Part shown: piece after piece, positions 1 to 64,000 of the stretch
How the letters are laid out: each line of letters opens with the position of its first letter
Position numbering within the stretch: position 1 is the first letter of the stretch
Sequence record: LC788705.1
DNA: 64,000 nt
Source: Escherichia coli phage NG_A1
Reading direction: 5' to 3' (one strand)
Made by a program: the position numbers and the translations under genes
The notes under the pieces: model-generated
Database searches by the model: none
Seen by the model: the letters and a program-made list of their open reading frames with translations, nothing else
What the model was told of the DNA's origin: nothing

Positions 1-200
1 ATGAGAATGATTCTCATTTAAAAAGCGGAATGAGAATGATAATAATTCGCATTTAAGAATGGAAGTGAGAATTATTCAGGAAGTGAAACGATTCTCATTT
101 AAAAAGCAGAATGATTCTCATTTAGAAAGTGGAACGCAAATAATAGTGATTCGTATTTAAGAACGGAAGTGAGAAACACTATTATTTAAGTTATCCACAG
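1..200. repeat. Cluster of near-palindromic GAGAAT(G/C)ATTCTC units plus a ~55-bp imperfect tandem direct repeat (approx 26-85 and 140-200)
   Basis: Palindrome copies read at 3-15 and 108-120, half-sites at 32-40 and 89-97; two ~55-bp units align at ~80% identity. Confidence 0.7.
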
Positions 201-300
201 ACTTATTAACAGCACGATTTGACTTGACAGAATCCTAGCCATTTTGGGGTGTTATTAACAGACTTATCCACAGCTTATCCTACTGTATAAATATACAGTA
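181..300. repeat. Inverted-repeat arm A (~120 bp) carrying DnaA boxes
   Basis: Reverse complement of 4321-4440 aligns over ~120 bp with scattered mismatches; TTATCCACA at 191-199 and 264-272. Confidence 0.8.
191..272 (+). promoter_or_regulatory. Two consensus DnaA boxes (TTATCCACA) at 191-199 and 264-272
   Basis: Exact 9-mer matches to the E. coli DnaA box consensus TTATNCACA. Confidence 0.6.
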
Positions 301-483
301 TTCCTACGCAGTGAATAATTCTAATATAGCGTTAAAACGTCCTAGATCGCATTCTAACGCGTTTAATTTTGGTGGGGATACTAAAACACGGGCAAAATTG
401 GAGGAGGCTTGAAAATTAGTTAGCTCGCTAACGATCACACAAGGCGACACGTAACACCCTAATCATTAGCAGGCTAACCATCG

Positions 484-530
484 CGGGCGCGGTCAAATGA
501 GAATCATTCTCATTTGAGAATTGGGGGCAC
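484..530 (+). repeat. ~40-bp element CGGGCGCGGTCAAATGAGAATCATTCTCATTTGAG, copy 1
   Basis: Similar element recurs in direct orientation at 10506-10544; contains the GAGAATCATTCTC palindrome. Confidence 0.6.
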
Positions 531-666
531 TTCCCGATAGTTGCGCCCCGTGATTATTATAGTAGCGGGCAACCGTTACGCTTTGCCCACTCCCGCCACT
601 CATCTTGATGCCTAGACTTGCGACGGCGTACTAAAAACCGCTTGTACCAGTGATTAAACCATCGTT

Positions 667-870
667 TCATAAACCCTCCTCCGGTAGTCGATGCGTGATC
701 TTCTCCTCCTCCCCGTAGGAATCCACCAAATACTGATAATAACCATCGTGATCATAAATCACTTTATCATATTCGCCCCGCTCGACCGCTTGCCGATTCT
801 CCGGCGTATCTGGCACGTAAAAAACATCAACCATTGTACTGATTTTGGTTACAATAATTTTATTGCTCAT
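667..870 (-). CDS. Hypothetical pre-early protein (67 aa), last gene of the minus-strand operon
   Basis: ORF with GGAG Shine-Dalgarno (TAACGGAGCGTTATT-ATG). Confidence 0.55.
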   Translation of the reverse strand: MSNKIIVTKISTMVDVFYVPDTPENRQAVERGEYDKVIYDHDGYYQYLVDSYGEEEKITHRLPEEGL

Positions 871-885
871 AATAACGCTCCGTTA

Positions 886-993
886 TTAAAAATTACCATA
901 TATTCCCGGCCAAATTTTACTAGTAACATAAGTTACTATTCCTGCCGTAATTATGCTATAAACTACTAATAAGGTAAACATTAAACCAGACAT
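886..993 (-). CDS. Small hydrophobic peptide (35 aa, MSGLMFTLLVVYSIITAGIVTYVTSKIWPGIYGNF)
   Basis: Hand-translated; AGGAG RBS upstream; predicted single TM helix; below the ORF-track size cutoff. Confidence 0.4.
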   Translation of the reverse strand: MSGLMFTLLVVYSIITAGIVTYVTSKIWPGIYGNF

Positions 994-1001
994 AATAACT
1001 C

Positions 1002-1097
1002 CTAGTAAATATATTTTTGCCAATGGTGGCGAACGTTGTCGCCACCAGCGGAATCATTAGCTGCCTTAACATTACCAACGAAAATATATAATTTCAT
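1002..1097 (-). CDS. Small peptide (31 aa) containing an internal 8-bp-stem hairpin
   Basis: Hand-translated; GGGAG RBS upstream; short, speculative. Confidence 0.3.
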   Translation of the reverse strand: MKLYIFVGNVKAANDSAGGDNVRHHWQKYIY

Positions 1098-1115
1098 AAT
1101 AACTCCCGTTATTAA

Positions 1116-1274
1116 TTATTTGCGTAAATATACGCTTGCTAGTAGTCCGGCTAGAAAGCCCGCTGATACACCAAATGAAGCCACACCGGGAACACTAGCA
1201 CCATGAGCGTATAAAGCCCAGCAAATTACATAAGGCAACAACGGAAACATGCCAGCTATTAAAAACTTTTTCAT
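1116..1274 (-). CDS. Small hydrophobic membrane peptide (52 aa)
   Basis: Hand-translated; ATGA start/stop overlap with upstream gene; AAGGTGG RBS; two hydrophobic stretches. Confidence 0.45.
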   Translation of the reverse strand: MKKFLIAGMFPLLPYVICWALYAHGASVPGVASFGVSAGFLAGLLASVYLRK

Positions 1275-1615
1275 TGCGCCACCTTTCGAAATGCTGTTTC
1301 AATACTATCAGCCGTGGATTGAATATATGCGCCTTTCATTATCAGGCGCTCGGTGCATACCTTGCGGAAAATATTAATAAAATCCTCTTCATTTTCTGCA
1401 ATCAATGCTTCCCCCATGACCTGAATATCACAAGATGCAAAGGTCAAAAATTGAAACGCTAGTTCACGGGCAACGACCGCATTAATTTTATAATGCGCCT
1501 TGCCCTCATAAATATTAACCACGCCTTTATAAACTGGTGAAAGCTGATTTAAATAGCTTGCTAATAATGCCGGACGGCAATTAGCAACAAAACGATTGCC
1601 CTCATAAATTACCAT
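1271..1615 (-). CDS. Hypothetical pre-early protein (114 aa from ATG; track ORF begins at upstream TTG)
   Basis: ORF track 1271..1630; ATG at 1615 overlaps the stop of the upstream small ORF (ATGGTAA). Confidence 0.55.
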   Translation of the reverse strand: MVIYEGNRFVANCRPALLASYLNQLSPVYKGVVNIYEGKAHYKINAVVARELAFQFLTFASCDIQVMGEALIAENEEDFINIFRKVCTERLIMKGAYIQSTADSIETAFRKVAQ

Positions 1616-1734
1616 TGCGACATCCCCCAAATAGTTGCACCGATAAAGATTAGCTGGCTAACGATGATTAACATAAAACCAATTGAAGGCAGGACGCCCC
1701 AATATTGTAACGCCCTTTTAATTTGCTGAATCAT
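1609..1734 (-). CDS. Small hydrophobic peptide (41 aa)
   Basis: Hand-translated; ATGA overlap with stop of 1731..1943 and ATGGTAA overlap with next start. Confidence 0.4.
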   Translation of the reverse strand: MIQQIKRALQYWGVLPSIGFMLIIVSQLIFIGATIWGMSQW

Positions 1735-1943
1735 AATACCCCACGAAATGCAGCGTAAAAGGTGGCAAAATGTTTAACCGTTTCAGCGATCACGTTGCCG
1801 CGCTTGTCAAATTTCTTTTCAGTAACACGAAAGGCATTCTTATTACGTGCTACGTATTCGATTTTACAATCTTCACGCTCAAACGTGTTTACATCCACCA
1901 GCTTAAAGCCTTTCGAACGTGCAAGAGAAACGTTACGAATCAT
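1731..1943 (-). CDS. Hypothetical pre-early protein (70 aa)
   Basis: ORF track; translationally coupled to both neighbours. Confidence 0.5.
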   Translation of the reverse strand: MIRNVSLARSKGFKLVDVNTFEREDCKIEYVARNKNAFRVTEKKFDKRGNVIAETVKHFATFYAAFRGVL

Positions 1944-1945
1944 TT

Positions 1946-2095
1946 TTATTCTCCTTTACCAGTCATGCAGCCTAGCAGATAAGAAAATGCGGCAATTACC
2001 GCGCCAATAGTAACCGCGTGAACACCGAAAGCTATTGCAAACAAAGATAAAATAGCGCCCAAGATACCAGCTAAAATAGCTCGAAAAATAACCAT
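1946..2095 (-). CDS. Small two-helix hydrophobic membrane peptide (49 aa)
   Basis: Hand-translated MVIFRAILAGILGAILSLFAIAFGVHAVTIGAVIAAFSYLLGCMTGKGE; GGGGAG RBS. Confidence 0.45.
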   Translation of the reverse strand: MVIFRAILAGILGAILSLFAIAFGVHAVTIGAVIAAFSYLLGCMTGKGE

Positions 2096-2144
2096 TTGTA
2101 ATACTCCCCTAGTTAGTGGGGCGAAAGTAACGCCCCGTTATTAA

Positions 2145-2375
2145 TTACATTAAAACAATTTTTGCCGCTTGTTTTTTGGTACAGTGTTCCGCTTTCAGCG
2201 TGTCCAGCAAAAAGCCAGCCGTTTGCTGATCGATTTTATCGGCGTTGTATAGTTCTTGAATGGTGTTATAAGTTTTAGCAATGCCGAACTCCTGTACCAT
2301 TTCATGAATGATGACGCGATTAGATACCCAGCCTTGCGCGGTAAACAGATGACTAGCAGAAGAATACGCAACCAT
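2145..2375 (-). CDS. Hypothetical pre-early protein (77 aa from the RBS-supported ATG)
   Basis: ORF track 2145..2408; GGAGG RBS precedes internal ATG at 2375. Confidence 0.5.
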   Translation of the reverse strand: MVAYSSASHLFTAQGWVSNRVIIHEMVQEFGIAKTYNTIQELYNADKIDQQTAGFLLDTLKAEHCTKKQAAKIVLM

Positions 2376-2480
2376 TTTAAGCCTCCAAATTTTTGGGAAA
2401 ATTTTCAACCGTCCTTAAACGGTGTAAAGGCATTATAACAAAAAGGCCACCATAAAAGGCGACCTTTACAAAACTTTACA

Positions 2481-2975
2481 TTAGACTACTTGTAGGGATT
2501 CAATATTGAAACATCGTTTCAATTCGTCATGCAAAACAGCGTATTCCTCCCATCGGGTACTATCAGGAATATAAACAAGCTGTTTTAATCGGTTTGCATA
2601 TATTACCGCTTTGTTATCGACTATCTCGACGCCGCCATATTTAATAATTAATTTCATGACGGAATTAATAGGATCGCCGCCGTTTACATATGTGCCGGAT
2701 TTACTTAACTGATAATGATAAAGGCTTGCGTATACGTTTTCATTTTCATACCATTCGCCAGTATCCTCGTCTTCATAGCCATCGCTACCAAAACGAGAAG
2801 CATTATCAATAGCCATTTCATGAGCGAAAGCGTCCAGATCCGTACCAGCAGGAACAAAGTATTCCTCGGTATTCCCTTCTCCGCAATAGCCAGTATGGCA
2901 ATCGACTAAAATGATCATATCATGTTTAGCCGTGCTCACTTCCCCTAGCGAGAAGCCGTATTTTTCCTCAGCCAT
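2481..2975 (-). CDS. Hypothetical pre-early protein (164 aa), acidic, Cys/His motif CHTGYCGEG
   Basis: ORF track; no domain recognised. Confidence 0.55.
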   Translation of the reverse strand: MAEEKYGFSLGEVSTAKHDMIILVDCHTGYCGEGNTEEYFVPAGTDLDAFAHEMAIDNASRFGSDGYEDEDTGEWYENENVYASLYHYQLSKSGTYVNGGDPINSVMKLIIKYGGVEIVDNKAVIYANRLKQLVYIPDSTRWEEYAVLHDELKRCFNIESLQVV

Positions 2976-3040
2976 TAGTTAGCCTCCTATTAATTAACAA
3001 GGGAATAGTAAAGCGGGGTAACAATCCCCGCTTAATATTA

Positions 3041-4058
3041 TTACTCGCTTTCGGTGTTAGTGGTAAAAGTAGAAATATCGATACCTTTTACCATTTCATC
3101 AATCATTTCAGCGATGTTAAAACTTTGCACCATTTCCAGCATTGCCGCTTCCATAGCCGCCCCTGCTACCGCTTTCGCCTTTTGGTTATTTGGGGCGTAT
3201 TGGTCAACCGCTACACTCAGCAGGTTAGCAATCACTACTCGACCAATAGGCGTATCGATATAACCTTTGATCATGAATGGTGCTTTTTTAGCCGCTACTT
3301 TCGTAATTTGAGTTAATGCAATTTTACCCGCCTCCAGTTTTGCAGCATTTACAACAGCGGATTTATTGGCGGCAACAATGTTAGCAATCTTGGTCATGGT
3401 GTTTTTTCCTTTGTTTTCAGTAGTTTGAGTGTTAACGCTTTGAGTGTTAGAATTTACAGCATGGTTTTCTACGCTGTCAATAATCTGATCTTCATCTTTC
3501 CAGAAAGAAAAACCAGCGCTTTCTATATCCCCATCATAAATATATGGGTATAGCTCCCGTGGTAACAAAAAATTACCGTCGTCATCAAAAGCCATTATAC
3601 CAGTATATTGAGATCCGTCGTTATCCGGCTTATGCCATCCAGCTGGTAAATACTTCCAGATAACATCTAAAAATCCCTCAATACTAGAAAGTCCGTTTAT
3701 CAGATCAAGCCCAATAAGCTCAAAACCATTTATATTAAATGATTGACGGCCTGAATTGCTATGATACGCAACAATATTATTACCCTGCGCAATAATAAAA
3801 TCGGTATCCGGCCCCGCTCCCCTGCCTGTAAAGATATGGCAATCCCGATTATATATATAAAACTAGCGTTGCCCCTTGCTTATATAATGGTAGAAAACTA
3901 TCCATATCATAGGCGTCATAATCATCAAAAAAGTTTTGATGAATAGTTTCAGCCTTGTTAATAAAATGTTTAATGCTGGTTGACTTGCTACCGTCCAGCA
4001 GGTTGCGCAATGCACCTTTTAAAACGGTGGCATTATCAGGTTTATACAGCCTCATTTG
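3041..4058 (-). CDS. Hypothetical pre-early protein, apparently interrupted by a +1 frameshift near 3849-3865 (fused product ~340 aa)
   Basis: Track ORFs 3849..4199 and 3041..3595 are joined by an 89-codon stop-free, start-less stretch (3596-3862) in the frame of the downstream ORF; strong GAGGGAGG RBS before ATG at 4058. Confidence 0.4.
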
Positions 4059-4320
4059 TTCGGCCTCCCTCGTTAATCGGTGAGTGAATGATATAGATAT
4101 TTGTTCACTAGGGGCAAGAAAAAAGAAAATGTTTTTTATTCCTTGCCTAGCGCCTAGTTTTATGCTAACCGCGCAGCGGTACAGTAAAGAGCAAAACACG
4201 GTGAAGCCACCAGGGCGACTGGTGAAGGCTTTACTTTAATATTACCCCACCGCATTTAGCTCGTTAGAAAGCGTTTTAGGCCGCTTAAAATTAATTGCAG
4301 TCGTTAACACTACCTTTCTA

Positions 4321-4440
4321 CCCTGTATATTTATACAGTAGGATAACATGTGGATAAGTCTGTGGATAAGTCCTTATATCGCCGCCTATCGTGTCAAGTT
4401 AATTTACAAAATGTATAAGGCTGTGGATAACTTAAATGAT
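4321..4440. repeat. Inverted-repeat arm B (~120 bp) carrying DnaA boxes
   Basis: Reverse complement matches 181-300; TGTGGATAA at 4349-4357, 4361-4369 and 4422-4430. Confidence 0.8.
4349..4430 (-). promoter_or_regulatory. Three consensus DnaA boxes on the complementary strand (4349-4357, 4361-4369, 4422-4430)
   Basis: Exact reverse-complement matches to TTATCCACA. Confidence 0.6.
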
Positions 4441-4620
4441 AGTGGTTCTCACTAACTAATTTATGCAGTTATTGTATAACAAAATATAGTTAGTTGGCTA
4501 ATAGGATTTTAAAGTGATTATGAGTCTGCTAATTAAACCTGAAAAACTCATTAGGTAGTCTGCTAATGATTTTGATATAATATAATAGAGATTAAATTAA
4601 TAACATAAGGAAACAATTAG

Positions 4621-5139
4621 ATGCCTAAATATAAAGATATAGATTATGACCTTTTTAATAGTTACTTTTATTATGATGAAACAGCGTTATCATTTTTACG
4701 TTGGCGGGAGGATCACGCCGTCGCAGGTGGTTTAAATGGTAATTATTGGCAAGTTGAACTATTAGACATGGGACAATTCAAAGTACATAGAATTATCTTT
4801 TGTATAATGAATGGCGGTATAGATAGCGAGCTAATGATTGATCATATTGATCGTAACACACGTAACAATAACATCTGGAATCTTCGCGCGGTTGATAGTT
4901 CGCAGAATAATTATAATCGTACTCCTAGTGAGTATGAAAACTGTAAGCGTGCTAATGGTATCCCTAGAAACATTTACGTTAATAAAGTTCGCCCCCGTGA
5001 TAGTTTCGGGCGTGATTATTTAACTGCTCAAATTAAGAATCCTATTACTAACAAGCGTGTTAGTAAGTCTGGTTATGATTTACAAGAGTTATTATTATGG
5101 CTTGAAGCTAAAAAAGCTGAATTTGGAATTGTCAATTAA
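4621..5139 (+). CDS. HNH homing endonuclease (HNH_3-type)
   Basis: Motif IDHIDRNTRNNNIWNLR; AT-rich flanks; extended -10 TGATATAAT upstream. Confidence 0.7.
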   Translation: MPKYKDIDYDLFNSYFYYDETALSFLRWREDHAVAGGLNGNYWQVELLDMGQFKVHRIIFCIMNGGIDSELMIDHIDRNTRNNNIWNLRAVDSSQNNYNRTPSEYENCKRANGIPRNIYVNKVRPRDSFGRDYLTAQIKNPITNKRVSKSGYDLQELLLWLEAKKAEFGIVN

Positions 5140-5637
5140 TTAATTTTATAAAATAACTCGTTTAGTCTTGATTTTTAAAAGTCAATATCTTTTACAACTA
5201 TTTTTCAATTTTGCTTTTGTTAAATATTTGTTAAATCGAAAATAAGCCGCCTAAAACGCCCTAGAACGCGATGAAGTTTTTAGCCATGCCATTGCATTGC
5301 CTGCCCTCGTTTATCGCTGCCACGAGCTTTTTAGATTTTGTCAAGTAGGGCAAAGCAAATATAAATGAAAAATTACTTGCCTATCTGCTTTATTTTGTGG
5401 TATTCGCGCGCCCGTTTCTTTTAATTTTAGGCCGTCGCCGCACGGTGTCCGGTGAGTTTTACCTTTACGTTTCTTTACAAAAATAAGGTTGCGCCGTTTT
5501 TAGTATTTGCTATTATTTATCTCGTAGGACGGCAACGGACTACAACGGCGGGAAGTTTACCGCCGCGCTCTTTAAAAATTGGGTACATCTTAAAGCCTAT
5601 CGGCGGTAAACTTATTACATTATAAGGAATCGACGAT

Positions 5638-5841
5638 ATGAAACAAACGCTTTTGATCACTGGCAAGCCTATTAAGGCACTAGATAGCAAAACAAAAAAC
5701 TTGTTGACAGTAGCACAAAGATCAGTAAAATATAGATTCACGCAGTACAAGAAAGGTCGCCAGCAAGGTCTGGAAATGATCTGGCGAAATATTATGATTG
5801 ACCTAAAAGAAAATCATAAAAAATTGCAAAAAATTGTTTGA
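5638..5841 (+). CDS. Small basic protein (67 aa) flanked by a 24-bp inverted repeat
   Basis: ORF track; Lys/Arg-rich; inverted repeat at 5581-5604 and 5859-5882. Confidence 0.4.
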   Translation: MKQTLLITGKPIKALDSKTKNLLTVAQRSVKYRFTQYKKGRQQGLEMIWRNIMIDLKENHKKLQKIV

Positions 5842-6071
5842 CAACCTAGCCGATAGGTTTTAAGATGTACCCAGTTCGATAAGAGCGATAACTTGATAAA
5901 ATTTGACGGTCGGTGCTTACCATAATGCATCCCGCCCCCTAACGGGATATAGCGGCCTACGTGGAGTTCTTTAAAATTGATTATATTGGCGAGCGGATTG
6001 TTACTTATTACCTGCTGTTACTTTCTAGCAGGTAATGCGGAACAATCCCCAAATAACTAGGAGTTTATATT

Positions 6072-6323
6072 ATGCAAAACGTTATTACCGCGCCGAAAGT
6101 TGGTCAATCCGTCTTCATTCCTTTCGTTACTAAAACGGATGAATTAACCGGAAAGGCCGAACGTATTAAAGGTGCGGCGCTTATGCCGTTCGATACAATC
6201 GACGCGGTATACGCTGAAAATGAACGTAGTAACAACGGCAAGCCCGTTTTTAGCGTTCGCGTTAAATCCGGCGATGTTGTAAAGGTTGTTCAACGCAACG
6301 AAAAATGGGAAGCTGTATTGTAA
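6072..6323 (+). CDS. Hypothetical pre-early protein (83 aa)
   Basis: ORF with AGGAG RBS; followed by a stem-loop at 6337-6362. Confidence 0.55.
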   Translation: MQNVITAPKVGQSVFIPFVTKTDELTGKAERIKGAALMPFDTIDAVYAENERSNNGKPVFSVRVKSGDVVKVVQRNEKWEAVL

Positions 6324-6419
6324 ATTAGTGTTAACTTTATATCCCCTTATTTCAGGGGGATATAACGATTAACATTAAGTTAATCTAATCCCTTAAATTA
6401 AACTAATAGGAGTTACATC

Positions 6420-6827
6420 ATGACTAACGCTAAAACCGCAAAATTCGCATGGAATGAAGAAAACACTCAGAAAGCTGTTTCCATGTATCAACAGTTAATT
6501 AATGAAAACGGTTTAGATTTCGCAAATAGCGACGGCCTGAAAGAGATTGCAAAAGCAGTAGGCGCGGCCTCCCCCGTATCCGTTCGCTCAAAATTGACCA
6601 GTGCAAAAGCCTATCAAAAAAGCGATAAGCCGCGTAAAGTTGGCGGCGGTAGCTCTGTGCGTAAAGCTCACTATGTGCGCGTTATCGCTAAACATGCTAT
6701 TGATTCCGGCATTATCAAAGACGCCGATGATTTGGCAAGCCTTGAAAGTGCAAAACTTGAAACGCTGGACGCAGTAGCGCAATTGTTAGGCGTTGCCGAT
6801 GAAGTAAAACAGGCCGCAGGCGAATAA
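6420..6827 (+). CDS. A2: Putative pre-early DNA-binding protein, A2-like (135 aa)
   Basis: Size and position immediately upstream of the A1-like gene; basic C-terminal half; AGGAG RBS; name assigned from memory of T5. Confidence 0.45.
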   Translation: MTNAKTAKFAWNEENTQKAVSMYQQLINENGLDFANSDGLKEIAKAVGAASPVSVRSKLTSAKAYQKSDKPRKVGGGSSVRKAHYVRVIAKHAIDSGIIKDADDLASLESAKLETLDAVAQLLGVADEVKQAAGE

Positions 6828-6917
6828 TAGTTATATCTTGCCCCCTTTTAGTGAGGGGGCAATAATATAACTGTTTAGCGATAGTTATTTTCTTCCCTTA
6901 AATCAGGAGTTTTAAAA

Positions 6918-7115
6918 ATGGTTTTCTCCCCTACTGAATCTTTAATTCTAGGCTTATTTATTATGGCGGCCTCCCTATTATTCGCTTATTTTCAAAATGA
7001 TTTAGATTCGTATTATTTTAAACGTAAATCTAAATTAGCAAAACGTTTAGGTCTGCTTTGTTTTATCGCTGCCGTTGCTTGTGGTGTTAGTTCTAGCCTA
7101 GTGCCTTTAAATTAA
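6918..7115 (+). CDS. Small membrane protein (65 aa, two predicted TM helices)
   Basis: ORF with CAGGAG RBS; hydrophobic stretches LILGLFIMAASLLFAYF and LLCFIAAVACGVSSSLV. Confidence 0.5.
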   Translation: MVFSPTESLILGLFIMAASLLFAYFQNDLDSYYFKRKSKLAKRLGLLCFIAAVACGVSSSLVPLN

Positions 7116-7205
7116 TATTGCAAATTATAACGCCTATTGTTCGAGGCGTTATATTTGGCAATATTGCCGTTACTAACCTAATCCCTTTAATGGAGTTTTA
7201 TTACT

Positions 7206-8876
7206 ATGATTATTTCCGCAGAAAAACAAACCGTTATCCTGAAAATGGCCGCTGACTTTAACTTCTACGGTAAACGCCTGCGCGCCACTAAATTGGAAGT
7301 TTGTGACGATATTTCGAAAGCGGTATACGATACTACTAAACACTCCACCGCCATTTGTGATTGGTTGGAAGCAAATAAACCAGCGAAACCAAAAGCGGCA
7401 AAAGTAGCAAAAGCCATTAAAAACGATGAGCGCCCAGAAGCGGCGGGAATTGTTTCTAGTACGGTTGAGCAATGGGAAGTAAAACAGGGTAAACGCTTTA
7501 TTATTACGTCGATTCAAAATAATACTTTCCCGCATAAAAACTTTTTAGCCTCACTGGAGCAATTTGCTAAATATATCGGTGCTGATTTGCTTGTTTCTAA
7601 GTATATTTATAATAAAAACGGTTTTCAAAATGGGGAAGGTGCGGATGGAATCAAATATGATTCCGCGTTCGATAAATATATTTGCAGCAAAAACGTGTTT
7701 TTAAATAACCGCCGCTTTGCTTTCATGGCTGAAATTAATGTTTTGCCAACCGCAGATTATCCGCTTTCTGGATTCGCCGAGACTGCAACGGCTTTAAATA
7801 TTGAGGGGCTGGCAATTGGTCACGCTAAAATTACCGCTGAAAGCGTGCCAGCTTTAAAAGGTGAAGTAGTGCGCCGTATGTACTCAACCGGAACGGCAAC
7901 GCTCAAAAACTACATTCAGCAGAAAGCAGGACAAAAAGCGGAAGCACTGCATAACTTCGGTGCGCTTATTGTTGAGTTCGACGACGACGGGGAATTTTTT
8001 GTTCGCCAGCTTGAAACAATGGACGAAAGCGGGGTGTTTTATGATCTGAACGTTTGCGCTACTCCTGCCGGATGCTATGAAACAACGGGGCATGTTTTAG
8101 GCTTGCAATATGGCGATATCCACGCCGAGAAATTAGATGAGGAGTGCGCCGCCGCATCTTGGGGGCATGGTGATACTTATGGGCTTGTGGATATTCTTAA
8201 ACCAAAATATCAGTTTGTACATGACGTGCATGATTTTACATCGCGCAACCATCACAACCGCGCATCGGGTGTATTCCTAGCGAAACAGTATGCAGCCGGA
8301 CGTGATAAAGTTCTGGATGATCTTATCGATACGGGGCGCGTACTGGAATCAATGGAGCGCGATTTTAGTCAAACAATCATTGTTGAATCGAATCACGATT
8401 TGGCGCTATCCCGTTGGCTTGATGATCGTAATGCTAACATCAAAGACGATCCAGCAAACGCCGAGTTATATCACCGCCTGAATGCTGCAATTTACGCGGC
8501 AATCGGTGAACACGACGAAACGTTTAACGTGCTAGATTATGCGTTGCGCAAGGTTGCAGGTTGTGAATTTAACGCCATTTTCCTAACGACTGACCAATCT
8601 TTCAAGATTGCAGGTATTGAATGCGGCGTACACGGTCACAATGGCATTAACGGGAGCCGTGGCAATCCGAAACAGTTTAAGAAATTGGGCAAATTAAACA
8701 CGGGGCACACCCATACCGCCAGCATTTACGGCGGCGTTTATACCGCTGGCGTGTCTGGTAGTCTGGACATGGGTTACAACGTTGGCGCGTCAAGCTGGAC
8801 GCAAACGCATGTTATTACCTATGCAAACGGTCAGCGCACTTTGATCGACTTTAAAAACGGTAAATTCTTTGCGTAA
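7206..8876 (+). CDS. A1: Pre-early protein A1, metallophosphoesterase-like (556 aa)
   Basis: Phosphoesterase-like motifs GDIH, GHGDTYG, ESNHD, GVHGHNG; 556 aa matches T5 A1 size as I recall. Confidence 0.75.
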   Translation: MIISAEKQTVILKMAADFNFYGKRLRATKLEVCDDISKAVYDTTKHSTAICDWLEANKPAKPKAAKVAKAIKNDERPEAAGIVSSTVEQWEVKQGKRFIITSIQNNTFPHKNFLASLEQFAKYIGADLLVSKYIYNKNGFQNGEGADGIKYDSAFDKYICSKNVFLNNRRFAFMAEINVLPTADYPLSGFAETATALNIEGLAIGHAKITAESVPALKGEVVRRMYSTGTATLKNYIQQKAGQKAEALHNFGALIVEFDDDGEFFVRQLETMDESGVFYDLNVCATPAGCYETTGHVLGLQYGDIHAEKLDEECAAASWGHGDTYGLVDILKPKYQFVHDVHDFTSRNHHNRASGVFLAKQYAAGRDKVLDDLIDTGRVLESMERDFSQTIIVESNHDLALSRWLDDRNANIKDDPANAELYHRLNAAIYAAIGEHDETFNVLDYALRKVAGCEFNAIFLTTDQSFKIAGIECGVHGHNGINGSRGNPKQFKKLGKLNTGHTHTASIYGGVYTAGVSGSLDMGYNVGASSWTQTHVITYANGQRTLIDFKNGKFFA

Positions 8877-8931
8877 ATAAATTATTTCCCCTAGCGGCTT
8901 GAAATATAGCCGCTATTACAGGAGTCAAAAA

Positions 8932-9189
8932 ATGAAAGTTACATTACCCAAAACATTGGACGAAAAAGTATTCATTTCACCGGATGAAATGGAATCTGAT
9001 AAAGTTTACAGCTTCGGGCCTATCCTAGCCGCCAAAACTAATACGGATGGTATTATTTCCGTCGATTCCCGTGATAACGATATTGTCCCTTTTGATGATG
9101 ATGGCGCTTTTTATGAGTGGCTAAGCGATAATAATTTACCCGTAAACGGTGAATTAACGCCGTACCAGATGCAGATTATTATCAAATAA
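8932..9189 (+). CDS. Hypothetical pre-early protein (85 aa from the RBS-supported ATG)
   Basis: ORF track 8899..9189; AGGAG RBS precedes ATG at 8932. Confidence 0.5.
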   Translation: MKVTLPKTLDEKVFISPDEMESDKVYSFGPILAAKTNTDGIISVDSRDNDIVPFDDDGAFYEWLSDNNLPVNGELTPYQMQIIIK

Positions 9190-9227
9190 ATTAAATCCAT
9201 TATTAAACTAATTGGGGTTTTATAAAT

Positions 9228-9626
9228 ATGAAAAAGCAAAATATTCCATTCGATCGCGCTCAATCTTCTATTGTTCTGGTTTATTCTAATGGCGAACGTT
9301 ACCACGTCGAGGCGGGGCACGTTATTGATGAATTACTAGACTTTAATGACGCTTTGCAGGTTACTACCTTTGCCTATACGCAAGCCCGCGCAAGTAGCTA
9401 CATTAAGGCCGTAGGCGTTTATGTTGACACGGTGAAGCAAGAAACGATTATCATCGACGCAGTAAAATCCGGTCTAGCCTTTGCAGTTGTCGCGCCTTGC
9501 CCCGCTTGCCTCGATGATCAATTGATCAGCGCAAAGGTATATACCTGCGCGGGTATCCGTTCCCATGTATCAGGTGAGGATGTTAGTTTTATCGCTGATG
9601 CGTTGGCTTTTGGTCTGGCGTTCTAA
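9228..9626 (+). CDS. Hypothetical pre-early protein (132 aa)
   Basis: ORF track; followed by a stem-loop at 9640-9668. Confidence 0.5.
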   Translation: MKKQNIPFDRAQSSIVLVYSNGERYHVEAGHVIDELLDFNDALQVTTFAYTQARASSYIKAVGVYVDTVKQETIIIDAVKSGLAFAVVAPCPACLDDQLISAKVYTCAGIRSHVSGEDVSFIADALAFGLAF

Positions 9627-9705
9627 TAGTTAATTTATTATTACCCGCTATTTATAAGCGGGTAATGCTGAATAAACTAAATCCCTTAAATGGAGAACGT
9701 AACAA

Positions 9706-10440
9706 ATGAATAAAGCTATTATTAATTCTTTCCGTAATTTCCCGCATATTTCCCGCGTCATGATTTGGGATTTAGACGGCACTATCATTAATTCTTTCCA
9801 TCGCGTAGCGCCTTGCTTTGATAGCGAGGGCAATTTAGATTTAAATAAGTATAAAAATGAAGCCTGCAAACATCATTTAATAATGCAAGATTCCTTATTG
9901 CCATTGGTTGAATATATGCGCCAGTGCATGAATGACGCAAATACTTTAAACATTATTTGCACCGCTCGACTGATGAGCAAGTCGGACTATTATTATTTGC
10001 GTAAACAAGGGTTGCGCGGTCGTGGCGATAGCAATATCCGCGTGTTTTCTCGCGATACACTGCATAAATATTTTAAAGCTGATAAAGTTAGCGAGATATA
10101 CCACAGCAAAGACGCAGTATATAAATCTTATTACTTTGAATTATTTAAACAATTATATCCGAACGCTGATTTTACAATGATTGATGATCATAAAGGCGTG
10201 CTATCAGCGGCGGCATCATACGGATTTAAAACGCTGGATGCGCAAGCCGTTAATGATATTCTATCAATAGGTGTAACATTAATAGGTGAAACCTTTATTG
10301 ATGAATCGCTCGACGATGATAATGATTATCAATTCCTAGCTGACCGTTTAAAATTATGCTGGGAAGGTATGACCGAGGAAGAACGCGCAGAATATAGTTG
10401 CAGCCCGCAACAATATATTGAGAAATTAAAAGTTGCCTAA
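9706..10440 (+). CDS. dmp: HAD-superfamily phosphatase, T5 dmp-like 5'-deoxyribonucleotidase (244 aa)
   Basis: HAD motif I IWDLDGTII near the N-terminus; TGGAG RBS; position matches the T5 pre-early set. Confidence 0.65.
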   Translation: MNKAIINSFRNFPHISRVMIWDLDGTIINSFHRVAPCFDSEGNLDLNKYKNEACKHHLIMQDSLLPLVEYMRQCMNDANTLNIICTARLMSKSDYYYLRKQGLRGRGDSNIRVFSRDTLHKYFKADKVSEIYHSKDAVYKSYYFELFKQLYPNADFTMIDDHKGVLSAAASYGFKTLDAQAVNDILSIGVTLIGETFIDESLDDDNDYQFLADRLKLCWEGMTEEERAEYSCSPQQYIEKLKVA

Positions 10441-10505
10441 CAATTAAAGTTGAAATAGTCACGGTGTGTAATGATAACATGCCGTGACTATTAGCTTGCT
10501 AAGTA

Positions 10506-10544
10506 CCGGGCGGTAATGAGACTCATTCTCATCTGGAGGGCCAC
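10506..10544 (+). repeat. ~40-bp element CCGGGCGGTAATGAGACTCATTCTCATCTGGAG, copy 2
   Basis: Direct repeat of the element at 484-530, ~10.0 kb downstream, just after the dmp-like gene. Confidence 0.6.
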
Positions 10545-10591
10545 TGGACACACCTCCATGTGTAATCTTATGAAATTTGGCAAAAAGTCAA

Positions 10592-10837
10592 TTAGCGCAT
10601 AGAAGGGTCATCAAAACGATGTTCAGGTTTAAACTCACGAAATCTCTTCCGCGACGCCCGAGATCCATCCGACCATTCTCGCTCAAACTCCGCACGTTTC
10701 TCGTCAAACTTCCGCTCCCTTTCCGCAATCTCCCGCGTCACTCCCGCAATATATTTACGATGCTTGTTGATTGCCGCAGTTGTCCCGAAAACCCCCGCGA
10801 GTATCCCGATAATAAAAGCAATTACAATACTAAACAT
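10592..10837 (-). CDS. Small membrane-anchored protein (81 aa) with charged C-terminal domain
   Basis: N-terminal TM helix FSIVIAFIIGILAGVFGTTAAI followed by an Arg/Glu-rich tail. Confidence 0.5.
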   Translation of the reverse strand: MFSIVIAFIIGILAGVFGTTAAINKHRKYIAGVTREIAERERKFDEKRAEFEREWSDGSRASRKRFREFKPEHRFDDPSMR

Positions 10838-11024
10838 CTAATTCCCTCTCAATTTGCAGAATACGGGTACTATCACAACGTTGCAGTAGTGCTAGCTTTT
10901 CTAGAGTAACTTGTTGTTGTTTTACCTGAGCTTCTAGAGTTTTTAGGCGAACGTACACGGTGTAAGAAATAATGAAAACTGCCCAGACTAGTATTACTGT
11001 TAGTGTAGCTACTACCTCCATCAT
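10830..11024 (-). CDS. Small membrane-anchored coiled-coil protein (64 aa)
   Basis: N-terminal TM helix, then heptad-like LKTLEAQVKQQQVTLEKLALL. Confidence 0.5.
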   Translation of the reverse strand: MMEVVATLTVILVWAVFIISYTVYVRLKTLEAQVKQQQVTLEKLALLQRCDSTRILQIERELDV

Positions 11025-11128
11025 TTACATTTCTCCGATAGTAAGGTTTCGATTCTAGCTAAGTGATTATCTAAGATACATTGCCCCATAATCACAATCC
11101 CTAGTAATGCAATAATTACCCATTCCAT
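11021..11128 (-). CDS. Small membrane peptide (35 aa)
   Basis: Hand-translated MEWVIIALLGIVIMGQCILDNHLARIETLLSEKCK; TAATG and ATGA overlaps with neighbours. Confidence 0.35.
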   Translation of the reverse strand: MEWVIIALLGIVIMGQCILDNHLARIETLLSEKCK

Positions 11129-11256
11129 TAAATCCATCCCGCCATAGCTGCTAACCAAAAACCTACGAAAATAAAGAATAGGATAGTTCCGAATCCAAAG
11201 CTATTAATCCAGCTATCGTACACTTCTCCACGTCTGCTCTTTCTTTTGTTTGACAT
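11128..11256 (-). CDS. Small membrane peptide (42 aa)
   Basis: Hand-translated MSNKRKSRRGEVYDSWINSFGFGTILFFIFVGFWLAAMAGWI; AGGAG RBS. Confidence 0.4.
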   Translation of the reverse strand: MSNKRKSRRGEVYDSWINSFGFGTILFFIFVGFWLAAMAGWI

Positions 11257-11434
11257 ATCTTTCGTGCTCCTATAAATATGGTATTTTAAAATATTTTATA
11301 ATTTGTGTAATAACCAACCATGCTTGTGACTTCCTAGAAGGACTTCTACTTTTCTTACATAGTGGTTTCTGCCAATATACCATCCAAAAAATAAAAAATT
11401 TAGTTTACTTGGATGTCTTTTTGCTTTATACTAA

Positions 11435-11701
11435 TTACAGGTAGTTAGATTGCTCTAGTTTAAATTTACAATCACCGTATTTAAGATCAAACTGACTGAG
11501 ATCCCACCACCCAAACTTAGTACGGAGCTGTACTACTGGGAAGCGATCTCCCTTAATACGAACTTTTTGAATCTTGAGGCCGTAATGTTCTTCTCCCGCA
11601 CCGCCAAAAGATTTTACAAATCCAGTACAAAATGGTTTGGGAGCAGGTGCACAACCAGATAACATAACTGCGGCAACTAGTGCAATCACAAACTTTTTCA
11701 T
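11435..11701 (-). CDS. llp: Lipoprotein Llp-like, candidate receptor-blocking superinfection-exclusion protein (88 aa)
   Basis: Signal peptide with lipobox LSGC; divergent from and adjacent to the receptor-binding protein gene; own TTGCTT-N17-TATAAT promoter. Confidence 0.7.
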   Translation of the reverse strand: MKKFVIALVAAVMLSGCAPAPKPFCTGFVKSFGGAGEEHYGLKIQKVRIKGDRFPVVQLRTKFGWWDLSQFDLKYGDCKFKLEQSNYL

Positions 11702-11732
11702 ATTTATCTCTCCATTTCTAATTTATGAATCT

Positions 11733-11761
11733 ATTATAGCAAAATAGAGGGATGAAAGCAA
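11733..11761 (-). promoter_or_regulatory. Sigma70-type early promoter for llp (TTGCTT-N17-TATAAT)
   Basis: -35 at 11756-11761 and -10 at 11733-11738 on the minus strand, 17-bp spacer. Confidence 0.65.
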
Positions 11762-11786
11762 ATACATTTTTATAATAGGAGATTAT

Positions 11787-13544
11787 ATGGGTTTTTTCGC
11801 TGGAAAATATAGCGATGGTAAGACCGTACTATCCTTAAATACTGAATCTGGTGGTGACATTAATCGTCACTATAGTCCAAATAATAATAGTATTTTTCAT
11901 AGTGATATGCCATTTGTTCTAGTTGATGGTACTTATGAGGTAGGATTAGGTGATGCCGGGAATGGGTTTTTCGTATGTCAGATGCCTCCTGATATAGTAA
12001 ATATTAAATCTAATGATCCTGGTAGAGTTATACTAACTGCTATTGAAATTAACGGCACTCACAGAGCTTTTCTTAATGGTACTCAGAGTAAAGTTGGTCA
12101 AACTATAGTTGCCACTCAAGCAGATCCCTTTAGATCTTTTGCTAGTGTTTCTCAAACCAGTGGATTTGCCTTTGGTAATAGTCTAGCATCCGGCACTTAT
12201 AATTATAATCCCTCTCTAGGGCACGAAGAATCTATCTCTAGGAGTGGTACAGGGGGTACTACGTTACATAGTACCTACCATGGGATAGTTAGGCCCGGTG
12301 CGGGAGCTCCTGTAGGTATTACTGTTGCAGAAGCTTTTGCACAATTAGGTTTTCCTATTAATAGTAGCACAGTACCTATAGATGGCAATAACCCGTACTA
12401 TTGGGATCCTGGATGGATATCACCTCTAGGAGCAGCGCATAGAGGGCATGATTGGTTTTATGTCTGCAATTCTAATATACGTGGATATGGTGGGGTTAGG
12501 CAAGGGCTCCCAGGTAATGTAAATACTATGTACCACGACGGTGGGAACAGATTTGTTTGTAGGGGATCTACTACTAATCTGGCCAACCAGTCTGGCAATC
12601 CTACGGTAATACAGGACTGGTATAATATAACTCCTACTAAGGTTATTTGGTATGTTCTTAATTTAAGGTACTCTAATAGTGGAATGAGTATTTCAGGCAA
12701 CCCCTTTACTGGTTCTGATATTCTTATATCTCCTTCTAATTTCATAATTAAAGGGGTAAGTCTCCCTAATACCGGGTATAAATTTATAAATCAGAATGCT
12801 TTTGGTAACCTAGGTTACCGTCCTGATATGGAGTATATAGGAAATAACGCAGCGTATACCGGGGTTTTTGGGGATACCACGGCAAGGTGTGAACTTGTAG
12901 GGTCTAGTAATGGAGGAGTATGGTCTCCTGTAGACTATGGTGGAGCTAAATCCCAAATTAGCATTTACAAATTCGGAGCTGGTAAGCAATGGTATGTAAA
13001 CTCTAGGGATAATACTATCGGTAATGAACACGGGGTTGTTTGGGGACCATCAGCAGTTCCATTACGACTTTTTGGTGGAAATGTAGGTAGTTCTTATATG
13101 GGAGATGATATTACTCCCAGCTACCCAGGAACGGGTGATAGATACGTTGGTTTATCAACTATTGGGCTAGGTATACCGGGTGGCAATGCTACAGTAATTC
13201 TTACCACTGAAGTTATATCAGGTAACCTTAACTGTGCAGGTGTTCCTGCTAATACATGGAATAACGGTGTGTTTCAAGTGCAAGGAAGAAGAGCATATAG
13301 CTATAGCGGCGGGGATGCAATATTCCACCAGATTTTAACGCTACCTGTGGGCTATCTAGTACCTTTTCATACTACATCTGCTTTTAGATATACACCTAAC
13401 AATGCTCTAAGTAGAAACAGTTTTATATACACTGTTAAAAATTTAGGAAATGGAAATGTAGAGTTAGGAGTAGTTATGCACGTGAGTTTGGGTAGTGCAG
13501 TTTTCCTACCTAGATTAAGAGTAACAGTTCAACGCCTTACCTAA
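11787..13544 (+). CDS. Receptor-binding tail protein, pb5/Oad-like (585 aa)
   Basis: N-terminus [41 protein letters not shown] resembles the T5 pb5 N-terminus as I recall it; divergent pairing with llp; Gly/Asn/Ser-rich. Confidence 0.6.
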
Positions 13545-13554
13545 AGGAGGAAAT

Positions 13555-14037
13555 ATGGCAAATGATGTATTAGTACCAGATCTTATGTCCCCTGAAGGGA
13601 TGGATGTGATTGAAGCTTATTTACAGTGTGGCAGCGATGCGCCTGCCGCAGCACGTAGTCTTGGAATGTCTGAAATTGCTTTCCGAGATATTATGAATCG
13701 TAGTGAAGTTAAGAACTACTTAAATGATATTTTTATGGAGAGTGGATTCCGTAATAGGGATCGTTTGTTTGGTGTTCTAGATGAAGTTATTAAACGTAAA
13801 CTAGAGGAGCTAGAAGAAACCGGCATGGGTTCTGACCAAGATATTATGGATATTCTATGGAAAGCTCACAAAATGAAGATGGAAGAAATGAAAATGATGG
13901 TGGAGTTAGAGAAAGCTAAAGCCGCCGCTCGAGCTCCTGCTAATCAGACCAATATTCAGAATAACATTATTGCTGGAGCTGGGGACCAAAACTACATGGA
14001 CTTAATTACTTCCCTAGCTACTGGAGGTAAGAAGTAA
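13555..14037 (+). CDS. Terminase small subunit (160 aa)
   Basis: N-terminal HTH-like segment [17 protein letters not shown]; directly upstream of the large terminase with abutting stop/start. Confidence 0.55.
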
Positions 14038-15353
14038 TGGAAGTGTCAAGACCCTATGTTAACACAGTAGATGTTATTGATTTCGGTATAGATAAACGTT
14101 TCTTTCGTCTACCTGTTTCTGGAATACTGGCGCAAGAAGGTATTACACCTAATGGTCCTCAAATAGCAATTATCAATGCGCTAGAAGATCCTAGACATCG
14201 TTTTGTAACGGCATGTGTATCGCGCCGTGTAGGTAAATCCTTCATCGCATACACACTTGGGTTCCTAAAATTGCTGGAACCTAATGTGAAAGTGTTAGTA
14301 GTTGCTCCTAACTACTCACTGGCCAACATCGGATGGTCTCAGATTCGTGGCCTTATTAAAAAGTACGGCCTACAGACCGAACGTGAGAACGCTAAAGATA
14401 AAGAGATTGAGTTAGCTAATGGTTCTCTATTTAAACTAGCTTCCGCGGCTCAGGCTGACTCCGCAGTTGGACGTTCATATGATTTTATCATCTTTGATGA
14501 GGCGGCAATTTCCGATGTGGGTGGTGATGCCTTCAGGGTTCAGCTGCGTCCTACCCTAGATAAACCTAATTCTAAGGCTCTATTTATTTCCACCCCTCGT
14601 GGAGGTAACTGGTTTAAAGAGTTTTACGCCTACGGATTTGATGATACGTTGCCTAACTGGGTATCTATTCATGGTACATATCGTGATAACCCACGTGCCG
14701 ACTTGAATGATATTGAGGAAGCACGTCGTACAGTTAGTAAAAACTACTTCCGCCAAGAATACGAGGCTGACTTCTCTGTATTCGAAGGACAGATATTTGA
14801 TACCTTTAATGCTATCGATCATGTTAAAGATCTCAAAGGTATGCGTCACTTCTTTAAAGATGATGAAGCATTCGAAACGTTGCTTGGTATTGACGTTGGT
14901 TATCGTGACCCTACAGCAGTTCTTACTATTAAATATCACTACGATACGGATACTTACTATGTGTTAGAAGAGTACCAGCAGGCGGAAAAAACTACAGCCC
15001 AGCATGCTGCTTATATTCAGCATTGTATAGATCGTTATAAAGTTGATCGTATTTTTGTTGACTCTGCCGCCGCTCAGTTCCGCCAGGACTTAGCTTATGA
15101 GCATGAAATTGCATCGGCTCCAGCTAAAAAATCTGTCCTAGATGGCCTAGCATGTCTGCAGGCATTATTCCAACAGGGTAAAATTATTGTAGATGCCTCA
15201 TGTTCCTCCTTAATTCATGCATTGCAGAACTATAAGTGGGACTTCCAAGAAGGTGAAGAGAAATTATCACGTGAAAAACCACGTCATGATGCTAACTCTC
15301 ACCTTTGTGATGCGCTCCGCTATGGAATTTACTCTATTTCCCGTGGTAAATAA
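14037..15353 (+). CDS. Terminase large subunit (438 aa)
   Basis: Walker A-like SRRVGKS, Walker B FIIFDEAA, C-terminal nuclease-type acidic motifs; GGAGG RBS. Confidence 0.85.
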   Translation: MEVSRPYVNTVDVIDFGIDKRFFRLPVSGILAQEGITPNGPQIAIINALEDPRHRFVTACVSRRVGKSFIAYTLGFLKLLEPNVKVLVVAPNYSLANIGWSQIRGLIKKYGLQTERENAKDKEIELANGSLFKLASAAQADSAVGRSYDFIIFDEAAISDVGGDAFRVQLRPTLDKPNSKALFISTPRGGNWFKEFYAYGFDDTLPNWVSIHGTYRDNPRADLNDIEEARRTVSKNYFRQEYEADFSVFEGQIFDTFNAIDHVKDLKGMRHFFKDDEAFETLLGIDVGYRDPTAVLTIKYHYDTDTYYVLEEYQQAEKTTAQHAAYIQHCIDRYKVDRIFVDSAAAQFRQDLAYEHEIASAPAKKSVLDGLACLQALFQQGKIIVDASCSSLIHALQNYKWDFQEGEEKLSREKPRHDANSHLCDALRYGIYSISRGK

Positions 15354-15362
15354 ATAAGTATA

Positions 15363-15410
15363 GGATGGGATACTACTCAGTTGGTATCCCATTCCTGTAT
15401 TTTAAAATCC
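15363..15410 (+). terminator. Intrinsic terminator after the terminase gene
   Basis: Hairpin GGATGGGATAC...GTATCCCATTCC followed by a T-rich tract. Confidence 0.5.
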
Positions 15411-15524
15411 CCTTTACAAATTCGATACGATTATGTATACTATATTCATTGATCGGGAGAACTTCTCCCATAATAGAACGTAAACAAGAAAAATTAATGC
15501 TCTACATGGGGTGTAGGAGATTCT

Positions 15525-16199
15525 ATGGGTCGACAAAAGCTAACAATAAAAGATATAAATATTAGATTAGCTGATCGTGGAATCCAAATTGTCGGTGAGT
15601 ATGTAAACCAACGTACAAAAACAGTATTTAAATGCCAGAGAGCACATGTTTGGGAAGCAACACCACATTCTATACTCCATATGGGGAGAGGTTGTCCACA
15701 CTGCTCCAATAATACAATATCGTTAGATGAAGTTAATAACAGAATATCTAATATAGGGTATACTCTGTTAAGCAGCTATACTAATGCTAAAACAAAACTA
15801 CATCTACGCTGCAATAAGGGGCATGACTGTTTAATTACCTTAGATGGATTGACTCAAGGTAAGAGATGTCCTTATTGTTCTCTTAAGTGGGAGAATGGCG
15901 GATTCCTCTATATCATGTCCTCCTCTAGTGGTACTAAAGTAGGCATAAGCTTATACCCTGAGAAACGGCTGAATGAAGTTAAAAGAGAATCTGGATTTTC
16001 TGACCTATACTTGTTCACCATGTATCATCTGCCAGATAGAGAGACTGCTTTAGATTTAGAAAAGGAAGTTCACAGAGAATATTATAATAAAAACTGTGGG
16101 TTTTCTAATTTTACAGGAAGCACGGAATTTTTTAATGTTGCTCCTGAGGATATAGTAATCTTTCTAAGTAGCTTTGGATTGGAGGATTATGGCCACTAA
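15525..16199 (+). CDS. T5orf172/GIY-YIG-like domain protein with N-terminal zinc-ribbon repeats, putative homing endonuclease (224 aa)
   Basis: Repeated CPHCS/CPYCS motifs; C-terminal GFLYIMSSSSGTKVGIS resembles the T5orf172 core. Confidence 0.55.
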   Translation: MGRQKLTIKDINIRLADRGIQIVGEYVNQRTKTVFKCQRAHVWEATPHSILHMGRGCPHCSNNTISLDEVNNRISNIGYTLLSSYTNAKTKLHLRCNKGHDCLITLDGLTQGKRCPYCSLKWENGGFLYIMSSSSGTKVGISLYPEKRLNEVKRESGFSDLYLFTMYHLPDRETALDLEKEVHREYYNKNCGFSNFTGSTEFFNVAPEDIVIFLSSFGLEDYGH

Positions 16200-16626
16200 T
16201 ACTAAGTACAAACGTGATGCCATTTCCATAATGAGGGATGGTATAAAATCTAGGTATAGTAAGGATGGTTACTGTGCTATATGTGGTAGTAGTGAAGACC
16301 TAGAACTTCACCATTATCATACTATATCTCAGCTAATAAAAAAATTTGCTAAAGAACTCCAGCTGGATTTCACTGATGAGAATATCGTCCTTTCAAATAG
16401 GGAAGCATTCTACAAGAAATATGAGCATGAGTTAGTTAGGGACGTGGTAACATTGTGCCAGCACCATCACCAATTATTACATAAGGTTTACACAAAAGAA
16501 CCTCCTTTATTTTCTGCTAATAAGCAAAAAGCGTGGGTTCAAAAGCAGAAAGACAAATTACAGAATCCTCAAGAAAAGACACAAGTCAAGACTGAAACAA
16601 AATCAGGATTCGCAAGGTTCTTATAA
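16174..16626 (+). CDS. HNH endonuclease (150 aa; real start may be the internal ATG at 16189)
   Basis: Motifs CAICGSSEDLELHHYH and CQHHHQLLH; stop overlaps the portal start. Confidence 0.7.
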   Translation: MDWRIMATNTKYKRDAISIMRDGIKSRYSKDGYCAICGSSEDLELHHYHTISQLIKKFAKELQLDFTDENIVLSNREAFYKKYEHELVRDVVTLCQHHHQLLHKVYTKEPPLFSANKQKAWVQKQKDKLQNPQEKTQVKTETKSGFARFL

Positions 16627-17843
16627 TGGGTTTAAAAAGCTGGATTACTGAAAAGTTAAATCCGGGTCAACGTATTATAAGAGACATGGAACCAGTTAGT
16701 CATCGCACTAACCGTAAGCCTTTTACCACTGGACAAGCCTACAGTAAAATTGAGATTCTCAATAGAACTGCTAATATGGTTATAGATAGTGCGGCGGAGT
16801 GTTCTTATACTGTCGGAGATAAATATAATATTGTTACGTACGCTAATGGCGTCAAAACAAAGACTCTAGACACTCTCTTAAATGTACGACCTAATCCATT
16901 CATGGATATAAGCACATTCCGTAGACTTGTAGTCACTGACCTACTTTTTGAAGGTTGTGCATACATCTATTGGGATGGCACATCGCTTTACCATGTCCCG
17001 GCTGCTCTTATGCAGGTCGAGGCAGATGCCAATAAGTTTATCAAAAAGTTTATATTTAATAATCAGATAGACTATCGCGTAGATGAGATTATCTTTATAA
17101 AGGATAACAGTTACGTGTGTGGCACAAATTCTCAAATTTCTGGACAATCTCGTGTTGCTACTGTTATTGATTCTCTTGAAAAGCGTTCTAAGATGCTTAA
17201 CTTTAAAGAGAAATTCCTCGATAACGGAACCGTGATTGGTCTTATTCTTGAGACGGATGAAATCCTGAACAAGAAATTGCGTGAGCGTAAACAAGAAGAA
17301 TTACAACTCGATTATAATCCTAGTACGGGTCAGTCTTCTGTCCTGATTCTAGATGGTGGTATGAAAGCTAAACCGTACTCCCAAATATCCTCTTTTAAAG
17401 ATCTAGACTTTAAGGAAGACATCGAAGGATTTAATAAATCTATTTGTCTAGCCTTTGGAGTTCCGCAAGTACTGCTTGATGGTGGTAATAATGCGAATAT
17501 TCGACCAAACATCGAACTGTTCTATTACATGACTATCATCCCTATGCTGAACAAGCTGACTAGTTCTCTTACTTTCTTTTTTGGTTATAAGATTACTCCT
17601 AATACTAAGGAAGTAGCTGCATTAACACCAGATAAAGAATCTGAGGCTAAACATTTAACCTCATTGGTTAATAATGGTATTATAACTGGTAACGAAGCTC
17701 GTTTAGAGCTGAACCTTGAGCCTTTAGATGATGAGCAGATGAATAAGATTCGTATTCCTGCTAACGTCGCTGGTTCTGCAACAGGCGTATCCGGTCAAGA
17801 AGGTGGTAGACCTCAAGGTTCCACCGAGGGAGATAAAGAATGA
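16626..17843 (+). CDS. Portal protein, pb7-like (405 aa)
   Basis: Size and position between terminase and protease/capsid genes. Confidence 0.7.
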   Translation: MGLKSWITEKLNPGQRIIRDMEPVSHRTNRKPFTTGQAYSKIEILNRTANMVIDSAAECSYTVGDKYNIVTYANGVKTKTLDTLLNVRPNPFMDISTFRRLVVTDLLFEGCAYIYWDGTSLYHVPAALMQVEADANKFIKKFIFNNQIDYRVDEIIFIKDNSYVCGTNSQISGQSRVATVIDSLEKRSKMLNFKEKFLDNGTVIGLILETDEILNKKLRERKQEELQLDYNPSTGQSSVLILDGGMKAKPYSQISSFKDLDFKEDIEGFNKSICLAFGVPQVLLDGGNNANIRPNIELFYYMTIIPMLNKLTSSLTFFFGYKITPNTKEVAALTPDKESEAKHLTSLVNNGIITGNEARLELNLEPLDDEQMNKIRIPANVAGSATGVSGQEGGRPQGSTEGDKE

Positions 17844-18328
17844 TTGATTATAGTGGTCTAAAGACCATTTTTGGTGAAAAACTACCAGAATCTCATATCT
17901 TCTTTGCTACGGTTGCTGCGCATAAATATGTTCCTAGCTATGCTTTTCTGCGTAGAGAACTAGGACTTTCATCTGCGCATACTAACCGCAAAGTATGGAA
18001 GAAATTTGCAGAGGCTTACGGTAAGGCTGGTCCAGTAGACGTTGTCCCTGGAGCTCCTACATTGCAAGTAACTCCAGGTGAAAATTCAGTAACTTATACA
18101 ATTACTGATGGTACTAATACTGGCTCACCAATCACCCAGTATAAAGTATACTATACTGATGGGGTTACTCCGAAAACCCACAATTCTGGGTCTTCTAAAA
18201 CAGGTACTATTTCTACCCTAGAAGCAAAAGAGTATACTTTCCAGGCAGTAGCTGTTAATGGGGCGGGAGAATCTCCTAAATCTACAGCAGTAAAAGCTAC
18301 CCCAACTGCACCTGGTGTTGGAGGCTAA
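17840..18328 (+). CDS. Capsid decoration protein with Ig/FN3-like C-terminal domain, pb10-like (162 aa)
   Basis: C-terminal beta-rich segment VTPGENSVTYTITDG...YTFQAVAVNGAGES. Confidence 0.55.
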   Translation: MIDYSGLKTIFGEKLPESHIFFATVAAHKYVPSYAFLRRELGLSSAHTNRKVWKKFAEAYGKAGPVDVVPGAPTLQVTPGENSVTYTITDGTNTGSPITQYKVYYTDGVTPKTHNSGSSKTGTISTLEAKEYTFQAVAVNGAGESPKSTAVKATPTAPGVGG

Positions 18329-18331
18329 TAA

Positions 18332-18964
18332 ATGACACAAGCTGCTATTGACTATAACAAGTTAAAATCAGCACCCGTTCATTTAGATGCTTATATTAAA
18401 TCTATTGATAGCGAATCCAAAGAGGGTGTTGTAAAAATCCGTGGATTCGCTAATACAATTAGCAAAGATCGCGCTGGTGATGTAATCCCTGCTTCTGCAT
18501 GGAAAACATCTAATGCACTTACTAACTACATGAAAAACCCGATTATTCTTTTCGGACACGATCATCGTCGCCCAATCGGTAAGTGTATTGATCTTAACCC
18601 TACTGAAATGGGTCTCGAAATTGAATGTGAGATCTATGAAAGTTCCGATCCGGCTATCTTTTCACTAATTAAAAACGGTGTACTGAAAACTTTTAGTATC
18701 GGATTCCGCTGCCTAGATGCAGAGTGGGATGAAGCTACTGATATATTTATTATTAAAGATTTAGAACTATACGAAGTCTCGGTAGTTTCTGTACCTTGTA
18801 ATCAGGACTCAACATTCAATCTCGCTAAGAGCATGAATGGTCATGATTATACTGAATGGCGTAAATCTTTTACTGCAATAAGTTCTAAAGCTGTCCCAGC
18901 TCAAGAACGTAATCTTTCTGAACTAGAAAAACTTGCGATAGCTTTAGGCTACGTTAAAGAATAA
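18332..18964 (+). CDS. Prohead protease, HK97 family, pb11-like (210 aa)
   Basis: Motifs LFGHD and FSIGF; located immediately upstream of the major capsid gene. Confidence 0.7.
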   Translation: MTQAAIDYNKLKSAPVHLDAYIKSIDSESKEGVVKIRGFANTISKDRAGDVIPASAWKTSNALTNYMKNPIILFGHDHRRPIGKCIDLNPTEMGLEIECEIYESSDPAIFSLIKNGVLKTFSIGFRCLDAEWDEATDIFIIKDLELYEVSVVSVPCNQDSTFNLAKSMNGHDYTEWRKSFTAISSKAVPAQERNLSELEKLAIALGYVKE

Positions 18965-18981
18965 CGGAGAATTATTTAAAA

Positions 18982-20358
18982 ATGACTATTGATATTAATA
19001 AGCTGAAAGAAGAACTTGGTCTGGGTGATCTGGCTAAATCTCTGGAAGGTCTGACCGCTGCTCAGAAAGCTCAGGAAGCTGAACGTATGCGTAAAGAGCA
19101 GGAAGAAAAAGAACTGGCTCGTATGAATGACCTGGTTTCTAAAGCTGTTGGTGAAGACCGTAAGCGTCTGGAAGAGGCTCTGGATCTGGTTAAGTCTCTG
19201 GATGAGAAATCTAAGAAGAGCGCAGAACTGTTTGCACAAACTGTAGAAAAACAACAGGAAACTATTGTTGGTCTTCAGGACGAAATTAAATCTCTGCTAA
19301 CAGCTCGTGAAGGTCGTTCCTTTGTTGGTGATAGTGTTGCTAAAGCACTGTACGGTACTCAGGAAAACTTTGAAGACGAAGTAGAAAAACTGGTTCTGTT
19401 GTCTTACGTAATGGAGAAAGGTGTATTCGAAACCGAACACGGTCAAAAACACCTGAAAGCAGTGAATCAGTCTTCTTCTGTAGAAGTTTCTAGTGAAAGC
19501 TATGAAACTATTTTCTCTCAGCGTATTATCCGTGACCTGCAGAAAGAGCTGGTAGTTGGCGCACTGTTCGAAGAACTGCCGATGTCCAGTAAGATTCTTA
19601 CTATGCTGGTTGAACCGGATGCTGGTAAAGCTACTTGGGTTGCTGCTTCTACTTATGGTACCGGTACAACTACTGGTGAGGAAGTTAAAGGCGCTCTTAA
19701 AGAGATCCACTTCAGTACTTACAAACTGGCTGCTAAGTCCTTCATTACTGATGAAACTGAAGAAGATGCAATCTTCTCCCTGCTGCCACTACTGCGTAAA
19801 CGTCTGATTGAAGCACACGCTGTTTCTATCGAAGAAGCCTTCATGACTGGTGATGGTCCCGGTAAGCCGAAAGGTCTGCTGACTCTTGCTAGTGAAGATA
19901 GTGCTAAAGTTATTACTGAAGCTAAAGCTGATGGTTCCGTACTGGTAACTGCTAAAACTATCTCTAAACTGCGTCGTAAACTGGGCCGTCATGGTCTGAA
20001 ACTGAGCAAACTGGTACTGATAGTATCTATGGATGCTTACTACGATCTGCTGGAAGACGAAGAATGGCAGGATGTTGCACAGGTTGGTAACGATGCTGTT
20101 AAACTGCAAGGTCAGGTTGGTCGTATCTATGGTCTTCCGGTTGTAGTTTCTGAATACTTCCCAGCTAAAGCAGCAGATAAAGAGTTCGCAGTTATTGTTT
20201 ATAAAGATAACTTCGTAATGCCACGCCAGCGTGCTGTTACTGTTGAACGTGAGCGCCAAGCTGGTAAACAGCGTGACGCATACTACGTTACTCAGCGTGT
20301 TAACCTGCAACGTTACTTTGCAAATGGCGTTGTATCTGGTGCTTACGCTGCATCTTAA
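18982..20358 (+). CDS. Major capsid protein precursor, pb8-like (458 aa)
   Basis: Size and position; coiled-coil-rich N-terminal scaffold-like delta domain; strongly E. coli-optimised codon usage; followed by a strong terminator. Confidence 0.85.
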   Translation: MTIDINKLKEELGLGDLAKSLEGLTAAQKAQEAERMRKEQEEKELARMNDLVSKAVGEDRKRLEEALDLVKSLDEKSKKSAELFAQTVEKQQETIVGLQDEIKSLLTAREGRSFVGDSVAKALYGTQENFEDEVEKLVLLSYVMEKGVFETEHGQKHLKAVNQSSSVEVSSESYETIFSQRIIRDLQKELVVGALFEELPMSSKILTMLVEPDAGKATWVAASTYGTGTTTGEEVKGALKEIHFSTYKLAAKSFITDETEEDAIFSLLPLLRKRLIEAHAVSIEEAFMTGDGPGKPKGLLTLASEDSAKVITEAKADGSVLVTAKTISKLRRKLGRHGLKLSKLVLIVSMDAYYDLLEDEEWQDVAQVGNDAVKLQGQVGRIYGLPVVVSEYFPAKAADKEFAVIVYKDNFVMPRQRAVTVERERQAGKQRDAYYVTQRVNLQRYFANGVVSGAYAAS

Positions 20359-20377
20359 TACAGGCTTTTCAGCCGAT

Positions 20378-20406
20378 AAGGAGAGCTTCGGCTCTCCTTT
20401 TTTATT
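20378..20406 (+). terminator. Intrinsic terminator after the major capsid gene
   Basis: Hairpin AAGGAGAGC-TTCG-GCTCTCCTT followed by TTTTTTATT. Confidence 0.8.
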
Positions 20407-20417
20407 GGGAAAAATAA

Positions 20418-20930
20418 ATGCAAATAATCACAGCTGAAGACTATAGATTATATGGCGGGTTAAAACGACCTGAATTAGAATCTGGAGTAGAGATGATGAT
20501 TACTGCTGCCAATGCGCTGATTACTAGCCTTTTAGGTATGGATGATGCTGATGCGGTAGACCAGTTAATCAATACAAAACCTACTCGTAAAAAATACTTC
20601 TTAAGTTCCCCCTCGGCTACTTCAGTAACCAAAATGACTATTAATGATAAGGAGATAGATCCCGAACAGTATAAGTTATACTCTGATGGGGTTATACTTC
20701 TTAAATTTAGTCCTCCAGAAGGTTATATGGATGTAGAGTACACACAAGGTGGATTTAACCCAATTCCTGAAGATCTCAAACTTGCAGCATGTATGCTAGT
20801 AGATCATTGGCATAAACAGGATTACCGTCAAGCTAAAACAATTGGCGGAGAAACAGTTACTTTTAATAATACTAAGTCTGGTATTCCAGAGCATATTCGT
20901 ACTATTATTGAAGTTTACAGGAGAGTATAA
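20418..20930 (+). CDS. Putative head completion/connector protein (170 aa)
   Basis: Position between capsid and tail genes. Confidence 0.4.
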   Translation: MQIITAEDYRLYGGLKRPELESGVEMMITAANALITSLLGMDDADAVDQLINTKPTRKKYFLSSPSATSVTKMTINDKEIDPEQYKLYSDGVILLKFSPPEGYMDVEYTQGGFNPIPEDLKLAACMLVDHWHKQDYRQAKTIGGETVTFNNTKSGIPEHIRTIIEVYRRV

Positions 20931-21697
20931 TGTCTCTTTCTGATTTAGCTACACAAATTATTAAGGAGCAGCTAGATAATGTTGGGCGTTCCGAGAACAA
21001 TAAGAATACTGTTGTATATTCTGTTGAAACAGGACTGAAAGATCCTACTAGAGATGGTACTGTTGCTCAGGTATCTTTTAAATTCTCAAAACCTGTATCC
21101 CAAGATCTCCTTAATGTTAGGACCGCTTCTATTCTAAAAGCAGTTTCTTCTAGCTTAGATCTAACAGGAGATTTAGGTGCTCTAGAGAATTTAATACAAG
21201 CAACCGCTGGTAAAAAATCTGCTGTAGGTAAAAAACGTTCTACTGGTAGAGTTCAAGTAAACTTTGGGGATCCTAGAGACGTAGAAGATGGATATTCTGG
21301 TGCAGTAACAGGTGCTTCTGGTCGTTTTGTATCAAATAGTAATATGAAGGTTATTCTGGAGTTGGTTGCTAAAGAATACTTAATAAAGGATATGAAAAAA
21401 GCAGGAGCTCCACTTAAATTTAGAACAGGTCGTTTTGCAAACTCTCTAAAAGTTAAAGATGTTATGCTTAGAGATGCTGGAACTAGCAAAGGTGCTCCGG
21501 AATTAAACGTTACATATAATTATATGGTACGTCCATATTCAGTATTTAATCCTGCAGTATCTACATATCGAAGATTGTCACTACGACCCTACCCAGGTGC
21601 TAGAAACCCTCAAAGACTAATTGGAGAGGCGATAGCTAAAGCTGCAAGAGACTTAATTCACTCCAGATACAAAATTAAGGTTAATCAAGGAACCTAA
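20930..21697 (+). CDS. Putative neck/tail completion protein (255 aa)
   Basis: Position; abutting start/stop with the upstream gene. Confidence 0.4.
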   Translation: MSLSDLATQIIKEQLDNVGRSENNKNTVVYSVETGLKDPTRDGTVAQVSFKFSKPVSQDLLNVRTASILKAVSSSLDLTGDLGALENLIQATAGKKSAVGKKRSTGRVQVNFGDPRDVEDGYSGAVTGASGRFVSNSNMKVILELVAKEYLIKDMKKAGAPLKFRTGRFANSLKVKDVMLRDAGTSKGAPELNVTYNYMVRPYSVFNPAVSTYRRLSLRPYPGARNPQRLIGEAIAKAARDLIHSRYKIKVNQGT

Positions 21698-21700
21698 TAA

Positions 21701-22186
21701 ATGGATCACAGAACAAGTATAGCACAAGCTCTGGTTGATCGAATAGCCAAACAAATGGATGGCTCTCAACCAGATGAATATTTTAATAACTTGTATGGAA
21801 ACGTCTCACGTCAAACTTATAAGTTTGAGGAGATACGAGAGTTTCCTTATGTTGCAGTTCATATCGGAACTGAAACTGGGCAGTATCTTCCCTCAGGTCA
21901 ACAGTGGATGTTTTTAGAACTTCCTATCCTGGTGTATGATAAAGAGAAAACAGACATTCAAGAGCAACTTGAAAAACTCGTAGCGGATATAAAAACCGTT
22001 ATTGACACAGGTGGAAATTTAGAATATACTGTTAGTAAACCTAATGGATCGACCTTCCCATGTGAGGCGACTGATATGAGCATTACATCAGTTAGTACAG
22101 ATGAGGGTCTACTGGCCCCATATGGTTTAGCAGAAATAAATGTAACAGTGAGGTATCAGCCTCCACGTAGGTCACTTCGCAGATAA
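21701..22186 (+). CDS. Putative tail terminator/completion protein (161 aa)
   Basis: Position immediately upstream of the tail tube gene. Confidence 0.4.
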   Translation: MDHRTSIAQALVDRIAKQMDGSQPDEYFNNLYGNVSRQTYKFEEIREFPYVAVHIGTETGQYLPSGQQWMFLELPILVYDKEKTDIQEQLEKLVADIKTVIDTGGNLEYTVSKPNGSTFPCEATDMSITSVSTDEGLLAPYGLAEINVTVRYQPPRRSLRR

Positions 22187-22212
22187 GTTACAGATTAGGA
22201 GAAAATAATTAA

Positions 22213-23616
22213 ATGTCTTTACAACTATTACGTAATACTCGAATCTTCGTGTCTACGGTTAAGACTGGTCATAATAAGACCAACACGCAAGAGATTCTAG
22301 TTCAGGATGATATTTCTTGGGGTCAGGACAGTAACTCAACAGATATTACTGTTAATGAAGCTGGTCCGCGTCCAACTCGTGGTTCTAAACGTTTTAATGA
22401 CTCTTTAAACGCGGCTGAGTGGAGTTTCTCTACTTATATCCTGCCATATAAAGATAAAACTACTAACAAACAGATTGTCCCTGACTATATGTTATGGCAT
22501 GCTCTTTCTAGCGGTAAAGCTCTTAACTTAGAAGGTGATACAGGAGCACATAATAACGAAACCAATTTTATGGTTAACTTTAAAGATAACGCGTACCACG
22601 AACTGGCAATGCTGCATATCTACATCCTGACTGACAAAGCATGGAGTTACATCGACTCTTGCCAGATCAACCAGGCAGAAGTTAACGTTGATATTGAGGA
22701 TATTGGTCGTGTAACTTGGTCAGGTAATGGTAATCAGCTCATCCCGTTAGATAGCCAACCATTTGACCCAGATGCATTAGGTATTGATGATGAAACCTAT
22801 ATGACTATTCAGAGTTCTTACATTAAGAACAAACTGACTATCCTGAAAATTAAGGATATGGATTCTGGTAAGGCATATGACATTCCTATTACTGGTGGTA
22901 CGTTCACCATTAATAACAACATCACGTACCTAACCCCGAATATTATGTCACGTGTAAATATTCCAATCGGCTCATTTACGGGTGCGTTTGAGTTAACGGG
23001 TTCTTTGACAGCTTACCTTAATGATAAGTCTCTTGGTTCTATGGAACTGTACAAAGATCTGATTAAAACCCTTAAGGTAGTTAACCGTTTTGAAATCGCA
23101 CTTATTTTGGGTGGAGAATATGATGAGCGACCAGCAGCTGTGTTAGTTGCTAAACAGGCGCACGTTAATATTCCTACTATTGAGACTGATGATGTACTTG
23201 GTACTTCAGTAGAGTTTAAGGCTATTCCTACAGATTTGGATACTGGTGACGAAGGATACTTAGGCTTCTCTAACAAGTATACCAAAACTACAATAGCGAA
23301 TCTAATTGCTACCGGAGATGGTGCTAAAACTCCACCAAAACTAGTCGAATCAATCACAGTTAAATCTGCTGCTGATGCTACTTCTGTAACAAATAGTAAT
23401 ACTTTACAGATGTCTGTTGAGGTAACACCTCCAGAAGCTACTAATAAGGCTGTGACTTGGTCTATTTCTAGTGGTAACGCAGCTACAATTGATGCAGAAT
23501 CTGGGTTATTAACAGCTGATGCCTCTAAAACTGGTGCAGTTACTGTGAAGGCTGTAGCTAAAGATGGTTCTGGTGTAGAAGGTACTAAAACTATCACAGT
23601 TAGTGCTGGTGGTTAA
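22213..23616 (+). CDS. Major tail tube protein with C-terminal Ig-like (BIG2-type) domain, pb6-like (467 aa)
   Basis: C-terminal Ig-like segment TNSNTLQMSVEVTPPEATNKAVTWSISSGNAATIDAESGLLTA; AGGAG RBS. Confidence 0.8.
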   Translation: MSLQLLRNTRIFVSTVKTGHNKTNTQEILVQDDISWGQDSNSTDITVNEAGPRPTRGSKRFNDSLNAAEWSFSTYILPYKDKTTNKQIVPDYMLWHALSSGKALNLEGDTGAHNNETNFMVNFKDNAYHELAMLHIYILTDKAWSYIDSCQINQAEVNVDIEDIGRVTWSGNGNQLIPLDSQPFDPDALGIDDETYMTIQSSYIKNKLTILKIKDMDSGKAYDIPITGGTFTINNNITYLTPNIMSRVNIPIGSFTGAFELTGSLTAYLNDKSLGSMELYKDLIKTLKVVNRFEIALILGGEYDERPAAVLVAKQAHVNIPTIETDDVLGTSVEFKAIPTDLDTGDEGYLGFSNKYTKTTIANLIATGDGAKTPPKLVESITVKSAADATSVTNSNTLQMSVEVTPPEATNKAVTWSISSGNAATIDAESGLLTADASKTGAVTVKAVAKDGSGVEGTKTITVSAGG

Positions 23617-23620
23617 ATAA

Positions 23621-24523
23621 ATGTACTACTCTCTAATGCGAGAGTCAAAAGTTATAGTTGAGTATGATGGTAGGGCATTTCATTTTGATGCCCTATCAAA
23701 CTATGATATACAGACTTCCTACGAGGAATTCAAGACTCTTCGTAGGACTGTTCATCGTAGAACTAACTATGCAGACTCTATTATAAATGCTCAAACCCCC
23801 TCTTCTATCTCTCTAGCAATAAATTTCAGTAATACTCTTACAGAGGCTAACTTCTTTGAATGGTTAGGTTTTGATAGAAAAGGTAATACTTTCTTACTCC
23901 CACTATATAGTAGTAATATTGAACCTATTATGTTCAATATCTATATAGTAAATAAAGATAATAACTGTGTATATTTTGAAAACTGTTATGTATCTACGGT
24001 AGATTTTTCTTTAGATAAGAACATACCAATTCTTAATGTTGGTATTGAGTCTGGGAAATTCTCAGAAGTATCTACCTATAGAGAAGCAGCTTCTATTATA
24101 CAGGGTGAAGTAATGTCTTACAGCCCAGTAATAGCTTCTACTAATGGCAGCATCTTACCCGGTCTTATTTCTGCCTCTTTATCTTTCCAACAGCAGTGCT
24201 CCTGGAGAGAGGATAAGAGTGTTTTTGATATAAATAAAATTTATAATAATAAAAGAGCTTATGTAAATGAAATGAATGCTTCGGCAACCATTTCTCTATA
24301 TTACTTAAAACGTTTTGCAGGAGATATGGTTTACAATATCGAACCGGAGACAGATGTACCTTTAAATATAAGAAATAATAATATTTCTATAGATTTTCCT
24401 TCAGCACGTATTACAAAACGCCTAGATTTCTCAGATGTGTATAGAGTTGAGTGGGATATTATACCTACTGCTTCTTCAGACCCAGTGAGAATAGATTTCT
24501 TTGGAGAAATTAAAAATGATTAA
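23621..24523 (+). CDS. Hypothetical structural-module protein (300 aa)
   Basis: ORF track; position between tail tube and tape measure genes. Confidence 0.4.
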   Translation: MYYSLMRESKVIVEYDGRAFHFDALSNYDIQTSYEEFKTLRRTVHRRTNYADSIINAQTPSSISLAINFSNTLTEANFFEWLGFDRKGNTFLLPLYSSNIEPIMFNIYIVNKDNNCVYFENCYVSTVDFSLDKNIPILNVGIESGKFSEVSTYREAASIIQGEVMSYSPVIASTNGSILPGLISASLSFQQQCSWREDKSVFDINKIYNNKRAYVNEMNASATISLYYLKRFAGDMVYNIEPETDVPLNIRNNNISIDFPSARITKRLDFSDVYRVEWDIIPTASSDPVRIDFFGEIKND

Positions 24524-24920
24524 TTTAAAAGATATTACTCTTGATACTCGTACTATTACTCTTTCCTACCCAGGTATGCCGAACTTTAAATTAGAACTTA
24601 ACTATATGTCTCGTGCTACCTCTAAACGTGTTATTTCTTCTGCTAAACGCGATGAATGGGTTAATGGTACTTTGATTCAGGTACAGGATGATGATAAGTT
24701 CATTGAAGCCTTCGTTGACGCAGCTATTAAAGGTTGGACCGGTTTGACTGTAGGTGACGTTGAAAAACTGATGCTGATTGAAACAGATGCTGATCCTGCT
24801 ACTGAAGTTCCTTTTAGCCGCGATAATGCTGTAATGCTCATGCAGAACTCTGCTGCGTTTGATTCTTGGATCAACCAGACAGTGTTCCACTTAGACACTT
24901 TTCGTAGCCCAAAAGCGTAA
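24501..24920 (+). CDS. Putative tail assembly chaperone (139 aa)
   Basis: Position upstream of the tape measure gene; acidic. Confidence 0.4.
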   Translation: MEKLKMINLKDITLDTRTITLSYPGMPNFKLELNYMSRATSKRVISSAKRDEWVNGTLIQVQDDDKFIEAFVDAAIKGWTGLTVGDVEKLMLIETDADPATEVPFSRDNAVMLMQNSAAFDSWINQTVFHLDTFRSPKA

Positions 24921-24981
24921 AGAACTCCTAGATGCTGTTGCTGATTTTGCAGATAAGTGTATTAAAAGCTCAGCATCTAAA

Positions 24982-25350
24982 ATGACTAAACAACAATATT
25001 TAATACTTTGTGAATCAATGGGTATAGAGCCTGATCCTAAGGCCATGCCTGTTGAACTTGAAGACTTTCCACCTATTGTAGCTACTAGTATGAATATTTA
25101 TAACAGTCTAATTGACTGCTTCATACCAGGTGACTTTCCTATCTTTATAGGTAAAGATAAGGCTGCTCTAGGTGTTTTATTTGATATTTATGGGATTACT
25201 GATCCTATAGAGAAAGAATTTGTTCTACACATTATCAATATATTTGATGCTAAAGCTGTAGATGCTGCACGTAAACGTGCTGAGAAGCATAAACCGCAAA
25301 ACGGAAGGATTCCTAACGTTAAGCCACATGCTAGATCTCGTGCACGGTAA
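24982..25350 (+). CDS. Putative tail assembly chaperone (122 aa)
   Basis: Position immediately upstream of the tape measure gene; basic C-terminus. Confidence 0.4.
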   Translation: MTKQQYLILCESMGIEPDPKAMPVELEDFPPIVATSMNIYNSLIDCFIPGDFPIFIGKDKAALGVLFDIYGITDPIEKEFVLHIINIFDAKAVDAARKRAEKHKPQNGRIPNVKPHARSRAR

Positions 25351-25384
25351 AAGTTTCCTCCAATGGGCGTTCCACGATGAGGCT

Positions 25385-25418
25385 TGGCTCTGGGTGATTT
25401 GCCCAGAGCCTTTTTTAT
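25385..25418 (+). terminator. Intrinsic terminator/attenuator before the tape measure gene
   Basis: Hairpin GGCTCTGGG-TGATTT-GCCCAGAGCC followed by TTTTTTATT. Confidence 0.7.
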
Positions 25419-25433
25419 TGGGAAAAATAAAAC

Positions 25434-28400
25434 ATGACTGATAAGCTAATACGAGAATTACTAATAGACGTTAAACAGAAGGGGGCAACTCGTACTGCAA
25501 AGTCTATTGAAAACGTATCTGATGCGTTGGAAAATGCTGCTGCTGCTTCCGAACTGACAAATGAGCAGTTAGGTAAAATGCCCAGAACTCTTTATTCCAT
25601 TGAGAGGGCAGCAGATAGAGCAGCGAAAAGTCTTACTAAAATGCAAGCTAGTAGGGGTATGGCTGGTATCACTAAATCCATTGATGGTATTGGTGATAAG
25701 CTAGACTACCTGGCTATCCAGCTTATTGAAGTAACAGATAAACTAGAAATTGGATTCGATGGAGTTTCTAGATCTGTTAAAACAATGGGTAATGATGTTG
25801 CAGCTGCAACAGAAAAAGTCCAGGATAGATTATATGATACTAATAGAGCATTAGGTGGCACAGCTAGGGGTTTTAATGATACTGCTGGTGCCGCTGGTAG
25901 AGCTTCTAGAGCTATTGGTAATACTTCTGGTTCAGCACGTGGTGCAACTCGTGATTTTGCGGCAATGGCTAAGATCGGTGGTAGTCTACCTATTATGTAC
26001 GCAGCTCTTGCTTCCAACATCTTCGTTTTGCAATCAGCATTTGAACAACTTAAACTAGGTGATCAGCTAAATCGTCTAGAAAAATTTGGTGTTATAGTAG
26101 GTACTCAGACAGGTACTCCTGTTCAGTCCCTTGCTAGATCACTACAAGAGGCAGCTGGCTATGCAATCTCTTTTGAAGAAGCTATGAGGCAAGCATCCTC
26201 AGCGTCCGCTTATGGATTTGACGCCGAACAACTTAATAAATTTGGTTTAGTAGCTCGTCGTGCTGCTGCTGTTCTTGGCGTTGATATGACTGATGCACTT
26301 AACCGTGTAATTAAGGGTGTATCTAAACAAGAAATCGAACTTCTGGATGAACTTGGTGTTACTATTCGTCTTAATGATGCTTATGCTGATTACGTTAAGC
26401 AGTTAAATGCTGCAAACACAGGTATAACATATAATATTAACAGCCTTACTACTTTCCAGAAACAGCAGGCGTATGCTAATGCTGTTATAGCAGAGTCTAC
26501 TAAACGTTTTGGCTACTTAGATGAAGTTTTACGTGCTACTCCGTGGGAGCAATTTGCCGCTAATGCTGATGCCGCACTGAGAAAGATTCAGCAGGCTGCT
26601 GCTAAATACTTAGGGCCCGTAATTGATGCTATCAACACAGTATTTTATACTTCTCAGGCTTCTGTATCTGCTGAAGCAGCTAGAGCTCAAGAAAAAACTA
26701 ATAGACAGATAGATCCTACCAACGTTGGTGCTGTTGCTTTAAGTTTAGCCGCTTCTGAAGAAGGGTATAATAAAGCTCTAGATATGTATAAGGAATCTCT
26801 TGATAAGCGTAATAAGCTAAAATCTGAGTTCGATAAACGAATGGAACAAGCAGATTTCTATACAAAATTAGCTATACGTCAAGTTGGTGAAGGTATTCCT
26901 GTTGGTCTTGCAGCAGCAGGTGCTTCGGAGGCCAATAAGCAATTTGTAGCAGAAACTGCAGCTATGGGTCTACAAGTAACTAGACTTGGTAAGGAAGTAG
27001 AGGATTCTACAGAGAATCTCAATGCTTGGAAATCAGCGTATCAAGCTGCTGGGGCCGCTGCTGCAAAGGCTAGTCCAGAGTTTCAGAAGCAAATTAATCT
27101 ACAGAGAGATACTACTGATCCTGATGCTGTATACGATTTTAACTCTACTGTATTAAAAGGACTAACTGAGCAGCAGAAAGCGTACAATCAGACTAAGAAA
27201 ACGGCTAGTGACTTAGCTAATGACATACAGAACGTTGCTCAGAATACAGATACTGCTGCTAAAACTAGTGCTACTTTAGCAGATGCTATAAAAAACATAG
27301 AATCTCTATCTCTAGGTACTGGTAAGAGTGCTGATGAATATGTTAAAAACCTTAATCTGGGTTATAACACCCTGTCTGAAATGAAAACTGCATCTCAGGC
27401 TCTATCTGAGTATGTTAAACTAACTGGTAATGAAACTAAAAATCAGTTAGCAGTTCAACAGAAGATAGCTGATGTATACAATCAAACTAAGGATAAGGAA
27501 AAGGCTCAGGAAGCTGGTAGACGTTTAGAGTTGCAACAGTTAGAAGAGCAAGAAGCTGCTTTACGCCGTGTTCTTCAAACAAACCAGGGGAATAAAGCTG
27601 TTGAGAAAGAAATTGAAAAAATTCAGCTGGAGAAACTTAAACTTACCAATCAGGGTATGGAGGCCCAGAAGAAGGTTAAGGATTATACAGATAAAATCCT
27701 GGGTGTAGATCGTGAGATAGCTCTCTTAAATAACCGTACTATGACAGATACTCAGTATCGTCTAGCACAGTTAAATCTTGAATTGACCATTGAAAAAGAG
27801 AAGTACGAATGGTATACAAAACAAGCTGATAAACAGAAGGAGGCGGAACAGTCTAGACGTGCTCAAGCCCAAATTGAACGTGAAATCTGGAAATTCCGCC
27901 AAGATCAGATTGCTTCAATGGCTGCTGGTAGAGAGGAAGAACAGCAAAGACAATTTACTACTAAACCATTAATGGGAAATGCGGAGCGCTTACAGGAACA
28001 GCTAAAATTATATGAAGACTTAAAGCAGAAAACATTAGGTAATGCTGCGGCACAAGCGGAGTATAATAAAAAGATAGCTGAAACTAGGGCACAACTAGCA
28101 GGTTTAAGGGCACAGAGAAATGCGGAGATGCAAGCTTCTGTTGGATCTTCTGTAGGTGCTGTATATACTCCTACAACTGGACTATCTGGAGAAGATAAAG
28201 ATTTTGCTGATATGCAAAATAGAATGGCTTCTTATGACCAGGCAATCTCTAAATTATCTGAGCTAAACTCTGAAGCAACCGCTGTGGCTCAAAGTATGGG
28301 TAATCTAACTAATGCCATGATCCAGTTCTCCCAGGGGTCTTTAGATACTACTTCCCTGATTGCTTCTGGTATGCAAACCGTATCTTCTATGATACAGTAT

Positions 28401-29114
28401 AGTACCAACCAGCAGGTTAGTGCAATTGATCAGGCTATTGCAGCAGAGCAGAAACGTGATGGTAAATCAGAAGCATCTAAAGCTAAGTTGAAGAAGTTGG
28501 AAGCTGAAAAGCTGAAGATTCAACAAGACGCAGCTAAGAAGCAGATTATCATCCAAACTGCAGTAGCTGTAATGCAGGCAGCCACCGCTGTTCCATATCC
28601 GTTCTCTATTCCACTAATGGTTGCGGCAGGTTTAGCGGGTGCATTGGCATTAGCACAAGCATCTTCTGCATCTGGTATGTCAAGTATTGCTGATTCTGGA
28701 GCGGATACAACTAGTTACCTAACCTTAGGAGAGCGTCAGAAGAATATAGATGTGTCTATGTCTGCTAATGCTGGTGAATTATCTTATATCCGTGGTGATA
28801 AAGGCATAGGCGGTGCTAACTCTTTCGTTCCTCGTGCTGAGGGTGGTAATATGTACCCTGGGGTTAGCTATCAAATGGGTGAGCATGGTACAGAAGTAGT
28901 TACCCCTATGGTTCCTATGAAAGCTACGCCTAATGATGAGCTAAAAACCTCATCTAACTCAACTTCAGGAAGACCTATCATCTTGAATATTAGTGCTATG
29001 GATGCTGCAAGTTTTAGAGAGTTTGCTTCTAGTAATAGTGGTGCTCTAAGAGACGCAGTAGAATTAGCTCTGAATGAGAACGGTGCTAGTCTGAAAACAT
29101 TAGGAAATTCTTAA
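25434..29114 (+). CDS. Tail tape measure protein, pb2-like (1226 aa)
   Basis: Very long Ala/Gln/Lys-rich coiled-coil protein with hydrophobic segment near the C-terminus; size close to T5 pb2 as I recall. Confidence 0.85.
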   Translation: MTDKLIRELLIDVKQKGATRTAKSIENVSDALENAAAASELTNEQLGKMPRTLYSIERAADRAAKSLTKMQASRGMAGITKSIDGIGDKLDYLAIQLIEVTDKLEIGFDGVSRSVKTMGNDVAAATEKVQDRLYDTNRALGGTARGFNDTAGAAGRASRAIGNTSGSARGATRDFAAMAKIGGSLPIMYAALASNIFVLQSAFEQLKLGDQLNRLEKFGVIVGTQTGTPVQSLARSLQEAAGYAISFEEAMRQASSASAYGFDAEQLNKFGLVARRAAAVLGVDMTDALNRVIKGVSKQEIELLDELGVTIRLNDAYADYVKQLNAANTGITYNINSLTTFQKQQAYANAVIAESTKRFGYLDEVLRATPWEQFAANADAALRKIQQAAAKYLGPVIDAINTVFYTSQASVSAEAARAQEKTNRQIDPTNVGAVALSLAASEEGYNKALDMYKESLDKRNKLKSEFDKRMEQADFYTKLAIRQVGEGIPVGLAAAGASEANKQFVAETAAMGLQVTRLGKEVEDSTENLNAWKSAYQAAGAAAAKASPEFQKQINLQRDTTDPDAVYDFNSTVLKGLTEQQKAYNQTKKTASDLANDIQNVAQNTDTAAKTSATLADAIKNIESLSLGTGKSADEYVKNLNLGYNTLSEMKTASQALSEYVKLTGNETKNQLAVQQKIADVYNQTKDKEKAQEAGRRLELQQLEEQEAALRRVLQTNQGNKAVEKEIEKIQLEKLKLTNQGMEAQKKVKDYTDKILGVDREIALLNNRTMTDTQYRLAQLNLELTIEKEKYEWYTKQADKQKEAEQSRRAQAQIEREIWKFRQDQIASMAAGREEEQQRQFTTKPLMGNAERLQEQLKLYEDLKQKTLGNAAAQAEYNKKIAETRAQLAGLRAQRNAEMQASVGSSVGAVYTPTTGLSGEDKDFADMQNRMASYDQAISKLSELNSEATAVAQSMGNLTNAMIQFSQGSLDTTSLIASGMQTVSSMIQYSTNQQVSAIDQAIAAEQKRDGKSEASKAKLKKLEAEKLKIQQDAAKKQIIIQTAVAVMQAATAVPYPFSIPLMVAAGLAGALALAQASSASGMSSIADSGADTTSYLTLGERQKNIDVSMSANAGELSYIRGDKGIGGANSFVPRAEGGNMYPGVSYQMGEHGTEVVTPMVPMKATPNDELKTSSNSTSGRPIILNISAMDAASFREFASSNSGALRDAVELALNENGASLKTLGNS

Positions 29115-29121
29115 AACTGGA

Positions 29122-29148
29122 GGAGGACTTTGAGTCCTCCTTTTCTTT
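29122..29148 (+). terminator. Intrinsic terminator after the tape measure gene
   Basis: Hairpin GGAGGAC-TTTGA-GTCCTCC followed by TTTTCTTT. Confidence 0.65.
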
Positions 29149-29223
29149 ATGGAAAAATAAAAATTTCTTGATAAAATTTTCTAATACTATTATAATATTG
29201 TTATTAAAGAGGAGAAATTAACT

Positions 29224-29838
29224 ATGAGATTACCAGACCCATACACGAATCCAGAACTTTCAGGCTTAGGATTCGAAAGTGTTAACCTGATTGATAATGA
29301 CCCAGTAATTCGTGATGAGTTACCAAATGGTAAAGTTAACGAAGTTAAGGTATCTGCTCAATACTGGGGTATAAATATTTCTTATCCAGAATTATTTCCA
29401 GATGAATATAGTGTTCTAGATGCTTTTATTCTAGAATACAAAAGGACTGGTGGTTATATAGATGTTATATTACCCCAATACGAAGCTTTTAGAGTTAGAG
29501 GTAATACTAGTCTAGTAAATATACCTGCTGGACAGAAGGGTTCTAATATAACTATGGATACAAAAGGACTTCTTACAGGTACTCCAAAACCGGGGGATCT
29601 ATTTAAGCTGTCTAACCACCCAAAAGTATATAAAATAACATCATTTAACAAATCAGGTAATACATGGTCTATAAACTTATACCCTGATTTATTTATAACT
29701 ACTACTGGAGCGGAGAAGCCAGTATTTAATGGAATACTATTTAGAACAAAACTCATGAATGGTGATGCTTTTGGATCTACACTAAATAATAACGGAACAT
29801 ATTCCAACATCTCATTAAATTTACGGGAAAGTCTATGA
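29224..29838 (+). CDS. Distal tail protein (Dit), pb9-like (204 aa)
   Basis: Size and position directly after the tape measure gene; AAGAGGAG RBS. Confidence 0.65.
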   Translation: MRLPDPYTNPELSGLGFESVNLIDNDPVIRDELPNGKVNEVKVSAQYWGINISYPELFPDEYSVLDAFILEYKRTGGYIDVILPQYEAFRVRGNTSLVNIPAGQKGSNITMDTKGLLTGTPKPGDLFKLSNHPKVYKITSFNKSGNTWSINLYPDLFITTTGAEKPVFNGILFRTKLMNGDAFGSTLNNNGTYSNISLNLRESL

Positions 29839-32684
29839 AAAAAATATTAGATAGTGCTAGAAACTACTTAAAAAATAATAGCAGAATAAAAACTGCTAGT
29901 CTAATTTCTCTAGAATTACCCGGCTCTACTGGTACTAGTACTGCTTTTATTTACTTAACTGACTATTTTAGAGATGTACTATATAATGGTATTTTGTACC
30001 AGGCAGGTAAAGTTAAGTCTATTAGCTCACACAAACAAAATAGAGATTTATCTATTGGTAGTCTATCTTTTACTATTACTGGTACAGCACAAGATGAAGT
30101 ACTAAAACTAGTACAAAATGGTGTATCCTTCTTAGATAGAACAGTATCAATTCATCAAGCAATTATTACTGAGGATGGTTCTATTCTACCAGTAGACCCA
30201 GATACAAATGGTCCTTTACTGTATTTTAGGGGGAGAATTACTGGAGGAGGTATTAAAGATAACATTAGTACCTCTGGAGTAGGAACCTCTACAATTACCT
30301 GGAATTGTTCTAACCAATTCTATGACTTTGATAGAGTTAATGGTAGATATACTGATGACGCTTCCCATAGGGGGCTTGAAGTTGTAGCAGGACAATTAGT
30401 TCCATCTAACGGAGCTAAAAGACCTGAGTACCAAGAAGACTATGGGTTCTTTCATGCTAATAAAAGTATATCTATACTAGCAAAGTACCAAGTACAGGAA
30501 GAAAGGTATAAGCTAAAATCAAAGAAAAAACTATTTGGCTTATCTAGAAGCTATAGCCTTAAAAAGTACTATGAAACTGTTACTAAGGAAGTAGATATAG
30601 ATTTTAACCTTGCTGCTAAATATATACCAGTAGTTTATGGTGTGCAGAAAATACCGGGAATACCTATTTTTGCGGATACAGAACTACACAATCCTAATAT
30701 AGTTTATGTAGTATATGCCTTTGCTGAAGGGGAGATAGACGGTTTTCTTGATTTTTCCTTTGGCGATAACCCTATGATTTGTATGAATGATAATGATAGT
30801 TCTTCCAGAACCTGCTTTGGTGTTAAAAAAGTGGCTGGGGACACCATGCAAAGAATAGCGTCAGGAACACCTTCTAGTAGTCCTTCCGTGCATGGGCAGG
30901 AGTATAAGTATAATGATGGGAATGGTGACATAAGAATTTGGACGTATCATGGAAAACCTGACCAAACGGCTTCTGAAGTACTAGTAGATATAGCTAAAGA
31001 ACGTGGGTTCTACCTTCAGAATATGAATGGCAATGGACCGGAGTACTGGGATGCTAGGTATAAACTACTAGATACTGCATACGCAGTGGTGCGCTTCACT
31101 ATTAATGAAAATAGAACTGAGATTCCTGAAGTTAGTGCTGAAATTCAAGGTAAAAAAGTAAAAGTCTATCATTCTGATGGTAGAGTAACTGCTAATAGTA
31201 CTAGTTTAAATGGTATTTGGCAAACACTTGATTACTTAACCTCTGATAGATATGGCGCTAATATTACCATTGATCAGTTCCCCCTTCAGCAATTAATACA
31301 GGAAGCAGCTATTTTAGATATTATAGATGAATCCTACCAAGTATCTTGGCAGCCATATTGGAGATACGTTGGGTGGACTGATCCACTAGCAGAAAATAGA
31401 CAAATAGTACAAATGAATACTATTCTGGATACATCTGAATCAGTATTTAAAAATGTGCAAGGTTTGTTAGAGTCCTATGGTGGGGCTATTAACAATTTAT
31501 CTGGCCAGTATAGGGTTACTGTAGAAAAATACTCTAATACTCCATTAGAGATTAATTTTCTAGATACTTACGGTGATTTGGAGCTATCTGATACTACTGG
31601 TAGAAATAAATTCAACTCAGTTCAAGCATCTATTGTGGATCCTGCCCTTAGTTGGAAAACTAATGCCATTACATTCTATAACTCCAAGTATAAGGAACAG
31701 GACAAGAACCTAGATAAAAAACTACAACTATCTTTTGCTAATATTACTAATTATTATACTGCAAGAAGTTTTGCGGATAGGGAACTTAAGAAATCCAGAT
31801 ACTCAAGAACACTTTCTTTCTCATTGCCATATCAATTCATTGGTATTGAGCCTAATGATGCTATTGCATTCACGTATGATCGTTATGGATGGAACAAAAA
31901 GTATTTCCTAGTTGATGAGGTTGAAAATTCTAGGGAAGGAAAGATAAATGTTACTCTACAGGAGTATGGAGAAGATGTATTCATCAACTCTGAGCAGGTT
32001 GATAATAGCGGTAATGATATTCCTGATATTAGTAATAATGTCCTTCCTCCTAGAGACTTTAAGTATACCCCTACTCCTGGCGGTTTAGTAGGCTCTATAG
32101 GTAAAAATGGTGAGTTATCCTGGCTTCCGAGTCTAACCAATAATGTAGTTTATTACTCTATTGTACATTCAGGCCATGCCGAACCTTACATAGTACAACA
32201 GTTAGAGACCAACCCTAACGAACGTATGATCCAAGAAATAATTGGAGAACCAGCAGGTCTGGCTATATTTGAGATAAGGGCAGTAGATATTAATGGTAGA
32301 AGAAGTTCCCCGGTGACTCTGTCTATAGAACTTAACTCTGCTAAAAACCTTAGTGTAGTATCCAATTTTAGGGTAATTAATACTGCTTCCGGAGATGTAA
32401 CTGAGTTTGTTGGCCCAGATGTGAAACTAGCCTGGGATAGAATACCTGAAGAAGATATAATAGAGAGTATATTTTATACCCTTGAAATACACGATTCACA
32501 AAATAGGATGTTAAGAAGTGTACGTATTGAAAATCAGTACACTTATGACTATTTATTAACGTATAATAAGGCAGACTTCGCTCTCCAGAACAGCGGTGCT
32601 CTAGGTATAAATAGAAAATTATATTTTCGTATTAGGGCTGAAGGGGATGATGGAGAACAGTCTGTGGAGTGGGCATCCATTTAA
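29835..32684 (+). CDS. Baseplate hub/tail tip protein, pb3-like (949 aa)
   Basis: Size and position; overlapping start/stop with neighbours. Confidence 0.7.
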   Translation: MKKILDSARNYLKNNSRIKTASLISLELPGSTGTSTAFIYLTDYFRDVLYNGILYQAGKVKSISSHKQNRDLSIGSLSFTITGTAQDEVLKLVQNGVSFLDRTVSIHQAIITEDGSILPVDPDTNGPLLYFRGRITGGGIKDNISTSGVGTSTITWNCSNQFYDFDRVNGRYTDDASHRGLEVVAGQLVPSNGAKRPEYQEDYGFFHANKSISILAKYQVQEERYKLKSKKKLFGLSRSYSLKKYYETVTKEVDIDFNLAAKYIPVVYGVQKIPGIPIFADTELHNPNIVYVVYAFAEGEIDGFLDFSFGDNPMICMNDNDSSSRTCFGVKKVAGDTMQRIASGTPSSSPSVHGQEYKYNDGNGDIRIWTYHGKPDQTASEVLVDIAKERGFYLQNMNGNGPEYWDARYKLLDTAYAVVRFTINENRTEIPEVSAEIQGKKVKVYHSDGRVTANSTSLNGIWQTLDYLTSDRYGANITIDQFPLQQLIQEAAILDIIDESYQVSWQPYWRYVGWTDPLAENRQIVQMNTILDTSESVFKNVQGLLESYGGAINNLSGQYRVTVEKYSNTPLEINFLDTYGDLELSDTTGRNKFNSVQASIVDPALSWKTNAITFYNSKYKEQDKNLDKKLQLSFANITNYYTARSFADRELKKSRYSRTLSFSLPYQFIGIEPNDAIAFTYDRYGWNKKYFLVDEVENSREGKINVTLQEYGEDVFINSEQVDNSGNDIPDISNNVLPPRDFKYTPTPGGLVGSIGKNGELSWLPSLTNNVVYYSIVHSGHAEPYIVQQLETNPNERMIQEIIGEPAGLAIFEIRAVDINGRRSSPVTLSIELNSAKNLSVVSNFRVINTASGDVTEFVGPDVKLAWDRIPEEDIIESIFYTLEIHDSQNRMLRSVRIENQYTYDYLLTYNKADFALQNSGALGINRKLYFRIRAEGDDGEQSVEWASI

Positions 32685-34741
32685 TGATTTCAAATAATGC
32701 ACCAGCCAAAATGGTCTTAAATAGTATAATGACTGGATATACTTTGGCTTATGTCCAGCACTCCATCTATACTGATTATGATGTTATTGGTAGATCTTTT
32801 TGGTTAAAAATAGGAGAAAGTATAGATAGACGTGATTACACCGGTATAGATACTTTCTTCGTAATGATTAATAATCTAACCCCCTCTACCTCCTATGAGA
32901 TTCAGGGGGCTTTCTATGACTCAATTATTGACTCAGAGCTTTTAAATGCAAAAATTGGTATCAACCTCTCTAATGAAACTAACTTTAGAACAAAGGAAAA
33001 GCCAATAATTGTTGCAGCAAGATCTGAATCAGAACCCGTCGACGTAGGTGTTGGTGCTCCAATAGTTGTTGTAGATACTACTGGTGAAGCTAGTTACTGC
33101 ACTATTGAATTAAAAAGTACTGCATCAGAAGATAGTGAATGGGTTAAGTATTATATAGGTGCGCTGGGACCTACTATCAAATTTGGTGGTGTTCCTGTTG
33201 GTGACTATAAGATCAGAATATCTGGTCAAGTTACGATGCCAGATGGTGTTACAGTTGACTCATCTGGTTATTATGAATATCCTAGCGTTTTCACTGTAGC
33301 TTATAATTTCGTACCCCCTACTGCACCTACTAACATTGCCTTTAAAGCTGCACGAATTGCAGATGGTAAGGAACGATATGATGTTAGAATAGAATGGGAC
33401 TGGGAACGTGGTGCTGGTGCTAATGTCCGTGAATTTCTGGTTACTTATATAAACTCTGAAGAATATGCCAAGACTGGCTGGGCTAAAGCTCAAAAGATAA
33501 ACGTTGGAGCTGCTAGAGCTGCAACGATTATATCATTCCCATGGAAAGTTGAGCATACTTTTAAGGTATCATCAATTGCCTGGGGACCAAATAAGCAAGA
33601 TATAACAGAATCAGCTCCTGCAACATTTATATTGAATGAAGATACTCCTCTAGACAACAGTTTTGTCAATGAGACGGGTATTGATGTTAATTATGCCTTT
33701 ATTAAGGGCAGCATGAAAGATGGAGAAATCTGGAGACAGACATTCTTAATCGACGCAGCTACTGGTGCTATTAACATTGGTCTGCTAGATGAAGAAGGAA
33801 AAGCACCTATTTCTTTTGACCCTATAAACCGTGTTGTTAACGTTGATGGTAAAGTAATTACTAGAGATATTAATGCTGCGAACTTTATCATGACTAACTT
33901 ATCAGGTAAGGATAATCCAGCAATTTACACTCAAGGTAAATCTTGGGGGGATAATAATTCAGGTATTTGGATGGGTATGGATAATACCTCTGCCAAAGCT
34001 AAACTAGACATTGGTAATGCTACACAATGGATACGTTATGATGGTACTACTTTGCGTATCTCTAGTGGTGTAGTAATTGGAACACCAAATGGTGACGTAG
34101 ATATTGAAACTGGTTTACAAGGTAAACAGACAGTATTTGTTTATAAGTTAGCAACATCTCTACCTGCTAAACCACTAGAACAAGATTATCCGCCTCCTGG
34201 TTGGTCAAAAACTCCACCTAACCGTACAGATATGACACAGAATATCTATGCCACTACAGGTACGCTTGATCCCGTTACTAACAAACTTCTTGAAGGTACT
34301 AGCTGGTCTGATGTAGTTCAGTGGAGTGGTACTGAGGGTACTATAGGACATGATGGACAACGTGGTCCTGGAATGTACTCCTTAGGTATTCCTGGTCTTG
34401 GGGGCTGGGATGATGGGCAGGCTAATGCCTTCTTCCAGAATAACTTTGGTAGTCCTCCTGTTAGATATGATGTATTAACCGAATTTAATAGTAATGCTCC
34501 ACAATCAGCATTTACAAGGCAATGGAATGGGTCTGGTTGGGTTAGCCCTGCAATGGTTCTCCACGGAAACATGATTGTTAATGGGACGGTGACGGCAGAT
34601 AAAATTGTAGCAGGAAATGCTTTCTTATCTCAGATCGGTGTTAACATCATTTATGATAGAAATGCTGCGTTATCCGGGAATCCTGAGGCATACTACAAGA
34701 TGAAGATAGACCTAAATAGTGGGTATATCCATATAAGGTAA
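32669..34741 (+). CDS. Central straight fibre protein, pb4-like (690 aa)
   Basis: Size and position; beta-rich repeats. Confidence 0.65.
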   Translation: MGIHLMISNNAPAKMVLNSIMTGYTLAYVQHSIYTDYDVIGRSFWLKIGESIDRRDYTGIDTFFVMINNLTPSTSYEIQGAFYDSIIDSELLNAKIGINLSNETNFRTKEKPIIVAARSESEPVDVGVGAPIVVVDTTGEASYCTIELKSTASEDSEWVKYYIGALGPTIKFGGVPVGDYKIRISGQVTMPDGVTVDSSGYYEYPSVFTVAYNFVPPTAPTNIAFKAARIADGKERYDVRIEWDWERGAGANVREFLVTYINSEEYAKTGWAKAQKINVGAARAATIISFPWKVEHTFKVSSIAWGPNKQDITESAPATFILNEDTPLDNSFVNETGIDVNYAFIKGSMKDGEIWRQTFLIDAATGAINIGLLDEEGKAPISFDPINRVVNVDGKVITRDINAANFIMTNLSGKDNPAIYTQGKSWGDNNSGIWMGMDNTSAKAKLDIGNATQWIRYDGTTLRISSGVVIGTPNGDVDIETGLQGKQTVFVYKLATSLPAKPLEQDYPPPGWSKTPPNRTDMTQNIYATTGTLDPVTNKLLEGTSWSDVVQWSGTEGTIGHDGQRGPGMYSLGIPGLGGWDDGQANAFFQNNFGSPPVRYDVLTEFNSNAPQSAFTRQWNGSGWVSPAMVLHGNMIVNGTVTADKIVAGNAFLSQIGVNIIYDRNAALSGNPEAYYKMKIDLNSGYIHIR

Positions 34742-34747
34742 TAAATA

Positions 34748-35083
34748 ATGAGTACTGAAAATAGAGTTATAGACTTAGTGATAGATGAGAAAGTACCTTA
34801 TGGTCTAATGATGCAATTCTTAGATGTTGATGATAGTACTTATCCACCTACAAATACCCCTGTTAACTTAACGGGGTATTCTCTAAGGGGTACTATAAAG
34901 GCCGGGCTTGATGAGAATGCGGAAACTTTGGCATCTTTTACTACTAAAATTATTGATGCTGCTCAAGGTGCCATAGCTATAAGTTTACCTGTAGAGGCGG
35001 TAGATAATATTGGTGAAAAAGCTACCAAAGAGAGAGAGATAAGTATAACCCTCGCCAACGTTTTGCAGGATACTATGATATAA
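34748..35083 (+). CDS. Hypothetical tail-associated protein (111 aa)
   Basis: ORF between the pb4-like and tail-fibre genes. Confidence 0.4.
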
Positions 35084-35171
35084 TTATGACACGAGATGTC
35101 ATAGGATCAGCTATTAGCTCTTTTCGTATAATGGAGGGTAAAGTATTTATCAGTGATGGGGTAACTAGATA

Positions 35172-37226
35172 ATGGCAATAACTACTAAGATTATTGTACA
35201 ACAAATATTAAATATTGATGATACTAAAGCTACTGCTAGTAAATTTCCTAGATACACAGTAACTCTTGGAAATTCTATTAGCTCTATTACTGCTAATGAG
35301 TTAGTATCCTCTATAGAGGCCGCTGCTAAATCTGCTGCGGCTGCAAAAGATTCTGAAATAGCTGCTAAAACCTCAGAACTTAATGCTAAGAATTCGGAGC
35401 AGGAAGCTGCTATTTCTGCCGGGGCTTCAGAAGCTTCTGCTACTCAGTCTGCTACATCTGCTACTCAATCTGCTGCATCAGCTGATAAATCTGCAGAATC
35501 AGCCGCAGCAGCTAAAGTATCCGAGACTAATGCGAAGGCTAGTGAAACTAATGCTGCAGGATCTGCAACTTCTGCCAACCAATCTGTAACTACTATTCAA
35601 GGGCTTAAATCAGATGTTGAACAATTAAAATCTGATACCCAGGCCATTAAAAATAGTGCTGTAACAGAGACAGCAGCTTTAAAAGCAGATGTTGAGCAAT
35701 TAAAAACAGATACACAAGGTATTAAGGATAGCACGGTATCTGAGACAACAACTTTAAAAAACCAAGCTGCAACTTCTGCAACTAGTGCTGCTAATTCTGC
35801 TACTGAAGCAGGAAAACAAGCTACTAGTGCTGCCAATAGTGCTAATACTGCTAAAACTGAAGCCGACCGTTCAAAAACTGAGGCTGATAGATCAGAAGCT
35901 GCTGCTAATTCTACCCCCGACATTCAACCTCTTCCAGATGTATGGATACCGTTTAATGATTCTCTAGATATGATCACCGGCTTTGCACCAGGCTATAAAA
36001 AAATAACAGTTGGTGATGAGGAAATAACACTGCCTAGCGACAAGATTGTTAGCTTTACTCGTGCATCAACTGCGACCTATATCAATAAGTCCGGTATATT
36101 GACCATTGCTGAAGTTGACGAACCGCGATTTGAACGTGAAGGTTTGCTGATTGAAGGACAAAGAACTAACCTGCTAATCAATTCAACTGATCCGACTAAA
36201 TGGAACAAGTCATCAAATATGATCTTAGATAGATCAGGTGTAGATGATTTCGGATTCCAGTACGCAAAATTTACATTAAAACCAGAAATGGTAGGGCAAA
36301 CTTCAGCGATTAACATAGTAACCGTTTCCGGCAGCAGAGGTTTTGATGTAACAGGAAATGAAAAGTATGTAACCATATCATGCAGGGCGCAAAGTGGGAC
36401 TCCAAATTTAAGATGCCGATTACGATTTGAAAACTACGATGGATCTGCTTATACATTTTTGGGTGATGCTTACGTAAATCTGACAGATTTATCAATTGAA
36501 AAAACTGGCGGCGCTGCAAATCGTATTACTGCAAGGGCTGTTAAAGATGAAGCAAGCAAATGGATTTTCTTTGAGGCAACAATTAAAGCACTTGATACAG
36601 AAAATATGATCGGTGCAATGGTGCATTATGCACCAGCAAAAGGGGGAGGTACTGGTGTAGATGATTATATTTATATTGCGACCCCTCAAGTTGAAGGTGG
36701 GGCATGTGCTTCATCCTTTATTATTACAGAAGCAACTCCAGTGACAAGGGCTAGTGATATGGTTACAATGCCAATCAAAAACAACCTTTACAATTTGCCG
36801 TTTACAGTACTTGTGGAAGCTAATAAAAACTGGAGTATAACGCCAAATGCTGCGCCTCGTGTTTTCGATACTAGAGGTCATCAATCTGGTGCGGCAATTA
36901 TTCTTGCTTTCGGATCTGCCGAAGGCGATAATGATGGATTCCCTTATTGCGATATAGGTAAATCAAACAGAAGGGTTTACGAGAATGCAAAACTAAAAAA
37001 GATGATTATGGGAATGAGAGTAAAGAGTGATTACAATAATTGCTGTGTAAGTAATGCCAGAATATCAAGCGAAACAAAAACGGAATGGAGATACATACAA
37101 TCAACGGCTACTATAAGGATTGGAGGACAAACAAATACTGGAGAACGACATTTATTTGGCCATATCCGAAACTTTAGAATCTGGCATAAGGAACTAACTG
37201 ATAGACAAATGAAGGAGTATGTATGA
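35172..37226 (+). CDS. L-shaped (side) tail fibre protein, LtfA-like (684 aa)
   Basis: Ala/Ser/Thr-rich N-terminal coiled-coil with repeated KSDVEQLKSDTQAIK units; C-terminal globular domain; no C-terminal chaperone domain. Confidence 0.65.
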   Translation: MAITTKIIVQQILNIDDTKATASKFPRYTVTLGNSISSITANELVSSIEAAAKSAAAAKDSEIAAKTSELNAKNSEQEAAISAGASEASATQSATSATQSAASADKSAESAAAAKVSETNAKASETNAAGSATSANQSVTTIQGLKSDVEQLKSDTQAIKNSAVTETAALKADVEQLKTDTQGIKDSTVSETTTLKNQAATSATSAANSATEAGKQATSAANSANTAKTEADRSKTEADRSEAAANSTPDIQPLPDVWIPFNDSLDMITGFAPGYKKITVGDEEITLPSDKIVSFTRASTATYINKSGILTIAEVDEPRFEREGLLIEGQRTNLLINSTDPTKWNKSSNMILDRSGVDDFGFQYAKFTLKPEMVGQTSAINIVTVSGSRGFDVTGNEKYVTISCRAQSGTPNLRCRLRFENYDGSAYTFLGDAYVNLTDLSIEKTGGAANRITARAVKDEASKWIFFEATIKALDTENMIGAMVHYAPAKGGGTGVDDYIYIATPQVEGGACASSFIITEATPVTRASDMVTMPIKNNLYNLPFTVLVEANKNWSITPNAAPRVFDTRGHQSGAAIILAFGSAEGDNDGFPYCDIGKSNRRVYENAKLKKMIMGMRVKSDYNNCCVSNARISSETKTEWRYIQSTATIRIGGQTNTGERHLFGHIRNFRIWHKELTDRQMKEYV

Positions 37227-37501
37227 GAGATATAATCCTAAAGTTCACAGATAAATCAACATATAAAGATTTTCTCATTCAAATAGGGTGGGATACTAAT
37301 GAAACTTTGCAAAACCAAATAATGCTTGATGAAATTGGCTATACTTATACTGAAATCTCTCCGCTAGGCGATGAGGAGCCTAGATGCATCCGTAATGAAG
37401 GGTATTATGTTAATGTAAGGATTCTTGATGAATCCTTTACTTACGAATACTTCGAGCCTTTTATAGTTCAGCTAGAACAGCCTCTTAGAGTATGGGCATA
37501 A
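37223..37501 (+). CDS. Hypothetical tail-fibre-associated protein (92 aa)
   Basis: ORF overlapping the stop of the upstream fibre gene. Confidence 0.4.
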   Translation: MRDIILKFTDKSTYKDFLIQIGWDTNETLQNQIMLDEIGYTYTEISPLGDEEPRCIRNEGYYVNVRILDESFTYEYFEPFIVQLEQPLRVWA

Positions 37502-37510
37502 GGTTTTATA

Positions 37511-39240
37511 ATGGTAACTAAAACAGTAATTCCTACGGATATTACAAAACTTAAAAATGAGTCACTTAACAAGAATAATAACTTAAGTGACTTAGCAGAC
37601 CGTGCAGCAGCATGGCTAAATGTGCGTCCTATTGGGTCCACCCCTCTTGCGGGGGACCCTGTTGGGGACTACGATGCTGCAACCAAACGTTGGGTAGAGA
37701 ATAAGATTAACACTGGTACAGTCGGCCCCACTATGAATGGTGTTATGAACTACGGCGTTGGTGATTTCCACCTTCGAGATAGTCGTGCATATATTCAACC
37801 ATACGAAGTCGTTTCTGACGGACAGCTTCTTAATAGGGCTGACTGGCCTGAACTTTGGGCGTATGCACAAATGGTTGGGGCTATAGATGATTCAGTTTGG
37901 TTAGGAGATAAATTCCAGCGCGGTAAGTACTCATCAGGTAATGGAACAACAACCTTTCGTGTTCCAGATAAGAATGGGGTGCAGGAGGGATCAATACGCG
38001 CTCTTTATGGCCGTGGAGATGGTGGGAATAGTGGTGCAAATGGGCAACTGTTCGAATCCGCTGCGCCTAATATTACAGGTTTTTCACCACATATGCCTCT
38101 CAAACCTATGCCCAGGCATTAGGACATACAGGTGGTTGCTTTAGTGCAAACAATAATGCGTTTCCTGACGGAAGAGGTGACGGAATCGCTCCAGGGTCTA
38201 CAGCTCTTGCTGGACGTTATAATACCTGCGACTTCAATGCCTCAATATCAAGTCCGATTTACGGGGCATCAACAGATGAGATTCTTACACGAAACTTTGT
38301 CGGCGTCTGGGTAATCCGTGCTTCTGGTGGGTTCGTGGCAGCAAATACATCATGGAGTGTTATTAACGCTGATAAAACAACCCCCGATTCAGGTGTTGTT
38401 GTTTCTGGTGGTAGTGTTAAATCTGAATATAAATCTCCCAGTGCAAGTGTAACAGCGGAACTAAAATCAAGTAAAGTAATTAATGGTGCATGGGGTGTTA
38501 GCTTAACTATAACAGATGATAGAGGGATCCCTGTAAGCATTAAGTATGACAGTAATGGTCAGTTTTCAACATCTCATAGGCCATCTGGAGTCGGTACTGG
38601 GAGTTCCTATACTCATTGCGCTTATCGCGCGCCAGACTGGTGGAATAACACAGCATATAGTGCCTTCGTACCAATTCTTGGAGGTGGTAGCGGTAATTCA
38701 CTAAAGAACTATAGATCTTTTGCTTGTTTTGGACAAATATCTTATCCTGATTCTAGTAATAGTTATCCTAGAGCTGCAATTGCTCAAGTAAGGGATTGGG
38801 CACTACCAGATGGTGAACAAGGTAACGGCAAGAGTATTACCGTGTTTACGTTTATTGATAATTCATTTGACCTTCAATATGGGTACAACGATGGTTCGCT
38901 AAACTATATTTTTTCAAAATCTCCAATTTGTGATGAAAGATTAAAGAAAAATATTGAATCCATTGATACTAATATTGCAATAAGTAATATTAAGCAGATG
39001 TCATATAAATCATACATCTATAAAAATGACGAGAATGAACAGGTGCGCCGTGGTTTTATAGCTCAGGATTTACAGAAAATAGATCCCCAATATGTACGGG
39101 AATATGGAGATCCTGGAAGAGAGAAAACGTTGGCCATTGATGAAAACGTTATGTTGCTTGATTCAGTTGCTGCGGTTAAGTGGCTTATTAATAAAGTTGA
39201 GGAGTTGCAAGAAGAAATAAATGTATTGAAAGCTAAGTAA
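37511..39240 (+). CDS. Second tail fibre protein with tail-collar-like domain and C-terminal intramolecular chaperone (S74-type) domain; reading frame interrupted by an apparent -1 frameshift at ~38070-38122
   Basis: Track ORFs 37511..38122 (frame 2) and 38335..39240 (frame 1); frame 1 is stop-free and start-less from 38071 and reads GASTDEILTRNFVGVWVIRASGG; C-terminal DERLKKNIESID...RRGFIAQDLQKIDPQYV chaperone-like. Confidence 0.5.
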
Positions 39241-39283
39241 AAGAAAACCCCAGAGGGATATCCCTCTGGGGTTTATTATTATT
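39241..39283. terminator. Bidirectional intrinsic terminator between convergent late and early modules
   Basis: 10-bp GC-rich stem CCCCAGAGGG-ATAT-CCCTCTGGGG flanked by an A-tract upstream and T-tract downstream. Confidence 0.85.
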
Positions 39284-39301
39284 ATTTATTTGATACGTAG
39301 A

Positions 39302-39748
39302 TTATTTACTTCCTGAGCTTCCAAAGCCGCCTTCTCCACGATTAGTCTCCCCTAGTTCGTCAACGATTTCAAAATTATGGGTTGAATAGTGGGGTAGTAC
39401 CACTAGCTGACAAAGTCTTTCAAAATTTTCCAAAGTTTGAATTTCAGAACCATAGTTGAACAGGTTCATCTTAATAGTTCCACGATAGTCTGAGTCGATC
39501 ACTCCTGCAGTATTTGCAATCATCAGATGGCGTTTACCTAAAGAGCTGCGTGGAACTACCAAACCGAACCAACCTCGCGGAATTTCCACCGCGACACCGG
39601 TGTCAATCATTAAGGATTTGCCTGGTGCAATAGCGCGTAAGTCTGCGGCAGGGTTAGTACCAAAGAATGCTCGCAGATCCATACCTGCGGCATCTTCGGA
39701 ACCAATCTTAGGCATACAATCTGGATGAGTTAATTTAATTTTAATCAT
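39302..39748 (-). CDS. dut: dUTPase (148 aa)
   Basis: Motifs AGMDLRA, PRSSLGKRH, GVIDSDYRG. Confidence 0.85.
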   Translation of the reverse strand: MIKIKLTHPDCMPKIGSEDAAGMDLRAFFGTNPAADLRAIAPGKSLMIDTGVAVEIPRGWFGLVVPRSSLGKRHLMIANTAGVIDSDYRGTIKMNLFNYGSEIQTLENFERLCQLVVLPHYSTHNFEIVDELGETNRGEGGFGSSGSK

Positions 39749-40620
39749 TGTTCTGCAATCTCCAAAATATCTTTTGTAAACTTATCTAATACATCTTGAC
39801 CTACAGCAGCAATAGCATCCACACAGTAGGTAGGTAAATCAACCAGAATTAGGTTTCGATAAAGCAATTCTTCCGAAGCATTTAAATTCTGTATATATTT
39901 CTGTTTTCCAGGCAGTGGAAGCTGCTCAATAATATCCAGAACGTTACCAAATTCACGAATAATGTTATACCCGCGTTTTGCCCCAATACCTTCAACACCA
40001 CGGATATTATCCCCTAAATCACCCATAATTGCTTTTAGAGAGATAAACTGCTCTACATCATCAACATTATGATGCTCATACATATCACGAAGATGGTATT
40101 CACGACGTGTTGTGAAAGAGAAACGAGAAACTTTATCTGTTAATAAAGTATCCCAGTCACCGTCTGTAGAGATTAACCAAACATGATCATATAGATGCCC
40201 GATCAGCTTAACAATATAAGCCGCCATATCATCTGCTTCTACACCACGAATAGTGAAAGTTGGGAATGTAGTTTCACACAATTCGAAAGCATCTTTCAAA
40301 TACTCGAAGAACTGCTCATCTAGTGCTTTCTCCTCTTCCGTACGCTGCGAGTATTTCTCATCTCGATTCCCCTTATACTCAGGGAGATGCTCTAAGCGGA
40401 ATGCAGACTTCCCTTTATCCCCTAAAACTATTGTAGTTCTAGCAGAATAAGATTTTGCTAGAGACTGAATAGTGGAAACATAACTTGAGGCAAATGGTTT
40501 TTTACTGTTGTTATGTTTGAAGCGAAAGCCTAAGTTAGTTCCATCGACAATCATTAGATTACGACGGGAAGCCATTTCAGCTTCCTCTTCTTCAATAAAT
40601 TTTCCCCAGGATTTACTCAT
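39745..40620 (-). CDS. Flap endonuclease / 5'-3' exonuclease, T5 D15-like (291 aa)
   Basis: N-terminal MIVDGTNLGFRF and acidic metal-binding motifs typical of FEN-family nucleases; 291 aa as for T5 exonuclease. Confidence 0.85.
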   Translation of the reverse strand: MSKSWGKFIEEEEAEMASRRNLMIVDGTNLGFRFKHNNSKKPFASSYVSTIQSLAKSYSARTTIVLGDKGKSAFRLEHLPEYKGNRDEKYSQRTEEEKALDEQFFEYLKDAFELCETTFPTFTIRGVEADDMAAYIVKLIGHLYDHVWLISTDGDWDTLLTDKVSRFSFTTRREYHLRDMYEHHNVDDVEQFISLKAIMGDLGDNIRGVEGIGAKRGYNIIREFGNVLDIIEQLPLPGKQKYIQNLNASEELLYRNLILVDLPTYCVDAIAAVGQDVLDKFTKDILEIAEQ

Positions 40621-41102
40621 TATTTAATTAAGTCCTCAACAGATGCATGATGTAGCCACGGCTCAAATAAACCAATTACGATTTCCATGTCTTTCTTATT
40701 TAACACCATATGGGTACGACTCATTAAGTTGTCAACCATCTGGTCTGAGCTATCCAAAGCTATTAACCACTGTCCTCTGTCTTTCTTGAATATTAATGCA
40801 GGTTTGGAGTTCATCTGCTCACCTTCACGTGAGCACTGCTGCCACCACTTCTCTAGAGTGGATTCACCAACATTAAATAAATTACTTGATAATGCGTCAT
40901 CTTTATACCACTTAACTTCGAAGCAGTATTTACTAATGTGTCCACTTTGTGGTGGAAGGTAGATGTCACCCTTCAATCCGTGGCTCTGGCCAAAAGCACC
41001 AGAACCAGGAACACGTTCCCACTCAAGACCCGTACGTTCACGTAAAATATCTCTTACCTGATATTCACCACGTTTACCTTTCTCTCTACTATCTACAGCC
41101 AT
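40620..41102 (-). CDS. Putative PD-(D/E)XK nuclease, Hjc/Holliday-junction-resolvase-like (160 aa)
   Basis: GKRGEYQVRDILR N-terminal helix followed by GDIYL...FEVKWYK (D...E.K pattern). Confidence 0.4.
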   Translation of the reverse strand: MAVDSREKGKRGEYQVRDILRERTGLEWERVPGSGAFGQSHGLKGDIYLPPQSGHISKYCFEVKWYKDDALSSNLFNVGESTLEKWWQQCSREGEQMNSKPALIFKKDRGQWLIALDSSDQMVDNLMSRTHMVLNKKDMEIVIGLFEPWLHHASVEDLIK

Positions 41103-41105
41103 GTT

Positions 41106-42944
41106 TTATTCTAAGTAGGAAAATCCTTCTGCATCTTTTTTGACAGTAATCTTATGAGCTAATGGATGCGTATGCCCATGAGAAACAATGATAGAATTTA
41201 GACTTTCTTCCTCATTTAATAGCTCAACGAGAGTATCAAGTCCTTTCGTATCAATAAAGCTAATTACTTCATCAAGGAATAGAAGATTAATATTAACTTT
41301 ACTAATAGATGTTAACAGCATCCGAATAGCTAACAGGGTTGCTAGATTAATTCGACTTTGCTGACCAGTAGAGCAGTTTTCCATACTGGTACGGTTTCCA
41401 TCATTGAAGATTACTACTTGTAATTTAGTTTCATCTAGTTCAAATCCAAGTGCGAATTTACCGCCAGTCATAATAGAAAGATATTTATTAATTAGCTCTT
41501 CAAATACTTTCACACTATGCTCTAGTTTATATCCAACCAGATTTTTCAATGCAGCAATTAGAATATCGAGATCAGCAACAGCTTCTGATACTCCATCCAG
41601 TTTGGAAGTAATCTCAGACATTTCTGCCTCAGCTTTCTCAATCTGTTCTAGTTTCGCCTTATATTTTGCATTGGCTAACTCAATATTTGCATTATGTTCT
41701 TTAGCAATTGCAACCTTAGAACGTCCATCAGCTATTTCCTGTTCTAATTGTCGGATTTGCACCTGTAGGATTTGCACATTGAGTTCTTCAAAAGAAGCAT
41801 CACTCATTGAATTTTTGAACTCGTCTCTAGCTACCACTGCCTTATCCAAAGCATCCTTTGCTCTAGTATACGCAACGTACTCAAGTTGTTCCTTCTTCAA
41901 CTGTTCTAGCTTAGCTTCAAGAGATTGCTTCTCTTTGAACAGAGGATCATATTCTACTCTAGCCATATCCATTGCTTTTTGAGCAGTAGTTGTATCCAGG
42001 TGAGTACCACAAGTAGGGCATTCAGTATTTGAAGCCTCTTGCTTGAACTTCTGATAACGTTTCTTAACTTCGCTCGCACGTGAGGTCACAATCGTTAGGT
42101 CACGCGTAACACTCGAGATCTCTTCATTTTGGTCGGTGGGCGCGGGCAAATTTTTGAAAGGTTCGAAAGATTGTTCGGCAACTTGTACAGCTTTGTCCAA
42201 ATTACGCAACTTAGTAATATTAGCCTCTTGAGACTTGGCTAATGCCGCCTTAATTTTCGATTCAGTAAGTTCTTGTGCTAATGGCTCTTCATCAAACTCC
42301 GGTACTTCTACAGGTTCCTGCAAAGTTCCTAGATTATTTTTCCCATTAAGGATTTTCGTAATTACAGCCATCTGGCCCTGCAAATTATTTAAGGTATTTG
42401 CTATTTCTTTACGGTCGGCCTTAATAGTTTCCGACATTTCTTTGTATTGCTCTTGATTGAACAAGTTAACAAGAAACGCTTTACGTGTTGCATCCGTTGC
42501 TTTTAGAAAGTCTAGGTTGGAACCCACTGATTGATAAATCAGTTTGGTGAATGTTTGAAAGTCACCACCCATAATCTCTTCAATCATCTTGTATGTTTGG
42601 GTTGCAGTATGCCCGCTAATATCTTCCCCATTCTTAATCAACGTTACTTTAGCAGTTGACTTGACAACTTTATGCAGCTCATACTCATCATCATCTTTTG
42701 AAAAGTAAGCGTGCATATCGTATTCTTTCTTGGGGGCATTCCAAGAGAATAATGCATCTTTCTTAATACCACGTGAGTTCTTGTTATAAAACAATTCCTC
42801 GATAACCGTAGCGATGGTGGATTTCCCTAGCCCATTGCCACCAATTAGTTGAGTAACGGGATTCTTATCGAAATGAATTACGATGTCCTTACCGTAAGAC
42901 ATAACGTTACTAAATTTTAGTGTCTTAATTGTAATCTTTGACAT
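41106..42944 (-). CDS. SbcC/Rad50-like ATPase (613 aa from ATG; track ORF extends to a GTG at 43025)
   Basis: N-terminal Walker A GGNGLGKST, long coiled-coil, C-terminal LFLDEVISFID Walker B. Confidence 0.8.
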   Translation of the reverse strand: MSKITIKTLKFSNVMSYGKDIVIHFDKNPVTQLIGGNGLGKSTIATVIEELFYNKNSRGIKKDALFSWNAPKKEYDMHAYFSKDDDEYELHKVVKSTAKVTLIKNGEDISGHTATQTYKMIEEIMGGDFQTFTKLIYQSVGSNLDFLKATDATRKAFLVNLFNQEQYKEMSETIKADRKEIANTLNNLQGQMAVITKILNGKNNLGTLQEPVEVPEFDEEPLAQELTESKIKAALAKSQEANITKLRNLDKAVQVAEQSFEPFKNLPAPTDQNEEISSVTRDLTIVTSRASEVKKRYQKFKQEASNTECPTCGTHLDTTTAQKAMDMARVEYDPLFKEKQSLEAKLEQLKKEQLEYVAYTRAKDALDKAVVARDEFKNSMSDASFEELNVQILQVQIRQLEQEIADGRSKVAIAKEHNANIELANAKYKAKLEQIEKAEAEMSEITSKLDGVSEAVADLDILIAALKNLVGYKLEHSVKVFEELINKYLSIMTGGKFALGFELDETKLQVVIFNDGNRTSMENCSTGQQSRINLATLLAIRMLLTSISKVNINLLFLDEVISFIDTKGLDTLVELLNEEESLNSIIVSHGHTHPLAHKITVKKDAEGFSYLE

Positions 42945-43902
42945 ATTTCGCAGCTCTAGCCAAGATTCTATCAATGTCGCCTTGAGATAGCTTCTCGACT
43001 TCACGGAAGTAAAGTTCAAGTTCACCTAACATATCAAGATCAACAAGATTTAACTTAGCGTCTTTAGTAACTCGATGGTTAATCTTCTTATCTAATAAAT
43101 CAGAGTCTTTGATAGACTTTAATTGAACAACGTCACCAGTAACTTCGTAGACTACACGATCATAATCACTAGGTTCCATCTCTTCACCAGCTCCGATTGT
43201 TTTACGAATCAGTTGTGGTAAATCACCTAGTTCAATCCATTCTACTTTTAATGTGTCGGTATCAATGATAAAGCAACCATTTGTACCTTTTGTGCGTTCT
43301 CTATGGAACGATGTAGTTAATGGAGATCCTGGGTAGAGAAGTCTAGTAGATCCGATAGTCTGGCTATTAGTATAAGAATGTAAATCGCCAGCAATTACAG
43401 TATCATAACAGTTGTACTTAGTTAGATCAATTTCTGGTTTTACATGTGGAGGGATTTCACCACGAACATGCGTGAAACATAGTTTTGATTCAGCAGGTTT
43501 CCACTTGGGTTTATGAATCTCATCATATGGGACAATATCAAATTCAGGGGAACGATATGGTTTGGTAATTACTTCCCATTTCCCACTAGTTACTTTATTA
43601 ATAACCCCCGCATAATGATATAGACATGAAATGGTTTTAGTTAACATTTCATGATTTCCAGTAAAGATTTTACCTGGATGGTCAAGTCTTGACATGAACT
43701 GTTCAAGCAGTTCTATTTCTTCTGACGACGGGTCGGCAACATCAAGTATATCACCACCAGCAATATGAAGATCACAGTTATGATTATGGAATATATCATT
43801 TAACCGTTCTCCTAGCATCAGGAAGCGACGCTTCTGCCATTCCTTTGGAACTTTATCTTGTCCTAGTTTGATATGATGATCAGCACTAAATAATATTCTC
43901 AT
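42925..43902 (-). CDS. SbcD/Mre11-like nuclease (325 aa)
   Basis: Calcineurin-like phosphoesterase motifs ADHH, GGDILD, GNHE. Confidence 0.8.
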   Translation of the reverse strand: MRILFSADHHIKLGQDKVPKEWQKRRFLMLGERLNDIFHNHNCDLHIAGGDILDVADPSSEEIELLEQFMSRLDHPGKIFTGNHEMLTKTISCLYHYAGVINKVTSGKWEVITKPYRSPEFDIVPYDEIHKPKWKPAESKLCFTHVRGEIPPHVKPEIDLTKYNCYDTVIAGDLHSYTNSQTIGSTRLLYPGSPLTTSFHRERTKGTNGCFIIDTDTLKVEWIELGDLPQLIRKTIGAGEEMEPSDYDRVVYEVTGDVVQLKSIKDSDLLDKKINHRVTKDAKLNLVDLDMLGELELYFREVEKLSQGDIDRILARAAKYVKDYN

Positions 43903-43938
43903 ATGTTAAAAAGAAAGGGGCCGAAGCCCCTCTATTTA

Positions 43939-44712
43939 TTAGTCGTCCAGATCACTTGCAGCTTCTTGGTCAATACCTTTCTGGGAGCCAGCATTGCTGT
44001 TACCAGATTTGGCATCATCATCTTTATTCTCACGACCTTCCATGAAGGCTTGAATTGCTTCTTTCTGCTCTTCATAGGTAGGAACCGGATAGGTTTGTTC
44101 CAGAGAAGGGACTTTCTCAAACTTAATGATGTCGCCATCTTCATCACACATAGCTTCACCAATCAGATCTACATCTGCAGCATATTGCTTAGATTCTGCA
44201 CTGTTAGGATCTTGCAGCTTAATCTGGAACTGCATAGCAGCAATCTGCTGTACATCATACTCAGTATCGAAACCTTTGCCTTTTTTCTCGATAGAAATAT
44301 CAATATCAAACGGAGTTGCCAGATTCAGCTGCTTCATGATAGACTGGATGCCTTTCAGAATAGTAGCTTTGACTTCCATTACTTTCAGTTTGTTATCAGA
44401 ACGGTCGATAACAAAAGCGATATAGTTTTTCTTCGGTTTCAGCGGAACGCGATTGCCATCTTTATCCAGCTCTTTCTCAAAGAAGCCCATCTCATGAACC
44501 GGATCAGCTTTACCACGAACAAAGCTCTCTTTGTCGCGGTTAAAACGGAGACATTCGAAAGGAGCTACGCTACCTTCTTTATTAGTCAGCCAATAGACAT
44601 AACGTGGAAGAACACCAGAAACGATACGAACACGAGTGATACCGTTGTTGAACTTCAGGAATTCGATTTTATCGTTAGAACCGCCAGTAGTTTCGCCCCA
44701 AGACTTAGCCAT
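43939..44712 (-). CDS. Putative ssDNA-binding/recombination protein with acidic C-terminal tail (257 aa)
   Basis: Highly expressed-type codon usage; C-terminal acidic tail ending DQEAASDLDD; function inferred. Confidence 0.4.
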   Translation of the reverse strand: MAKSWGETTGGSNDKIEFLKFNNGITRVRIVSGVLPRYVYWLTNKEGSVAPFECLRFNRDKESFVRGKADPVHEMGFFEKELDKDGNRVPLKPKKNYIAFVIDRSDNKLKVMEVKATILKGIQSIMKQLNLATPFDIDISIEKKGKGFDTEYDVQQIAAMQFQIKLQDPNSAESKQYAADVDLIGEAMCDEDGDIIKFEKVPSLEQTYPVPTYEEQKEAIQAFMEGRENKDDDAKSGNSNAGSQKGIDQEAASDLDD

Positions 44713-44989
44713 ATTTTATTTCCTCTTTAAAGATTAATTTCGATTTGTTAATTGCGATTAGTGGGTTAGTGTCGATTACTAAACGTGGTATCCATACTGG
44801 AACATATTGTATGTCCAAACTAGGATCGTTTGTAAACTTGTATTCGGCATAATTTCGTAGACTTAAAATTCCTAGATATTCTGCCAGTTGTCTATTAGAC
44901 AATTTATTTGGATTATCAATTATTGTTGATTCATTCAAAATGAATGAGGAACCGACCAATAATTGGTGAGCATCAGGCTCTGTAAGCAT
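44705..44989 (-). CDS. Hypothetical early protein (94 aa)
   Basis: ORF downstream of tandem early promoters. Confidence 0.45.
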   Translation of the reverse strand: MLTEPDAHQLLVGSSFILNESTIIDNPNKLSNRQLAEYLGILSLRNYAEYKFTNDPSLDIQYVPVWIPRLVIDTNPLIAINKSKLIFKEEIKYG

Positions 44990-45093
44990 TCTTTTGAATA
45001 GCTTAATAATTAGGTCGGAATTTCCTCTAGCTAGTAAGTATAGCTTTTCATAATCGAAGAATTTAATTTTTGTTTTCTCCTCGAATTTATGTA

Positions 45094-45123
45094 TATATTA
45101 TACTAGATTTCGAGAGAATTTAG
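45094..45123 (-). promoter_or_regulatory. Early sigma70-type promoter (TTGCTA-N18-TATAAT)
   Basis: -35 at 45118-45123, -10 at 45094-45099 on the minus strand. Confidence 0.6.
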
Positions 45124-45194
45124 CAACTAAAATTTTTATTTTTCTGCTTCGGACTTTCTTATCAATCCGAAACTTTCTCTCTCAAATTTATGTA

Positions 45195-45223
45195 TATATT
45201 ATACATCATTTATGAGCTGTTGC
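45195..45223 (-). promoter_or_regulatory. Early sigma70-type promoter (TTGGCA-N17-TATAAT), tandem with the promoter at 45094
   Basis: -35 at 45218-45223, -10 at 45195-45200 on the minus strand. Confidence 0.55.
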
Positions 45224-46562
45224 CAAATGCAATTTTAGCTAATTGAACTGCTTTCTCCGGAGTCATAGTAATAGTTTTCCACCCGTTGTTACGATACACT
45301 GCCATACGTCCAGAAGCCTGTCTTAGTCCAGTGCCACCTTTCATAATTAGATCTACAACAATAGGGTCGAGTTTGCCCTCGACAATACGTTGAACACGGC
45401 CTGCAAGCTGTTCAATGAGAGATTCATTATTAATGAGGCTTCCCATTATTAAACAAGACAGCTCATTAAGGGAAATGCCTTCAGAGAAGATACTTTGAGC
45501 TGCTGCAAGTACACAAGGCCCACCTTTTGCTATATCTTCCTGAATTTTTAATCGATCATCAAGTGGGGTTGCGCCAATAATCTCATAGATTATGACTCCT
45601 CGCTGAGATAATGCTTCTAGTACTGTTTGGATTAACTCTGTTCTATCACTTACAATGAGTACTTTATGTCCCATATTCACATATAAATGTGCTAGGTTTA
45701 TAATAGTCTCTCGATATTCGGGATGGTTATACACATCATTAGCACGTAATGCCCACGGTACGTTTTGGTTTCCTGATAGCTCAACAGGCACGGAGTACCT
45801 ATGGATTGTAGGTGCAACAGTATTATTAACCGGTGGGCTAAATATCTTATATCCAAAGAAATCTTTGAACATAACTTGTAAACCATCTTTTCGTTTTAGC
45901 GTACCGGATAGTCCAATTTTATAGCGAGCACATGATATTTCTAGGAAGTTAGTGAAAGTTGTAGCCACACAATGGTGAACTTCATCAACTATAACAGTAC
46001 CGAATACTTTAGAAAGATTATTCGCATGTTTATTCACTGTTTGAATATTACTGACCACAATTGGTGGATCAATATTGTATTTTCCAGAACCTATGATACC
46101 TGGTTCAAACCCAAACCATTTACGAACTTCTGCCGCCCACATTTCACGAATAGATGTGTTGGTACAAATTACCAAAGTTTTCTGGCCAAATTTATACGCA
46201 AGTGCCAGGGCTAGGATAGTTTTGCCAAATCCAGGCTTACCATTAATAATACAGGTATCATCGCACTCTTCATATATTGGGAGCTGGTCTTCTTCACGCA
46301 GCTTGAACTTAGGTCTTGGTATATCTACTGGAGCTAATGTGCGTTTATCGACTAATTCGTATTTTACTCCTTTAGCATCTAGTAAATCCAGACGCGTGAT
46401 AGGAATCCACTTAATCTCTTTGGCAACAACACCACTATTCTTATACATAATAGGGTATTTACTAGTCATTGTCTCAATGTGATAAGTGGTTTGTTTACTA
46501 CAATAATCCCAAAGTTCATCATCGGGCTTGAAATAGGCTTTATTAGATATAACAACCTTCAT
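45210..46562 (-). CDS. SF2 DEAD/DEAH-box DNA helicase, T5 D10-like (450 aa)
   Basis: Walker A GKPGFGKT, DEVH box VIVDEVHH, motif III SGT. Confidence 0.8.
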   Translation of the reverse strand: MKVVISNKAYFKPDDELWDYCSKQTTYHIETMTSKYPIMYKNSGVVAKEIKWIPITRLDLLDAKGVKYELVDKRTLAPVDIPRPKFKLREEDQLPIYEECDDTCIINGKPGFGKTILALALAYKFGQKTLVICTNTSIREMWAAEVRKWFGFEPGIIGSGKYNIDPPIVVSNIQTVNKHANNLSKVFGTVIVDEVHHCVATTFTNFLEISCARYKIGLSGTLKRKDGLQVMFKDFFGYKIFSPPVNNTVAPTIHRYSVPVELSGNQNVPWALRANDVYNHPEYRETIINLAHLYVNMGHKVLIVSDRTELIQTVLEALSQRGVIIYEIIGATPLDDRLKIQEDIAKGGPCVLAAAQSIFSEGISLNELSCLIMGSLINNESLIEQLAGRVQRIVEGKLDPIVVDLIMKGGTGLRQASGRMAVYRNNGWKTITMTPEKAVQLAKIAFGNSS

Positions 46563-47056
46563 AATTTTATTCTAAGTCTAGGAATTTCAGGCTCCTCTTG
46601 ATGGACTTGGTAAATAACAGGGCTATTATTTACCAGAATATAGCTTATATAAGCTGGAACATAGGATAATACAAATGGATATGGAACTTTAGCTACATAG
46701 CATTGGTATTTTCCGTTGTAAATTCTAGCTGAATGCAAAACTTTAGAGGTGACAACATCATAAAACGTAGTTTTCTTCCAGTTAATAAGATTTCCATCAG
46801 AATCTATAAATTGGCTACGCTTTGACCCAACTAATTGAGACAACATGGATATTCTGCCCCTAATAGGATAGAGCTTATATGGTAATTCTTTCCGTTTCTC
46901 AAATAGAATAAGCCTACGTTGAGAAAAAGTGCCAGGCAACTTCCTGTTATCTAGTACATATTTATTATATCTTGTTGTAATTACGGAATAATCACCTTCT
47001 TGCTCAATTGATACAAAAGCCCGTAAAGCATATACGGGCAATTTGAAATCAAGCAC
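46559..47056 (-). CDS. Hypothetical early protein (165 aa)
   Basis: ORF with overlapping stop/start between helicase and polymerase genes. Confidence 0.45.
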   Translation of the reverse strand: MLDFKLPVYALRAFVSIEQEGDYSVITTRYNKYVLDNRKLPGTFSQRRLILFEKRKELPYKLYPIRGRISMLSQLVGSKRSQFIDSDGNLINWKKTTFYDVVTSKVLHSARIYNGKYQCYVAKVPYPFVLSYVPAYISYILVNNSPVIYQVHQEEPEIPRLRIKL

Positions 47057-49616
47057 CGAGAATCCTTCTCACGTTATCCAAATCTTTACATACAGCAATA
47101 AACTTATCATCCTTGTATTTGCTATGATCTGGATGCTCTTTATCCATTGCAGCTAGTTTCTTATACTCGAATTCTGCATCAAGTAATACACCCTTGACAT
47201 AACGAGTATATTCATCATCATCAATACAAGCGATTGATGGGTGCTGTTTCTTCATCTTACCACAAGAGTAGTCGCGAGAACCTCCAGCTTCAGAATCTGA
47301 ATCAATACCAATCGGACAGCCAGGAATACTAATACCGCGGTCTTTCTGAATATTACGAATCAGGATTTCATTGTATTGGTCGATCAAATCCTCACGAACA
47401 ATAGCAACTACGGAGTCGTGAACCAGCATAACAATCTTCATCTCTTGTTCTAGGCCAAGAGAAATGATCTCATTATCTGCATCTACAGCACCTAAAAGGA
47501 GACTATCAGAAGAAGCAGACTGAATGATTGCGTTAAATCCAGAACGGATTTCTTCACCTTGAACACCACGGTCTTCGGAGTGGATATTATGCAGACGACG
47601 TTTACGACCAAAGTGACTATAGATAAATCCATGATTCTTGATCTGATCATGGCACTTATCAATCCAACGCTTAAGCTGCGGGAACTGACCGAAGTAAGTT
47701 TCTATATACTCTTTAGCATCTGCAACCGTACACTCTACAAACGGTTCGCCTGTCTTAGCAGCCTGTTCCAGAAGAGCTTCGTTAACAGAATGAGCTACTT
47801 TAGCTGGGCCAGAACCATACAGAATACCAAAGGTGATTGCTTTAGCTGCTTGACGCAGAGCTGGGAATAACTTTTTAACATCACGAGGCTCGCATTGGAG
47901 CTTAAATACCATGTGTGCGATGTTAGAGTGGAAGTCGGGGTATTTATCTGGTTCATTTCTCATGTTGATAAATACTTGTTGCATATTTCTATCACCAGAT
48001 AGAACAGCAGCATAATAAACTTCCGCAGTTGTTAAGTCCCATGCAATTACACGATACCCGGGAGGAGCTACTACACAACCCTTGATAATAGATTCATCAC
48101 GAGGTAACTGTTGCAGGTTCAGTTTACCAGAAGAACTCAGACGACCAGAAGTAGTCATATGTTCATGGAAACCAGTACGAATGCAACCATCTGCATCAAT
48201 ACTCAGAAGAATCTTCTCAACATAAGTAGAGATCAGCTTAGTCAGCTTACGAATCTCTAGTAGAGTCTTAGCAATTGGATGCTGCGTAGACAATTCGTTC
48301 AGAGCTTCTGCATCTGTAGAGTCTGCTCCAGTATCCGTCAATTTACCTGTTGGAGTTAAGCCAACATAATCAAATAGAAGAACACGGAGTTGTTTAACAG
48401 AGTTTGGGTTAAACGCTTCGTTCTGATCTTTCTCTAGCTGAACGACTTCTGGATAAGTATACAGTTTTTCACGAGCTTTATTCAGATTATGGGTTAACTG
48501 GTACTGAGCTTCTTTTAAACGATCAATAGAAATAGGTACACCACGATCCTCAACACGCTGGAGAAATACACAACCAGGCATTAGGACATCATAATACAGA
48601 CTACAAAGTTTTTCATTCTTCTCAATTTTTGGTAAGAAGAAGTTGTGCAAACGTATGGTAGCATCGGTATCTTTCGCAGCGTAAGGCCACATAATATCAA
48701 ACGGAATTAAATCATAGGTGAAATCTTCTTTCTTGATTTTATGTGCTTTGCAGTAATCCTCTTTGAACTTATCTAGTTCGAAGTCATAGTCACCCATATC
48801 GGTATACTTCATTGCTAGAGATTTCAAGCCATGAGTACCACGACGTTCATCTAGAACATAATGCTGCAACATAGTATCATGGAGCCTGCGTTCTTTATGC
48901 GCTTTATCAAAAGTAAGTCCCAGATGGTACTTATAAAAGTGCATATCAAACTTCAGGTTGTGAAAAACAATAGTGTGGTTTTCACTATCCAGAATTTTCT
49001 GGAGATAATATACTGCAACCTCTGTGAGACAATCAGAATCGATATATACACCCTGATACTCTTGGTGAGACATAGAAACACCAAGCAGATAACCATCTCG
49101 ACAGTATAGTGCTGAGGTTTCGGAGTCGAATGCGACAGGTCCGATAACCATATTATACACCATCTTGATATATTCTTCCGCCTCGTCAGGGTCAGTAATA
49201 GGACGGTAATCACCAGCTTTTGCAACCTTCTCACGACCATTGATAATATCGTGGATATTTTCTACTGTTGCATCGAAAACTGGTTTCATTTCAGGTTTAA
49301 AGTGTAACTGGGCTGGGCTGATACTCGCAATCCAGTTAGCATATCCATTATACTCTACACGTTTACCAGTATAGTCACCAATGCCTTTCTTACCTGCGAA
49401 ATACAGGAAAGGTTCAGCACCTACTAGTATAACAAAATCGTAATCATTCGGATCAAATGGGTTTTCTGGTGTTCCAATAGTAATGTGCTTTTTAAGCAAA
49501 CGACCAGATAACTTCTCATTACACATATGGAATACATCAACTTCCTCGCCGTATAGCTGGAAATGTTTATCGTAACGAGTGTTGTTTAGGGCTTTATCAA
49601 CTACTGCGATTTTCAA
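47049..49616 (-). CDS. DNA polymerase, family A with 3'-5' exonuclease domain (855 aa)
   Basis: Exo motif VAFDSETSAL; polymerase motif B KAITFGILYGSG; motif C LVHDSVV. Confidence 0.85.
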   Translation of the reverse strand: MKIAVVDKALNNTRYDKHFQLYGEEVDVFHMCNEKLSGRLLKKHITIGTPENPFDPNDYDFVILVGAEPFLYFAGKKGIGDYTGKRVEYNGYANWIASISPAQLHFKPEMKPVFDATVENIHDIINGREKVAKAGDYRPITDPDEAEEYIKMVYNMVIGPVAFDSETSALYCRDGYLLGVSMSHQEYQGVYIDSDCLTEVAVYYLQKILDSENHTIVFHNLKFDMHFYKYHLGLTFDKAHKERRLHDTMLQHYVLDERRGTHGLKSLAMKYTDMGDYDFELDKFKEDYCKAHKIKKEDFTYDLIPFDIMWPYAAKDTDATIRLHNFFLPKIEKNEKLCSLYYDVLMPGCVFLQRVEDRGVPISIDRLKEAQYQLTHNLNKAREKLYTYPEVVQLEKDQNEAFNPNSVKQLRVLLFDYVGLTPTGKLTDTGADSTDAEALNELSTQHPIAKTLLEIRKLTKLISTYVEKILLSIDADGCIRTGFHEHMTTSGRLSSSGKLNLQQLPRDESIIKGCVVAPPGYRVIAWDLTTAEVYYAAVLSGDRNMQQVFINMRNEPDKYPDFHSNIAHMVFKLQCEPRDVKKLFPALRQAAKAITFGILYGSGPAKVAHSVNEALLEQAAKTGEPFVECTVADAKEYIETYFGQFPQLKRWIDKCHDQIKNHGFIYSHFGRKRRLHNIHSEDRGVQGEEIRSGFNAIIQSASSDSLLLGAVDADNEIISLGLEQEMKIVMLVHDSVVAIVREDLIDQYNEILIRNIQKDRGISIPGCPIGIDSDSEAGGSRDYSCGKMKKQHPSIACIDDDEYTRYVKGVLLDAEFEYKKLAAMDKEHPDHSKYKDDKFIAVCKDLDNVRRILGA

Positions 49617-49678
49617 ATTTAATCTCCTCTTGGTAAGTAAGTATAACTTCAGTGTTTCTTCTCTAACTTACCAATATA

Positions 49679-50569
49679 TTATACCAAATCTTTAAGCGAT
49701 TCAGCAACTAAAATTTCAATACGTTTTGCTAACATATCAATTTCTTCTTTATTTAAGTCACCGGGGTCTTTACCTTCGGGTAGAAGAAAGTTAGCAACTA
49801 CAGGTGTTAAACGCGTTTTTGTACGAATTAACTTGGCCAATGCTTGTGCAGCCTTATTACCAGAAGCATCATTATCTAGTAAGATAACAACAACTTTTAC
49901 ACCAGCAATAATATAAGGGCTGAACTTATCTGCAATATTATCCGAGGTAAACTGATGTGTACCAAAGCAACAAGAAGCATAGTCTATACCATTATCCTCT
50001 AGGTTCAGCATATCAAAGATACCTTCAACTAGAATAAGAACTGGAGTATTATATCGTACAGGGAAAATCGGTGGTGAAACTTGTTTTGGTTTTACTAAGT
50101 ATTTAGGAGGGGCAGAACTGTTTATAGAACGACCCAAAAATAGGATATTGCGTCCAACAGCATCTGTGATTGGGAATACAATTCTGCCTTCCCAGTCTGC
50201 TTGGTGTTGGAAAGCAAAATATTTCTTCAAGGTCTTAGAACTTATACCTCGGAAATCACCTTCGAAAAGGTAAGCAGATTCAGGAATTGCAAGATTTGTA
50301 GATCCATTCCTAATCTCTGAAATCTTTTTACGTACCTGCGATAGTCTTGGAGACTGTCGGTACTGAGTCTCATTAAAATAATGGTAAATGCTCGGTATAC
50401 CTTTACCGAAGCCACAACTCAAGCAGTGCATAATACCTGTTTCAGGATCAATACGCAAACTTGGATGTTTATCGTCATGATCTGGATTTAAGCAACAGAT
50501 TAAAATATCTCCACCAGTATCTTTATACTCAATTCCCTTAAGATCAAGTAATTCTGTTATTCGACTCAT
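49679..50569 (-). CDS. DnaG-type DNA primase (296 aa)
   Basis: Zinc-binding CCLNPDHDDKHPS...HCLSCG; TOPRIM motifs EGIFD and LDNDASG. Confidence 0.75.
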   Translation of the reverse strand: MSRITELLDLKGIEYKDTGGDILICCLNPDHDDKHPSLRIDPETGIMHCLSCGFGKGIPSIYHYFNETQYRQSPRLSQVRKKISEIRNGSTNLAIPESAYLFEGDFRGISSKTLKKYFAFQHQADWEGRIVFPITDAVGRNILFLGRSINSSAPPKYLVKPKQVSPPIFPVRYNTPVLILVEGIFDMLNLEDNGIDYASCCFGTHQFTSDNIADKFSPYIIAGVKVVVILLDNDASGNKAAQALAKLIRTKTRLTPVVANFLLPEGKDPGDLNKEEIDMLAKRIEILVAESLKDLV

Positions 50570-51087
50570 GAATTTAACTCCTCCAGTGAAGGATACTTAG
50601 TTGGATCAAAAATCTCTTGAACAGCATTTTCTCCATGTAATTGTAGACGTAGTTCATTGGCTTTAGTGACTGCAAGCTTTAGATCTGCATAATTAAAGAG
50701 CCCACCGTGAACTTTTTCTCCCATAGAATTTACTACTCTTACATGCCATTTGTGATCCCGCTTAAACCAGAAAACTCCCAAGTACCCAGATTTACTTCTA
50801 GCTGTTTTATTTCTGCTATTTTCTTGCCGGGTGGATGGCCTAATATTAATCCATCTATTATCCCAAGTAATTCGATTAATATGGTCTACTTCCCCTGGCA
50901 TATATCCTTCCATATATAGGAAGGCTAGTTGGTGTGCAAAGTATAATTTTCTATCTACCTTTATCCGTATGTATCCACTATCTAGAGTACCCGCAATACT
51001 ACCAGCTTTCTGATTGCCTCTAGATACTTTTCTAGTAAACTCCCCAGTCTCTGGGGAGTAGTCAAATAGTTCTGTTATTCTACTCAT
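50566..51087 (-). CDS. HNH homing endonuclease with AP2-like DNA-binding domain (173 aa)
   Basis: HNH_3 motif VDHINRITWDNRWINIR; AP2-like KSGYLGVFWFKRDHKWHVRV; ATGA overlaps at both ends. Confidence 0.75.
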   Translation of the reverse strand: MSRITELFDYSPETGEFTRKVSRGNQKAGSIAGTLDSGYIRIKVDRKLYFAHQLAFLYMEGYMPGEVDHINRITWDNRWINIRPSTRQENSRNKTARSKSGYLGVFWFKRDHKWHVRVVNSMGEKVHGGLFNYADLKLAVTKANELRLQLHGENAVQEIFDPTKYPSLEELNS

Positions 51088-52556
51088 ATATCGCTGGCCT
51101 GTTCACCTGTTGAATTTTCAGCTTTGTCTTTCTTAGCACGTTTAGATTGAGCCGGCTTATCCTTCTCAATAGGGATAACGAACTCAGCTTCCATTTGAGA
51201 TATATCTTCCATTGCTAGATTGGTAGTGTTATCCATCCGCAGGGTTTCCCAGTTCATTTTAGGCATAAACTTCACGCTATCAGAAGAACGAGTCTTAACG
51301 AAGTCAAACATAATAGCACCTTGACCATTATCAGCTTTTGCAGCATTAAGATTAGCAGCCATGTCTGCGGAATCAAGAATCCCCTTTGACATACGTGTTC
51401 TACCATCTTGATCGATCTGGTAAGGAGCTACGCCAGCCACGTTATGTTTCTGGCAGATGGATTTGAAAGACGAGCTAACAACCATCTGTTCTTTCCAGTC
51501 ATACATATCAATGGTTTTAGAATCTGGAAGTCGGGTTTGGTTAATATAGTCCAGTAAAGCTACTGTAACTTTATCACCATATCTAGCAACTAATTTATTT
51601 AATTCTACGTCAACTGTTGTAATGGACAGTTCAGGGTCATAAACGATAATCATAGGAGTATGTAGTTCATACCCTTCTATTAGCTTACTCTCCATATCGT
51701 AGAAATCACTCATCTTAGCCATTGTATACTGTTTAACGAAGTTATCGAAAAGCTCTTCACCACCGTTGAACATTCTAGCTCTAGTTCTGGCTAATCTCAA
51801 TAGAGCTGCACCTTCTAGAGTATTATTACGCATTGCTAGTGCTGATACCCCGGCTAACATGGCTAGATTACGTCTAAATACTTCATGTTCTTTCATCTCA
51901 ATTGAGAAGTATGGAGCAATATCTCCATTCAAATATTGCTGAACCTGTATGTTTGAACAGATAATGGATTTACCAGTACCACGCCAACCACCAAGCAGTA
52001 ACGTTTCTGTGCGAGCTAAACCAATTTGAGCGTCGAACTCATTACAAATACCAAGAGCGATTAAGTTCAGTTTGGTATCTTCTTCTCTCTGGAAAATACG
52101 CATGTTATCTGCGTTGAATACTTTTCCAGTATTCGTTACTTTCTCTTCTAATTTTAAGTGAAGGGAGGCAACTCGGTTGAGAATTTCTCCCTGATCCAGC
52201 ATTGTTAAATCTTGAAGCACGTCTGTTTCTAGAAGCTTCAGGAATAAATCCTGTGTATATTCAGCCTCTAGGACTTCAAGTGCCTGTTCCATGCTCACTT
52301 CTGGAATTTGAGTGTTAGCTAAGACGACTAGAGCTTGAGAAAGGCGGGCGTTCCTATTAGCTTCAAGCATAAGTGCGTCAATGGACGGCATTGTGTTATA
52401 TTTTTTATAATAATTCTGGACGGCTTGGTAAATTGAGGAGAAAGCGTCATTAAAATGATCTTTATGCAGTTTTGAGAATGTTTCCAATGCTATTTGCTTC
52501 TGTTCGGAAGCTAGAAGCATCTTCAACACTACAGCTTGCACGTTAAACAAGGTCAT
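51084..52556 (-). CDS. DnaB-like replicative helicase (490 aa from the RBS-supported ATG)
   Basis: Walker A GGWRGTGKS; AAAGGAGA RBS before ATG at 52556; track ORF starts at an upstream alternative codon. Confidence 0.7.
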   Translation of the reverse strand: MTLFNVQAVVLKMLLASEQKQIALETFSKLHKDHFNDAFSSIYQAVQNYYKKYNTMPSIDALMLEANRNARLSQALVVLANTQIPEVSMEQALEVLEAEYTQDLFLKLLETDVLQDLTMLDQGEILNRVASLHLKLEEKVTNTGKVFNADNMRIFQREEDTKLNLIALGICNEFDAQIGLARTETLLLGGWRGTGKSIICSNIQVQQYLNGDIAPYFSIEMKEHEVFRRNLAMLAGVSALAMRNNTLEGAALLRLARTRARMFNGGEELFDNFVKQYTMAKMSDFYDMESKLIEGYELHTPMIIVYDPELSITTVDVELNKLVARYGDKVTVALLDYINQTRLPDSKTIDMYDWKEQMVVSSSFKSICQKHNVAGVAPYQIDQDGRTRMSKGILDSADMAANLNAAKADNGQGAIMFDFVKTRSSDSVKFMPKMNWETLRMDNTTNLAMEDISQMEAEFVIPIEKDKPAQSKRAKKDKAENSTGEQASDI

Positions 52557-52586
52557 TCTCCTTTGCACGCTTTCGTGCCTTCTAAA

Positions 52587-52620
52587 TGCAAAAAGGGGAA
52601 GGAGCATAGCCCCCTCCCCT
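52587..52620 (-). terminator. Intrinsic terminator on the minus strand
   Basis: 11-bp G/C-rich stem with two G-U pairs followed by UUUUU on the minus strand. Confidence 0.6.
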
Positions 52621-52638
52621 TAGGTTTAATTTACCAGA

Positions 52639-53406
52639 TTATTCAGCAGCCGCAGCTTTTGCATCCAGTTTAGCACGCTTAGCGGCACCATCATAGTCCT
52701 TAGCAACCAGACCACGACGAGACAGCATAGATTTAACACCGCGCTCAGACTTACCAGTTTTCTCAGCGATCTCAGCAACAGTCATGTTAACCAGATCCAG
52801 ACCTTCTAACAGATCTTCACGAGTTTTAGCACTTGAGGTTTCCTGTACCGGCATAGCAGCGATACGACCTTCACGAAGCAGGCTCAGAGCTTTACCGCGG
52901 ATCTGCTTAATATTACGACCGAAGTGAGCAGCGATAGCTTCAATAGTAGCACCAGCAACAACCTGATTAACAAAATCAGTTTCTTCATCTGGAGTGAAGG
53001 AACGAACAGCAGCAGCTTTTTCGGTTGGCTTAACAGAAGCGGTCATTTCCAGACTCAGAATCTTACCCTGTACCTGCTTAGCACCGAACTGACCACCAGC
53101 CACAGCAGCAGCGATTTCAGCATAGGTATACTGACCAGCATGAGCGTTCAGGAAATCAACCAGTTCAGCTTCCTGCTCAGGAGTCCACGGGGATTTCTGT
53201 ACTTCGTTAGCTTTCTGTACTTCAAAACCTTCTTTACGCAGTTTAGAGCCAACAGAGCGAGCGGTAACATCTTTGCCAGTTTCAGCGGCCAGTTCAGCAG
53301 CGATAGCAGCTACTTGTTCTTGAGAGATTACAGCAACACCCAGAGCAGTGGCTTTTGCTTTCAGAGACTCGGTTACACCTTCTACGTTCCAGTTCAGTTT
53401 AGACAT
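52639..53406 (-). CDS. DNA-binding protein with three tandem HTH-like repeats, T5 D5-like (255 aa)
   Basis: Three repeats of the type T(I/V)AEIA...G...VK..LS; E. coli-optimised codon usage. Confidence 0.5.
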   Translation of the reverse strand: MSKLNWNVEGVTESLKAKATALGVAVISQEQVAAIAAELAAETGKDVTARSVGSKLRKEGFEVQKANEVQKSPWTPEQEAELVDFLNAHAGQYTYAEIAAAVAGGQFGAKQVQGKILSLEMTASVKPTEKAAAVRSFTPDEETDFVNQVVAGATIEAIAAHFGRNIKQIRGKALSLLREGRIAAMPVQETSSAKTREDLLEGLDLVNMTVAEIAEKTGKSERGVKSMLSRRGLVAKDYDGAAKRAKLDAKAAAAE

Positions 53407-54172
53407 TATTATTTTTCTCCAATAGTTCTTTAATCGACAGGATTTCTATCCCATTCGTTTCGGCTTTCTTATAAGATGAGGAAGAACGTTTTGATTCATC
53501 CTCACAGATTAGGTATTTGACGTCTTTGGTAACGGATTTCTTAACCGTGTATCCTAGACCTTCTAAGTAGTTTGTTGCATCCGTTCGATTTGCAAAATCT
53601 TGCAAAGATCCGGTAATACATACCGCGATTCCATTTGGCTGGGCAACTAAATCATCAGTAACGACGGTTTTAGCTTTAGCACCAGTTGAGAATTTCCACG
53701 GTAATTCGATAACATCCTTGCCTTGTGGGGAATTTAGCCAGGCTTTATAATTTTCTCCAGCCTTGCCGTCAGCCTTCACATCATGGAAGCTAGTGCAATT
53801 TTGGGATAATTTCTTTGCTGCAACCTCTCCAATTAGAGGGATTCCTAAAGAACCGAGAACTGAACCAAAGTCAATGTCTCCGCGAACTTTAGTATTTAAT
53901 TCGCTAATTAACTTAGCGGCAACCTTGCTACCCACGGCTCTAACCAAATCTTCTTCGGTTAGGTAAAAGAGTTCTGAAATCTTCGTCAGCTCCAGCTTCT
54001 CAATAGTTTTCGGGCCAAAGCCCTTTAACTTCATTTTTGAACAGAAGTTCTCAATTAACTTACTTGATTGCGCTGGACAGTTGGACTTATTCCGACAGAA
54101 TAATTGTCCGTTGACAAGATCTAGCTTAGAACCACAAGAGGGACATTGTGTTGGAATTTCGATTTTCATCAA
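53399..54172 (-). CDS. NAD-dependent DNA ligase, C-terminal fragment (zinc finger, HhH, BRCT) (257 aa)
   Basis: Zinc finger CPSCGSKLDLVNGQLFCRNKSNCPAQ; HhH GFGPKTIEKL; BRCT-like C-terminus. Confidence 0.75.
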   Translation of the reverse strand: MMKIEIPTQCPSCGSKLDLVNGQLFCRNKSNCPAQSSKLIENFCSKMKLKGFGPKTIEKLELTKISELFYLTEEDLVRAVGSKVAAKLISELNTKVRGDIDFGSVLGSLGIPLIGEVAAKKLSQNCTSFHDVKADGKAGENYKAWLNSPQGKDVIELPWKFSTGAKAKTVVTDDLVAQPNGIAVCITGSLQDFANRTDATNYLEGLGYTVKKSVTKDVKYLICEDESKRSSSSYKKAETNGIEILSIKELLEKNNNV

Positions 54173-54199
54173 ATTTCTTCCTTATCAATTTATATAAAT

Positions 54200-54228
54200 A
54201 TTATAGCAAGTATTTAAGCATTTAGCAA
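54200..54228 (-). promoter_or_regulatory. Early sigma70-type promoter (TTGCTA-N17-TATAAT) inside the gap between the ligase fragments
   Basis: -35 at 54223-54228, -10 at 54200-54205 on the minus strand. Confidence 0.6.
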
Positions 54229-54371
54229 CTACAATTTTAACTAACTTTGCTTACCCTCGCCATAACTTTCTATCCCTCAACTGAATGATAATAGTATATA
54301 CCTAAGCGGCGAAAATGTCAATAACCACTTTATAATTCCGATATGGTAGATGGGTAGCAAAGGGTTATGTA

Positions 54372-55343
54372 TTAATCGTATACTCGCTCTACTATGCACG
54401 GGATTACACCACCAGCACGAATCACTCGAATTTGGCAACCGATCTCTAGATCAAGAGAGTTAATATAATCAACGTTATTAAGAGTCGCTTTAACAATTGT
54501 AGCATCATCAATAATTACCGGTTCGAAATAACCAACTGGAGTTACTTTACCAGAAGCCCCTACCTGCCATTCAACTTTAGTAAGAGTTGTAATCTCACCT
54601 TCTTCATCCTCTTTAATAGCGAATGCTCCACGAGGGAATTTATTAGTCCAGCCTTCTCGGAAGAACTTGTTGTTGTCGTTAATACGAACAACTTTACCGT
54701 CCGTCGGAATCCATTTAAAGAAGGAACGCACATTAACAACTGTTAAGAAGTTCTCATTCTCTAGCCAAAGCATATCTTTTAAATACGCTTCTGTAATACC
54801 TACAGATTCAGCAGAACACTGGATACCATATGCAACGAAGATTAAACCACCTTCCCCGATACGTTGTACAAAATCATCACTATCTTTGAGGTTAATAGCA
54901 CCAGAGGCAAAGTTACGTTTATTTTCTACTTCTTTTGTAATTAGAACTTCACCAGTGATTTGAGTAGGTACTTTTTGGGAAATCTTTTTAGGGATGTTCA
55001 GCAATCTTACGTTGCTTGTGACATCATTCCCTAGAATACCATTACCACGAGTTAGTGCTTGAACAAATTCGCCATTAATATATAACAGAGAAATCGCACA
55101 ACCATCTAACTTATCAGTTTCTACTTGACCTAACGGGTTAAATGGGGGTTTATCTCCACGATTATAATAAACTTTCTGTAAAGAATACATACGATACAGA
55201 TGTGGAATATCACCCTTAGGTCCGATCTCTTCTTCTAACGGGAAGCGTTTTACCAGGCAATCATACTCCTCATCTGAGATTAAAGACATACCTTGATAAT
55301 ATGCTTCTTGGCAACGTTTAATAAAGTCTTTTACATTGGTCAT
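54372..55343 (-). CDS. NAD-dependent DNA ligase, N-terminal fragment (adenylation and OB domains) (323 aa)
   Basis: Adenylation motif I TDKLDGCAISLLY (KxDG). Confidence 0.75.
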   Translation of the reverse strand: MTNVKDFIKRCQEAYYQGMSLISDEEYDCLVKRFPLEEEIGPKGDIPHLYRMYSLQKVYYNRGDKPPFNPLGQVETDKLDGCAISLLYINGEFVQALTRGNGILGNDVTSNVRLLNIPKKISQKVPTQITGEVLITKEVENKRNFASGAINLKDSDDFVQRIGEGGLIFVAYGIQCSAESVGITEAYLKDMLWLENENFLTVVNVRSFFKWIPTDGKVVRINDNNKFFREGWTNKFPRGAFAIKEDEEGEITTLTKVEWQVGASGKVTPVGYFEPVIIDDATIVKATLNNVDYINSLDLEIGCQIRVIRAGGVIPCIVERVYD

Positions 55344-55616
55344 TTATTCTGCCTCATAGTATGTGGGTTGTCTAGTGGATCCGTGCCATGTATAATTTTT
55401 GCAAAGATGCAAATATGTAGTTTTTACTAGCCTATCTGACAACGGAGAGTATATTTCAGCTACTAATACTTCTTTTTCGTAATGAAGTGAAATCAGCTTA
55501 TACCCACTTCTAGTTTTAGTATACTTTTCTCCATTAATCTTCTCCTCCCACATAAGTATAAGAGGCTGTCCGATGTACGGGAAAGGTTTAAGTGTACTTA
55601 TACTTATCTTTTTCAC
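55344..55616 (-). CDS. Hypothetical early protein (90 aa)
   Basis: ORF downstream of the promoter at 55647-55675. Confidence 0.45.
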   Translation of the reverse strand: MKKISISTLKPFPYIGQPLILMWEEKINGEKYTKTRSGYKLISLHYEKEVLVAEIYSPLSDRLVKTTYLHLCKNYTWHGSTRQPTYYEAE

Positions 55617-55646
55617 TTTGCAACCCTCTCATTAATTTATATAAAT

Positions 55647-55675
55647 ATTATATAACAAAACTGAGTTGAAAGCAA
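55647..55675 (-). promoter_or_regulatory. Early sigma70-type promoter (TTGCTT-N17-TATAAT)
   Basis: -35 at 55670-55675, -10 at 55647-55652 on the minus strand. Confidence 0.6.
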
Positions 55676-55702
55676 GTACATTTATAAAGAAAAAGCCAAG
55701 AA

Positions 55703-56011
55703 CTAGGCATTCTTGGCTTTGAGTTCTTCAGCTCGTTTCTGTACTTCATGTAAAACCTCAGATTCGCTAAGAATCTGTGTAAACGCATAGAAAAGCTGTG
55801 ATGTTGTTTCTAGGGTGTAAGGAAAAGAGAAGCCAGATTTCGTTGGAAACCATTCATCATTAATATCAAGAAGCCAGTAACGAATACCCATGTATAGATT
55901 CCCACGAAATTCAGATACTGTTAATCTTACTTGTTCCCCCTCCTTCTCCCAAAGTATGATGGACTGGTCATCAACGTGTCCTTCATAGTTTTGATTTACC
56001 TGTTCGCTCAT
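55703..56011 (-). CDS. PC4-like ssDNA-binding protein (102 aa)
   Basis: LTVSEFRGNLYMGIRYW...FPTKSGFSF resembles the PC4/p15 fold signature; a PC4 homologue has been reported in T5. Confidence 0.55.
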   Translation of the reverse strand: MSEQVNQNYEGHVDDQSIILWEKEGEQVRLTVSEFRGNLYMGIRYWLLDINDEWFPTKSGFSFPYTLETTSQLFYAFTQILSESEVLHEVQKRAEELKAKNA

Positions 56012-56061
56012 TTACATATCCCAAATACACAAAAAGCCCCATATAGGGGCTAATTGGTTTC

Positions 56062-56358
56062 TTATCGGCCTACTGGAGAAGCACGATCTAACTCTGATTG
56101 GAGGCTAGTCACACGACGGACTTTCTCGACAGGAATAAAACGGAAGCTATCATTAGTACGAGAGAAGACAAGGATCTCATCATCTTTCGCTTTACGAATA
56201 CGTTCACGTTTAATACGCTCAGCCAGATATTTATCTTGGGCTGGATCAAATTCCATCGTACCCTGAAGGTACGTGGTTCCTTTCTGACGAAGTTTCTCGT
56301 AATGAAGATAAAACTCACCAAATTTTTCACATTGTGCGATAATTTCAGCTTTGGTCAT
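56062..56358 (-). CDS. Hypothetical early protein (98 aa)
   Basis: ORF track. Confidence 0.45.
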   Translation of the reverse strand: MTKAEIIAQCEKFGEFYLHYEKLRQKGTTYLQGTMEFDPAQDKYLAERIKRERIRKAKDDEILVFSRTNDSFRFIPVEKVRRVTSLQSELDRASPVGR

Positions 56359-56394
56359 AACTGTGTTCCTTTTGTTGGTGGATTTATCTAAAAA

Positions 56395-56805
56395 TTACTT
56401 AGTGATAGCTCGGATTGCTTCTGCCAGATGAGCAGCCGCTTTACCGGTCAGTTTGTCGATAATTGCATCATCCAGAAAATCTGGTGCTAGGCCAGCATCA
56501 GAGAATGCTGAACGAAGATCGGCATGAGCTTGGGCTTTGGAAGTGCGAGAACCACCAGAAGCTTTTTCTCCAGTAGATGCACTAGATTTAGAAGCAGAGC
56601 CAGCAGCTTTCTTGATATATACACCTGCTTTGGTCAACTTCATACGAAAACCGTTCGGAGTTACACCATTTTCCTGAGCAATTTCGCTAACAATTTCCAT
56701 GCTAACACCCGGACGTTCATCCTCTGGGAATTGCTCCATACGAGCAACGTATTCGGAAGACATTTTTTCGAACAGTTCATCAGTCCACTGAGTTGGAGTA
56801 GTCAT
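56395..56805 (-). CDS. HTH-repeat DNA-binding protein, paralogue of the D5-like protein (136 aa)
   Basis: Segment VSMEIVSEIAQENGVTPNGFRMKLTKAG matches the repeat unit of 52639..53406. Confidence 0.45.
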   Translation of the reverse strand: MTTPTQWTDELFEKMSSEYVARMEQFPEDERPGVSMEIVSEIAQENGVTPNGFRMKLTKAGVYIKKAAGSASKSSASTGEKASGGSRTSKAQAHADLRSAFSDAGLAPDFLDDAIIDKLTGKAAAHLAEAIRAITK

Positions 56806-56862
56806 ATTTTATATTTCCTTAATTAAGAATTAAACAGAATAGTTCTTTCAAACTATGAGAAT

Positions 56863-56891
56863 ATTATATCAAGAATTATAGGATTAAGCAA
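56863..56891 (-). promoter_or_regulatory. Early sigma70-type promoter (TTGCTT-N17-TATAAT)
   Basis: -35 at 56886-56891, -10 at 56863-56868 on the minus strand. Confidence 0.6.
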
Positions 56892-56908
56892 CTGAAATTT
56901 TTCTGTAG

Positions 56909-57184
56909 TTACTCCACCAGGCCAACAGCAAGCATATCATCAATGCTGGCAATCTCCCAATCGTCAGCAATAGCTTCGCATACTGTTAACGTAACAACCT
57001 CACTATAGGGATAATTACCAGCTACCCAGGTATGTTGGGTAACTACATCTGAGTCAGCGTCTAAAGTTAGTAACACTAAGCCATTATTGTCATTATCCCA
57101 GCTTCTACGATATAGAGTTTTTACTTCCCCATCTTTAAGCAAATCTGTTAGCTTACTCACGGCGTTTTCCTTTTTCTTTATCAA
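56909..57184 (-). CDS. Hypothetical early protein (91 aa)
   Basis: ORF track. Confidence 0.45.
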   Translation of the reverse strand: MIKKKENAVSKLTDLLKDGEVKTLYRRSWDNDNNGLVLLTLDADSDVVTQHTWVAGNYPYSEVVTLTVCEAIADDWEIASIDDMLAVGLVE

Positions 57185-57857
57185 GTTTCAGGGCAGCCTT
57201 AGCAGCTTCGTTAATCAACGTAATAATTTCTTCACGAGTCCACTTATATCCTAGAGATTTTACGTCTACCCCTAACTTTTCCAGATGTTTAACAGAAGCC
57301 AGCTCGTAATTCATATAATGAACGTTCTGTTGTTTGCCTTCTGATAGAAGCCATACACGGTAACAACCAACAGGGTTATCCATTGCTTTTTTGATTTCAC
57401 CGATACACTGGTATCCAGGAACCCAAACAAGCTCACCAACTGCAAATTCTTCTGCTACAGCATCATCAGGAATAATTGGAGGATTCAATGGATCTACAAT
57501 ATCATTCAAACGAAGCAGAGCACCATATCGTTCCAGAACAGATTTAACCATTGCTACAGAGCGGTAATTACGATCGGCAATCTCTTCGAAAGAATCACCA
57601 GATAAATACTGCTCAATAACGTTAGCTAACTCAATGCCTTCAATGAGTGTGCCACGTTTCTTTTTCTTCATTTCGGCAACTTGAATCTGGCGGTCTTGCC
57701 ATTCTTCAATCATCCTTTCCATAGTTGTGTTGGATGATACGCCAAGCATTTCACATGCTGCTTTCTTAGTACCACCGTTCTCTAGATGCTCTATAACTTT
57801 TTTAAAGACTTCATCAGGGATTTCATGGATATGTTTCTTTCTGCGAGAACCAGCCAT
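57153..57857 (-). CDS. Putative HTH DNA-binding/regulatory protein, first gene downstream of the PN25-type promoter (234 aa)
   Basis: N-terminal HTH-like KKAACEMLGVSSNTTMERMIEEW; GAGGAG RBS. Confidence 0.5.
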   Translation of the reverse strand: MAGSRRKKHIHEIPDEVFKKVIEHLENGGTKKAACEMLGVSSNTTMERMIEEWQDRQIQVAEMKKKKRGTLIEGIELANVIEQYLSGDSFEEIADRNYRSVAMVKSVLERYGALLRLNDIVDPLNPPIIPDDAVAEEFAVGELVWVPGYQCIGEIKKAMDNPVGCYRVWLLSEGKQQNVHYMNYELASVKHLEKLGVDVKSLGYKWTREEIITLINEAAKAALKLDKEKGKRRE

Positions 57858-57888
57858 ATTTAAACTCCTCTCTCAAATTTATGAATCT

Positions 57889-57917
57889 ATTATACAGAAA
57901 AATTTTCCTGAAAGCAA
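57889..57917 (-). promoter_or_regulatory. T5 PN25-type early promoter
   Basis: Minus strand reads AAATTTATTTGCTTTCAGGAAAATTTTTCTGTATAATAGATTCATAAATTTGAGAGAGGAGTT, matching the classical T5 PN25 sequence as I recall it. Confidence 0.85.
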
Positions 57918-57925
57918 ATAAATTT

Positions 57926-58384
57926 TTAATTTGGATAGAGTTCGGACTTAAAATTAGCCCTAACTTTTTTAGCCTCTTCTATAGTATTGCACTGCTGGTA
58001 CTTACGAATAGACCCTTTCTGCATTAGCACACAGTATTTATCGCCCCTCATGTAGATATTAGGCTCGCCCAACTTATTGTCTTTACGTACATTAATATTG
58101 TGCATTTGCTTAGATCTATTGGAGTCTTCTAAATTCTCTATAAAGTTGCAATCTTTAATCCTGTTTTTGTGGTCTATCTCTTCTGGTATATACCCCTTAT
58201 GATATAAGAATACCAGCTGATGCTCTCCCCAGTGCCTACGCTTAAACCCTATTCTTATATACCCTTTATGTTTACCCCCGGCAAACTTACCTACTAGACT
58301 CTTCTGTCTTGTTTTCTTCCATTTAAGATGGCCTGTTTCAGGATCATACTCAAAAGCCTCCCTAACCTCTTCCTGTGTTATCAT
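57926..58384 (-). CDS. HNH homing endonuclease with AP2-like domain (152 aa)
   Basis: HNH_3 motif IDHKNRIKDCNFIENL; paralogue of the HNH at 50566..51087. Confidence 0.7.
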   Translation of the reverse strand: MITQEEVREAFEYDPETGHLKWKKTRQKSLVGKFAGGKHKGYIRIGFKRRHWGEHQLVFLYHKGYIPEEIDHKNRIKDCNFIENLEDSNRSKQMHNINVRKDNKLGEPNIYMRGDKYCVLMQKGSIRKYQQCNTIEEAKKVRANFKSELYPN

Positions 58385-58613
58385 TTTCTTTAATCAATTC
58401 TCCCAATTCTCTATAGATTTGATCTAACTCAAAAGATATACGTAATGATATACTTTGCTTTCTCTGCTTTAGCAACCATGCGCCTATACCATTTATGGAT
58501 GCTAGTCTAGCAGGAACCACCCTACATAGCTTTTCCGAAGTATCATAAACAGGAACTTTACGTTCTTTTACTGGAAACTTCCTTGTTTCCCATTTTTTAT
58601 TCTTCACTGTCAT
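58362..58613 (-). CDS. Hypothetical small basic protein (83 aa from ATG)
   Basis: Track ORF 58362..58622 starts at GTG; basic; overlaps neighbours; weak support. Confidence 0.3.
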   Translation of the reverse strand: MTVKNKKWETRKFPVKERKVPVYDTSEKLCRVVPARLASINGIGAWLLKQRKQSISLRISFELDQIYRELGELIKENDNTGRG

Positions 58614-61386
58614 TTCTAGCACCTAGCTCTGACATTGCTTCATCGTGCATATGTTTTTCCTCGTCAGTCATGAACTTATAAGGAATCGGCATACATTCGA
58701 TTTTACAATAGGTTCTGTACCAGTCTACTATATTTTCAGTGTTCATATCCTTACCAATACCCATCATACCAAGATACATTCTTGCATATTTTGGATTAGC
58801 ACTCTGACCTGTTTTAAGGAAGAAGTCCTTCTTCTTACCTTTCAGAGCTTCTATGAATGGTTTAATGGTCACATTTGAACACTTCTTAATATCTTCCCAG
58901 AACATCTCGTGCATCTTATGAAAGAATGCAGCTCGATCATTTGGTTTATCTTTGATATATTGTTCAACATGCTCAACTGTTACATCTTTAATAGACTCAA
59001 GATGATAATAGCGAACAAGAAGTAGTTTAGCTTCATACGCATCTGCATGACGTGGGGCACAGTAATCCGGAGTTGAATGTAGGATAGCTTTGATTCGCTC
59101 TTCTGTATATTCTTTGCCTGCACCTTCGATAGTTCCCCAGCTTTCACTGAAAATATCAATAGTTGCACCCTGATCAAGCAAGTAATAACGTAAGGTACTA
59201 GTATAGTTCCTAGATTCCAGCTCCCTACGACGTGCGTATAATTGCTGTGCTAACTCCAGCCAACCCTCATCAATATTATATTGTTCAGAACCTGCGGAGA
59301 ATCCACTCGTAGATTTATCAATAAAGTAATAAATGTTCTGAGCACCACGGTCGCGCCTGATTGCTTGGAAACGCATGTTTGGCGCTTGGTTGCTGGTTCT
59401 AGTAATAACGAATACGTTATCAAAATAGTTGAAGTCAACGCCACTTGTTACGGATGGACTACATAATAAGCAATCAATTTGTTGGTCAATTAGCTCATTA
59501 GTTGTGTAATCCAGAATACGTCGAATATCTACATCGGATGTAGAATTTGAGTGGATTTCCTTAACTAACGCACCCGTATTACGACGCAATGCCATGCCCT
59601 TCTCATTCAGTTCATCCGGTCCACAGTCAGATACTAGGATAGATTTCTCACCCATCTCTAGAGAAGTCTGAAGTGCAACCCAAATACTGGATTCATCAGG
59701 GAACTCATAAGCATGAGCTTTTGACAGCATTTTACGGTGATGATTATAAAATGCAACTGGTTTATCAAACTCAATCAAAGAACCATATGCTTCAATTGTT
59801 TCTGCACTAATATCCCCATCAGATAATATAATGATTTTTGCAGTTGCAAGAATATCCCGAAGAACCTGAATACATTCACGACGTTGTTTAACAACCGGGG
59901 CGAATAATAGGTCGTTCATTACTGCATCACATTCATCGATAAAGATTGCATCAATTTGACCAATAAAACTCTTGAACTTATGCAAAGAGTGAATAGTTGT
60001 GGACATACGGTCAATAGCACCACGCTTAAAATTAAGCATATCTACAGACTTATCGTATTGTCCTGCACTAAATTTCTTAGCATTTGAAGATACCAGTGCT
60101 CTAGTATTGGTAATTGCTAAAAAATTACCTTTAATAACTCCTGAATCTAACCAACGCACAACCGCCGTGGTTTTACCTGTGCCTAAACTCGCTTTTACAA
60201 AAGTCATATAACCTTCTGGTGGCACAGTATTTAGTTTCAAGAAATTATCAGTTTCTAGAGAATTAGTTTCTAGCTTTTTAAGTGGAATACCTTTTAAAAT
60301 ATCGGGTATATCGCGTTTAGAATTATTAACAAACGCTTTCAGAGCCTGCTTACGACCGTTATTAAAATAATCTTGAATATTACGACTGTTATCTTTAGTT
60401 GCGATATATTCTGATAAGGCTGGACGGATTTCTTTTTCTAGCCATGCAAAATCAACACCATCCTCTAATGCTCTATGGTATAGTTTGGGGATAATACGCA
60501 AGTACACCCCATCCTCAGCTTCTTCTAGTTCGCTGATAGTTTCCTCTACTTTATCAGAGGCAGCTTTTTTACCTTTAATTTGATCGAGTAAAGAGTAAAA
60601 CTCCTCCTTAAACTCACCTCTAGTTGTTTCATAGTCAACCAGATTATTTGGTAAATTTACTTTAGAACCTTTAACAAATACCAGACGTGAAGCACCCTCC
60701 GCTTTAAACGGATCTACTATACCATCGGTAAATAACGGATCTGCAAAATAATGGAGCTGTACGGAAGAGTAATAAGCTAAGTCGGCAATATCAAAGCCGT
60801 ACTTTTGTCTACTACTTTCATTGATAGATGTAAATAAGAATTTGATTTGACCCTGAGTTACTTTAACATTAGATTCTAGTATTAAGTGCATTCGGATACC
60901 TGGTTTTAGCCCAGCCGAAGACGATGCATGAGCGATAAACCCTGCATCAAGAGGAAACATATCCTCACTAATACTATTTAACATCCTAATAATATGTCGA
61001 GCCATGCCAACAAGATCAAACTTGTTACAACCACCTGTATCTACAATACCATCCACGTCCATTGCAATTATATGACTTGGGTTAGATACATTAAAGTTGC
61101 CCTTCTTACGTCGCACATTATTTTTAGGTGCAAGACATCGACCTCGTACCGCAACGATATGAGGGTCAGACGTTAAACGTCTCATAAGAGGAAGCATTTC
61201 TACTAGGGTTTGAGGATCAACTTCATCAATTACATCAAACTTGAAGGGCATTGAGGCTGGTTTACCTTCAGGATGCTTTGAGGAAAATCTTTTAGCAAAA
61301 AGATAGTCTTCTGCTTTAACTTCTCGCCAATTGCCTGTGGCTAAATCGCGATGAAATCCTGCATGACCTTGTAGGATTGAGAACAT
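58597..61386 (-). CDS. Putative SF2 replication helicase/ATPase (929 aa from the RBS-supported ATG)
   Basis: Walker A SLGTGKTT, Walker B IFIDECD, motif VI-like QAIRRDRGA; AGGAG RBS before ATG at 61386. Confidence 0.55.
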   Translation of the reverse strand: MFSILQGHAGFHRDLATGNWREVKAEDYLFAKRFSSKHPEGKPASMPFKFDVIDEVDPQTLVEMLPLMRRLTSDPHIVAVRGRCLAPKNNVRRKKGNFNVSNPSHIIAMDVDGIVDTGGCNKFDLVGMARHIIRMLNSISEDMFPLDAGFIAHASSSAGLKPGIRMHLILESNVKVTQGQIKFLFTSINESSRQKYGFDIADLAYYSSVQLHYFADPLFTDGIVDPFKAEGASRLVFVKGSKVNLPNNLVDYETTRGEFKEEFYSLLDQIKGKKAASDKVEETISELEEAEDGVYLRIIPKLYHRALEDGVDFAWLEKEIRPALSEYIATKDNSRNIQDYFNNGRKQALKAFVNNSKRDIPDILKGIPLKKLETNSLETDNFLKLNTVPPEGYMTFVKASLGTGKTTAVVRWLDSGVIKGNFLAITNTRALVSSNAKKFSAGQYDKSVDMLNFKRGAIDRMSTTIHSLHKFKSFIGQIDAIFIDECDAVMNDLLFAPVVKQRRECIQVLRDILATAKIIILSDGDISAETIEAYGSLIEFDKPVAFYNHHRKMLSKAHAYEFPDESSIWVALQTSLEMGEKSILVSDCGPDELNEKGMALRRNTGALVKEIHSNSTSDVDIRRILDYTTNELIDQQIDCLLCSPSVTSGVDFNYFDNVFVITRTSNQAPNMRFQAIRRDRGAQNIYYFIDKSTSGFSAGSEQYNIDEGWLELAQQLYARRRELESRNYTSTLRYYLLDQGATIDIFSESWGTIEGAGKEYTEERIKAILHSTPDYCAPRHADAYEAKLLLVRYYHLESIKDVTVEHVEQYIKDKPNDRAAFFHKMHEMFWEDIKKCSNVTIKPFIEALKGKKKDFFLKTGQSANPKYARMYLGMMGIGKDMNTENIVDWYRTYCKIECMPIPYKFMTDEEKHMHDEAMSELGARNDSEE

Positions 61387-61885
61387 AACAATACTCCTGT
61401 GTTGGAAATAAAATAAGTTTTCTTTAGGACTATTCAGAAAGAATAGAACAACTGTTACTGTCAATTTCTCAACAAATTAATCGCAAATACTGAAGTGGGG
61501 TGGCAACTTCCACTTTCACGCTGCGCTGCTGCTTTGCTATATCGCACAAATCCTTGAGGATGGCCGCTAAGCCAGATTTGCTCACCTAATGCTTCATATA
61601 CTAGCTCATACTAGATGCAATATAACTTACAGAATCACGTCTCGGAGTTTTTCACTCCTCCCATCTCACTTCACAACCACCTCATACTAGGTTGCTTCGA
61701 GGCCTTACCAGGGTTCCTATGGGACGCAGATCGCTAAGTATTCTATTAACTATTTGTTTAAAAACTAACACGTAACAGTTAAAACAACCCTTAATGGGGC
61801 AGCCTAACTGTTCCGTATCGCGGATTGTAAACAAGAAAAATTAGCAAAATCAATTTTTACTAATGTCTCTCAATTCAATATAAAT

Positions 61886-61914
61886 ATTATATCAAGATTT
61901 TGGGCATCCTGCAA
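61886..61914 (-). promoter_or_regulatory. Early sigma70-type promoter (TTGCAG-N17-TATAAT)
   Basis: -35 at 61909-61914, -10 at 61886-61891 on the minus strand; ~500 nt upstream of the next start. Confidence 0.5.
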
Positions 61915-62005
61915 GTAAAATTTTCCGGATGGTGCTATCATTGGTCTTGAGTACGGATAAAACCGAGCCAAAATGACTCGGTAATCAGAGTTCAGCTAAT
62001 AAAAA

Positions 62006-62398
62006 TCATTCATCATTTAAGCCTGGAACATAAATCCCAACACGGTTTAATTGTTCTTTAGCTTCTTTGAGAATATCTGGAGTGTACTCCCAAATATCAT
62101 CTTCCACCTGTAAAAGATGGGGCGAACAACCATCATCCGACACACGACATATGGCCAAACCACGTGGGTGGAACAAAGAGAAATTTAGGGCAACAATTAA
62201 ACCCATAGCAGACAACTCATTCCAATCCAACTCCCATTCCCCCGCGTAGCCGGATAGGAAAACACCAACACAGGGATCATCTATTTGCTGCTCCGGAAAA
62301 GTGAAGGAGGCTTGTCTTACCCCCAACCAACGTTGCAGCAGCTTCTCCCCACGTTTCACCAAACTAGGATCAATCTGACGCCAATATACTTGTTCCAT
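62006..62398 (-). CDS. Hypothetical protein, tandem paralogue A (130 aa)
   Basis: Shares DDPCVGVFL...MGLIVALNFSLFHP...YVPGLN blocks with the adjacent 142-aa ORF. Confidence 0.5.
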   Translation of the reverse strand: MEQVYWRQIDPSLVKRGEKLLQRWLGVRQASFTFPEQQIDDPCVGVFLSGYAGEWELDWNELSAMGLIVALNFSLFHPRGLAICRVSDDGCSPHLLQVEDDIWEYTPDILKEAKEQLNRVGIYVPGLNDE

Positions 62399-62407
62399 TC
62401 TGCCTCC

Positions 62408-62836
62408 TTAAGCAGTTAAACCTGGGATCATATACCCGAAACGTCGAAGTTTCTGAATCCCCTCATTTACTTCTTCCGGTGAGTAAGACCAACCATAACG
62501 TTCATTAACCTGAAAACCAGGAGATTCACTAGTTTTATAGTTAACAACAAGGCGATGCTTAGCAGGCATAAACAGCTTATAATTTAACGCAAAAACTAAG
62601 CCCATTTCGTCTAACTCTTTCCAGCCCACAATCTCTTCAAGACCCTCCTCTACCTGCACAATTAAACCAATACAGGGAGCCTCATCAATATCATCTTTAA
62701 AAGCAAAGGAGATTTCGTTATTCTCACACCATATTTTCAAAGAGTTAATAGCCTCATTATACAGGCTAGCTGGGAGAGTACGCCAAAAGTTAGCCAAAAT
62801 TGGGTTAGCTTTTTTAGAGAATACATTATTGAACAT
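62408..62836 (-). CDS. Hypothetical protein, tandem paralogue B (142 aa)
   Basis: Alignable with 62006..62398 across the core. Confidence 0.5.
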   Translation of the reverse strand: MFNNVFSKKANPILANFWRTLPASLYNEAINSLKIWCENNEISFAFKDDIDEAPCIGLIVQVEEGLEEIVGWKELDEMGLVFALNYKLFMPAKHRLVVNYKTSESPGFQVNERYGWSYSPEEVNEGIQKLRRFGYMIPGLTA

Positions 62837-62838
62837 AT

Positions 62839-63345
62839 TTACACCTTAAATTGTTGCAAGGATTTACACATTTCAAGATCTGGGCTAAATTCTAGCATAT
62901 AGCTAACAGCTTTTAAATCTTGAAGATTTATCCCAGTCCTACCATTGACTATAACCGTTGGATACTGGTACATCATAGCACCAGCGTCATCCAGAACACA
63001 CCAATGTTTGAGCTTATGCTTTTCAACGAAGCGAAGAACAGAATTACCCCTAGATAATCCACCCCCAGTAAAATCCGTTGTACCAAGAAAACGATCGATA
63101 AGACCTAATCCGGTCATAATCTGAACGTTCTCCATCTCATTCCTGACAGAGAACCATGAGGATACTCCAACAATCATTATCGGAGAAGGACGAATAAAGT
63201 CCTGAAAAGCCTTGAGAAGCGGTTTGAAAACCCAATCACTTCCAAAGAAAATCTTTTCGTCATCAGGTGCATGATGGTGGGAGATGCTCGAATTGAGCAC
63301 CCCATCAATATCTAGAAAAATAATTGGAGTATTACTTATTTCCAT
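62839..63345 (-). CDS. HAD-like phosphatase (168 aa)
   Basis: N-terminal motif IIFLDIDGVLNS (DxDGV). Confidence 0.55.
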   Translation of the reverse strand: MEISNTPIIFLDIDGVLNSSISHHHAPDDEKIFFGSDWVFKPLLKAFQDFIRPSPIMIVGVSSWFSVRNEMENVQIMTGLGLIDRFLGTTDFTGGGLSRGNSVLRFVEKHKLKHWCVLDDAGAMMYQYPTVIVNGRTGINLQDLKAVSYMLEFSPDLEMCKSLQQFKV

Positions 63346-63541
63346 TTTTGTTCCTTTCTAAGAACCTATCATACTCAACCGTATCAACATATATAACACC
63401 ATAGTCATCGGATTTATAGTCCATCTCCCACAGCTCACAGCGATAGCACCAACTACCATCCGCCCATACAAATATATCATCGGGGTGTGTATACACAGAT
63501 TTAACTATGGACATACCTGTTTCCCTTGCTTCTCGACACAT
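63332..63541 (-). CDS. Hypothetical small protein (69 aa)
   Basis: ORF track; overlaps both neighbours. Confidence 0.35.
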   Translation of the reverse strand: MCREARETGMSIVKSVYTHPDDIFVWADGSWCYRCELWEMDYKSDDYGVIYVDTVEYDRFLERNKNGNK

Positions 63542-63845
63542 AAGGTCTACCCTCTAAATGAGCTTCTACACGAGCAATAAAATCAGGATCACTAAAAGCA
63601 TCTACCGCACCTTTACTCCAGTAAGGGACACCACGTTCTTCCAGCTGGTACATCTCACTACGAGTCATACCTTGATAGCCCGGTTCCGCCGCGAGGGCAC
63701 TATCATAGTAGTTAACTACCATAAATTTCGCAGCAGTCCTATTAAGAACAGGAAATAATTCCCAGTAGAAGTTAATTACTTGGTTAGAGCAACCAACCAC
63801 AATGATCATATCTTGACTGGTAATACCATCAAAAACATTATACAT
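63501..63845 (-). CDS. Hypothetical early protein (114 aa)
   Basis: ORF track. Confidence 0.4.
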   Translation of the reverse strand: MYNVFDGITSQDMIIVVGCSNQVINFYWELFPVLNRTAAKFMVVNYYDSALAAEPGYQGMTRSEMYQLEERGVPYWSKGAVDAFSDPDFIARVEAHLEGRPYVSRSKGNRYVHS

Positions 63846-64000
63846 TTCTGCGTATGCAGGAGCATGCTCTCCAAAGAAGATTACATTAGGTTTAACCCAT
63901 TTATAATCATCTGGATCAATAGAATTGTATCCTACATCAATAATCCGTTTATTGCTACTATTGTAGCTATCAGCTACAACAACCTCTTTTAAATATCCGT

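Follow-up and report, generated by a model that had tools for sequence, protein, structure and literature searches.

A conserved nicking endonuclease and a sporadic, putative homing endonuclease gene at the terminase-portal junction of a T5-like Escherichia coli phage

Two nuclease-like proteins are encoded between the large terminase and portal genes of Escherichia coli phage NG_A1, which raises the question of whether both genes are mobile elements lodged in the packaging module or whether one of them belongs to it. We analysed the 64,000-nucleotide stretch of DNA from sequence record LC788705.1 (hereafter the window), which belongs to a Tequintavirus. The 2.4 kb around the locus share 97.7-98.5% nucleotide identity with phage T5 and many Tequintavirus genomes, and the TerL protein is 100% identical to T5 TerL. 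The original prediction, made from the letters of the window, was that two different homing-type endonuclease genes had been inserted at this junction, an interpretation that proved half right and is partly supported. We consider it probable (roughly 85%) that the two nucleases are of unequal standing, with a core nickase gene, sciA, next to the portal gene and a free-standing selfish homing endonuclease gene, the homologue of T5.154, in front of it. The features discussed are collected in Table 1.

Table 1. Features of the terminase-portal region and the nick site in the NG_A1 window (positions count from the first letter of the window).
Feature	Position	Strand	Remarks
terS	13555-14037		left of terL
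terL, large terminase subunit	14037..15353	+	Pfam Terminase_6N/6C, phrog_2
Terminator-like hairpin after terL	15356..15402	+	stem 15363-15394, then T-run
Sigma-70-type promoter TTTACA-17-TATACT	15413..15441	+	10/12 matches; upstream of insertion point
Insertion relative to empty-site allele, 739 bp	15450..16188	+	alignment with OSYSP and S133
T5.154 homologue, 224-aa ORF	15525..16199	+	between terL and sciA
sciA, T5.153 homologue, 145 aa	16189..16626	+	between terL and portal
5' 273 nt of sciA, travelling with the putative homing gene	16189..16461	+	71% identical to insert-free allele
Portal protein gene, right neighbour	16626..17843	+	Pfam Phage_portal 5.6e-50
GGCGCGGG, matching T5 major-nick consensus R/GCGCRGG	42139..42146	+	inside D13/SbcC-like gene

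The second gene is sciA, encoding the site-specific nicking HNH enzyme of phage T5. A phmmer search of the PDB with its protein retrieved entries 9QGV and 9QGX ('Nicking endonuclease') with an E-value of 5e-94 over residues 1-145 at about 98% identity, the chief difference being H42, replaced by Q or A in the active-site mutants that were crystallised. Foldseek placed the AF2 model of the NG_A1 protein (pLDDT 86) on these entries with TM scores of 0.96-0.97 and an rmsd of 1.3 Å, under the titles 'SciA(H42Q/H42A) endonuclease from Escherichia phage T5 in complex with 10 bp DNA (GCGC sequence)' (released 2026-03-25); beyond 9QGV and 9QGX, Foldseek gave insignificant matches only (Cap5, E at least 1). 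Besides the identity of about 98% over 145 residues and the predicted fold (TM 0.97), the protein of the window shares with T5 SciA (T5.153; PF26848) H42, the zinc ligands and the position between terL and the portal gene, and one annotated T5 nick site is kept in the window; it differs by few substitutions, e.g., Y28 in NG_A1 versus C28 in T5. The gene is also named sciA in the DT57C record, as a 'nicking site-specific endonuclease', and other records have 'nicking endonuclease'. Full-text literature searches turned up no article devoted to SciA or to the nickase of T5, and our sources are GenBank and PDB titles and a discussion from 2012 (PMC3517423).

An open reading frame from 16174 to 16626 does exist, as the original prediction had it, but 16174 is merely the start of the longest TTG-started frame. 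We place the start of sciA at the ATG at 16189, since it is preceded by GGAGG and since T5.153, IrisVonRoten bas32_0004 and the construct used for crystallisation share this start (MATNT). The assignment of the product to the HNH class is borne out by an invariant motif set, but not by a match to a Pfam HNH model. The HNH / His-Me finger pattern CxxC...E-L-H-H...CxxHHxxxH, comprising C29, C32, E39, H41, H42, C90, H93, H94 and H98, is kept without change in 37 homologues, the most distant at 41% identity. Searches of Pfam (in a copy without PF26848) and NCBIfam returned no match, PF26848 is the precomputed label on all SciA homologues, and PHROG gave weak 'HNH endonuclease' matches (7e-8). SciA would act as an HNH (beta-beta-alpha-metal) nickase, its fold held together by the CxxC...CxxH zinc site and its catalytic histidine being H42. 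It would cut one strand late in infection at R^GCGC-type sites, and so give rise to the single-strand interruptions found at fixed places in the virion DNA of T5-type phages.

PMC3517423 describes sciA and sciB as late-region genes controlling the single-chain interruptions of T5, and gives the consensus of the major nicks as 5'-R/GCGCRGG-3' (citing Rhoades 1984 and Rogers et al. 1979). T5 record AY543070 carries a 'major DNA single-chain interruption' at 78573/78574, which maps to 42139/42140 of the window, where 121 of 121 nucleotides are identical. Because GGCGCGGG coincides with this annotated interruption, enzyme and substrate are both present in the window, and SciA is predicted to nick the plus strand between 42139 and 42140 in NG_A1. 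The motif RGCGCRGG is not enriched, with one match in the window against 2.4 expected; since this count does not exceed chance, the assignment of the nick site rests on the annotation of the T5 record. The nick at 99.5% in the T5 terminal repeat lies outside the window, the start of which is about 40 nt short of it.

The distribution of sciA is that of a core gene. By tblastn, sciA was found in 899 phage records (901 places, 898 copies full length), nearly always once per record, and a T5-type TerL in 907 records with an equal genus breakdown, so that about 99% of the phages with a T5-type terminase carry sciA. These phages infect Escherichia, Salmonella, Klebsiella, Proteus, Providencia, Aeromonas and Erwinia, and 356 of them are Vibrio phages. 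The order terL-sciA-portal was present in all 79 IMG/VR loci in which the flanks are present, with TerL identities from 100% to 47%, and no sporadic or mobile distribution (empty sites, varied loci) was found for sciA among the 899 records. We conclude that sciA belongs to the terS-terL-sciA-portal packaging block as a core late gene, and that the sporadic, putatively selfish insert is the first gene only, the second being the conserved and already crystallised SciA.

The first gene exists as the predicted open reading frame of 224 aa, and the T5orf172 domain and zinc ribbons ascribed to it were confirmed by matches above the Pfam cut-offs to CapR (E-value 1.4e-9), the treble-clef zinc finger DUF4379 (7.9e-9), MUG113 (1.1e-8; 35.9 bits against a gathering cut-off of 22.3) and T5orf172 (3.4e-8; 34.4 bits against 20). 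In PHROG, it matches phrog_681, 'endonuclease' (4e-60). The protein has two zinc ribbons, each C-x3-H...C-x2-C with conserved ligands (C37/H41/C57/C60 and C96/H100/C115/C118), which probably constitute a DNA-binding module. Among 15-17 homologues with identities of 20-54%, residues Y129, K138, G140, R148, E179 and E201 do not vary, as expected of an active site of the GIY-YIG superfamily, and catalysis is predicted from these residues. The AF2 model of the protein has a pLDDT of 90.5, and the sole match of the full-length model in a Foldseek search of the PDB was a weak one to the GIY-YIG nuclease Slx1 (probability 0.90, E 0.39, 85 columns); phmmer of the protein against the PDB gave nothing meaningful. 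The family is large, with 13,700 cluster representatives at E-values up to 1e-3, and tblastn searches of the window with this protein and with SciA detected no additional copy of the two genes.

The protein is 97% identical to T5.154 of phage T5, which is 277 aa long in the T5 reference record and starts inside the terminator hairpin. In the window, the N-terminal extension of T5.154 is lost through a fourth G (at about 15509-15512), which leaves the 224-aa form shared with IrisVonRoten and Sugarland. We rejected the 277-aa reading because a single base within a G-run decides it and because its start would lie within the hairpin.

Alignment with the genomes of OSYSP and S133, in which the site is empty, shows the first gene to be part of an insertion with exact junctions. 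The window and these genomes have identical sequence across the end of terL, the terminator hairpin and the sigma-70-type promoter, as far as ...TATATTCAT at 15449. After this point, the empty allele has the 18 bp ACAGTTGAGGAGAACACT, which carry the native ribosome-binding site of sciA, followed by the sciA ATG; the 739-bp insert takes the place of these 18 bp. The site is occupied in about 83 of 448 close relatives and empty in 339 of 440 matching records (with probe coverage of at least 80% required). Copies at least 90% identical at the terL-sciA locus are found in 78 records only, and the remaining 355 matches, all with less than 60% identity, come from other loci or from unrelated phages, whose hosts include Dickeya, Campylobacter, Listeria and Streptococcus. 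The claim of an insertion thus holds for the first gene, with its empty sites and exact junctions, but not for the second.

A decayed remnant of the first gene is present in DT57C, in which the ATG has become ACG; codons 2-48 are preserved there, and what follows them is scrambled or deleted. In a second genus, Sugarlandvirus, phage Sugarland carries a copy that is 53% identical at the equivalent place, overlapping the start of sciA, and the site is empty in vB_Kpn2-P1, so that the presence/absence polymorphism extends to this genus. A distant metagenomic T5-like contig contains in its terL-sciA gap a DUF723 plus T5orf172 gene (20% identical) that again overlaps the start of sciA. In two further contigs of this kind, the gap is taken up by the gene of a protein of 519 aa that has HTH, zinc-ribbon, REase_MTES_1575-like and Mom-like regions, and in another two by a receptor-binding-protein-like gene. 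The proposed homing hot-spot is upheld in so far as it concerns the terL-sciA gap, where distant relatives have other nuclease-like genes.

The first gene fits a free-standing homing endonuclease gene because of its presence or absence at a fixed site, its decayed copy, its divergent paralogues elsewhere and its intact catalytic residues, from which cleavage and homing are predicted. Its absence from 77% of close relatives, together with its decay in DT57C, indicates that the gene is dispensable. Free-standing GIY-YIG homing endonucleases of the Seg type in phage T4 (SegA-G) are known for the co-conversion of flanking markers. The first gene resembles them in being free-standing, in its position between essential genes, in its GIY-YIG superfamily membership and in its flanking donor tract; it differs in its reversed domain order, with N-terminal zinc ribbons and a C-terminal nuclease, and belongs to the T5orf172 branch, with cleavage again a prediction. 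In such a scheme, the zinc ribbons would bind DNA and the T5orf172/GIY-YIG-type domain would cleave, in a co-infecting relative, the allele that lacks the insert, and repair off the insert-bearing genome would copy the gene into the cut relative. T5orf172 homing genes have been described as abundant in T5-like phages, clustered near terminase genes and furnished with CapR-type zinc fingers (Barth, Dunham and Seed 2023; PMC10448857). The T5orf172 genes of T5-like and ICP1 phages treated there share with the NG_A1 gene the CapR-type zinc ribbons, the C-terminal T5orf172/MUG113 region, the terminase neighbour and the sporadic occurrence.

The insert also occupies a defined place with respect to transcription signals. 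The hairpin predicted upstream of the gene pair is indeed present, with a stem of 13 pairs, a loop of 6 and the T-run tail CTGTATTTTA; its dG is -25.3 kcal/mol (z = -6.2 versus shuffled sequences). Its sequence is unchanged in T5, DT57C, OSYSP and S133, and Sugarlandvirus has a hairpin of other sequence at the equivalent place. The sigma-70-type promoter downstream of it is kept in alleles with and without the putative homing gene, and a promoter is annotated at this site in the BF23 and AY692264 records; it is probably functional. Transcripts would stop at the terL hairpin and start anew at this promoter. As the insert lies upstream of the sciA start codon but downstream of the promoter that serves sciA and portal, it would be transcribed from that promoter, and in NG_A1 the putative homing gene would be read first, followed by sciA and portal via overlapping stop and start codons. 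The stop of the first gene overlaps the start of sciA by 11 nt, and the overlap of the sciA stop with the portal start, noted in the original prediction, is found as TAATG at 16624-16628 with 1 nt shared. The 3' end of the insert would provide a new GGAGG ribosome-binding site for sciA.

The insert is linked to a diverged tract at the 5' end of sciA. Between the window and OSYSP, the left flank (15237-15449) has 100% nucleotide identity, terL 95% (dS 0.25) and portal 97.8% (dS 0.09). Within sciA, identity is 71% over nucleotides 1-273, with 79 mismatches, a saturated dS (>5) and a dN of 0.20, and 96% over nucleotides 274-438. The allele of the window recurs at 98-99% identity in T5, IrisVonRoten and DT57C, the last with its remnant, and the other allele is found in OSYSP, BF23 and S133. 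In the Markadamsvirinae loci sampled from IMG/VR, an insert or remnant always occurred with the diverged sciA allele or a variant of it, and an empty site always with the common allele. Sugarland and Kpn2-P1 likewise are about 67% identical over sciA nucleotides 1-150, with near-identical flanks. Considering this linkage in Tequintavirus and Sugarlandvirus, we take the mobile block to consist of the insert plus the 5' part of sciA, from 15450 to about 16461.

These observations suggest that the diverged tract was acquired by co-conversion from a distant donor, and/or that the 5' part of sciA contains a cleavage site which the diverged allele escapes. A column-by-column comparison of 18 insert-free with 12 insert-bearing or remnant alleles revealed scattered fixed differences and no contiguous block in sciA or the empty site; in the absence of such an allele-fixed block, we propose no cleavage target. 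The accessible text of PMC10448857 reports no cleavage site for the T5orf172 family and makes no mention of a linkage to a diverged sciA tract. A more specific version is that the T5orf172 endonuclease targets the 5' part of sciA, and that homing drags in the diverged core of the protein (codons 1-91, with CxxC and HH), repeatedly swapping it between lineages; we put this forward very tentatively, as an unlikely but specific possibility. Ordinary mosaic recombination among T5-like lineages, unrelated to any endonuclease activity, could also have produced the diverged tract, and we regard this as just as doubtful. Phage genomes are mosaics, the end of the tract differs by genus (273 nt versus about 150 nt), and no target-like block emerged from the allele comparison, all of which would agree with such recombination; it is less easily reconciled with the perfect insert-allele linkage in the sampled loci, with an association that arose in two genera and with a diverged tract that adjoins the insert exactly.

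Other explanations concern the standing of the two genes themselves. That both are mobile homing endonuclease genes invading the terminase-portal junction, as first proposed, would agree with the nuclease motifs typical of homing enzymes in both proteins and with the weak PHROG matches of the second, but we find it scarcely credible: the universal conservation of sciA (899 records against 907 for TerL), which the original prediction itself had set down as counter-evidence, contradicts its being a homing insert, the gene occurring nearly always as one copy per record and without exception flanked by terL and portal, even at 47% TerL identity, as does the identity of its product with the crystallised T5 nickase. 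It is somewhat less improbable, though still quite unlikely, that SciA serves chiefly as an accessory to the terminase, like proteins of the HK97 gp74 type, and is needed for the cutting of genome ends, with nicking as a by-product. SciA resembles HK97 gp74-type proteins as a small HNH protein encoded in a packaging module, it lies within the terS-terL-portal block in every relative, and the small terminase is named 'probable sciB protein' (DT57C) or 'SciB protein' in GenBank records; cooperation of an HNH protein with terminase is established for HK97 (cited in PMC10448857). On the other hand, T5 mutants without nicks are viable (Rogers et al. 1979, as summarised in PMC3517423), which argues against an essential role. 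Moreover, SciA lacks a sequence match to Pfam HNH families, no sequence relationship with the gp74 type was detected in Pfam or NCBIfam, and SciA is documented as an enzyme that nicks at GCGC sites, the nick-site sequence contained in its solved complexes. As to the first gene, it might no longer home and instead be a domesticated or decaying passenger, e.g., a CapR-like DNA-binding regulator, or a marker-exclusion weapon against co-infecting phages that does not copy itself. CapR-type zinc ribbons are used by a repressor encoded on PLE satellites (PMC10448857), the gene is in an operon and translationally coupled to sciA, and the 90-100% identity of its Tequintavirus copies makes vertical inheritance within one clade possible. 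We nevertheless hold such a loss of homing to be improbable, given the invariance of the catalytic residues Y129, K138, G140, R148 and E201, the absence of the gene from most close relatives and its decay in DT57C, and a polymorphic site in a second genus where the copy is 53% identical. A core nickase gene accompanied by a selfish homing endonuclease gene is therefore the reading that we prefer.

Since the second gene encodes a known and conserved enzyme, the terminase-portal locus of NG_A1 is largely ordinary and already known; both components are of kinds already known, and the structure of SciA has been solved. The main value of the analysis is the correct annotation of the nuclease genes between terminase and portal. 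In many GenBank records sciA is still a 'hypothetical protein' or 'HNH endonuclease' and the first gene an 'endonuclease', and filing both as homing endonucleases would mistake a core enzyme for a parasite. The sole point that may be new is the linkage, in two genera, of the insert to a synonymously saturated 5' two-thirds of sciA, which offers a concrete case from nature for testing co-conversion, or immunity of the target site, near a homing gene of the T5orf172 family. If the endonuclease does drive the exchange of this part of sciA, the swapping of the core could alter the preference for nick sites or the nick pattern among T5-like phages, e.g., between those of the T5 type and those of the BF23 type.

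In the T5 reference (NC_005859), the T5orf172 homologue T5.154, located between terL and the HNH endonuclease gene sciA, is annotated as a 277-aa protein (locus L001, 3566-4399) with a start 12 nt past terL, within the terminator hairpin. The G-run at window 15509-15512 is one base longer in the window, IrisVonRoten and DT57C than in this reference and, because of the extra base, the N-terminal extension is broken in all three. A 224-aa form starts at window 15525 and is preceded by an AGGAG ribosome-binding site. This shorter form probably represents the real gene; the annotation in the T5 reference is probably over-extended.

The same gene persists as a remnant in DT57C, in which the start codon ATG has become ACG. 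Identity is 100% over codons 2-48, after which the sequence is divergent, with ~320 bp of deletions. The insert-linked sciA allele is still present beside this decayed copy. In Salmonella phage SP01, the homing gene occurs as a variant (89% identical), and the sciA 5' allele linked to it is a third one, differing at many sites from both the T5-type and the BF23-type alleles; the 3' third of sciA is conserved again. Therefore, at least three insert/sciA-5' haplotypes are in circulation.

Features detected in the window and in the terL-sciA region of T5-like relatives (L-numbers, loci compared with the window)
Feature	Location	Remarks
Motif AATGATTCTCATTTAAAAAGCGGAATGA, ~28 nt	window, within 1-530	six copies, at window opening
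Long inverted repeats	window 1-19 vs 495-513	100% complementary
DnaA-box-like elements GTTATCCACAG	window 190-213 and 251-274	two
T5 major-nick consensus match GGCGCGGG	window 42139-42146 (+)	fits R/GCGCRGG; within D13/SbcC-like gene
Decayed T5orf172 gene	L003 (DT57C, NC_027356) 2326-2843	not annotated in record
Third sciA 5' allele	L019 (SP01) 3001-3435	
519-aa ORF between terL and sciA	L045 469-2028; L066 1316-2875	IMG/VR metagenomic T5-like contigs
Distant T5orf172 + DUF723 genes	L076 771-1667; L078 2235-3008	
687-aa ORF between terL and sciA	L041/L042 817-2880	receptor-binding-tail-protein-like (cf. window 11787-13544)

The T5 records AY543070 and AY692264 annotate a 'major DNA single-chain interruption' at the position of the nick-consensus match (121/121 nt identical), and the site is also kept in the insert-free OSYSP (99.5% conserved). 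The T5 terminal-repeat nick (T5 121279/80) falls ~40 nt outside the window start, and the first 530 nt of the window resemble the repeat-rich first-step-transfer/injection-stop region of T5.

Other genes were detected in the terL-sciA region of relatives. The 519-aa ORF combines an HTH at its N terminus with zinc ribbons (a weak DUF4379 match), a weak REase_MTES_1575-like region and a Mom-like C-terminal region slightly below the cut-off (26.8 bits); the ORF could represent another mobile gene, of nuclease or modification type, at this hot-spot. In some Proteus/Providencia-type relatives, the gap is occupied by the 687-aa ORF, the T5 equivalent of which is located upstream of terS. The distant T5orf172 + DUF723 genes share 20-23% identity with the T5orf172 gene of the window, one overlapping the start of terL and the other that of sciA, and thus the overlapping stop/start architecture recurs across independent lineages.

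Follow-up and report, generated by a model that had tools for sequence, protein, structure and literature searches.

Host-preferred codon usage in the major capsid, D5 and SSB genes of the T5-like Escherichia coli phage NG_A1

Translational selection on high-copy phage genes is classical and already known, and the effect described here is of this type. Earlier work by Sharp and colleagues reportedly described it for T7, lambda and T4. Work by Bailly-Bechet et al. from 2007 is said to have shown that phage tRNAs compensate for codons used often by the phage but seldom by the host. Compensation by phage-encoded tRNAs was reviewed elsewhere (PMC4810235). Host-preferred codons in phage structural genes were reported by Lucks, Nelson, Kudla and Plotkin (2008, PLoS Comput Biol, PMC2266997) for 74 phages including T5. 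The randomization logic used below is the same as in that study.

The window, that is, the entire 64-kb stretch of phage DNA that was analyzed, was assigned to a T5-like phage (Tequintavirus, Demerecviridae) by nucleotide similarity and by a gene order common with T5-like genomes. Two 25-kb segments of the window were 94–97% identical to Tequintavirus records, and gene-by-gene orthology with T5-like genomes was found by protein comparison. Gene calls were carried over from the annotated relatives NC_048205.1 and NC_104259.1, the proteins of which were compared against all window ORFs. Following addition of a few window ORFs without counterpart in these two records, a set of 74 genes was obtained. 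The three ORFs that the initial annotation had singled out for host-like codon usage all exist and are orthologs of T5 pb8 (the major head protein, here MCP), D5 and SSB, the last having been called the acidic-tail gene (Table 1). At the DNA level, the capsid ORF was 96–98% identical to the genes encoding the major head protein in T5-like phages of Escherichia and Salmonella, and its product shared 97.6% amino-acid identity with T5 pb8.

Codon adaptation index (CAI) values were calculated per gene using 31 E. coli MG1655 genes as a reference, encoding ribosomal proteins, EF-Tu, EF-G and RpoA. The resulting w table was cross-checked against Sharp-Li w values, which served for this comparison only (r = 0.98; ranking unchanged). 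For z-scores, the protein sequence was kept constant and synonymous codons were redrawn from the usage in the rest of the window. In a second null model, the third-base G/C class of each codon was kept as well.

This per-gene scan, proposed in the initial annotation as a check, gave clear outliers. Median CAI of the 74 genes was 0.338 (interquartile range 0.29–0.42). The E. coli reference genes themselves had a mean CAI of 0.68, and 21 of 22 non-reference E. coli genes of the same locus lay between 0.24 and 0.46, the exception being chiA (0.54). MCP, D5 and SSB stood out most strongly (Table 1), so that the bias claimed for the capsid gene was found in the two other genes too. With protein and GC3 both fixed, their z-scores were still +11.6 (MCP), +9.0 (D5) and +7.8 (SSB). 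The host-optimal codon bias in these genes is thus real and far above chance. In the capsid gene it was uniform, with CAI values of 0.59–0.80 in every 40-codon block; the N-terminal scaffold (delta) domain, which is cleaved off, had a CAI of 0.74 and the mature part one of 0.72. At the other end of the scale, the lowest CAI values were obtained for the three HNH endonucleases (z −2.6 to −4.1) and for low-copy tail-tip and receptor-binding proteins, and most tail and tail-tip genes were below expectation (z −2 to −5.7). A search of the window for unannotated high-CAI ORFs yielded none, all high-CAI ORFs being recognized genes.

Table 1. Genes and candidate expression signals in the window (positions are those of the whole 64-kb stretch; z, protein-fixed null unless indicated; dG as calculated for the hairpin).
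Feature	Position	Strand	Remarks
Major capsid protein gene, pb8 ortholog, 458 aa	18982..20358	+	CAI 0.726, z +18.3; among the three strongest outliers
Intrinsic-terminator hairpin, UUCG loop and T-run, 19 nt past the capsid stop	20378..20399	+	dG −14.5
D5 gene (DNA-binding protein, late-transcription factor), 255 aa	52639..53406	-	CAI 0.775, window maximum; z +13.9
13-bp terminator-like hairpin past D5	52593..52621	-	dG −22.4; loop contains the start codon annotated for DnaB helicase
Two sigma-70-like promoters, TTGACA-17-TATACT and TTGCTA-17-TATAAT	54200..54321	-	Consensus matches only; upstream of the ligase A-D5 unit
SSB gene, 257 aa	43939..44712	-	CAI 0.670, z +10.0; third-strongest outlier; phrog_1607 SSB, E = 2.3e-106
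Terminator hairpin, UUCG loop, 5-6 nt past the SSB stop	43914..43933	-	dG −12.5
Two strong sigma-70-like promoters (11/12 and 10/12 matches)	45097..45226	-	Consensus matches only; upstream of the unit of ORF 44705-44989 and SSB
DNA polymerase gene	47049..49616	-	CAI 0.478, z +8.0; z +5.2 with GC3 controlled; moderate positive outlier
Terminator-like hairpin, 9 nt past the polymerase stop	47019..47039	-	Lies within the 5′-terminal part of the annotated ORF that follows
Gene for a 136-aa early protein	56395..56805	-	CAI 0.625 (fourth-highest), z +5.7; 'hypothetical' in related records
Tail-tube protein gene, pb6 ortholog	22213..23616	+	CAI 0.467, z +5.5; moderate positive outlier
Tail assembly chaperone gene	24516..24920	+	CAI 0.573, z +5.6; phrog_313; moderate positive outlier

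In MCP, D5 and SSB, CTG made up 82–89% of Leu codons, compared with 13% elsewhere in the window, and CGT made up 75–91% of Arg codons. AGA, AGG, CGA, CGG, GGA and GGG were absent from all three genes, and TTA and ATA were each found once in the three genes combined. The single best E. coli codon was used at 54–71% of codons versus 37% elsewhere. According to the initial annotation, the capsid gene is written almost entirely in E. coli high-expression codons. Their predominance was borne out, but 'almost entirely' was too strong: the best codon occupied 67% of codons and a codon with w ≥ 0.5 occupied 83%. Asp was mostly encoded by GAT in all three genes (71–89%), Ile mostly by ATT in MCP, and Tyr entirely by TAT in D5 and SSB. 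The C-ending share at two-fold pyrimidine codons was just 0.35–0.54 in the three genes. Relative synonymous codon usage (RSCU) of the three genes correlated with that of the E. coli ribosomal protein and elongation factor genes at r = 0.88 and with that of weakly expressed E. coli genes at r = 0.41; for the rest of the window, the values were 0.32 and 0.08, respectively. Per-codon enrichment followed E. coli log w (Spearman 0.85). Similarly, the first principal axis of RSCU, calculated over the 56 longer genes, correlated with E. coli CAI (r 0.89) and carried MCP, D5 and SSB at its extreme.

A contrast between the capsid gene and AT-rich neighbors had also been claimed. As far as individual codons are concerned, this held, TTA, ATA and AGA being scarce or absent in MCP. 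GC3s of the gene, however, was not raised (0.31, against a GC3 background of about 0.27 and of about 0.2–0.3 in neighboring late genes). GC3s of D5 (0.31) and SSB (0.38) likewise fell within the span of the window genes (0.17–0.48), and third-position T was 43–48% in the three genes, no different from the other window genes. Regional GC content did exceed the window norm of ~0.39, with 0.443 at 19–20 kb and 0.43–0.44 at 52–54 kb. This was due to a high GC1 (0.64–0.67 in the three genes; 0.64 in MCP), resulting from GNN codons (Ala, Glu, Val and Gly), together with CTG. Ala, Glu, Val and Lys are abundant residues in the three proteins, in which Leu is encoded by CTG. The bias is thus codon-specific and independent of GC3, and there is no contrast between AT-rich and GC-rich silent sites. 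Because GC3 is near ordinary, the per-gene GC3 scan, which had been proposed alongside CAI, would have missed the signal that CAI detected.

The orthologous capsid genes of other phages were analyzed in the same way. In T5, the capsid gene was the top outlier (CAI 0.71, z 19.6). The same was found for a Klebsiella phage (CAI 0.79, z 19.0), the capsid protein of which is 69% identical. Since the bias persists at this level of protein identity, it has been maintained even though silent sites should be near saturation between such distant genes. In phages of Vibrio harveyi and Proteus mirabilis, the capsid gene again showed the strongest bias within its module and differed significantly from its own neighbors in each case. 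The preferred codons were partly others. Leu was mainly encoded by CTA (71%) or TTA (43%) and not by CTG, CAA (83–87%) was used for Gln in place of CAG, CCA replaced CCG for Pro, and the Ser preference switched as well. CGT, GGT and ATC were still favored. A switch of codon identity with host genus is a prediction of selection driven by host tRNAs, and it was tested by proxy. A degenerate rpsL pattern scan of the genome collection gave 120 loci with zero from Vibrio or Proteus, and the sole usable host reference was Providencia rustigianii, of the same family as Proteus. With rpsL, rpsG and fusA of this proxy (769 codons), the Proteus-phage capsid gene correlated at r = 0.88, compared with 0.55 for E. 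coli. RSCU of the window MCP correlated about equally with the Providencia (0.86) and E. coli (0.85) high-expression genes, these two hosts being told apart by CTG, CAG and CCG only. The shifts in capsid Leu, Gln and Pro codons with host genus support capsid codon choice as a signal for host prediction, a use already proposed by Lucks et al. (PMC2266997).

Synonymous divergence from T5 was also examined for 15 late genes of the window. The window is a mosaic relative to T5, with dS ranging from 0.09 to >2 between adjacent genes. As the genomes are recombination mosaics, the dS comparison was uninformative for the capsid gene, a lower capsid dS being neither demonstrable nor excludable from dN/dS of these 15 genes.

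A search for tRNA genes within the 64-kb window gave none. The phage tRNA set was therefore borrowed from the close relative LmqsSP1 (21 tRNA genes), the tRNA region lying outside the window; for T5, 25 tRNA genes are listed (PMC2266997). Anticodons of the LmqsSP1 tRNAs include those for AGA, TTA, CTA, ACA, TCA, CAA and CCA. Together with ATA, these codons accounted for 27 of every 1000 codons in MCP, D5 and SSB versus 130 per 1000 elsewhere. The most enriched codons (CTG, CCG, CGT, GCT, GGT, ACT, TCT and GTT) are without a cognate phage tRNA in this relative, while the preferred codons CAG, ATC, AAC, TTC, CAC, AAA and GAA have a Watson-Crick cognate. Overall, codon enrichment and the presence of a phage tRNA in the LmqsSP1 set were not associated (Mann-Whitney p = 0.55). 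With host-rare codons avoided and the top codons lacking a phage tRNA, the abundant proteins are therefore written for host tRNAs rather than for those of the phage.

For comparison with protein abundance, data from the relatives T5 and BF23 were used in place of NG_A1. CAI z-scores correlated with the number of copies per virion (rho 0.65, p = 0.012, n = 14). For two of the 14 proteins, pb4 and pb5, copy numbers of 3 and 1 were used. The others were taken from cryo-EM work (PMC11313276, PMC10713586): 775 for MCP, 120 tail-tube subunits arranged as 40 trimeric rings, a single decoration protein for every one of 120 hexons, 12 portal, 12 adaptor, 6 terminator, 6 Dit, 12 LtfC and 9 LtfA, with TTMP, TTHP and TMP as trimers. 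Mass-spectrometry intensities of BF23 virions (PMC10644984) correlated with window CAI (Spearman rho 0.84, p = 4e-5, n = 16 virion proteins). When lysates of T5 and BF23 were run on SDS-PAGE, capsid and tail-tube proteins gave the strongest bands, and the D5 protein was described as 'unexpectedly... also very abundant' (PMC10644984). Capsid and D5 are the two highest-CAI genes of the window, and the tail-tube gene is a positive outlier too. The earlier proposal of the bias as a mark of the most strongly translated proteins is thus supported by data from close relatives, including the correlation with proteomic abundance that had been suggested as a check. The gene for decoration protein pb10 was no outlier (z +0.7) in spite of 120 copies, and therefore copy number alone is no predictor of bias. 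For pb10, the window carries a divergent allele (49% identity) that has apparently been swapped.

Use of the bias to infer abundance for unannotated genes, also suggested initially, could be illustrated by one case, the early gene for a 136-aa protein. Its product matched phrog_1725 'DNA binding protein' (E = 1.7e-50) and had no significant match in Pfam or PDB searches; from its CAI, it is probably abundant. The D5 product matched phrog_323 'transcriptional regulator, D5-like' (E = 1.5e-71), with additional helix-turn-helix and sigma-70 region 4 matches.

Signals for expression were also found around the biased genes. A terminator-like hairpin with T-run was located 5–19 nt downstream of all four highest-z genes (capsid, D5, SSB and polymerase). 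Such hairpins follow 14 of the 74 genes, and finding four in the four top genes by chance has a hypergeometric p of about 9e-4. At the place equivalent to the post-capsid hairpin, a putative rho-independent terminator is annotated in the T5 record. Both D5 and SSB occupy the second position in a two-gene unit, with candidate sigma-70-like promoters in the 200-nt gap at the start of the unit. Shine-Dalgarno strength correlated weakly with CAI (rho −0.26), the top genes having ordinary GGAG sites; ribosome-binding-site strength is not a useful marker of top-CAI genes.

These data are, with high probability, explained by translational selection on synonymous codons in highly expressed phage genes. 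A few proteins would be needed in large stoichiometric amounts, namely the capsid protein, with 775 subunits in each virion, and D5 and SSB, which coat DNA. From their genes, codons for scarce host tRNAs would have been purged, and codons read by major host tRNAs (CTG, CGT, GGT, GCT, GTT, ACT, TCT, CCG, CAG, ATC, AAC and TTC) would have been enriched. Elongation on these mRNAs should be fast and accurate, with fewer ribosomes tied up; faster or more accurate decoding is, we infer, the effect that was selected. The remaining genes of the window would drift under the A/T-biased mutation pressure of the phage toward AGA, TTA, CTA, ACA, TCA and CAA, and the tRNA genes carried by T5-like phages would serve those A-ending codons. 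Placement of the biased genes in compact promoter-gene-terminator units may couple a high mRNA level with efficient decoding.

Compositional heterogeneity would produce a similar picture if the genes lay in GC-richer patches, caused by local mutation bias or strand effects, and if their GC3 thereby mimicked the E. coli preference. GC content above the window norm at 19–20 kb and 52–54 kb fits this explanation, but the excess sits at first codon positions and stems from amino-acid content, whereas GC3s and third-base T are ordinary. Moreover, the biased genes lie on both strands, and under the GC3-preserving null the outliers persist and do not fall to a z of about 0. It is therefore considered extremely improbable. 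The same holds for recent horizontal acquisition, in which the genes would have come from the host or from an E. coli-like phage and would not yet have drifted to the T5 background. T5-like genomes are indeed mosaic, as seen from the dS values of neighboring genes. However, all three genes are conserved core genes across the Demerecviridae, and one pattern is common to these three unlinked genes. The capsid gene is biased in T5, Klebsiella, Proteus and Vibrio phages with codon choices of their own, GC3s of 0.31 is far from the 0.48 of E. coli ribosomal protein genes, and the truly mobile HNH endonucleases have the lowest CAI of the window. On this evidence, acquisition has next to no probability.

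Adaptation could also be to the tRNA set of the phage itself and not to host tRNAs. More than 20 tRNA genes are found in T5-like phages, and a Watson-Crick cognate exists for seven of the preferred codons in LmqsSP1. This explanation is very unlikely nonetheless, given that the most enriched codons are those without a cognate, that the host-rare codons served by phage tRNAs (with ATA) are depleted in the three genes, and that enrichment and tRNA presence are unrelated overall in the set of the relative. Selection unrelated to decoding, such as that on mRNA stability or structure or for avoidance of nuclease, nick or restriction sites, would leave the resemblance to the host as a by-product. 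Stable 3′ hairpins like those described above could also stabilize mRNA. As the main cause, such selection has a very low probability: the bias extends over nearly all amino acids and the whole gene length, the enrichment of individual codons tracks their E. coli w values (rho 0.85), and the codon identity in orthologs switches with host genus, none of which would be expected from a model of mRNA structure or motif avoidance. Selection on mRNA structure or motifs may contribute alongside decoding.

Beyond translational selection on individual genes, the pattern might be read as a deliberate two-channel coding, in which stoichiometric genes use host major tRNAs in promoter-gene-terminator islands and the bulk of the genome, with its A-ending codons, uses phage tRNAs. 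This reading is tentative and rather unlikely. The host channel may include capsid, D5, SSB and the phrog_1725 protein and, in part, polymerase, tail tube and chaperone. If such a partition were adaptive, loss of phage tRNAs or tRNA-cleaving defenses of the host should affect the two classes differently, and abundant proteins of unknown function would be predictable from codon bias combined with a terminator downstream.

For T5-like phages, the practical value of these results is modest and current understanding is unchanged: a per-gene CAI scan against host ribosomal protein genes finds the proteins that are made in bulk, and a GC3 scan does not. In comparison with the E. coli high-expression genes (ribosomal proteins, EF-Tu and EF-G, the basis of the Sharp and Li CAI), the three phage genes share the preferred set of CTG, CGT, GGT, GCT, GTT, ACT/ACC, TCT, CCG, CAG, AAA, GAA, ATC, AAC and TTC. 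The level of adaptation is equal (CAI 0.67–0.78 versus 0.68 in the E. coli reference genes). Their third positions are A/T-richer than those of E. coli ribosomal protein genes (GC3s 0.31–0.38 versus 0.48), and C-ending codons are under-represented for Asp, Thr, Ser and Gly, for Tyr in D5 and SSB, and for Ile in MCP. These A/T-rich third positions are a compromise between host preference and the mutation bias of the phage.

Relative to the system of compensation by phage tRNAs, the bulk of the window behaves likewise, being rich in AGA, TTA, CTA, ACA, TCA and CAA, the anticodons for which are present in the relative. The three genes, by contrast, represent the opposite class, which does not rely on phage tRNAs. 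Two differences from the results of Lucks et al. (PMC2266997) concern the genes involved. In the window, the 'structural' class as such is not enriched, the signal being concentrated in single genes, and two of the top genes (D5 and SSB) encode early non-structural DNA-binding proteins. A third difference concerns the relation to phage tRNAs, which was 'equivocal' in that study, whereas the top genes of the window clearly avoid the codons served by the tRNAs of the relative. The detail added to the known effect is that it is concentrated in a few genes, two of them for early DNA-binding proteins, which are followed by terminators and avoid phage-tRNA codons.

Codon use was compared by z, the deviation in codon adaptation index (CAI) after synonymous resampling from the rest of the window with the protein sequence kept fixed. 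In the genes for the receptor-binding protein pb5, the baseplate hub pb3 and the lateral fibre protein, host-preferred codons were significantly less frequent than even the window average would predict. Each of the three products has a low copy number, and in the case of pb5 and the lateral fibre protein divergence from the counterparts in relatives is also high. At the other end of the scale, the fourth-highest CAI (0.63) was obtained for a 136-aa early protein, listed as hypothetical in related records. It carries a low-complexity Ser/Ala/Gly/Lys linker and belongs to a PHROG (phage protein family) labelled DNA-binding protein; searches for Pfam and PDB relatives returned none. Its predicted role is that of an abundant, DNA-associated protein. 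The relative from which gene calls were transferred has no annotated gene corresponding to the 172-aa ORF of the pre-early (terminal repeat) region.

Coordinates of the features discussed (z given where reported individually)
Feature	Position	Strand	z
ORF fragments in two frames, matching a 330-aa protein	3041-3595 and 3849-4199	-	
172-aa pre-early ORF	4621-5139	+	
Receptor-binding protein pb5	11787-13544	+	-5.6
HNH homing-endonuclease ORF	15681-16199	+	
Head decoration protein	17840-18328	+	+0.7
Baseplate hub pb3	29835-32684	+	-5.7
Collar protein p132	34748-35083	+	
Lateral fibre protein	35172-37226	+	-4.0
ORF with partial tail-fibre match	37511-38122	+	
Next ORF, candidate for the remainder of the tail-fibre protein	38335-39240	+	
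Hairpin between late and early blocks	39245-39274		
HNH homing-endonuclease ORF	50566-51087	-	
13-bp terminator-like hairpin, 3' of D5	52593-52621	-	
136-aa early protein	56395-56805	-	
HNH homing-endonuclease ORF	57926-58384	-	

Where the late (+) genes converge on the early (-) genes, the two blocks are separated by a 13-bp hairpin that is a perfect palindrome (dG -24.6), has T-runs on each strand and looks like a bidirectional terminator. The hairpin following D5, the gene of a DNA-binding protein and late-transcription factor, encloses a Shine-Dalgarno-like GGGGAGGGGG, and the ATG annotated as the start of the DnaB-type helicase (52607) lies in its loop. This one structure could therefore both end the D5 transcript and mask helicase initiation; alternatively, the annotated helicase start may be wrong.

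Three genes are seemingly split or shortened relative to relatives, which could reflect frameshifts, sequencing errors or module exchange. Besides the two-frame fragments, these are a 589-aa tail-fibre protein, matched over its first ~194 aa only, and p132, with 111 aa versus 140.

The three HNH ORFs have CAI values among the lowest in the window (z -2.6 to -4.1). The one at 50566-51087 lies between primase and helicase and, as the close relative LmqsSP1 lacks a gene at that place, looks like a recent mobile insertion. The head decoration gene is without codon bias, although its product is present at 120 copies per virion. Sequence comparison suggests a swapped allele here: the genes on either side, for portal and protease, show 99-100% identity, but the decoration protein shares just 49% with its phage mar004NP2 counterpart, and dN against T5 is 0.38.

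Follow-up and report, generated by a model that had tools for sequence, protein, structure and literature searches.

Three junctions in the late region of Escherichia coli phage NG_A1 combine a hairpin, a T-rich tail and a short A-rich motif, and at two of them a start codon follows at once. A preliminary description took this recurrence for a reused punctuation element coupling termination or attenuation to re-initiation, or else for a late promoter or processing signal. We asked whether one element is used three times or whether ordinary elements are juxtaposed. The analysis was performed on a 64,000-nucleotide stretch (record LC788705.1, hereafter the window). The phage is a T5-like Tequintavirus, 98.5% identical to Escherichia phage vB_EcoD-Elw. 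The three hairpins, called T1, T2 and T3 at sites 1, 2 and 3, are putative intrinsic (rho-independent) terminators dividing the late virion-gene cluster into expression units (Table 1). The shared string TTATTGGGAAAAATAAA is a composite: a terminator U-tract, then either a Shine-Dalgarno (SD) sequence with its spacer or the A block of a promoter. We consider it very probable that sites 1 and 2 are leaky intrinsic terminators followed by a weak SD, and that site 3 is a terminator followed by the A block of promoter PG25. The elements are ordinary, mostly already annotated in T5, and essentially known.

Table 1. Coordinates in the window of the features of the late region and of one look-alike.
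Feature	Position	Strand	Remarks
Major head protein gene	18982-20358	+	T1 hairpin starts 20 nt past the stop
T1 hairpin, AAGGAGAGC-UUCG-GCUCUCCUU	20378-20399	+	9 pairs, 5 GC; about -15.5 kcal/mol
T1 U-tract, TTTTTTATT	20398-20406	+	First two T also close the stem
Weak SD GGGA (20407-20410) and A-rich spacer, adaptor p144 homologue	20407-20417	+	Anti-SD duplex -4.2 kcal/mol
Head-tail adaptor gene, p144 homologue, 170 aa	20418-20930	+	Directly after T1
Late promoter PJ5, TTGACA-17-TATACT	22002-22030	+	Hexamer scan; T5 annotation 'promoter P-J 5'
Tape-measure chaperone ORF	24982-25350	+	T2 hairpin starts 36 nt past the stop
T2 hairpin, GGCUCUGGGUG-AUU-UGCCCAGAGCC	25386-25410	+	11 pairs, 7 GC; about -20 kcal/mol
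T2 U-tract, TTTTTTATT	25411-25419	+	Sequence, folding
Weak SD GGGA (25420-25423) and A-rich spacer, pb2	25420-25433	+	Anti-SD duplex -4.2 kcal/mol; 9/12 spacer bases A
Tape measure protein pb2 gene	25434-29114	+	T3 hairpin starts 5 nt past the stop
T3 hairpin, GGAGGAGGAC-UUU-GAGUCCUCCUUU	29119-29143	+	Tail UCUUUAU to 29149
A-rich upstream block of PG25, GGAAAAATAAAAATTTC	29151-29167	+	UP-element-like -43 block; inside T5 'promoter P-G 25'
PG25 core, TTGATA-17-TATAAT	29168-29196	+	11/12 hexamer matches
Distal tail protein gene	ATG 29224	+	Driven by PG25, as are the tail-tip genes
Look-alike: AGAAAAATAAAAATTTTAG with TTGCTA-18-TATAAT, early promoter P31B	45097-45145	-	T5 annotation; small hairpin precedes

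Hairpins with T-rich tails were found where the preliminary description had placed them. By folding, the stems are 9-11 bp long with energies of -15 to -20 kcal/mol, and the tails read UUUUUUAUU at T1 and T2 and UUUUCUUUAU at T3. On the transcribed strand, each hairpin comes after a stop codon (stops at 20358, 25350 and 29114). Among the plus-strand terminator-like sites between 12 and 32 kb, the three occupy the first, third and fourth ranks, and the second-ranked site (15363-15394) has a poor T tail. The T5 RefSeq record NC_005859 annotates all three as rho-independent terminators, worded 'putative', at 101563-101586 (T1), 96553-96587 (T2) and 92087-92113 (T3). Searches against Rfam gave no match at the gathering threshold anywhere in the window. 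Two further candidates around T2 were rejected. A leader-peptide mini-ORF across the T2 5′ arm, AUGAGGCUUGGCUCUGGGUGA, lacks an SD and is not conserved in Pectobacterium phage DU_PP_V or Vibrio phage phi3. For an anti-SD-like block upstream of T2, UUUCCUCCAA, pairing with the pb2 SD, duplex energies were not clearly better than with the shuffled block (fraction of shuffles at least as good, 0.04-0.71 in eight lineages).

The same organization was found in relatives. Lineages of the Demerecviridae were compared, namely Tequintavirus, Klebsiella Sugarlandvirus, Enterobacter KKP_3711, Pectobacterium DU_PP_V and My1, Vibrio phi3 and Vibrio 70E34-3, and a hairpin was present at each of the three syntenic sites in 7-9 lineages. 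All three positions carry a GC-rich hairpin followed by a U-tract, with energies of -11 to -22 kcal/mol across lineages. It is the structure of the terminators, not their sequence, that is conserved. In the T2 stem, five of the ten pairs show double compensatory changes (six lineages), and at T3 every lineage has its own GC-rich hairpin at the same position. Conserved positions, compensating stem changes and the T5 annotation together bear out the earlier view that the hairpins are terminators. The layout of the late cluster, terminators plus a restart at PG25, holds from coliphages to Vibrio phages.

Downstream of the stems, C-TTTTTTATT or a one-base variant of it is found at sites 1 and 2 in all lineages compared except the Vibrio 70E34-3-type phages. 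In distant relatives, the 12 nt past the U-tract are swapped for other SD and spacer sequences whereas the terminator is kept; Sugarlandvirus (in part), KKP_3711, DU_PP_V, My1 and the Vibrio phages carry other or altered sequence in place of the 12-mer. The post-U-tract sequence varies by lineage (GGAGGTAATAAAATG in phi3, AGAGGTATATAATG in DU_PP_V for example) and always comprises an SD, an A/T spacer and an ATG. At site 1, the SD region of the Pectobacterium and Vibrio relatives is GAGG or GGAGG.

These comparisons bear on a reading of the junctions as processing or stability sites. A host endonuclease, RNase E for instance, would cut the late RNA in the single-stranded A/U stretch, the upstream hairpin would keep 3′ exonucleases off the capsid or tail-tube message, and differential decay, replacing or adding to termination, would set the protein ratios. 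The presence of a stable hairpin directly before an unstructured A/U-rich segment, and the conservation of this arrangement, are what such a mechanism would predict; it also fits the same copy-number logic and is compatible with leaky termination. However, intrinsic terminators canonically take the form of a hairpin with 6-8 U directly behind it, and in distant relatives the U-tract is conserved whereas the A-rich stretch is not. Moreover, inspection by eye gave no good match to the RNase E motif RN↓WUU. Processing is in our view an unlikely basis for the junctions, and termination is retained below as the proposed function of the hairpins.

We then considered the motif itself. The window contains GGAAAAATAAA exactly three times (20408, 25421 and 29151), always on the plus strand and each time just 3′ of one of the three strongest plus-strand hairpin and U-tract sites of the late region, so that a near-identical motif indeed follows the hairpins. 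Shuffled sequences gave an expectation of 0.23 copies, and none of 100 shuffles reached three. With all copies located at terminators, a chance U-tract/A-tract origin is ruled out. The complete 118-kb genome of Elw, the closest relative, holds the same three copies only, which rules out a punctuation element used genome-wide. Matches with one mismatch correspond to unrelated ribosome-binding sites, coding sequence or promoter P31B. The likeness between sites 1 and 2 goes further: the exact 23-mer CCTTTTTTATTGGGAAAAATAAA, at 20396-20418 and 25409-25431, is the longest string common to both regions and is present in only two copies in 118 kb. The next ATG is close in these two cases, as previously described. 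At site 1 the last A of the motif overlaps ATG 20418, and at site 2 ATG 25434 comes 2 nt past the motif. At site 3, the next ATG (29224) is 62 nt further on. The 11-mer has different roles, since it belongs to a ribosome-binding region at sites 1 and 2 and to the upstream A block of a promoter at site 3. Recurrence of the 23-mer and of the 11-mer is not an annotated feature of T5.

Comparison with T5 shows how far the parts can be separated. The T5 record has the three terminators, P-G25 and P-J5 at the same positions with essentially the same sequences, and across the motif its sites 1 and 3 do not differ from those of the window. At site 2, the T5 hairpin and U-tract are as in the window, and the homing-endonuclease gene T5.141 is inserted in place of the 12-mer. 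Because T5 is viable with this replacement, we counted it in favour of a composite of ordinary parts. The idea of one reused module is not sustained, as the 12-mer is replaced in distant relatives and displaced by T5.141 at T5 site 2 while the terminators persist. Among the sequences compared, only Tequintavirus and Epseptimavirus have the 23-nt identity between sites 1 and 2, and deeper conservation is restricted to the U-tract.

Nevertheless, exact identity over 23 nt next to unrelated hairpins exceeds the needs of a generic U-tract and ribosome-binding site, and may reflect shared ancestry or parallel selection. It could also be explained by a dedicated composite cis-element, in which some factor of the phage or the host would recognise the whole 23-mer and couple read-through to the translation of low-copy proteins. 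Candidates would be an Hfq/CsrA-type binder on the GGA and (ARN)n tract, or a weak UUUUAUU/AAUAAAA hairpin with the SD in its loop. Besides the identity despite unrelated stems, the 23-mer hardly varies among 28 Tequintavirus and Epseptimavirus loci, and complementarity between U-tract and A-tract recurs in several lineages, as read by eye. The near-invariance is uninformative, however, because it matches a genome-wide identity of about 90-99%. The mini-hairpin UUUUAUU-GGGAAA-AAUAAAA reaches only -1.5 to -2.3 kcal/mol and was rejected, since 32/200 and 48/200 shuffles fold as well. The low copy number in 118 kb and the loss or replacement of the 12-mer in T5 and other relatives also argue against recognition as a unit. 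Finally, variants at sites 1 and 2 do not co-occur. ATTATTAGG in L003 and L025, GG in L018 and L020, and a shorter site-2 A-run in L021, for example, are not mirrored at the other site, and ongoing gene conversion between the two sites was rejected on the same ground. We give little credence to a dedicated element recognised as a unit. It is equally doubtful that the 23-nt T1/T2 junction would be a purpose-built attenuator and operator for scarce virion proteins, through which an RNA-binding factor of phage or host, or the weak mini-hairpin with GGGA in its loop, would jointly tune how far the adaptor and tape-measure genes are read into and translated, although conserved non-coding blocks upstream of the hairpins (GGC-loop-GCC at T1, UUUCCUCCAA...GAGG at T2) might assist.

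As composites, sites 1 and 2 join the terminator U-tract (CUUUUUUAUU) to an ordinary, weak translation start. In agreement with the preliminary description, GGGA is their sole SD-like element; within the SD and spacer stretch GGGAAAAATAAA it precedes the ATG by 7 nt at site 1 and by 10 nt at site 2. Its pairing energy compares with a median of -6.4 kcal/mol for 48 gene starts and falls within the weakest 21%. A-rich spacers are usual in this genome (48 gene starts), and the leader at both sites is unstructured and A-rich. The GenBank record of Salmonella phage Shivani marks GGA as the ribosome-binding site at site 1 and likewise annotates one at site 2. The ORF starting at ATG 20418 has the same length as T5 p144, whose atomic model covers all 170 residues (PMC11313276). 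Sites 1 and 2 resemble A/U-rich, weakly SD-dependent initiation regions, with a short purine core 7-10 nt before the ATG in an unstructured leader, and are unusual only in that the leader starts at a terminator U-tract. Across the late genes, SD strength does not follow virion copy number tightly.

Site 3 is organized differently. There, termination would be followed by re-initiation of transcription, as the motif lies inside the annotated late promoter P-G25. The proposed coupling of termination to re-initiation holds at this site, where late transcripts are known, and fails as a description of a single module reused at all three. The T5 'promoter P-G 25' region (92013-92087) equals the window sequence save for one spacer substitution. 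The PG25 -35 and -10 hexamers and the A block are conserved in all seven lineages, with the A block at the same distance from the -35 hexamer. In the window, GGAAAAATAAAAATTTC stops 1 nt short of the -35 hexamer. An A block lies 4-6 nt upstream of the -35 hexamer in seven of the window's strong promoters, the A5-6 run ending at that distance at PG25, P31B and other window promoters. The upstream blocks of PG25 and early promoter P31B have a 15-mer, GAAAAATAAAAATTT, in common. The T5-like promoter consensus has AAAAATT at -43 (PMC3326045), and a published alignment of T5 promoters indicates UP elements (Fig. S5 of PMC7472727). The PG25 block accordingly resembles the UP elements of strong sigma-70 promoters, of the rrnB P1 type, in its A-rich -43 block; it is UP-like by sequence, and differs from known UP elements in sharing the distal half of its UP region with the T3 U-tract. 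By primer extension, PG25 transcripts appear from 30 min after infection (Klimuk 2020, PMC7472727), and both PJ5 and PG25 have late kinetics in vivo (PMC7472727).

The late-promoter interpretation applies to site 3, where -35 and -10 hexamers are in register, and not to sites 1 and 2. The hexamer scan revealed no -35/-10 pair in the interval from T1 to ATG 20418 or from T2 to ATG 25434. Sites 1 and 2 could still be promoters if the A block served as UP element for hexamers within the first downstream codons, as PJ5 lies in a coding region. The same 11-mer is the A block of a promoter at site 3, and manual reading places a CTGATA at site 2 5 nt past the A block, in the register of PG25. No acceptable -10 lies 16-18 nt further, however, since the essential A at -11 or T at -7 is missing from ACTAAT, CTAATA and TAATAG alike. 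A -35 is absent from site 1, no promoter came out of the scan at either site, and T5 has none annotated there. In addition, a transcript starting from there would miss the start codon of the gene. We regard such promoters as extremely improbable, and return to transcription through the terminators.

With no promoter separating T1 and T2 from the next essential gene, both terminators would have to be leaky. The adaptor p144 and pb2 genes would then be transcribed solely by read-through. With the UUCG tetraloop of T1 and eight U in nine at the tails of T1 and T2, both hairpins look strong, so that the sequence does not plainly point to substantial read-through. T1 would end a unit behind the major capsid gene. 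T2 would end the tail-tube and chaperone block fed by PJ5, which sits within the tail terminator gene and feeds the major tail protein gene; the PJ5 transcription unit terminates at T2. T3 would end the unit after the tape measure gene, and the sigma-70 promoter PG25 would restart transcription for the tail-tip genes. The anatomy of the junctions, their conservation and the match to the T5 annotation are direct observations, and the late activity of PG25 is as published (PMC7472727).

The virion contains 775 copies of the major capsid protein (MCP), 12 of the adaptor p144 and 6 of p142, and the tube is made of 40 trimeric rings (PMC11313276). From hundreds-copy to few-copy proteins, expression would be stepped down by partial termination combined with weak initiation, as GGGA in an A-rich leader abutting the U-tract would lower translation start. 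We take the T5 tape measure to be a trimer, which gives a tube to tape-measure ratio of 120:3. Partial termination, and the setting of protein ratios as its purpose, are what we infer from this arrangement.

A comparable case is T-phi of phage T7, a leaky terminator located after gene 10, behind the major capsid gene. The likeness lies in a hairpin and U-tract following the most abundant virion gene, with low-copy essential genes downstream that need read-through. However, T7 relies on a phage-encoded RNA polymerase and the T5 late genes on the sigma-70 enzyme of the host, and read-through in T5 is a prediction. Regulatory elements of the T5 late region are reportedly the subject of Brunel et al. 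1983, and Gentz and Bujard are said to have characterised P-G25 and P-J5 in 1985. Beyond annotation quality these assignments matter little, except that they show how a T5-type late cluster is partitioned. If read-through at T1 and T2 were quantified, they would offer a simple case of a phage relying on host polymerase only (transcription of T5 late genes by the sigma-70 enzyme, PMC7472727) and setting ratios of 775:12 and 120:3. The window phage differs from T5 in having no T5.141, so that its site-2 terminator abuts the ribosome site of the tape-measure gene, and this gene is isolated between two terminators.

A megablast search with window 20000-30000 matched 548 phage records, the closest being Escherichia phage vB_EcoD-Elw (Tequintavirus; 98.5% over the full length). 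The Elw annotation and the ORF list place the three junctions (sites 1, 2 and 3, with hairpins T1, T2 and T3 respectively) within the late plus-strand virion-gene cluster. The cluster reads as late promoter(s) upstream of pb5, then on as far as the capsid gene and T1; adaptor p144, tail completion protein and p142, with late promoter PJ5 inside p142; tube protein pb6, minor tail protein, chaperones and T2; and tape measure pb2, T3, late promoter PG25 and the tail-tip genes.

Features at and around the three junctions and elsewhere in the window
Feature	Position	Strand	Sequence or elements
Hairpin and promoter-like site	15363-15441	+	TTTACA-17-TATACT
Major head protein gene, before site 1	18982-20358	+	
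GGC-loop-GCC stem-loop	20359-20377	+	GGCTTTTCAGCC
23-mer, site 1	20396-20418		CCTTTTTTATTGGGAAAAATAAA
Head-tail adaptor gene (170 aa), after site 1	20418-20930	+	
PJ5	22002-30	+	TTGACA-17-TATACT
Tape-measure chaperone ORF, before site 2	24982-25350	+	
Spacer, chaperone stop codon to T2	25351-25385	+	AAGTTTCCTCCAATGGGCGTTCCACGATGAGGCTT
23-mer, site 2	25409-25431		CCTTTTTTATTGGGAAAAATAAA
Tape measure gene, between sites 2 and 3	25434-29114	+	
PG25	29168-96	+	TTGATA-17-TATAAT
Distal tail protein gene, after site 3	29224-29838	+	
Palindromic hairpin	39245-39274	both	AAACCCCAGAGGG-ATAT-CCCTCTGGGGTTT
Early-region terminator hairpin	43902-43933	-	AGAGGGGCTTCGGCCCCTTT
Early promoter P31B	45145-45097	-	TTGCTA-18-TATAAT
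Tandem early promoters P31A and P31B	45097-45226	-	P31A: TTGGCA-17-TATAAT

The motif sequences following the three hairpins are as the preliminary description gave them, with an exact 23-mer common to sites 1 and 2. The 11-mer GGAAAAATAAA occurs three times in the window (0.23 expected; three copies reached in 0 of 100 shuffles), always just downstream of the T1, T2 and T3 hairpins, which rules out a chance origin. The complete 118-kb Elw genome, joined from three pieces for the motif search, contains the same three copies and no further exact one; sites with one mismatch belong to ordinary ribosome sites, to coding sequence or, in one case, to an early promoter. The shuffle test and the Elw search therefore indicate a real, non-random, three-copy pattern, not punctuation spread across the genome.

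In a terminator scan of 12-32 kb, T1-T3 ranked first, third and fourth among plus-strand sites, the second being 15363-15394, which has a poor T tail. The folded segments form stable hairpins (whole-segment z-scores -2.7 to -4.1). The junctions were compared in 28 Tequintavirus and Epseptimavirus contigs and, more distantly, in Klebsiella VAC51, Enterobacter KKP_3711, Pectobacterium DU_PP_V and My1, and Vibrio phi3 and 70E34-3; one further IMG/VR lineage was compared at site 2 only. A GC-rich hairpin with a U-tract (-11 to -22 kcal/mol) was present in every lineage at each site compared. The T3 stem sequence differs in each lineage, and 5 of the 10 T2 pairs show double compensatory changes. 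This pattern is typical of selection on structure and is consistent with terminators. The earlier reading of the hairpins as terminators thus agrees both with their conserved structure and with the T5 reference genome, where a 'putative rho-independent transcription terminator' is annotated at all three positions. A small stem-loop directly precedes T1, which is therefore a structure of two hairpins in tandem: in the relatives from Klebsiella, Enterobacter and Pectobacterium the stem of this stem-loop is constant and its loop varies.

At site 3, the motif copy is the A block adjoining the PG25 -35 hexamer, so that the suggestion of a late promoter proved correct there. GGAAAAATAAAAATTTC ends one base upstream of this hexamer, and the T5 reference genome carries 'promoter P-G 25' immediately behind its counterpart of T3, as well as 'promoter P-J 5', which lies within the tail terminator gene and precedes the major tail gene. 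The A block is kept at PG25 in 7/7 lineages, and an A5-6 block lies 4-6 nt upstream of the -35 in seven strong promoters of the window. The 15-mer GAAAAATAAAAATTT at PG25 has one other exact copy in the genome, upstream of the P31B -35; P31B stands in tandem with P31A, with a small hairpin (TTTCGGA...TCCGAA) between them. The A block with the -35 and -10 of PG25 is the published T5-type architecture: TTGCTw/TATAATA with 'AAAAATT' at -43 (Niu et al. 2012, PMC3326045), and a UP element marked in the T5 promoter alignment of Klimuk et al. 2020 (PMC7472727), whose primer extension detected PJ5 and PG25 transcripts from 30 min post-infection, accumulating afterwards.

Sites 1 and 2 have another composition. 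Deep conservation is limited to C-UUUUUUAUU, the terminator's own U-tract. Among the lineages compared, the following 12 nt, GGGAAAAATAAA, were found in Tequintavirus and Epseptimavirus only, being replaced by GGGTAAAATATG and GGAAAAAATCATG in Klebsiella, ATGGGTACTACATG and GTCTAAAATACAGGTGAATAATG in KKP_3711, AGAGGTATATAATG and GGAAAAATTATG in DU_PP_V, TGGAGTAAATATG and TGAGGTAATAAAATG in My1, and GGAGGTAATAAAATG and AGGAGAAAACTCATAATG in phi3. Every replacement consists of a Shine-Dalgarno (SD) sequence, an A/T spacer and a start codon. Spacers rich in A, for example GGAGAAAATAATTAAATG, are usual in this genome. The GGGA of both sites pairs with the anti-SD at just -4.2 kcal/mol, a value in the weakest 21% (48 mapped gene starts; median -6.4 kcal/mol), and the record of Salmonella phage Shivani (KP143763) marks GGA as ribosome-binding site for the adaptor gene as well as for the tape measure gene. 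In T5, the site 2 hairpin and CCTTTTTTATT are intact and immediately followed by T5.141, a homing-endonuclease gene of 753 bp, whose insertion point is precisely the junction of the T2 U-tract with the tape measure start (4739-5549 in the T5 reference L031; NC_005859 95777-96587), at the equivalent of window 25411-25434; the tape measure leader there differs (caGGAAAAcattagATG). The terminator and the 12-mer are therefore separable in a viable phage. T5.141 is absent at site 2 from the window and from 27/28 other T5-like contigs compared.

This loss of the 12-mer in relatives and in T5 makes a dedicated 23-mer operator improbable, as do its two copies only, the independent origin of the variants at the two sites and a candidate U-tract/A-tract hairpin (-1.5 to -2.3 kcal/mol) no better than shuffles. 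The late-promoter reading fails at these sites: the promoter scan found no promoter-like hexamers in the stretches from T1 to ATG 20418 and from T2 to ATG 25434, and hand alignment to the PG25 register gave no usable -10. Given the absent -10 elements, hidden promoters there are extremely unlikely. That the hairpin with its A/U stretch serves in RNA processing and stability is rather unlikely, though such a role may coexist with termination. An Rfam search gave no match at gathering threshold within the window. Most likely, the shared string is a composite of three ordinary signals, from terminator, SD/spacer and promoter parts, A/T-rich and adjacent by happenstance.

Neither the adaptor gene nor the tape measure gene has its own promoter, so we infer that RNA polymerase reads through T1 and T2 into them. 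In T7 a leaky terminator follows the capsid gene, and by analogy the T1 arrangement may work alike. The T5 tape measure is trimeric. Terminators that stop only part of the transcripts, each with a weak SD behind it, would be the obvious route to step-downs in protein copy with host polymerase alone, such as that from capsid to adaptor. The virion holds 775 capsid subunits, 12 adaptor and 6 p142 copies, and 40 trimeric tube rings (PMC11313276). T3 with PG25 would close one transcription unit and open the next.

The two T5 promoters were characterised decades ago. The three terminators, PG25 and PJ5 are already known, being annotated in T5 (NC_005859). Two points are mildly new: in T5-like coliphages the junctions at T1 and T2 match exactly across 23 nt, and the three-terminator layout is retained as far as Vibrio Demerecviridae.

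Other features of the window were observed. The spacer before T2 is non-coding, since its inter-lineage indels are not multiples of three. It keeps the order UUUC(C/U)UCCAA, GGGCGUUCCACG, UGAGG and could form a CCUC...GAGG hairpin. The relatives from Klebsiella, Enterobacter, Pectobacterium and Vibrio retain its anti-SD-like block TTTC(C/T)TCCAA, which did not pair with the pb2 SD clearly better than shuffled controls did. Downstream of the large terminase gene, a 13-bp hairpin whose T tail is poor and a promoter-like site form another terminator-then-promoter junction of the late cluster, and Shivani has a terminator annotated at the corresponding position. The pre-early/terminal-repeat part (1-12000) is enriched in sigma-70 promoter-like sites (55 vs 37.7 +/- 6.5 in shuffles), unlike the other parts of the window. 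The terminator-abutting-start layout also occurs in the early region, as the minus-strand terminator hairpin is followed by 11 nt (CTTTTTAACAT) and the ATG of a D12-like recombination gene, whose SD is nearly absent (-1.7 kcal/mol); T5 has a terminator annotated at its counterpart. Finally, the palindromic hairpin, a perfect 13-bp one, lies at the meeting point of the late (+) and early (-) clusters, and is probably the counterpart of the 'efficient bidirectional rho-independent terminator' annotated between these clusters at T5 81641-81680.

Follow-up and report, generated by a model that had tools for sequence, protein, structure and literature searches.

In phage T5 the lateral tail fibre is a single polypeptide, pb1 (Ltf, 1396 aa, associated with collar protein p132), that carries an S74 chaperone domain at its far end. 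In DT57C and DT571/2 (Golomidova et al. 2016, PMC4728585; Ayala et al. 2023, PMC10713586, PDB 8hqz), the fibre is instead built from LtfA and LtfB, with the N-terminal anchor inserted into a ring of LtfC that clamps LtfA (PMC10713586). A further layout was noted for vB_Eco_mar004NP2 by Michniewski et al. 2019, with the proximal-fibre homologue being detected by virion mass spectrometry (PMC6563131); for IrisVonRoten/Bas32, it was modelled by Humolli et al. 2025 as a proximal fibre (Gp22), Gp23 and a "T-shaped" distal fibre with dual receptor domains (Gp24) (PMC11990801).

The window analysed here, the whole 64,000-nucleotide stretch of record LC788705.1 from the Tequintavirus Escherichia coli phage NG_A1, probably contains a lateral (L-shaped) tail-fibre module of this Bas32/vB_Eco_mar004NP2 kind, with two of its genes frameshifted. 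The module reads collar gene ltfC, proximal fibre, 92-aa protein and distal fibre (Table 1; four ORF products deposited for NG_A1 as BEU75659, BEU75661, BEU75662 and BEU75663, with the 684-aa sequence matching its NG_A1 entry at 100% identity) and is embedded in the order pb3, pb4, ltfC, fibre, 92 aa, fibre and convergent dut plus D15, which matches that of VSe12, Stokescottia, Bas32, EC100 and PMBT29; the slot between pb4/p132 and dut is also the one occupied by pb1 in T5. A terminator-like hairpin separates the distal fibre gene from the convergent dUTPase gene, and the equivalent position in T5 carries an annotated bidirectional terminator. The layout is not new, since the same cassette is found in many T5-like phages (IrisVonRoten, vB_Eco_mar004NP2, EC100, Stokescottia, VSe12 and PMBT29), and its core, consisting of the proximal C-terminal domain, the 92-aa gene and a motif-bearing third gene, also co-occurs in Seuratvirus, T1-like phages and a lambdoid prophage.

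Table 1. Features of the lateral tail-fibre module of NG_A1 (window coordinates).
Feature	Position	Strand	Evidence
ltfC/p132 collar gene, frameshifted	34748..35171	+	PF23926 LtfC match; VSe12 tblastn; alignment
(AG)5 dinucleotide tract within ltfC	35029..35039	+	sequence; alleles compared across genomes
Proximal lateral-fibre protein, 684 aa, intact	35172..37226	+	ORF; phrog_1419 "tail protein", E 2e-254
N-terminal anchor region, aa 1-115	35172..35516	+	PDB 8hqz_d match; alignment
Ala/Ser-rich coiled-coil stalk with repeats	35517..35915	+	alignment; tandem repeats
GTA head-spike-fibre domain, aa 326-527	36147..36752	+	NCBIfam NF048003; PDB 6tb9; AF2; Foldseek
Weak Laminin_G_3 (ConA-like) signature, C-terminal stretch	37068..37208	+	PF13385, below cut-off
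92-aa conserved protein, IrisVonRoten Gp23 homologue	37223..37501	+	ORF; phrog_1361 "unknown function"
Distal lateral-fibre gene, 576 aa if repaired, frameshifted	37511..39240	+	phrog_6921 "tail fiber protein", E 2e-207
Conserved N-terminal motif of distal protein	37511..37561	+	common to otherwise unrelated third-gene products
Run of five Ts, one T short, frameshifting the distal gene	38080..38084	+	VSe12 and EC100 have six Ts
S74 intramolecular chaperone domain, repaired aa 474-529	38929..39096	+	PF13884, E 3.7e-14
Terminator-like hairpin, 13-bp stem	39245..39274	.	scored on both strands

Gene order and spacing in NG_A1 are identical to those of Bas32, and the similarity extends to the 92-aa protein (97% identical), to the proximal protein (75% over 635 aa, rising to 98% over the last 171 aa) and to the distal protein, which shares 51% identity overall with Gp24, has the same first 30 residues and likewise terminates in an S74 domain. 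The two systems differ in the length of the stalk (684-aa protein in NG_A1 versus 796 aa in Bas32), in the spike-fibre/CBM domain, a different allele from that of Bas32 (51%) whose closest counterparts are in T1-like phages and Seuratvirus (95-97%), and in the distal tip (aa 311-470), which resembles that of EC100 and Stokescottia (95-99% identity) far more than that of Bas32 (29%). A further difference is that both ltfC and the distal gene are frameshifted in NG_A1.

The proximal protein is a homologue of IrisVonRoten Gp22 with a dN/dS of 0.10 versus VSe12. Its anchor, common to T5 pb1 and DT57C LtfA, is 95-100% identical among T5-like relatives, and the PDB 8hqz_d match extends over residues 1-236 (E 1.6e-32). 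The stalk that follows, with tandem repeats of 21 and 75 nt period, is shortened (whole protein 684 aa versus 698-804 aa in relatives), and its SETNAK-type repeats carry in-frame gaps in the alignment. Homology to pb1 covers the anchor and the beginning of the stalk (aa 1-239, 44% identity); no pb1 similarity was found past this proximal N-terminal region (~115-240 residues) and BLASTP likewise detects no resemblance between pb1 and the repaired distal protein. Where T5 has a single polypeptide, NG_A1 has three genes, with the S74 chaperone at the far end of the fibre in both phages. The initial annotation, which correctly described the T5 fibre gene as a single one of ~1400 aa and argued that the present locus is not of that type, is thus borne out: full-length collinearity with pb1 is not observed, and the locus is no frameshifted pb1.

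C-terminal to the stalk, the GTA head-spike-fibre domain (NF048003, 63.2 bits, cut-off 36) is homologous, over aa 293-542, to residues 43-286 of Rcc01080 from the RcGTA particle (Bardy et al. 2020, PMC7296036; PDB 6tb9; E 4.9e-7), where the latter mediates attachment to capsular polysaccharide (PMC7296036). The predicted structure of the domain is a β-sandwich with a carbohydrate-binding-module/lectin-like fold, the AF2 model of the C-terminal region being confident only for aa ~338-513 and poor beyond; Foldseek matches include chains of the Pa193/E217 baseplate/tail-fibre complexes, CBM4 and legume lectins. Whereas Rcc01080 is a single capsid subunit in RcGTA, the NG_A1 domain caps a trimeric tail-fibre stalk. 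The Laminin_G_3 signature near the C-terminus (PF13385, E 0.027, 15.1 bits, cut-off 27.6) is a hint only, and profile search found no S74 chaperone domain in the 684-aa protein.

The ORF for the 92-aa protein is intact, has its ATG overlapping the stop codon of the 684-aa gene (ATGA) and is preceded by an AAGGAG ribosome-binding site. Its position between the proximal and distal fibre genes is constant, and tblastn matches occur in 210 phage records; among the annotated matches listed, nearly all adjoin a tail or tail-fibre gene. A fold search with the protein (AF2 model, pLDDT 86) returned no informative match, and across relatives its pattern of identity tracks neither neighbour cleanly.

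Downstream, the distal gene spans 1730 nt, which is not a multiple of 3, and is read as a 203-aa ORF (37511-38122) followed by a second frame, free of stops between 38071 and 39240 and listed from a GTG at 38335 (301 aa). The cause is the run of five Ts at 38080-38084: restoring one T yields a 576-aa protein that equals its uninterrupted EC100 counterpart in length, shares 96.5% identity with it and is homologous to IrisVonRoten Gp24 and, over their central domain, to DT57C LtfA and LtfB. Of the three separate genes (684, 92 and ~576 aa) proposed initially, the first two accordingly stand as intact ORFs and the third is split by a 1-base deletion; the placement of the chaperone, absent from the first product and present on the downstream gene, is confirmed by the S74 match (PF13884, 53.2 bits, cut-off 22), in which Cys474 replaces the motif Ser of T5 pb1, Bas32 Gp24 and LtfA. 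At the other end of the repaired protein lies the motif M-V/A-T-x-T-V/I-I-P-x-D-I-T-x-L-K, which also begins otherwise unrelated third-gene products of 510, 224 and 234 aa in KurtStettler, a swan01-like T1-type phage and a lambdoid prophage, respectively, was not found in DT57C LtfB and may serve as a peptide that docks onto the proximal fibre, the 92-aa protein or both.

The two fibre genes, the first with an LtfA-like N-terminus, and the S74-terminated distal protein could be taken to indicate a branched fibre of the DT57C type, in which LtfA is fixed to the tail and LtfB branches off laterally from LtfA, as first suggested. The systems do share the LtfC collar, the N-terminal anchor of the first fibre, the central domain of the distal protein (59-64% identity to LtfA and LtfB) and its S74 domain. 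This arrangement is nevertheless very unlikely, as the alignment with LtfA is limited to residues 1-250, the first NG_A1 protein lacks both the phiEco32 gp14-like docking region (LtfA 223-471) and the chaperone, the distal N-terminus is unrelated to the gp15-like one of LtfB, the 92-aa gene is absent from DT57C, and the homologous Bas32 proteins have been modelled as a proximal fibre with a T-shaped distal one (PMC11990801). Because the distal protein matches the distal half of LtfA (64%, residues 511-821) about as well as LtfB (59%, residues 206-511), the locus would, judged by sequence comparison, be better read as a jointed proximal plus distal fibre than as an LtfA/LtfB branch.

Exceedingly improbable is a programmed −1 ribosomal slippage on GGT-TTT-TCA that would restore the full-length distal fibre and leave the gene functional as found: if tRNA-Phe slipped by −1 in the P site on the five Us, the exact wild-type peptide (GFFT) would result, and the two frames overlap at 38071-38122, but the nearest relatives carry the six Ts in frame, the site is not conserved (Bas32 and Stokescottia diverge there) and does not conform to the canonical X XXY YYZ heptamer.

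The second lesion lies upstream, in ltfC, and was missed by the initial annotation. The ORF as found (34748-35083, 111 aa) is native for residues 1-97, the remainder running in another frame to a TAA at 35169-35171; by tblastn on the window, the 140-aa VSe12 product switches frames at 35029-35038, and alignment with VSe12 and Stokescottia identifies a 2-nt AG insertion. Once repaired, the 140-aa protein aligns over residues 1-140 with T5 p132 (7qg9_R) and DT57C LtfC (8hqz_Q; E 1.6e-75). The in-frame allele, carried by most genomes, is (AG)4, as opposed to (AG)5 in NG_A1; it is present in 9/9 IMG/VR or metagenome contigs checked, and among the close INPHARED matches listed all except PMBT29 have the length of (AG)4. 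Out-of-frame alleles are thus rare (1 of ~35 close INPHARED records, none of the nine contigs), yet they occur in both directions in four distinct phage genomes: an independent contig from ERR13992119 has the identical (AG)5 allele and 111-aa product while differing from the window at 66/1170 positions, and (AG)3 is found in the mutually different sequences of SRR11277240 and PMBT29. This recurrence argues that the ltfC lesion is real.

It also makes it unlikely that the frameshifts merely reflect faulty sequencing or assembly of the deposited genome and that the real phage has an intact, working module, a reading at odds with the independently assembled (AG)5 allele and with the opposite (AG)3 alleles. 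Errors would fit the T-run, a classic homopolymer context, and the three indels of the 64-kb window, every one of them in a simple repeat, would suit an imperfectly polished long-read assembly; furthermore, the T5 reference has its ltfC gene in two pieces, a split that Ayala et al. put down to a sequence error (PMC10713586). However, of the three proteins split across frames among ~70 VSe12 proteins mapped on the window, two fall in the fibre genes, which make up 7% of it (simple binomial ~0.014). The dN/dS of the distal gene (0.055 versus VSe12) indicates strong purifying selection and shows that the gene was selected until very recently, a pattern that a sequencing error and a recent mutation would explain equally well.

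A mixed case, in which the ltfC frameshift is real and the single-T deletion an error, is a possibility to be entertained, if a minority one. Independent replication exists for ltfC only: the 203-aa product is confined to the NG_A1 record, no second genome with the five-T allele having been found, and the deletion sits in a homopolymer. On the other hand, in the closest relative, VSe12, homopolymer indels (three separate ones) are confined to the distal gene, the ~70 other VSe12 proteins aligning full length, which suggests that the gene truly decays in the NG_A1/VSe12 clade; with ltfC off, moreover, it would be free to drift.

PolyG tracts of Campylobacter phages are contingency loci. Such loci have been newly described for coliphages T2 and T4, where the homopolymers of T2 agt and T4 rIIA are affected (bioRxiv 10.1101/2025.10.21.683753). 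In these phage genes, as in ltfC, slippage in short simple repeats causes frameshifts. By analogy, the ltfC (AG)n tract, and perhaps the distal six-T run, could switch reversibly by slippage, generating a bet-hedging mixture of fibred and fibre-less particles. This is unlikely, even though four genomes carry either (AG)3 or (AG)5 at a single 8-nt tract, and despite the conservation of the original frame 3' of it between the two (AG)5 strains (2 synonymous and 0 non-synonymous differences). The tract is a dinucleotide of only four units, short for a hypermutable repeat, and its target is the fibre anchor, not a gene for receptor binding or defence evasion; out-of-frame alleles are few, simple repeats are under-represented in tail-fibre genes (bioRxiv 10.1101/2025.10.21.683753), and the data would be accounted for just as well by ordinary selection against fibres in laboratory culture, hitting the site most prone to slippage. 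A slippage hot spot at the ltfC tract is a modest lead.

Returning to the jointed fibre, it would start from an LtfC collar ring that clamps the N-terminus of the proximal fibre, a trimeric coiled-coil stalk without a chaperone of its own that would end in the CBM-like domain. The distal fibre would dock onto the end of the proximal fibre through its conserved N-terminal motif of ~17-30 residues, present the variable receptor-binding parts and be folded by its own C-terminal S74 chaperone, with the 92-aa protein either forming part of the joint or helping to assemble the proximal fibre, which has no chaperone; this docking order of the fibre proteins is the one that we infer. The dual polysaccharide specificity originally envisaged is plausible insofar as more than one glycan-binding domain is suggested by the CBM-like proximal domain and by the homology of the distal protein to the dual-receptor-domain Gp24, but it is probably not expressed in NG_A1, given the frameshifts in ltfC and in the distal gene. 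Replication slippage would have broken these two of the four genes, by (AG)5 for (AG)4 and by five Ts for six, and NG_A1 particles consequently most likely lack functional lateral fibres, or at least their distal half. Such a loss would be tolerable because lateral fibres are dispensable on hosts without a shielding O-antigen: they are not needed on rough hosts, and ltf mutants emerge on passage (PMC4728585).

The lateral-fibre locus of NG_A1 is of an already documented type among T5-like modules, and the initial annotation describes it correctly save for one uncorrected frameshift. Of the separate genes it listed (684, 92 and ~576 aa), the first two are found as claimed; the third is not whole, as the 1730 nt of 37511-39240 are split by a deletion in a T-run. 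The 684-aa protein matches an NG_A1 protein at 100% identity, and exact look-up retrieves the 111-, 92-, 203- and 301-aa products as hypothetical proteins NGA1_0420, 0440, 0450 and 0460, the fragments of the fibre locus being listed as unrelated in the public annotation. The nearest phage-collection record to the locus is that of Salmonella phage VSe12 (Tequintavirus; 95.2% over the locus).

Layout of the lateral-fibre locus as it stands in the sequence
Feature	Coordinates	Product
pb3-/pb4-like genes	end at 34741	
Collar-protein ORF as it stands (ltfC)	34748-35083	
Proximal fibre ORF	35172-37226	684 aa
92-aa ORF	37223-37501	92 aa
Distal fibre, first ORF	37511-38122	203 aa
Distal fibre, second ORF (other frame)	38335-39240	301 aa
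Convergent dUTPase and flap-endonuclease genes	after 39240	

The fibre of T5 is indeed the product of one long gene, pb1 (1396 aa), a single ORF of ~1400 codons running from a collar-binding N-terminus to a C-terminal chaperone, whereas three genes are present here. Full-length collinearity with pb1 after repair of the frameshift, which the initial annotation named as speaking against its reading, is not observed: in BLASTP searches pb1 matches residues 1-239 of the first protein only and finds nothing significant in the repaired distal protein. Both pb1 and LtfA of phage DT57C align with the proximal fibre over the anchor and the first part of the Ala/Ser-rich stalk alone (residues 1 to ~240), and a frameshifted pb1 gene was rejected because collinearity ends there.

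The suggested resemblance to the branched LtfA/LtfB fibre of DT57C does not hold either. Three features define that arrangement: LtfA has a gp14-like region, LtfB starts with a gp15-like segment, and both proteins carry an S74 domain (Golomidova et al. 2016, PMC4728585). None of them applies to this locus; the phiEco32 gp14-like region (LtfA 223-471) has been proposed to bind LtfB, whose gp15-like N-terminus spans ~45 aa (PMC4728585). The alignment of LtfA with the first protein of the window stops at residue ~250 of the latter (LtfA ~235), without the gp14-like region, and the N-terminus of LtfB is unrelated to that of the distal protein, with homology starting at distal residue 30 (LtfB 206). 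Moreover, both DT57C fibre proteins carry an autocleaving S74 chaperone, whereas PF13884 (Peptidase_S74) is found here on the distal protein only, at aa 474-529 of its repaired form (53.2 bits, cut-off 22); a Pfam search detected no such domain in the 684-aa protein, as the initial annotation had stated. The locus is thus neither a pb1 variant nor of the DT57C docking type.

By contrast, all three proteins are homologous over their full length to Gp22, Gp23 and Gp24 of Bas32 (IrisVonRoten), with identities of 75%, 97% and 51%, respectively. The gene order is that of Bas32 and mar004NP2: a proximal fibre with a spike-fibre domain at its C-terminus, the 92-aa gene, and a distal fibre with an M-x-T-x-T-V-I-P-x-D-I-T-x-L-K N-terminus. 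For phage mar004NP2, an orthologue of ltfB alone has been described, preceded by two genes of which one is likely to build the fibre together with it, and a homologue of the proximal fibre was detected there by virion proteomics (Michniewski et al. 2019, PMC6563131). The organisation of the fibre is therefore already known, and NG_A1 adds one more mosaic member; a literature search on NG_A1, KS_S14 and PMBT29 returned nothing relevant.

The N-terminus of the proximal fibre is homologous to the segment of LtfA and pb1 that inserts into the collar (8hqz_d, E 1.6e-32, residues 1-236), with invariant columns in the alignment of this protein with its relatives, and the anchor itself (aa 1-115) is 95-100% identical among T5-like relatives in a sub-domain comparison. 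Next comes a coiled coil rich in repeats and shorter than in the relatives, the whole protein measuring 684 aa against 698-804 aa. Every T5-like relative in the alignment has a longer repeat region than the window (35517-35915), where SETNAK-type repeats have been lost in frame; the closest database matches to the protein also include shorter ones of 634 and 648 aa. A GTA head-spike-fibre domain occupies aa ~326-527 (NCBIfam NF048003, 63 bits, cut-off 36; PDB 6tb9, E 4.9e-7), and its RcGTA homologue binds capsular polysaccharide (PMC7296036). An AlphaFold2 model of the C-terminal 436 aa, with a mean pLDDT of 53.8, is confident for aa ~338-513 only; this segment is modelled as a β-sandwich that matches chains of the Pa193/E217 baseplate and tail-fibre complexes, CBM4 modules and legume lectins. 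The only signature in the C-terminal part is a sub-threshold one for LamG. For Gp22, Humolli et al. 2025 describe a galectin-like domain at the C-terminus that is possibly one more receptor-binding domain (PMC11990801).

Insertion of one T restores a distal protein of 576 aa, which shares 96.5% identity with its intact counterpart of the same length in EC100 and 83% with the one in Stokescottia. It begins with a conserved N-terminal motif and continues with a central region (64% identical to LtfA 511-821 and 59% to LtfB 206-511 of DT57C), after which come a variable tip and the S74 domain; a Pfam Collar match is not significant (E 5.2). In the window, as in EC100 and Stokescottia, the cleavage motif of the S74 domain (C-D-E-R-L-K) opens with Cys474 (38929-38931 in the window) in place of the Ser of the S-D-x-R-L-K motif, which is found at this position in T5 pb1, Bas32 Gp24 and LtfA and was not found in the distal protein on motif comparison. 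In the Bas32 study, the model of Gp24 is a distal fibre in the shape of a T, which has two receptor-binding domains and is attached to proximal Gp22 (Humolli et al. 2025, PMC11990801); to judge by homology to Gp24, the distal protein of NG_A1 may likewise form a T-shaped trimer and bind receptors through two domains.

The three genes make up a conserved, mobile cassette. Its order and spacing, with the 92-aa gene overlapping the stop of the proximal gene and the distal gene starting ~10 nt further on, are the same in Bas32, EC100, Stokescottia, VSe12 and PMBT29, and the successive stops and starts at 37226/37223 and 37501/37511 are kept in the relatives. Outside this group, the Seuratvirus KurtStettler has genes for 583, 92 and 510 aa, the C-terminal 468 aa of its proximal protein being 83.5% identical to those of the window, and a swan01-like phage of the T1 type has genes for 659, 92 and 224 aa. 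The same cassette is also seen in a lambdoid prophage next to a zinT-like gene (IMG/VR contig, L019:1116-4496), where an Stf-like fibre with a PF08400-type N-terminus, whose gene is split by a frameshift near 3090-3146, is followed by a 93-aa homologue and by a short fibre of 234 aa that bears a chaperone domain.

The 92-aa protein matches no Pfam or NCBIfam family and no PDB sequence, yields no useful fold match, and in BFVD is similar to uncharacterised phage proteins only; the available part of the Bas32 study contains no discussion of Gp23 (PMC11990801). A profile search recovered only ~77 representative clusters, the majority being separate small proteins (85-125 aa), and tblastn found the gene in 210 phage records, where among the matches listed nearly all annotated rows place it next to a tail or tail-fibre gene. 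Multi-copy matches of the profile within giant PKD-domain proteins (1360-6112 aa; P0184, P0185 and P0195) are probably repeat-driven noise and were not relied on. Residue 90 (37490-37492) is Val in the window, a position at which the family has a near-invariant Glu (...R-E-W-A) and one other member has Gly.

Otherwise unrelated products of the third gene have in common the N-terminal motif M-V/A-T-x-T-V/I-I-P-x-D-I-T-x-L-K, which is absent from DT57C LtfB. These observations suggest that the C-terminal domain of the proximal fibre, the 92-aa protein and the N-terminus of the distal fibre form a joint, everything distal to the motif being exchangeable; the 92-aa protein is proposed to be an uncharacterised joint or assembly protein. 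Because the cassette is heavily mosaic, as sub-domain identities reveal, co-variation between the 92-aa protein and the fibre proteins on either side singled out no partner for it.

Directly upstream of the fibre genes lies ltfC/p132, recognised by PF23926, whose repaired product aligns over residues 1-140 with 8hqz_Q and 7qg9_R. It contains a 2-nt insertion in an AG tract, (AG)5 at 35029-35039, which leaves 97 native and 14 out-of-frame residues, against 140 in DT57C LtfC and T5 p132. LtfC forms a dodecameric ring that clamps the N-termini of the fibres and is reported to be essential for their attachment (PMC10713586); without residues 98-140 of its single β-sandwich domain, the protein of NG_A1 is probably inactive. 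In the T5 reference (NC_005859, L006:6056-6480) the collar gene is also annotated as two ORFs, T5.135 and T5.136, with a split that is not at the AG tract; Ayala et al. put it down to sequence error, and the solved T5 structures use a 140-aa p132.

The same (AG)5, with an identical 111-aa product, is present in an independent Logan contig of ERR13992119 (L022:1064-1074). Over 1170 positions this contig and the window show 66 differences; the seven that fall within ltfC are all synonymous, among them two that lie downstream of the tract and are judged in the original frame. The opposite change, (AG)3, is found in a 59.7-kb contig of SRR11277240 (L023:6283-6289) and in the deposited genome of Salmonella phage PMBT29 (L033, near 5245), which are not identical to each other; it reads ACC AAA GAG AGA TAA and gives a 96-aa product. 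An in-frame (AG)4 is carried by nine IMG/VR and metagenome contigs of this allele family and, PMBT29 apart, by every close INPHARED match listed. Because four distinct genomes from different sequencing sources have slipped at the same 8-nt tract, some by gain and some by loss, the ltfC frameshift is very probably real rather than a sequencing error, and the AG tract is a recurrent frameshift hot spot that turns off the fibre anchor.

The frame of the distal gene breaks in this sequence at 38080-38084, where alignment with VSe12, EC100 and Stokescottia shows a run of five T in place of six; the two frames overlap around the run, since the second one is open from 38071 on. A programmed frameshift was rejected as the main reading, the relatives having an in-frame T6 or divergent sequence at this place. 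The deletion may be either a sequencing error or a real mutation. An error is suggested in that it sits in a homopolymer, exact look-up of the 203-aa product found no second, independent copy of the T5 allele, and the distal gene has a dN/dS of 0.055 versus VSe12, a value that would make any inactivation very recent. In favour of a real mutation, VSe12 has three separate homopolymer indels, all in its distal fibre gene, while its other proteins align full length; two of the three frameshifts in the window fall inside the 7% of sequence held by the fibre genes (~0.014 by a simple binomial); and the distal gene is not needed any more once ltfC is off. In VSe12 itself the distal gene (L001:5543-7290), with indels of +C, -C and -T, is annotated as two fragments, next to whole collar and proximal genes and other genes that look intact.

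The three frameshifts were counted among ~70 VSe12 proteins mapped on the window, of which only a 336-aa hypothetical protein, LtfC and the distal fibre are split across frames. The first belongs to a minus-strand gene (4055-3044) in the terminal-repeat (pre-early) region, where (TA)5 replaces the (TA)3 of VSe12 at ~3848-3860 and adds 4 nt. Elsewhere, the Hoc-like head-decoration protein (17840-18316) is 50% identical to that of VSe12 between flanking genes at 99-100%, and around 50569-51100 among the HNH homing endonucleases of VSe12 one lacks an orthologue in the window and another has one of only 64% identity. Loss of the lateral fibres is tolerated on rough hosts and arises during passage (PMC4728585), and the frameshifts in ltfC and the distal gene probably make NG_A1 fibre-less.

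The ltfC tract is a simple repeat with frameshift alleles both ways across related genomes, (AG)3, (AG)4 and (AG)5, and contingency loci have recently been proposed for T2 and T4 (bioRxiv 10.1101/2025.10.21.683753). Conceivably, (AG)4, possibly together with the homopolymers of the distal gene, could be a reversible switch that turns fibre display off and on and keeps stocks mixed for fibred and fibre-less particles. Such a contingency locus would act on the anchor of the fibre and not on its receptor-binding tip, with (AG)5 in NG_A1 and the ERR13992119 contig and (AG)3 in PMBT29 and the SRR11277240 contig as putative OFF states. We consider this switch unlikely, given the shortness of the tract and the rarity of OFF alleles; (AG)3 and (AG)5 could simply show where slippage is most likely in a gene that can be lost in culture without harm or even to advantage.

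The O-antigen types that a T5-like phage can get through are determined by its lateral fibres, and the modular composition of these fibres is therefore important for predicting host range and for engineering phages. Host range inferred from the NG_A1 record would be wrong if the frameshifts of ltfC and the distal gene were overlooked, and the (AG)n tract of ltfC, as a recurrent site of fibre loss, is worth inspecting in T5-like phages meant for smooth strains. The 92-aa protein and the distal N-terminal motif travel together across four phage groups, marking a putative, uncharacterised fibre-to-fibre joint that could serve for swapping receptor-binding tips.
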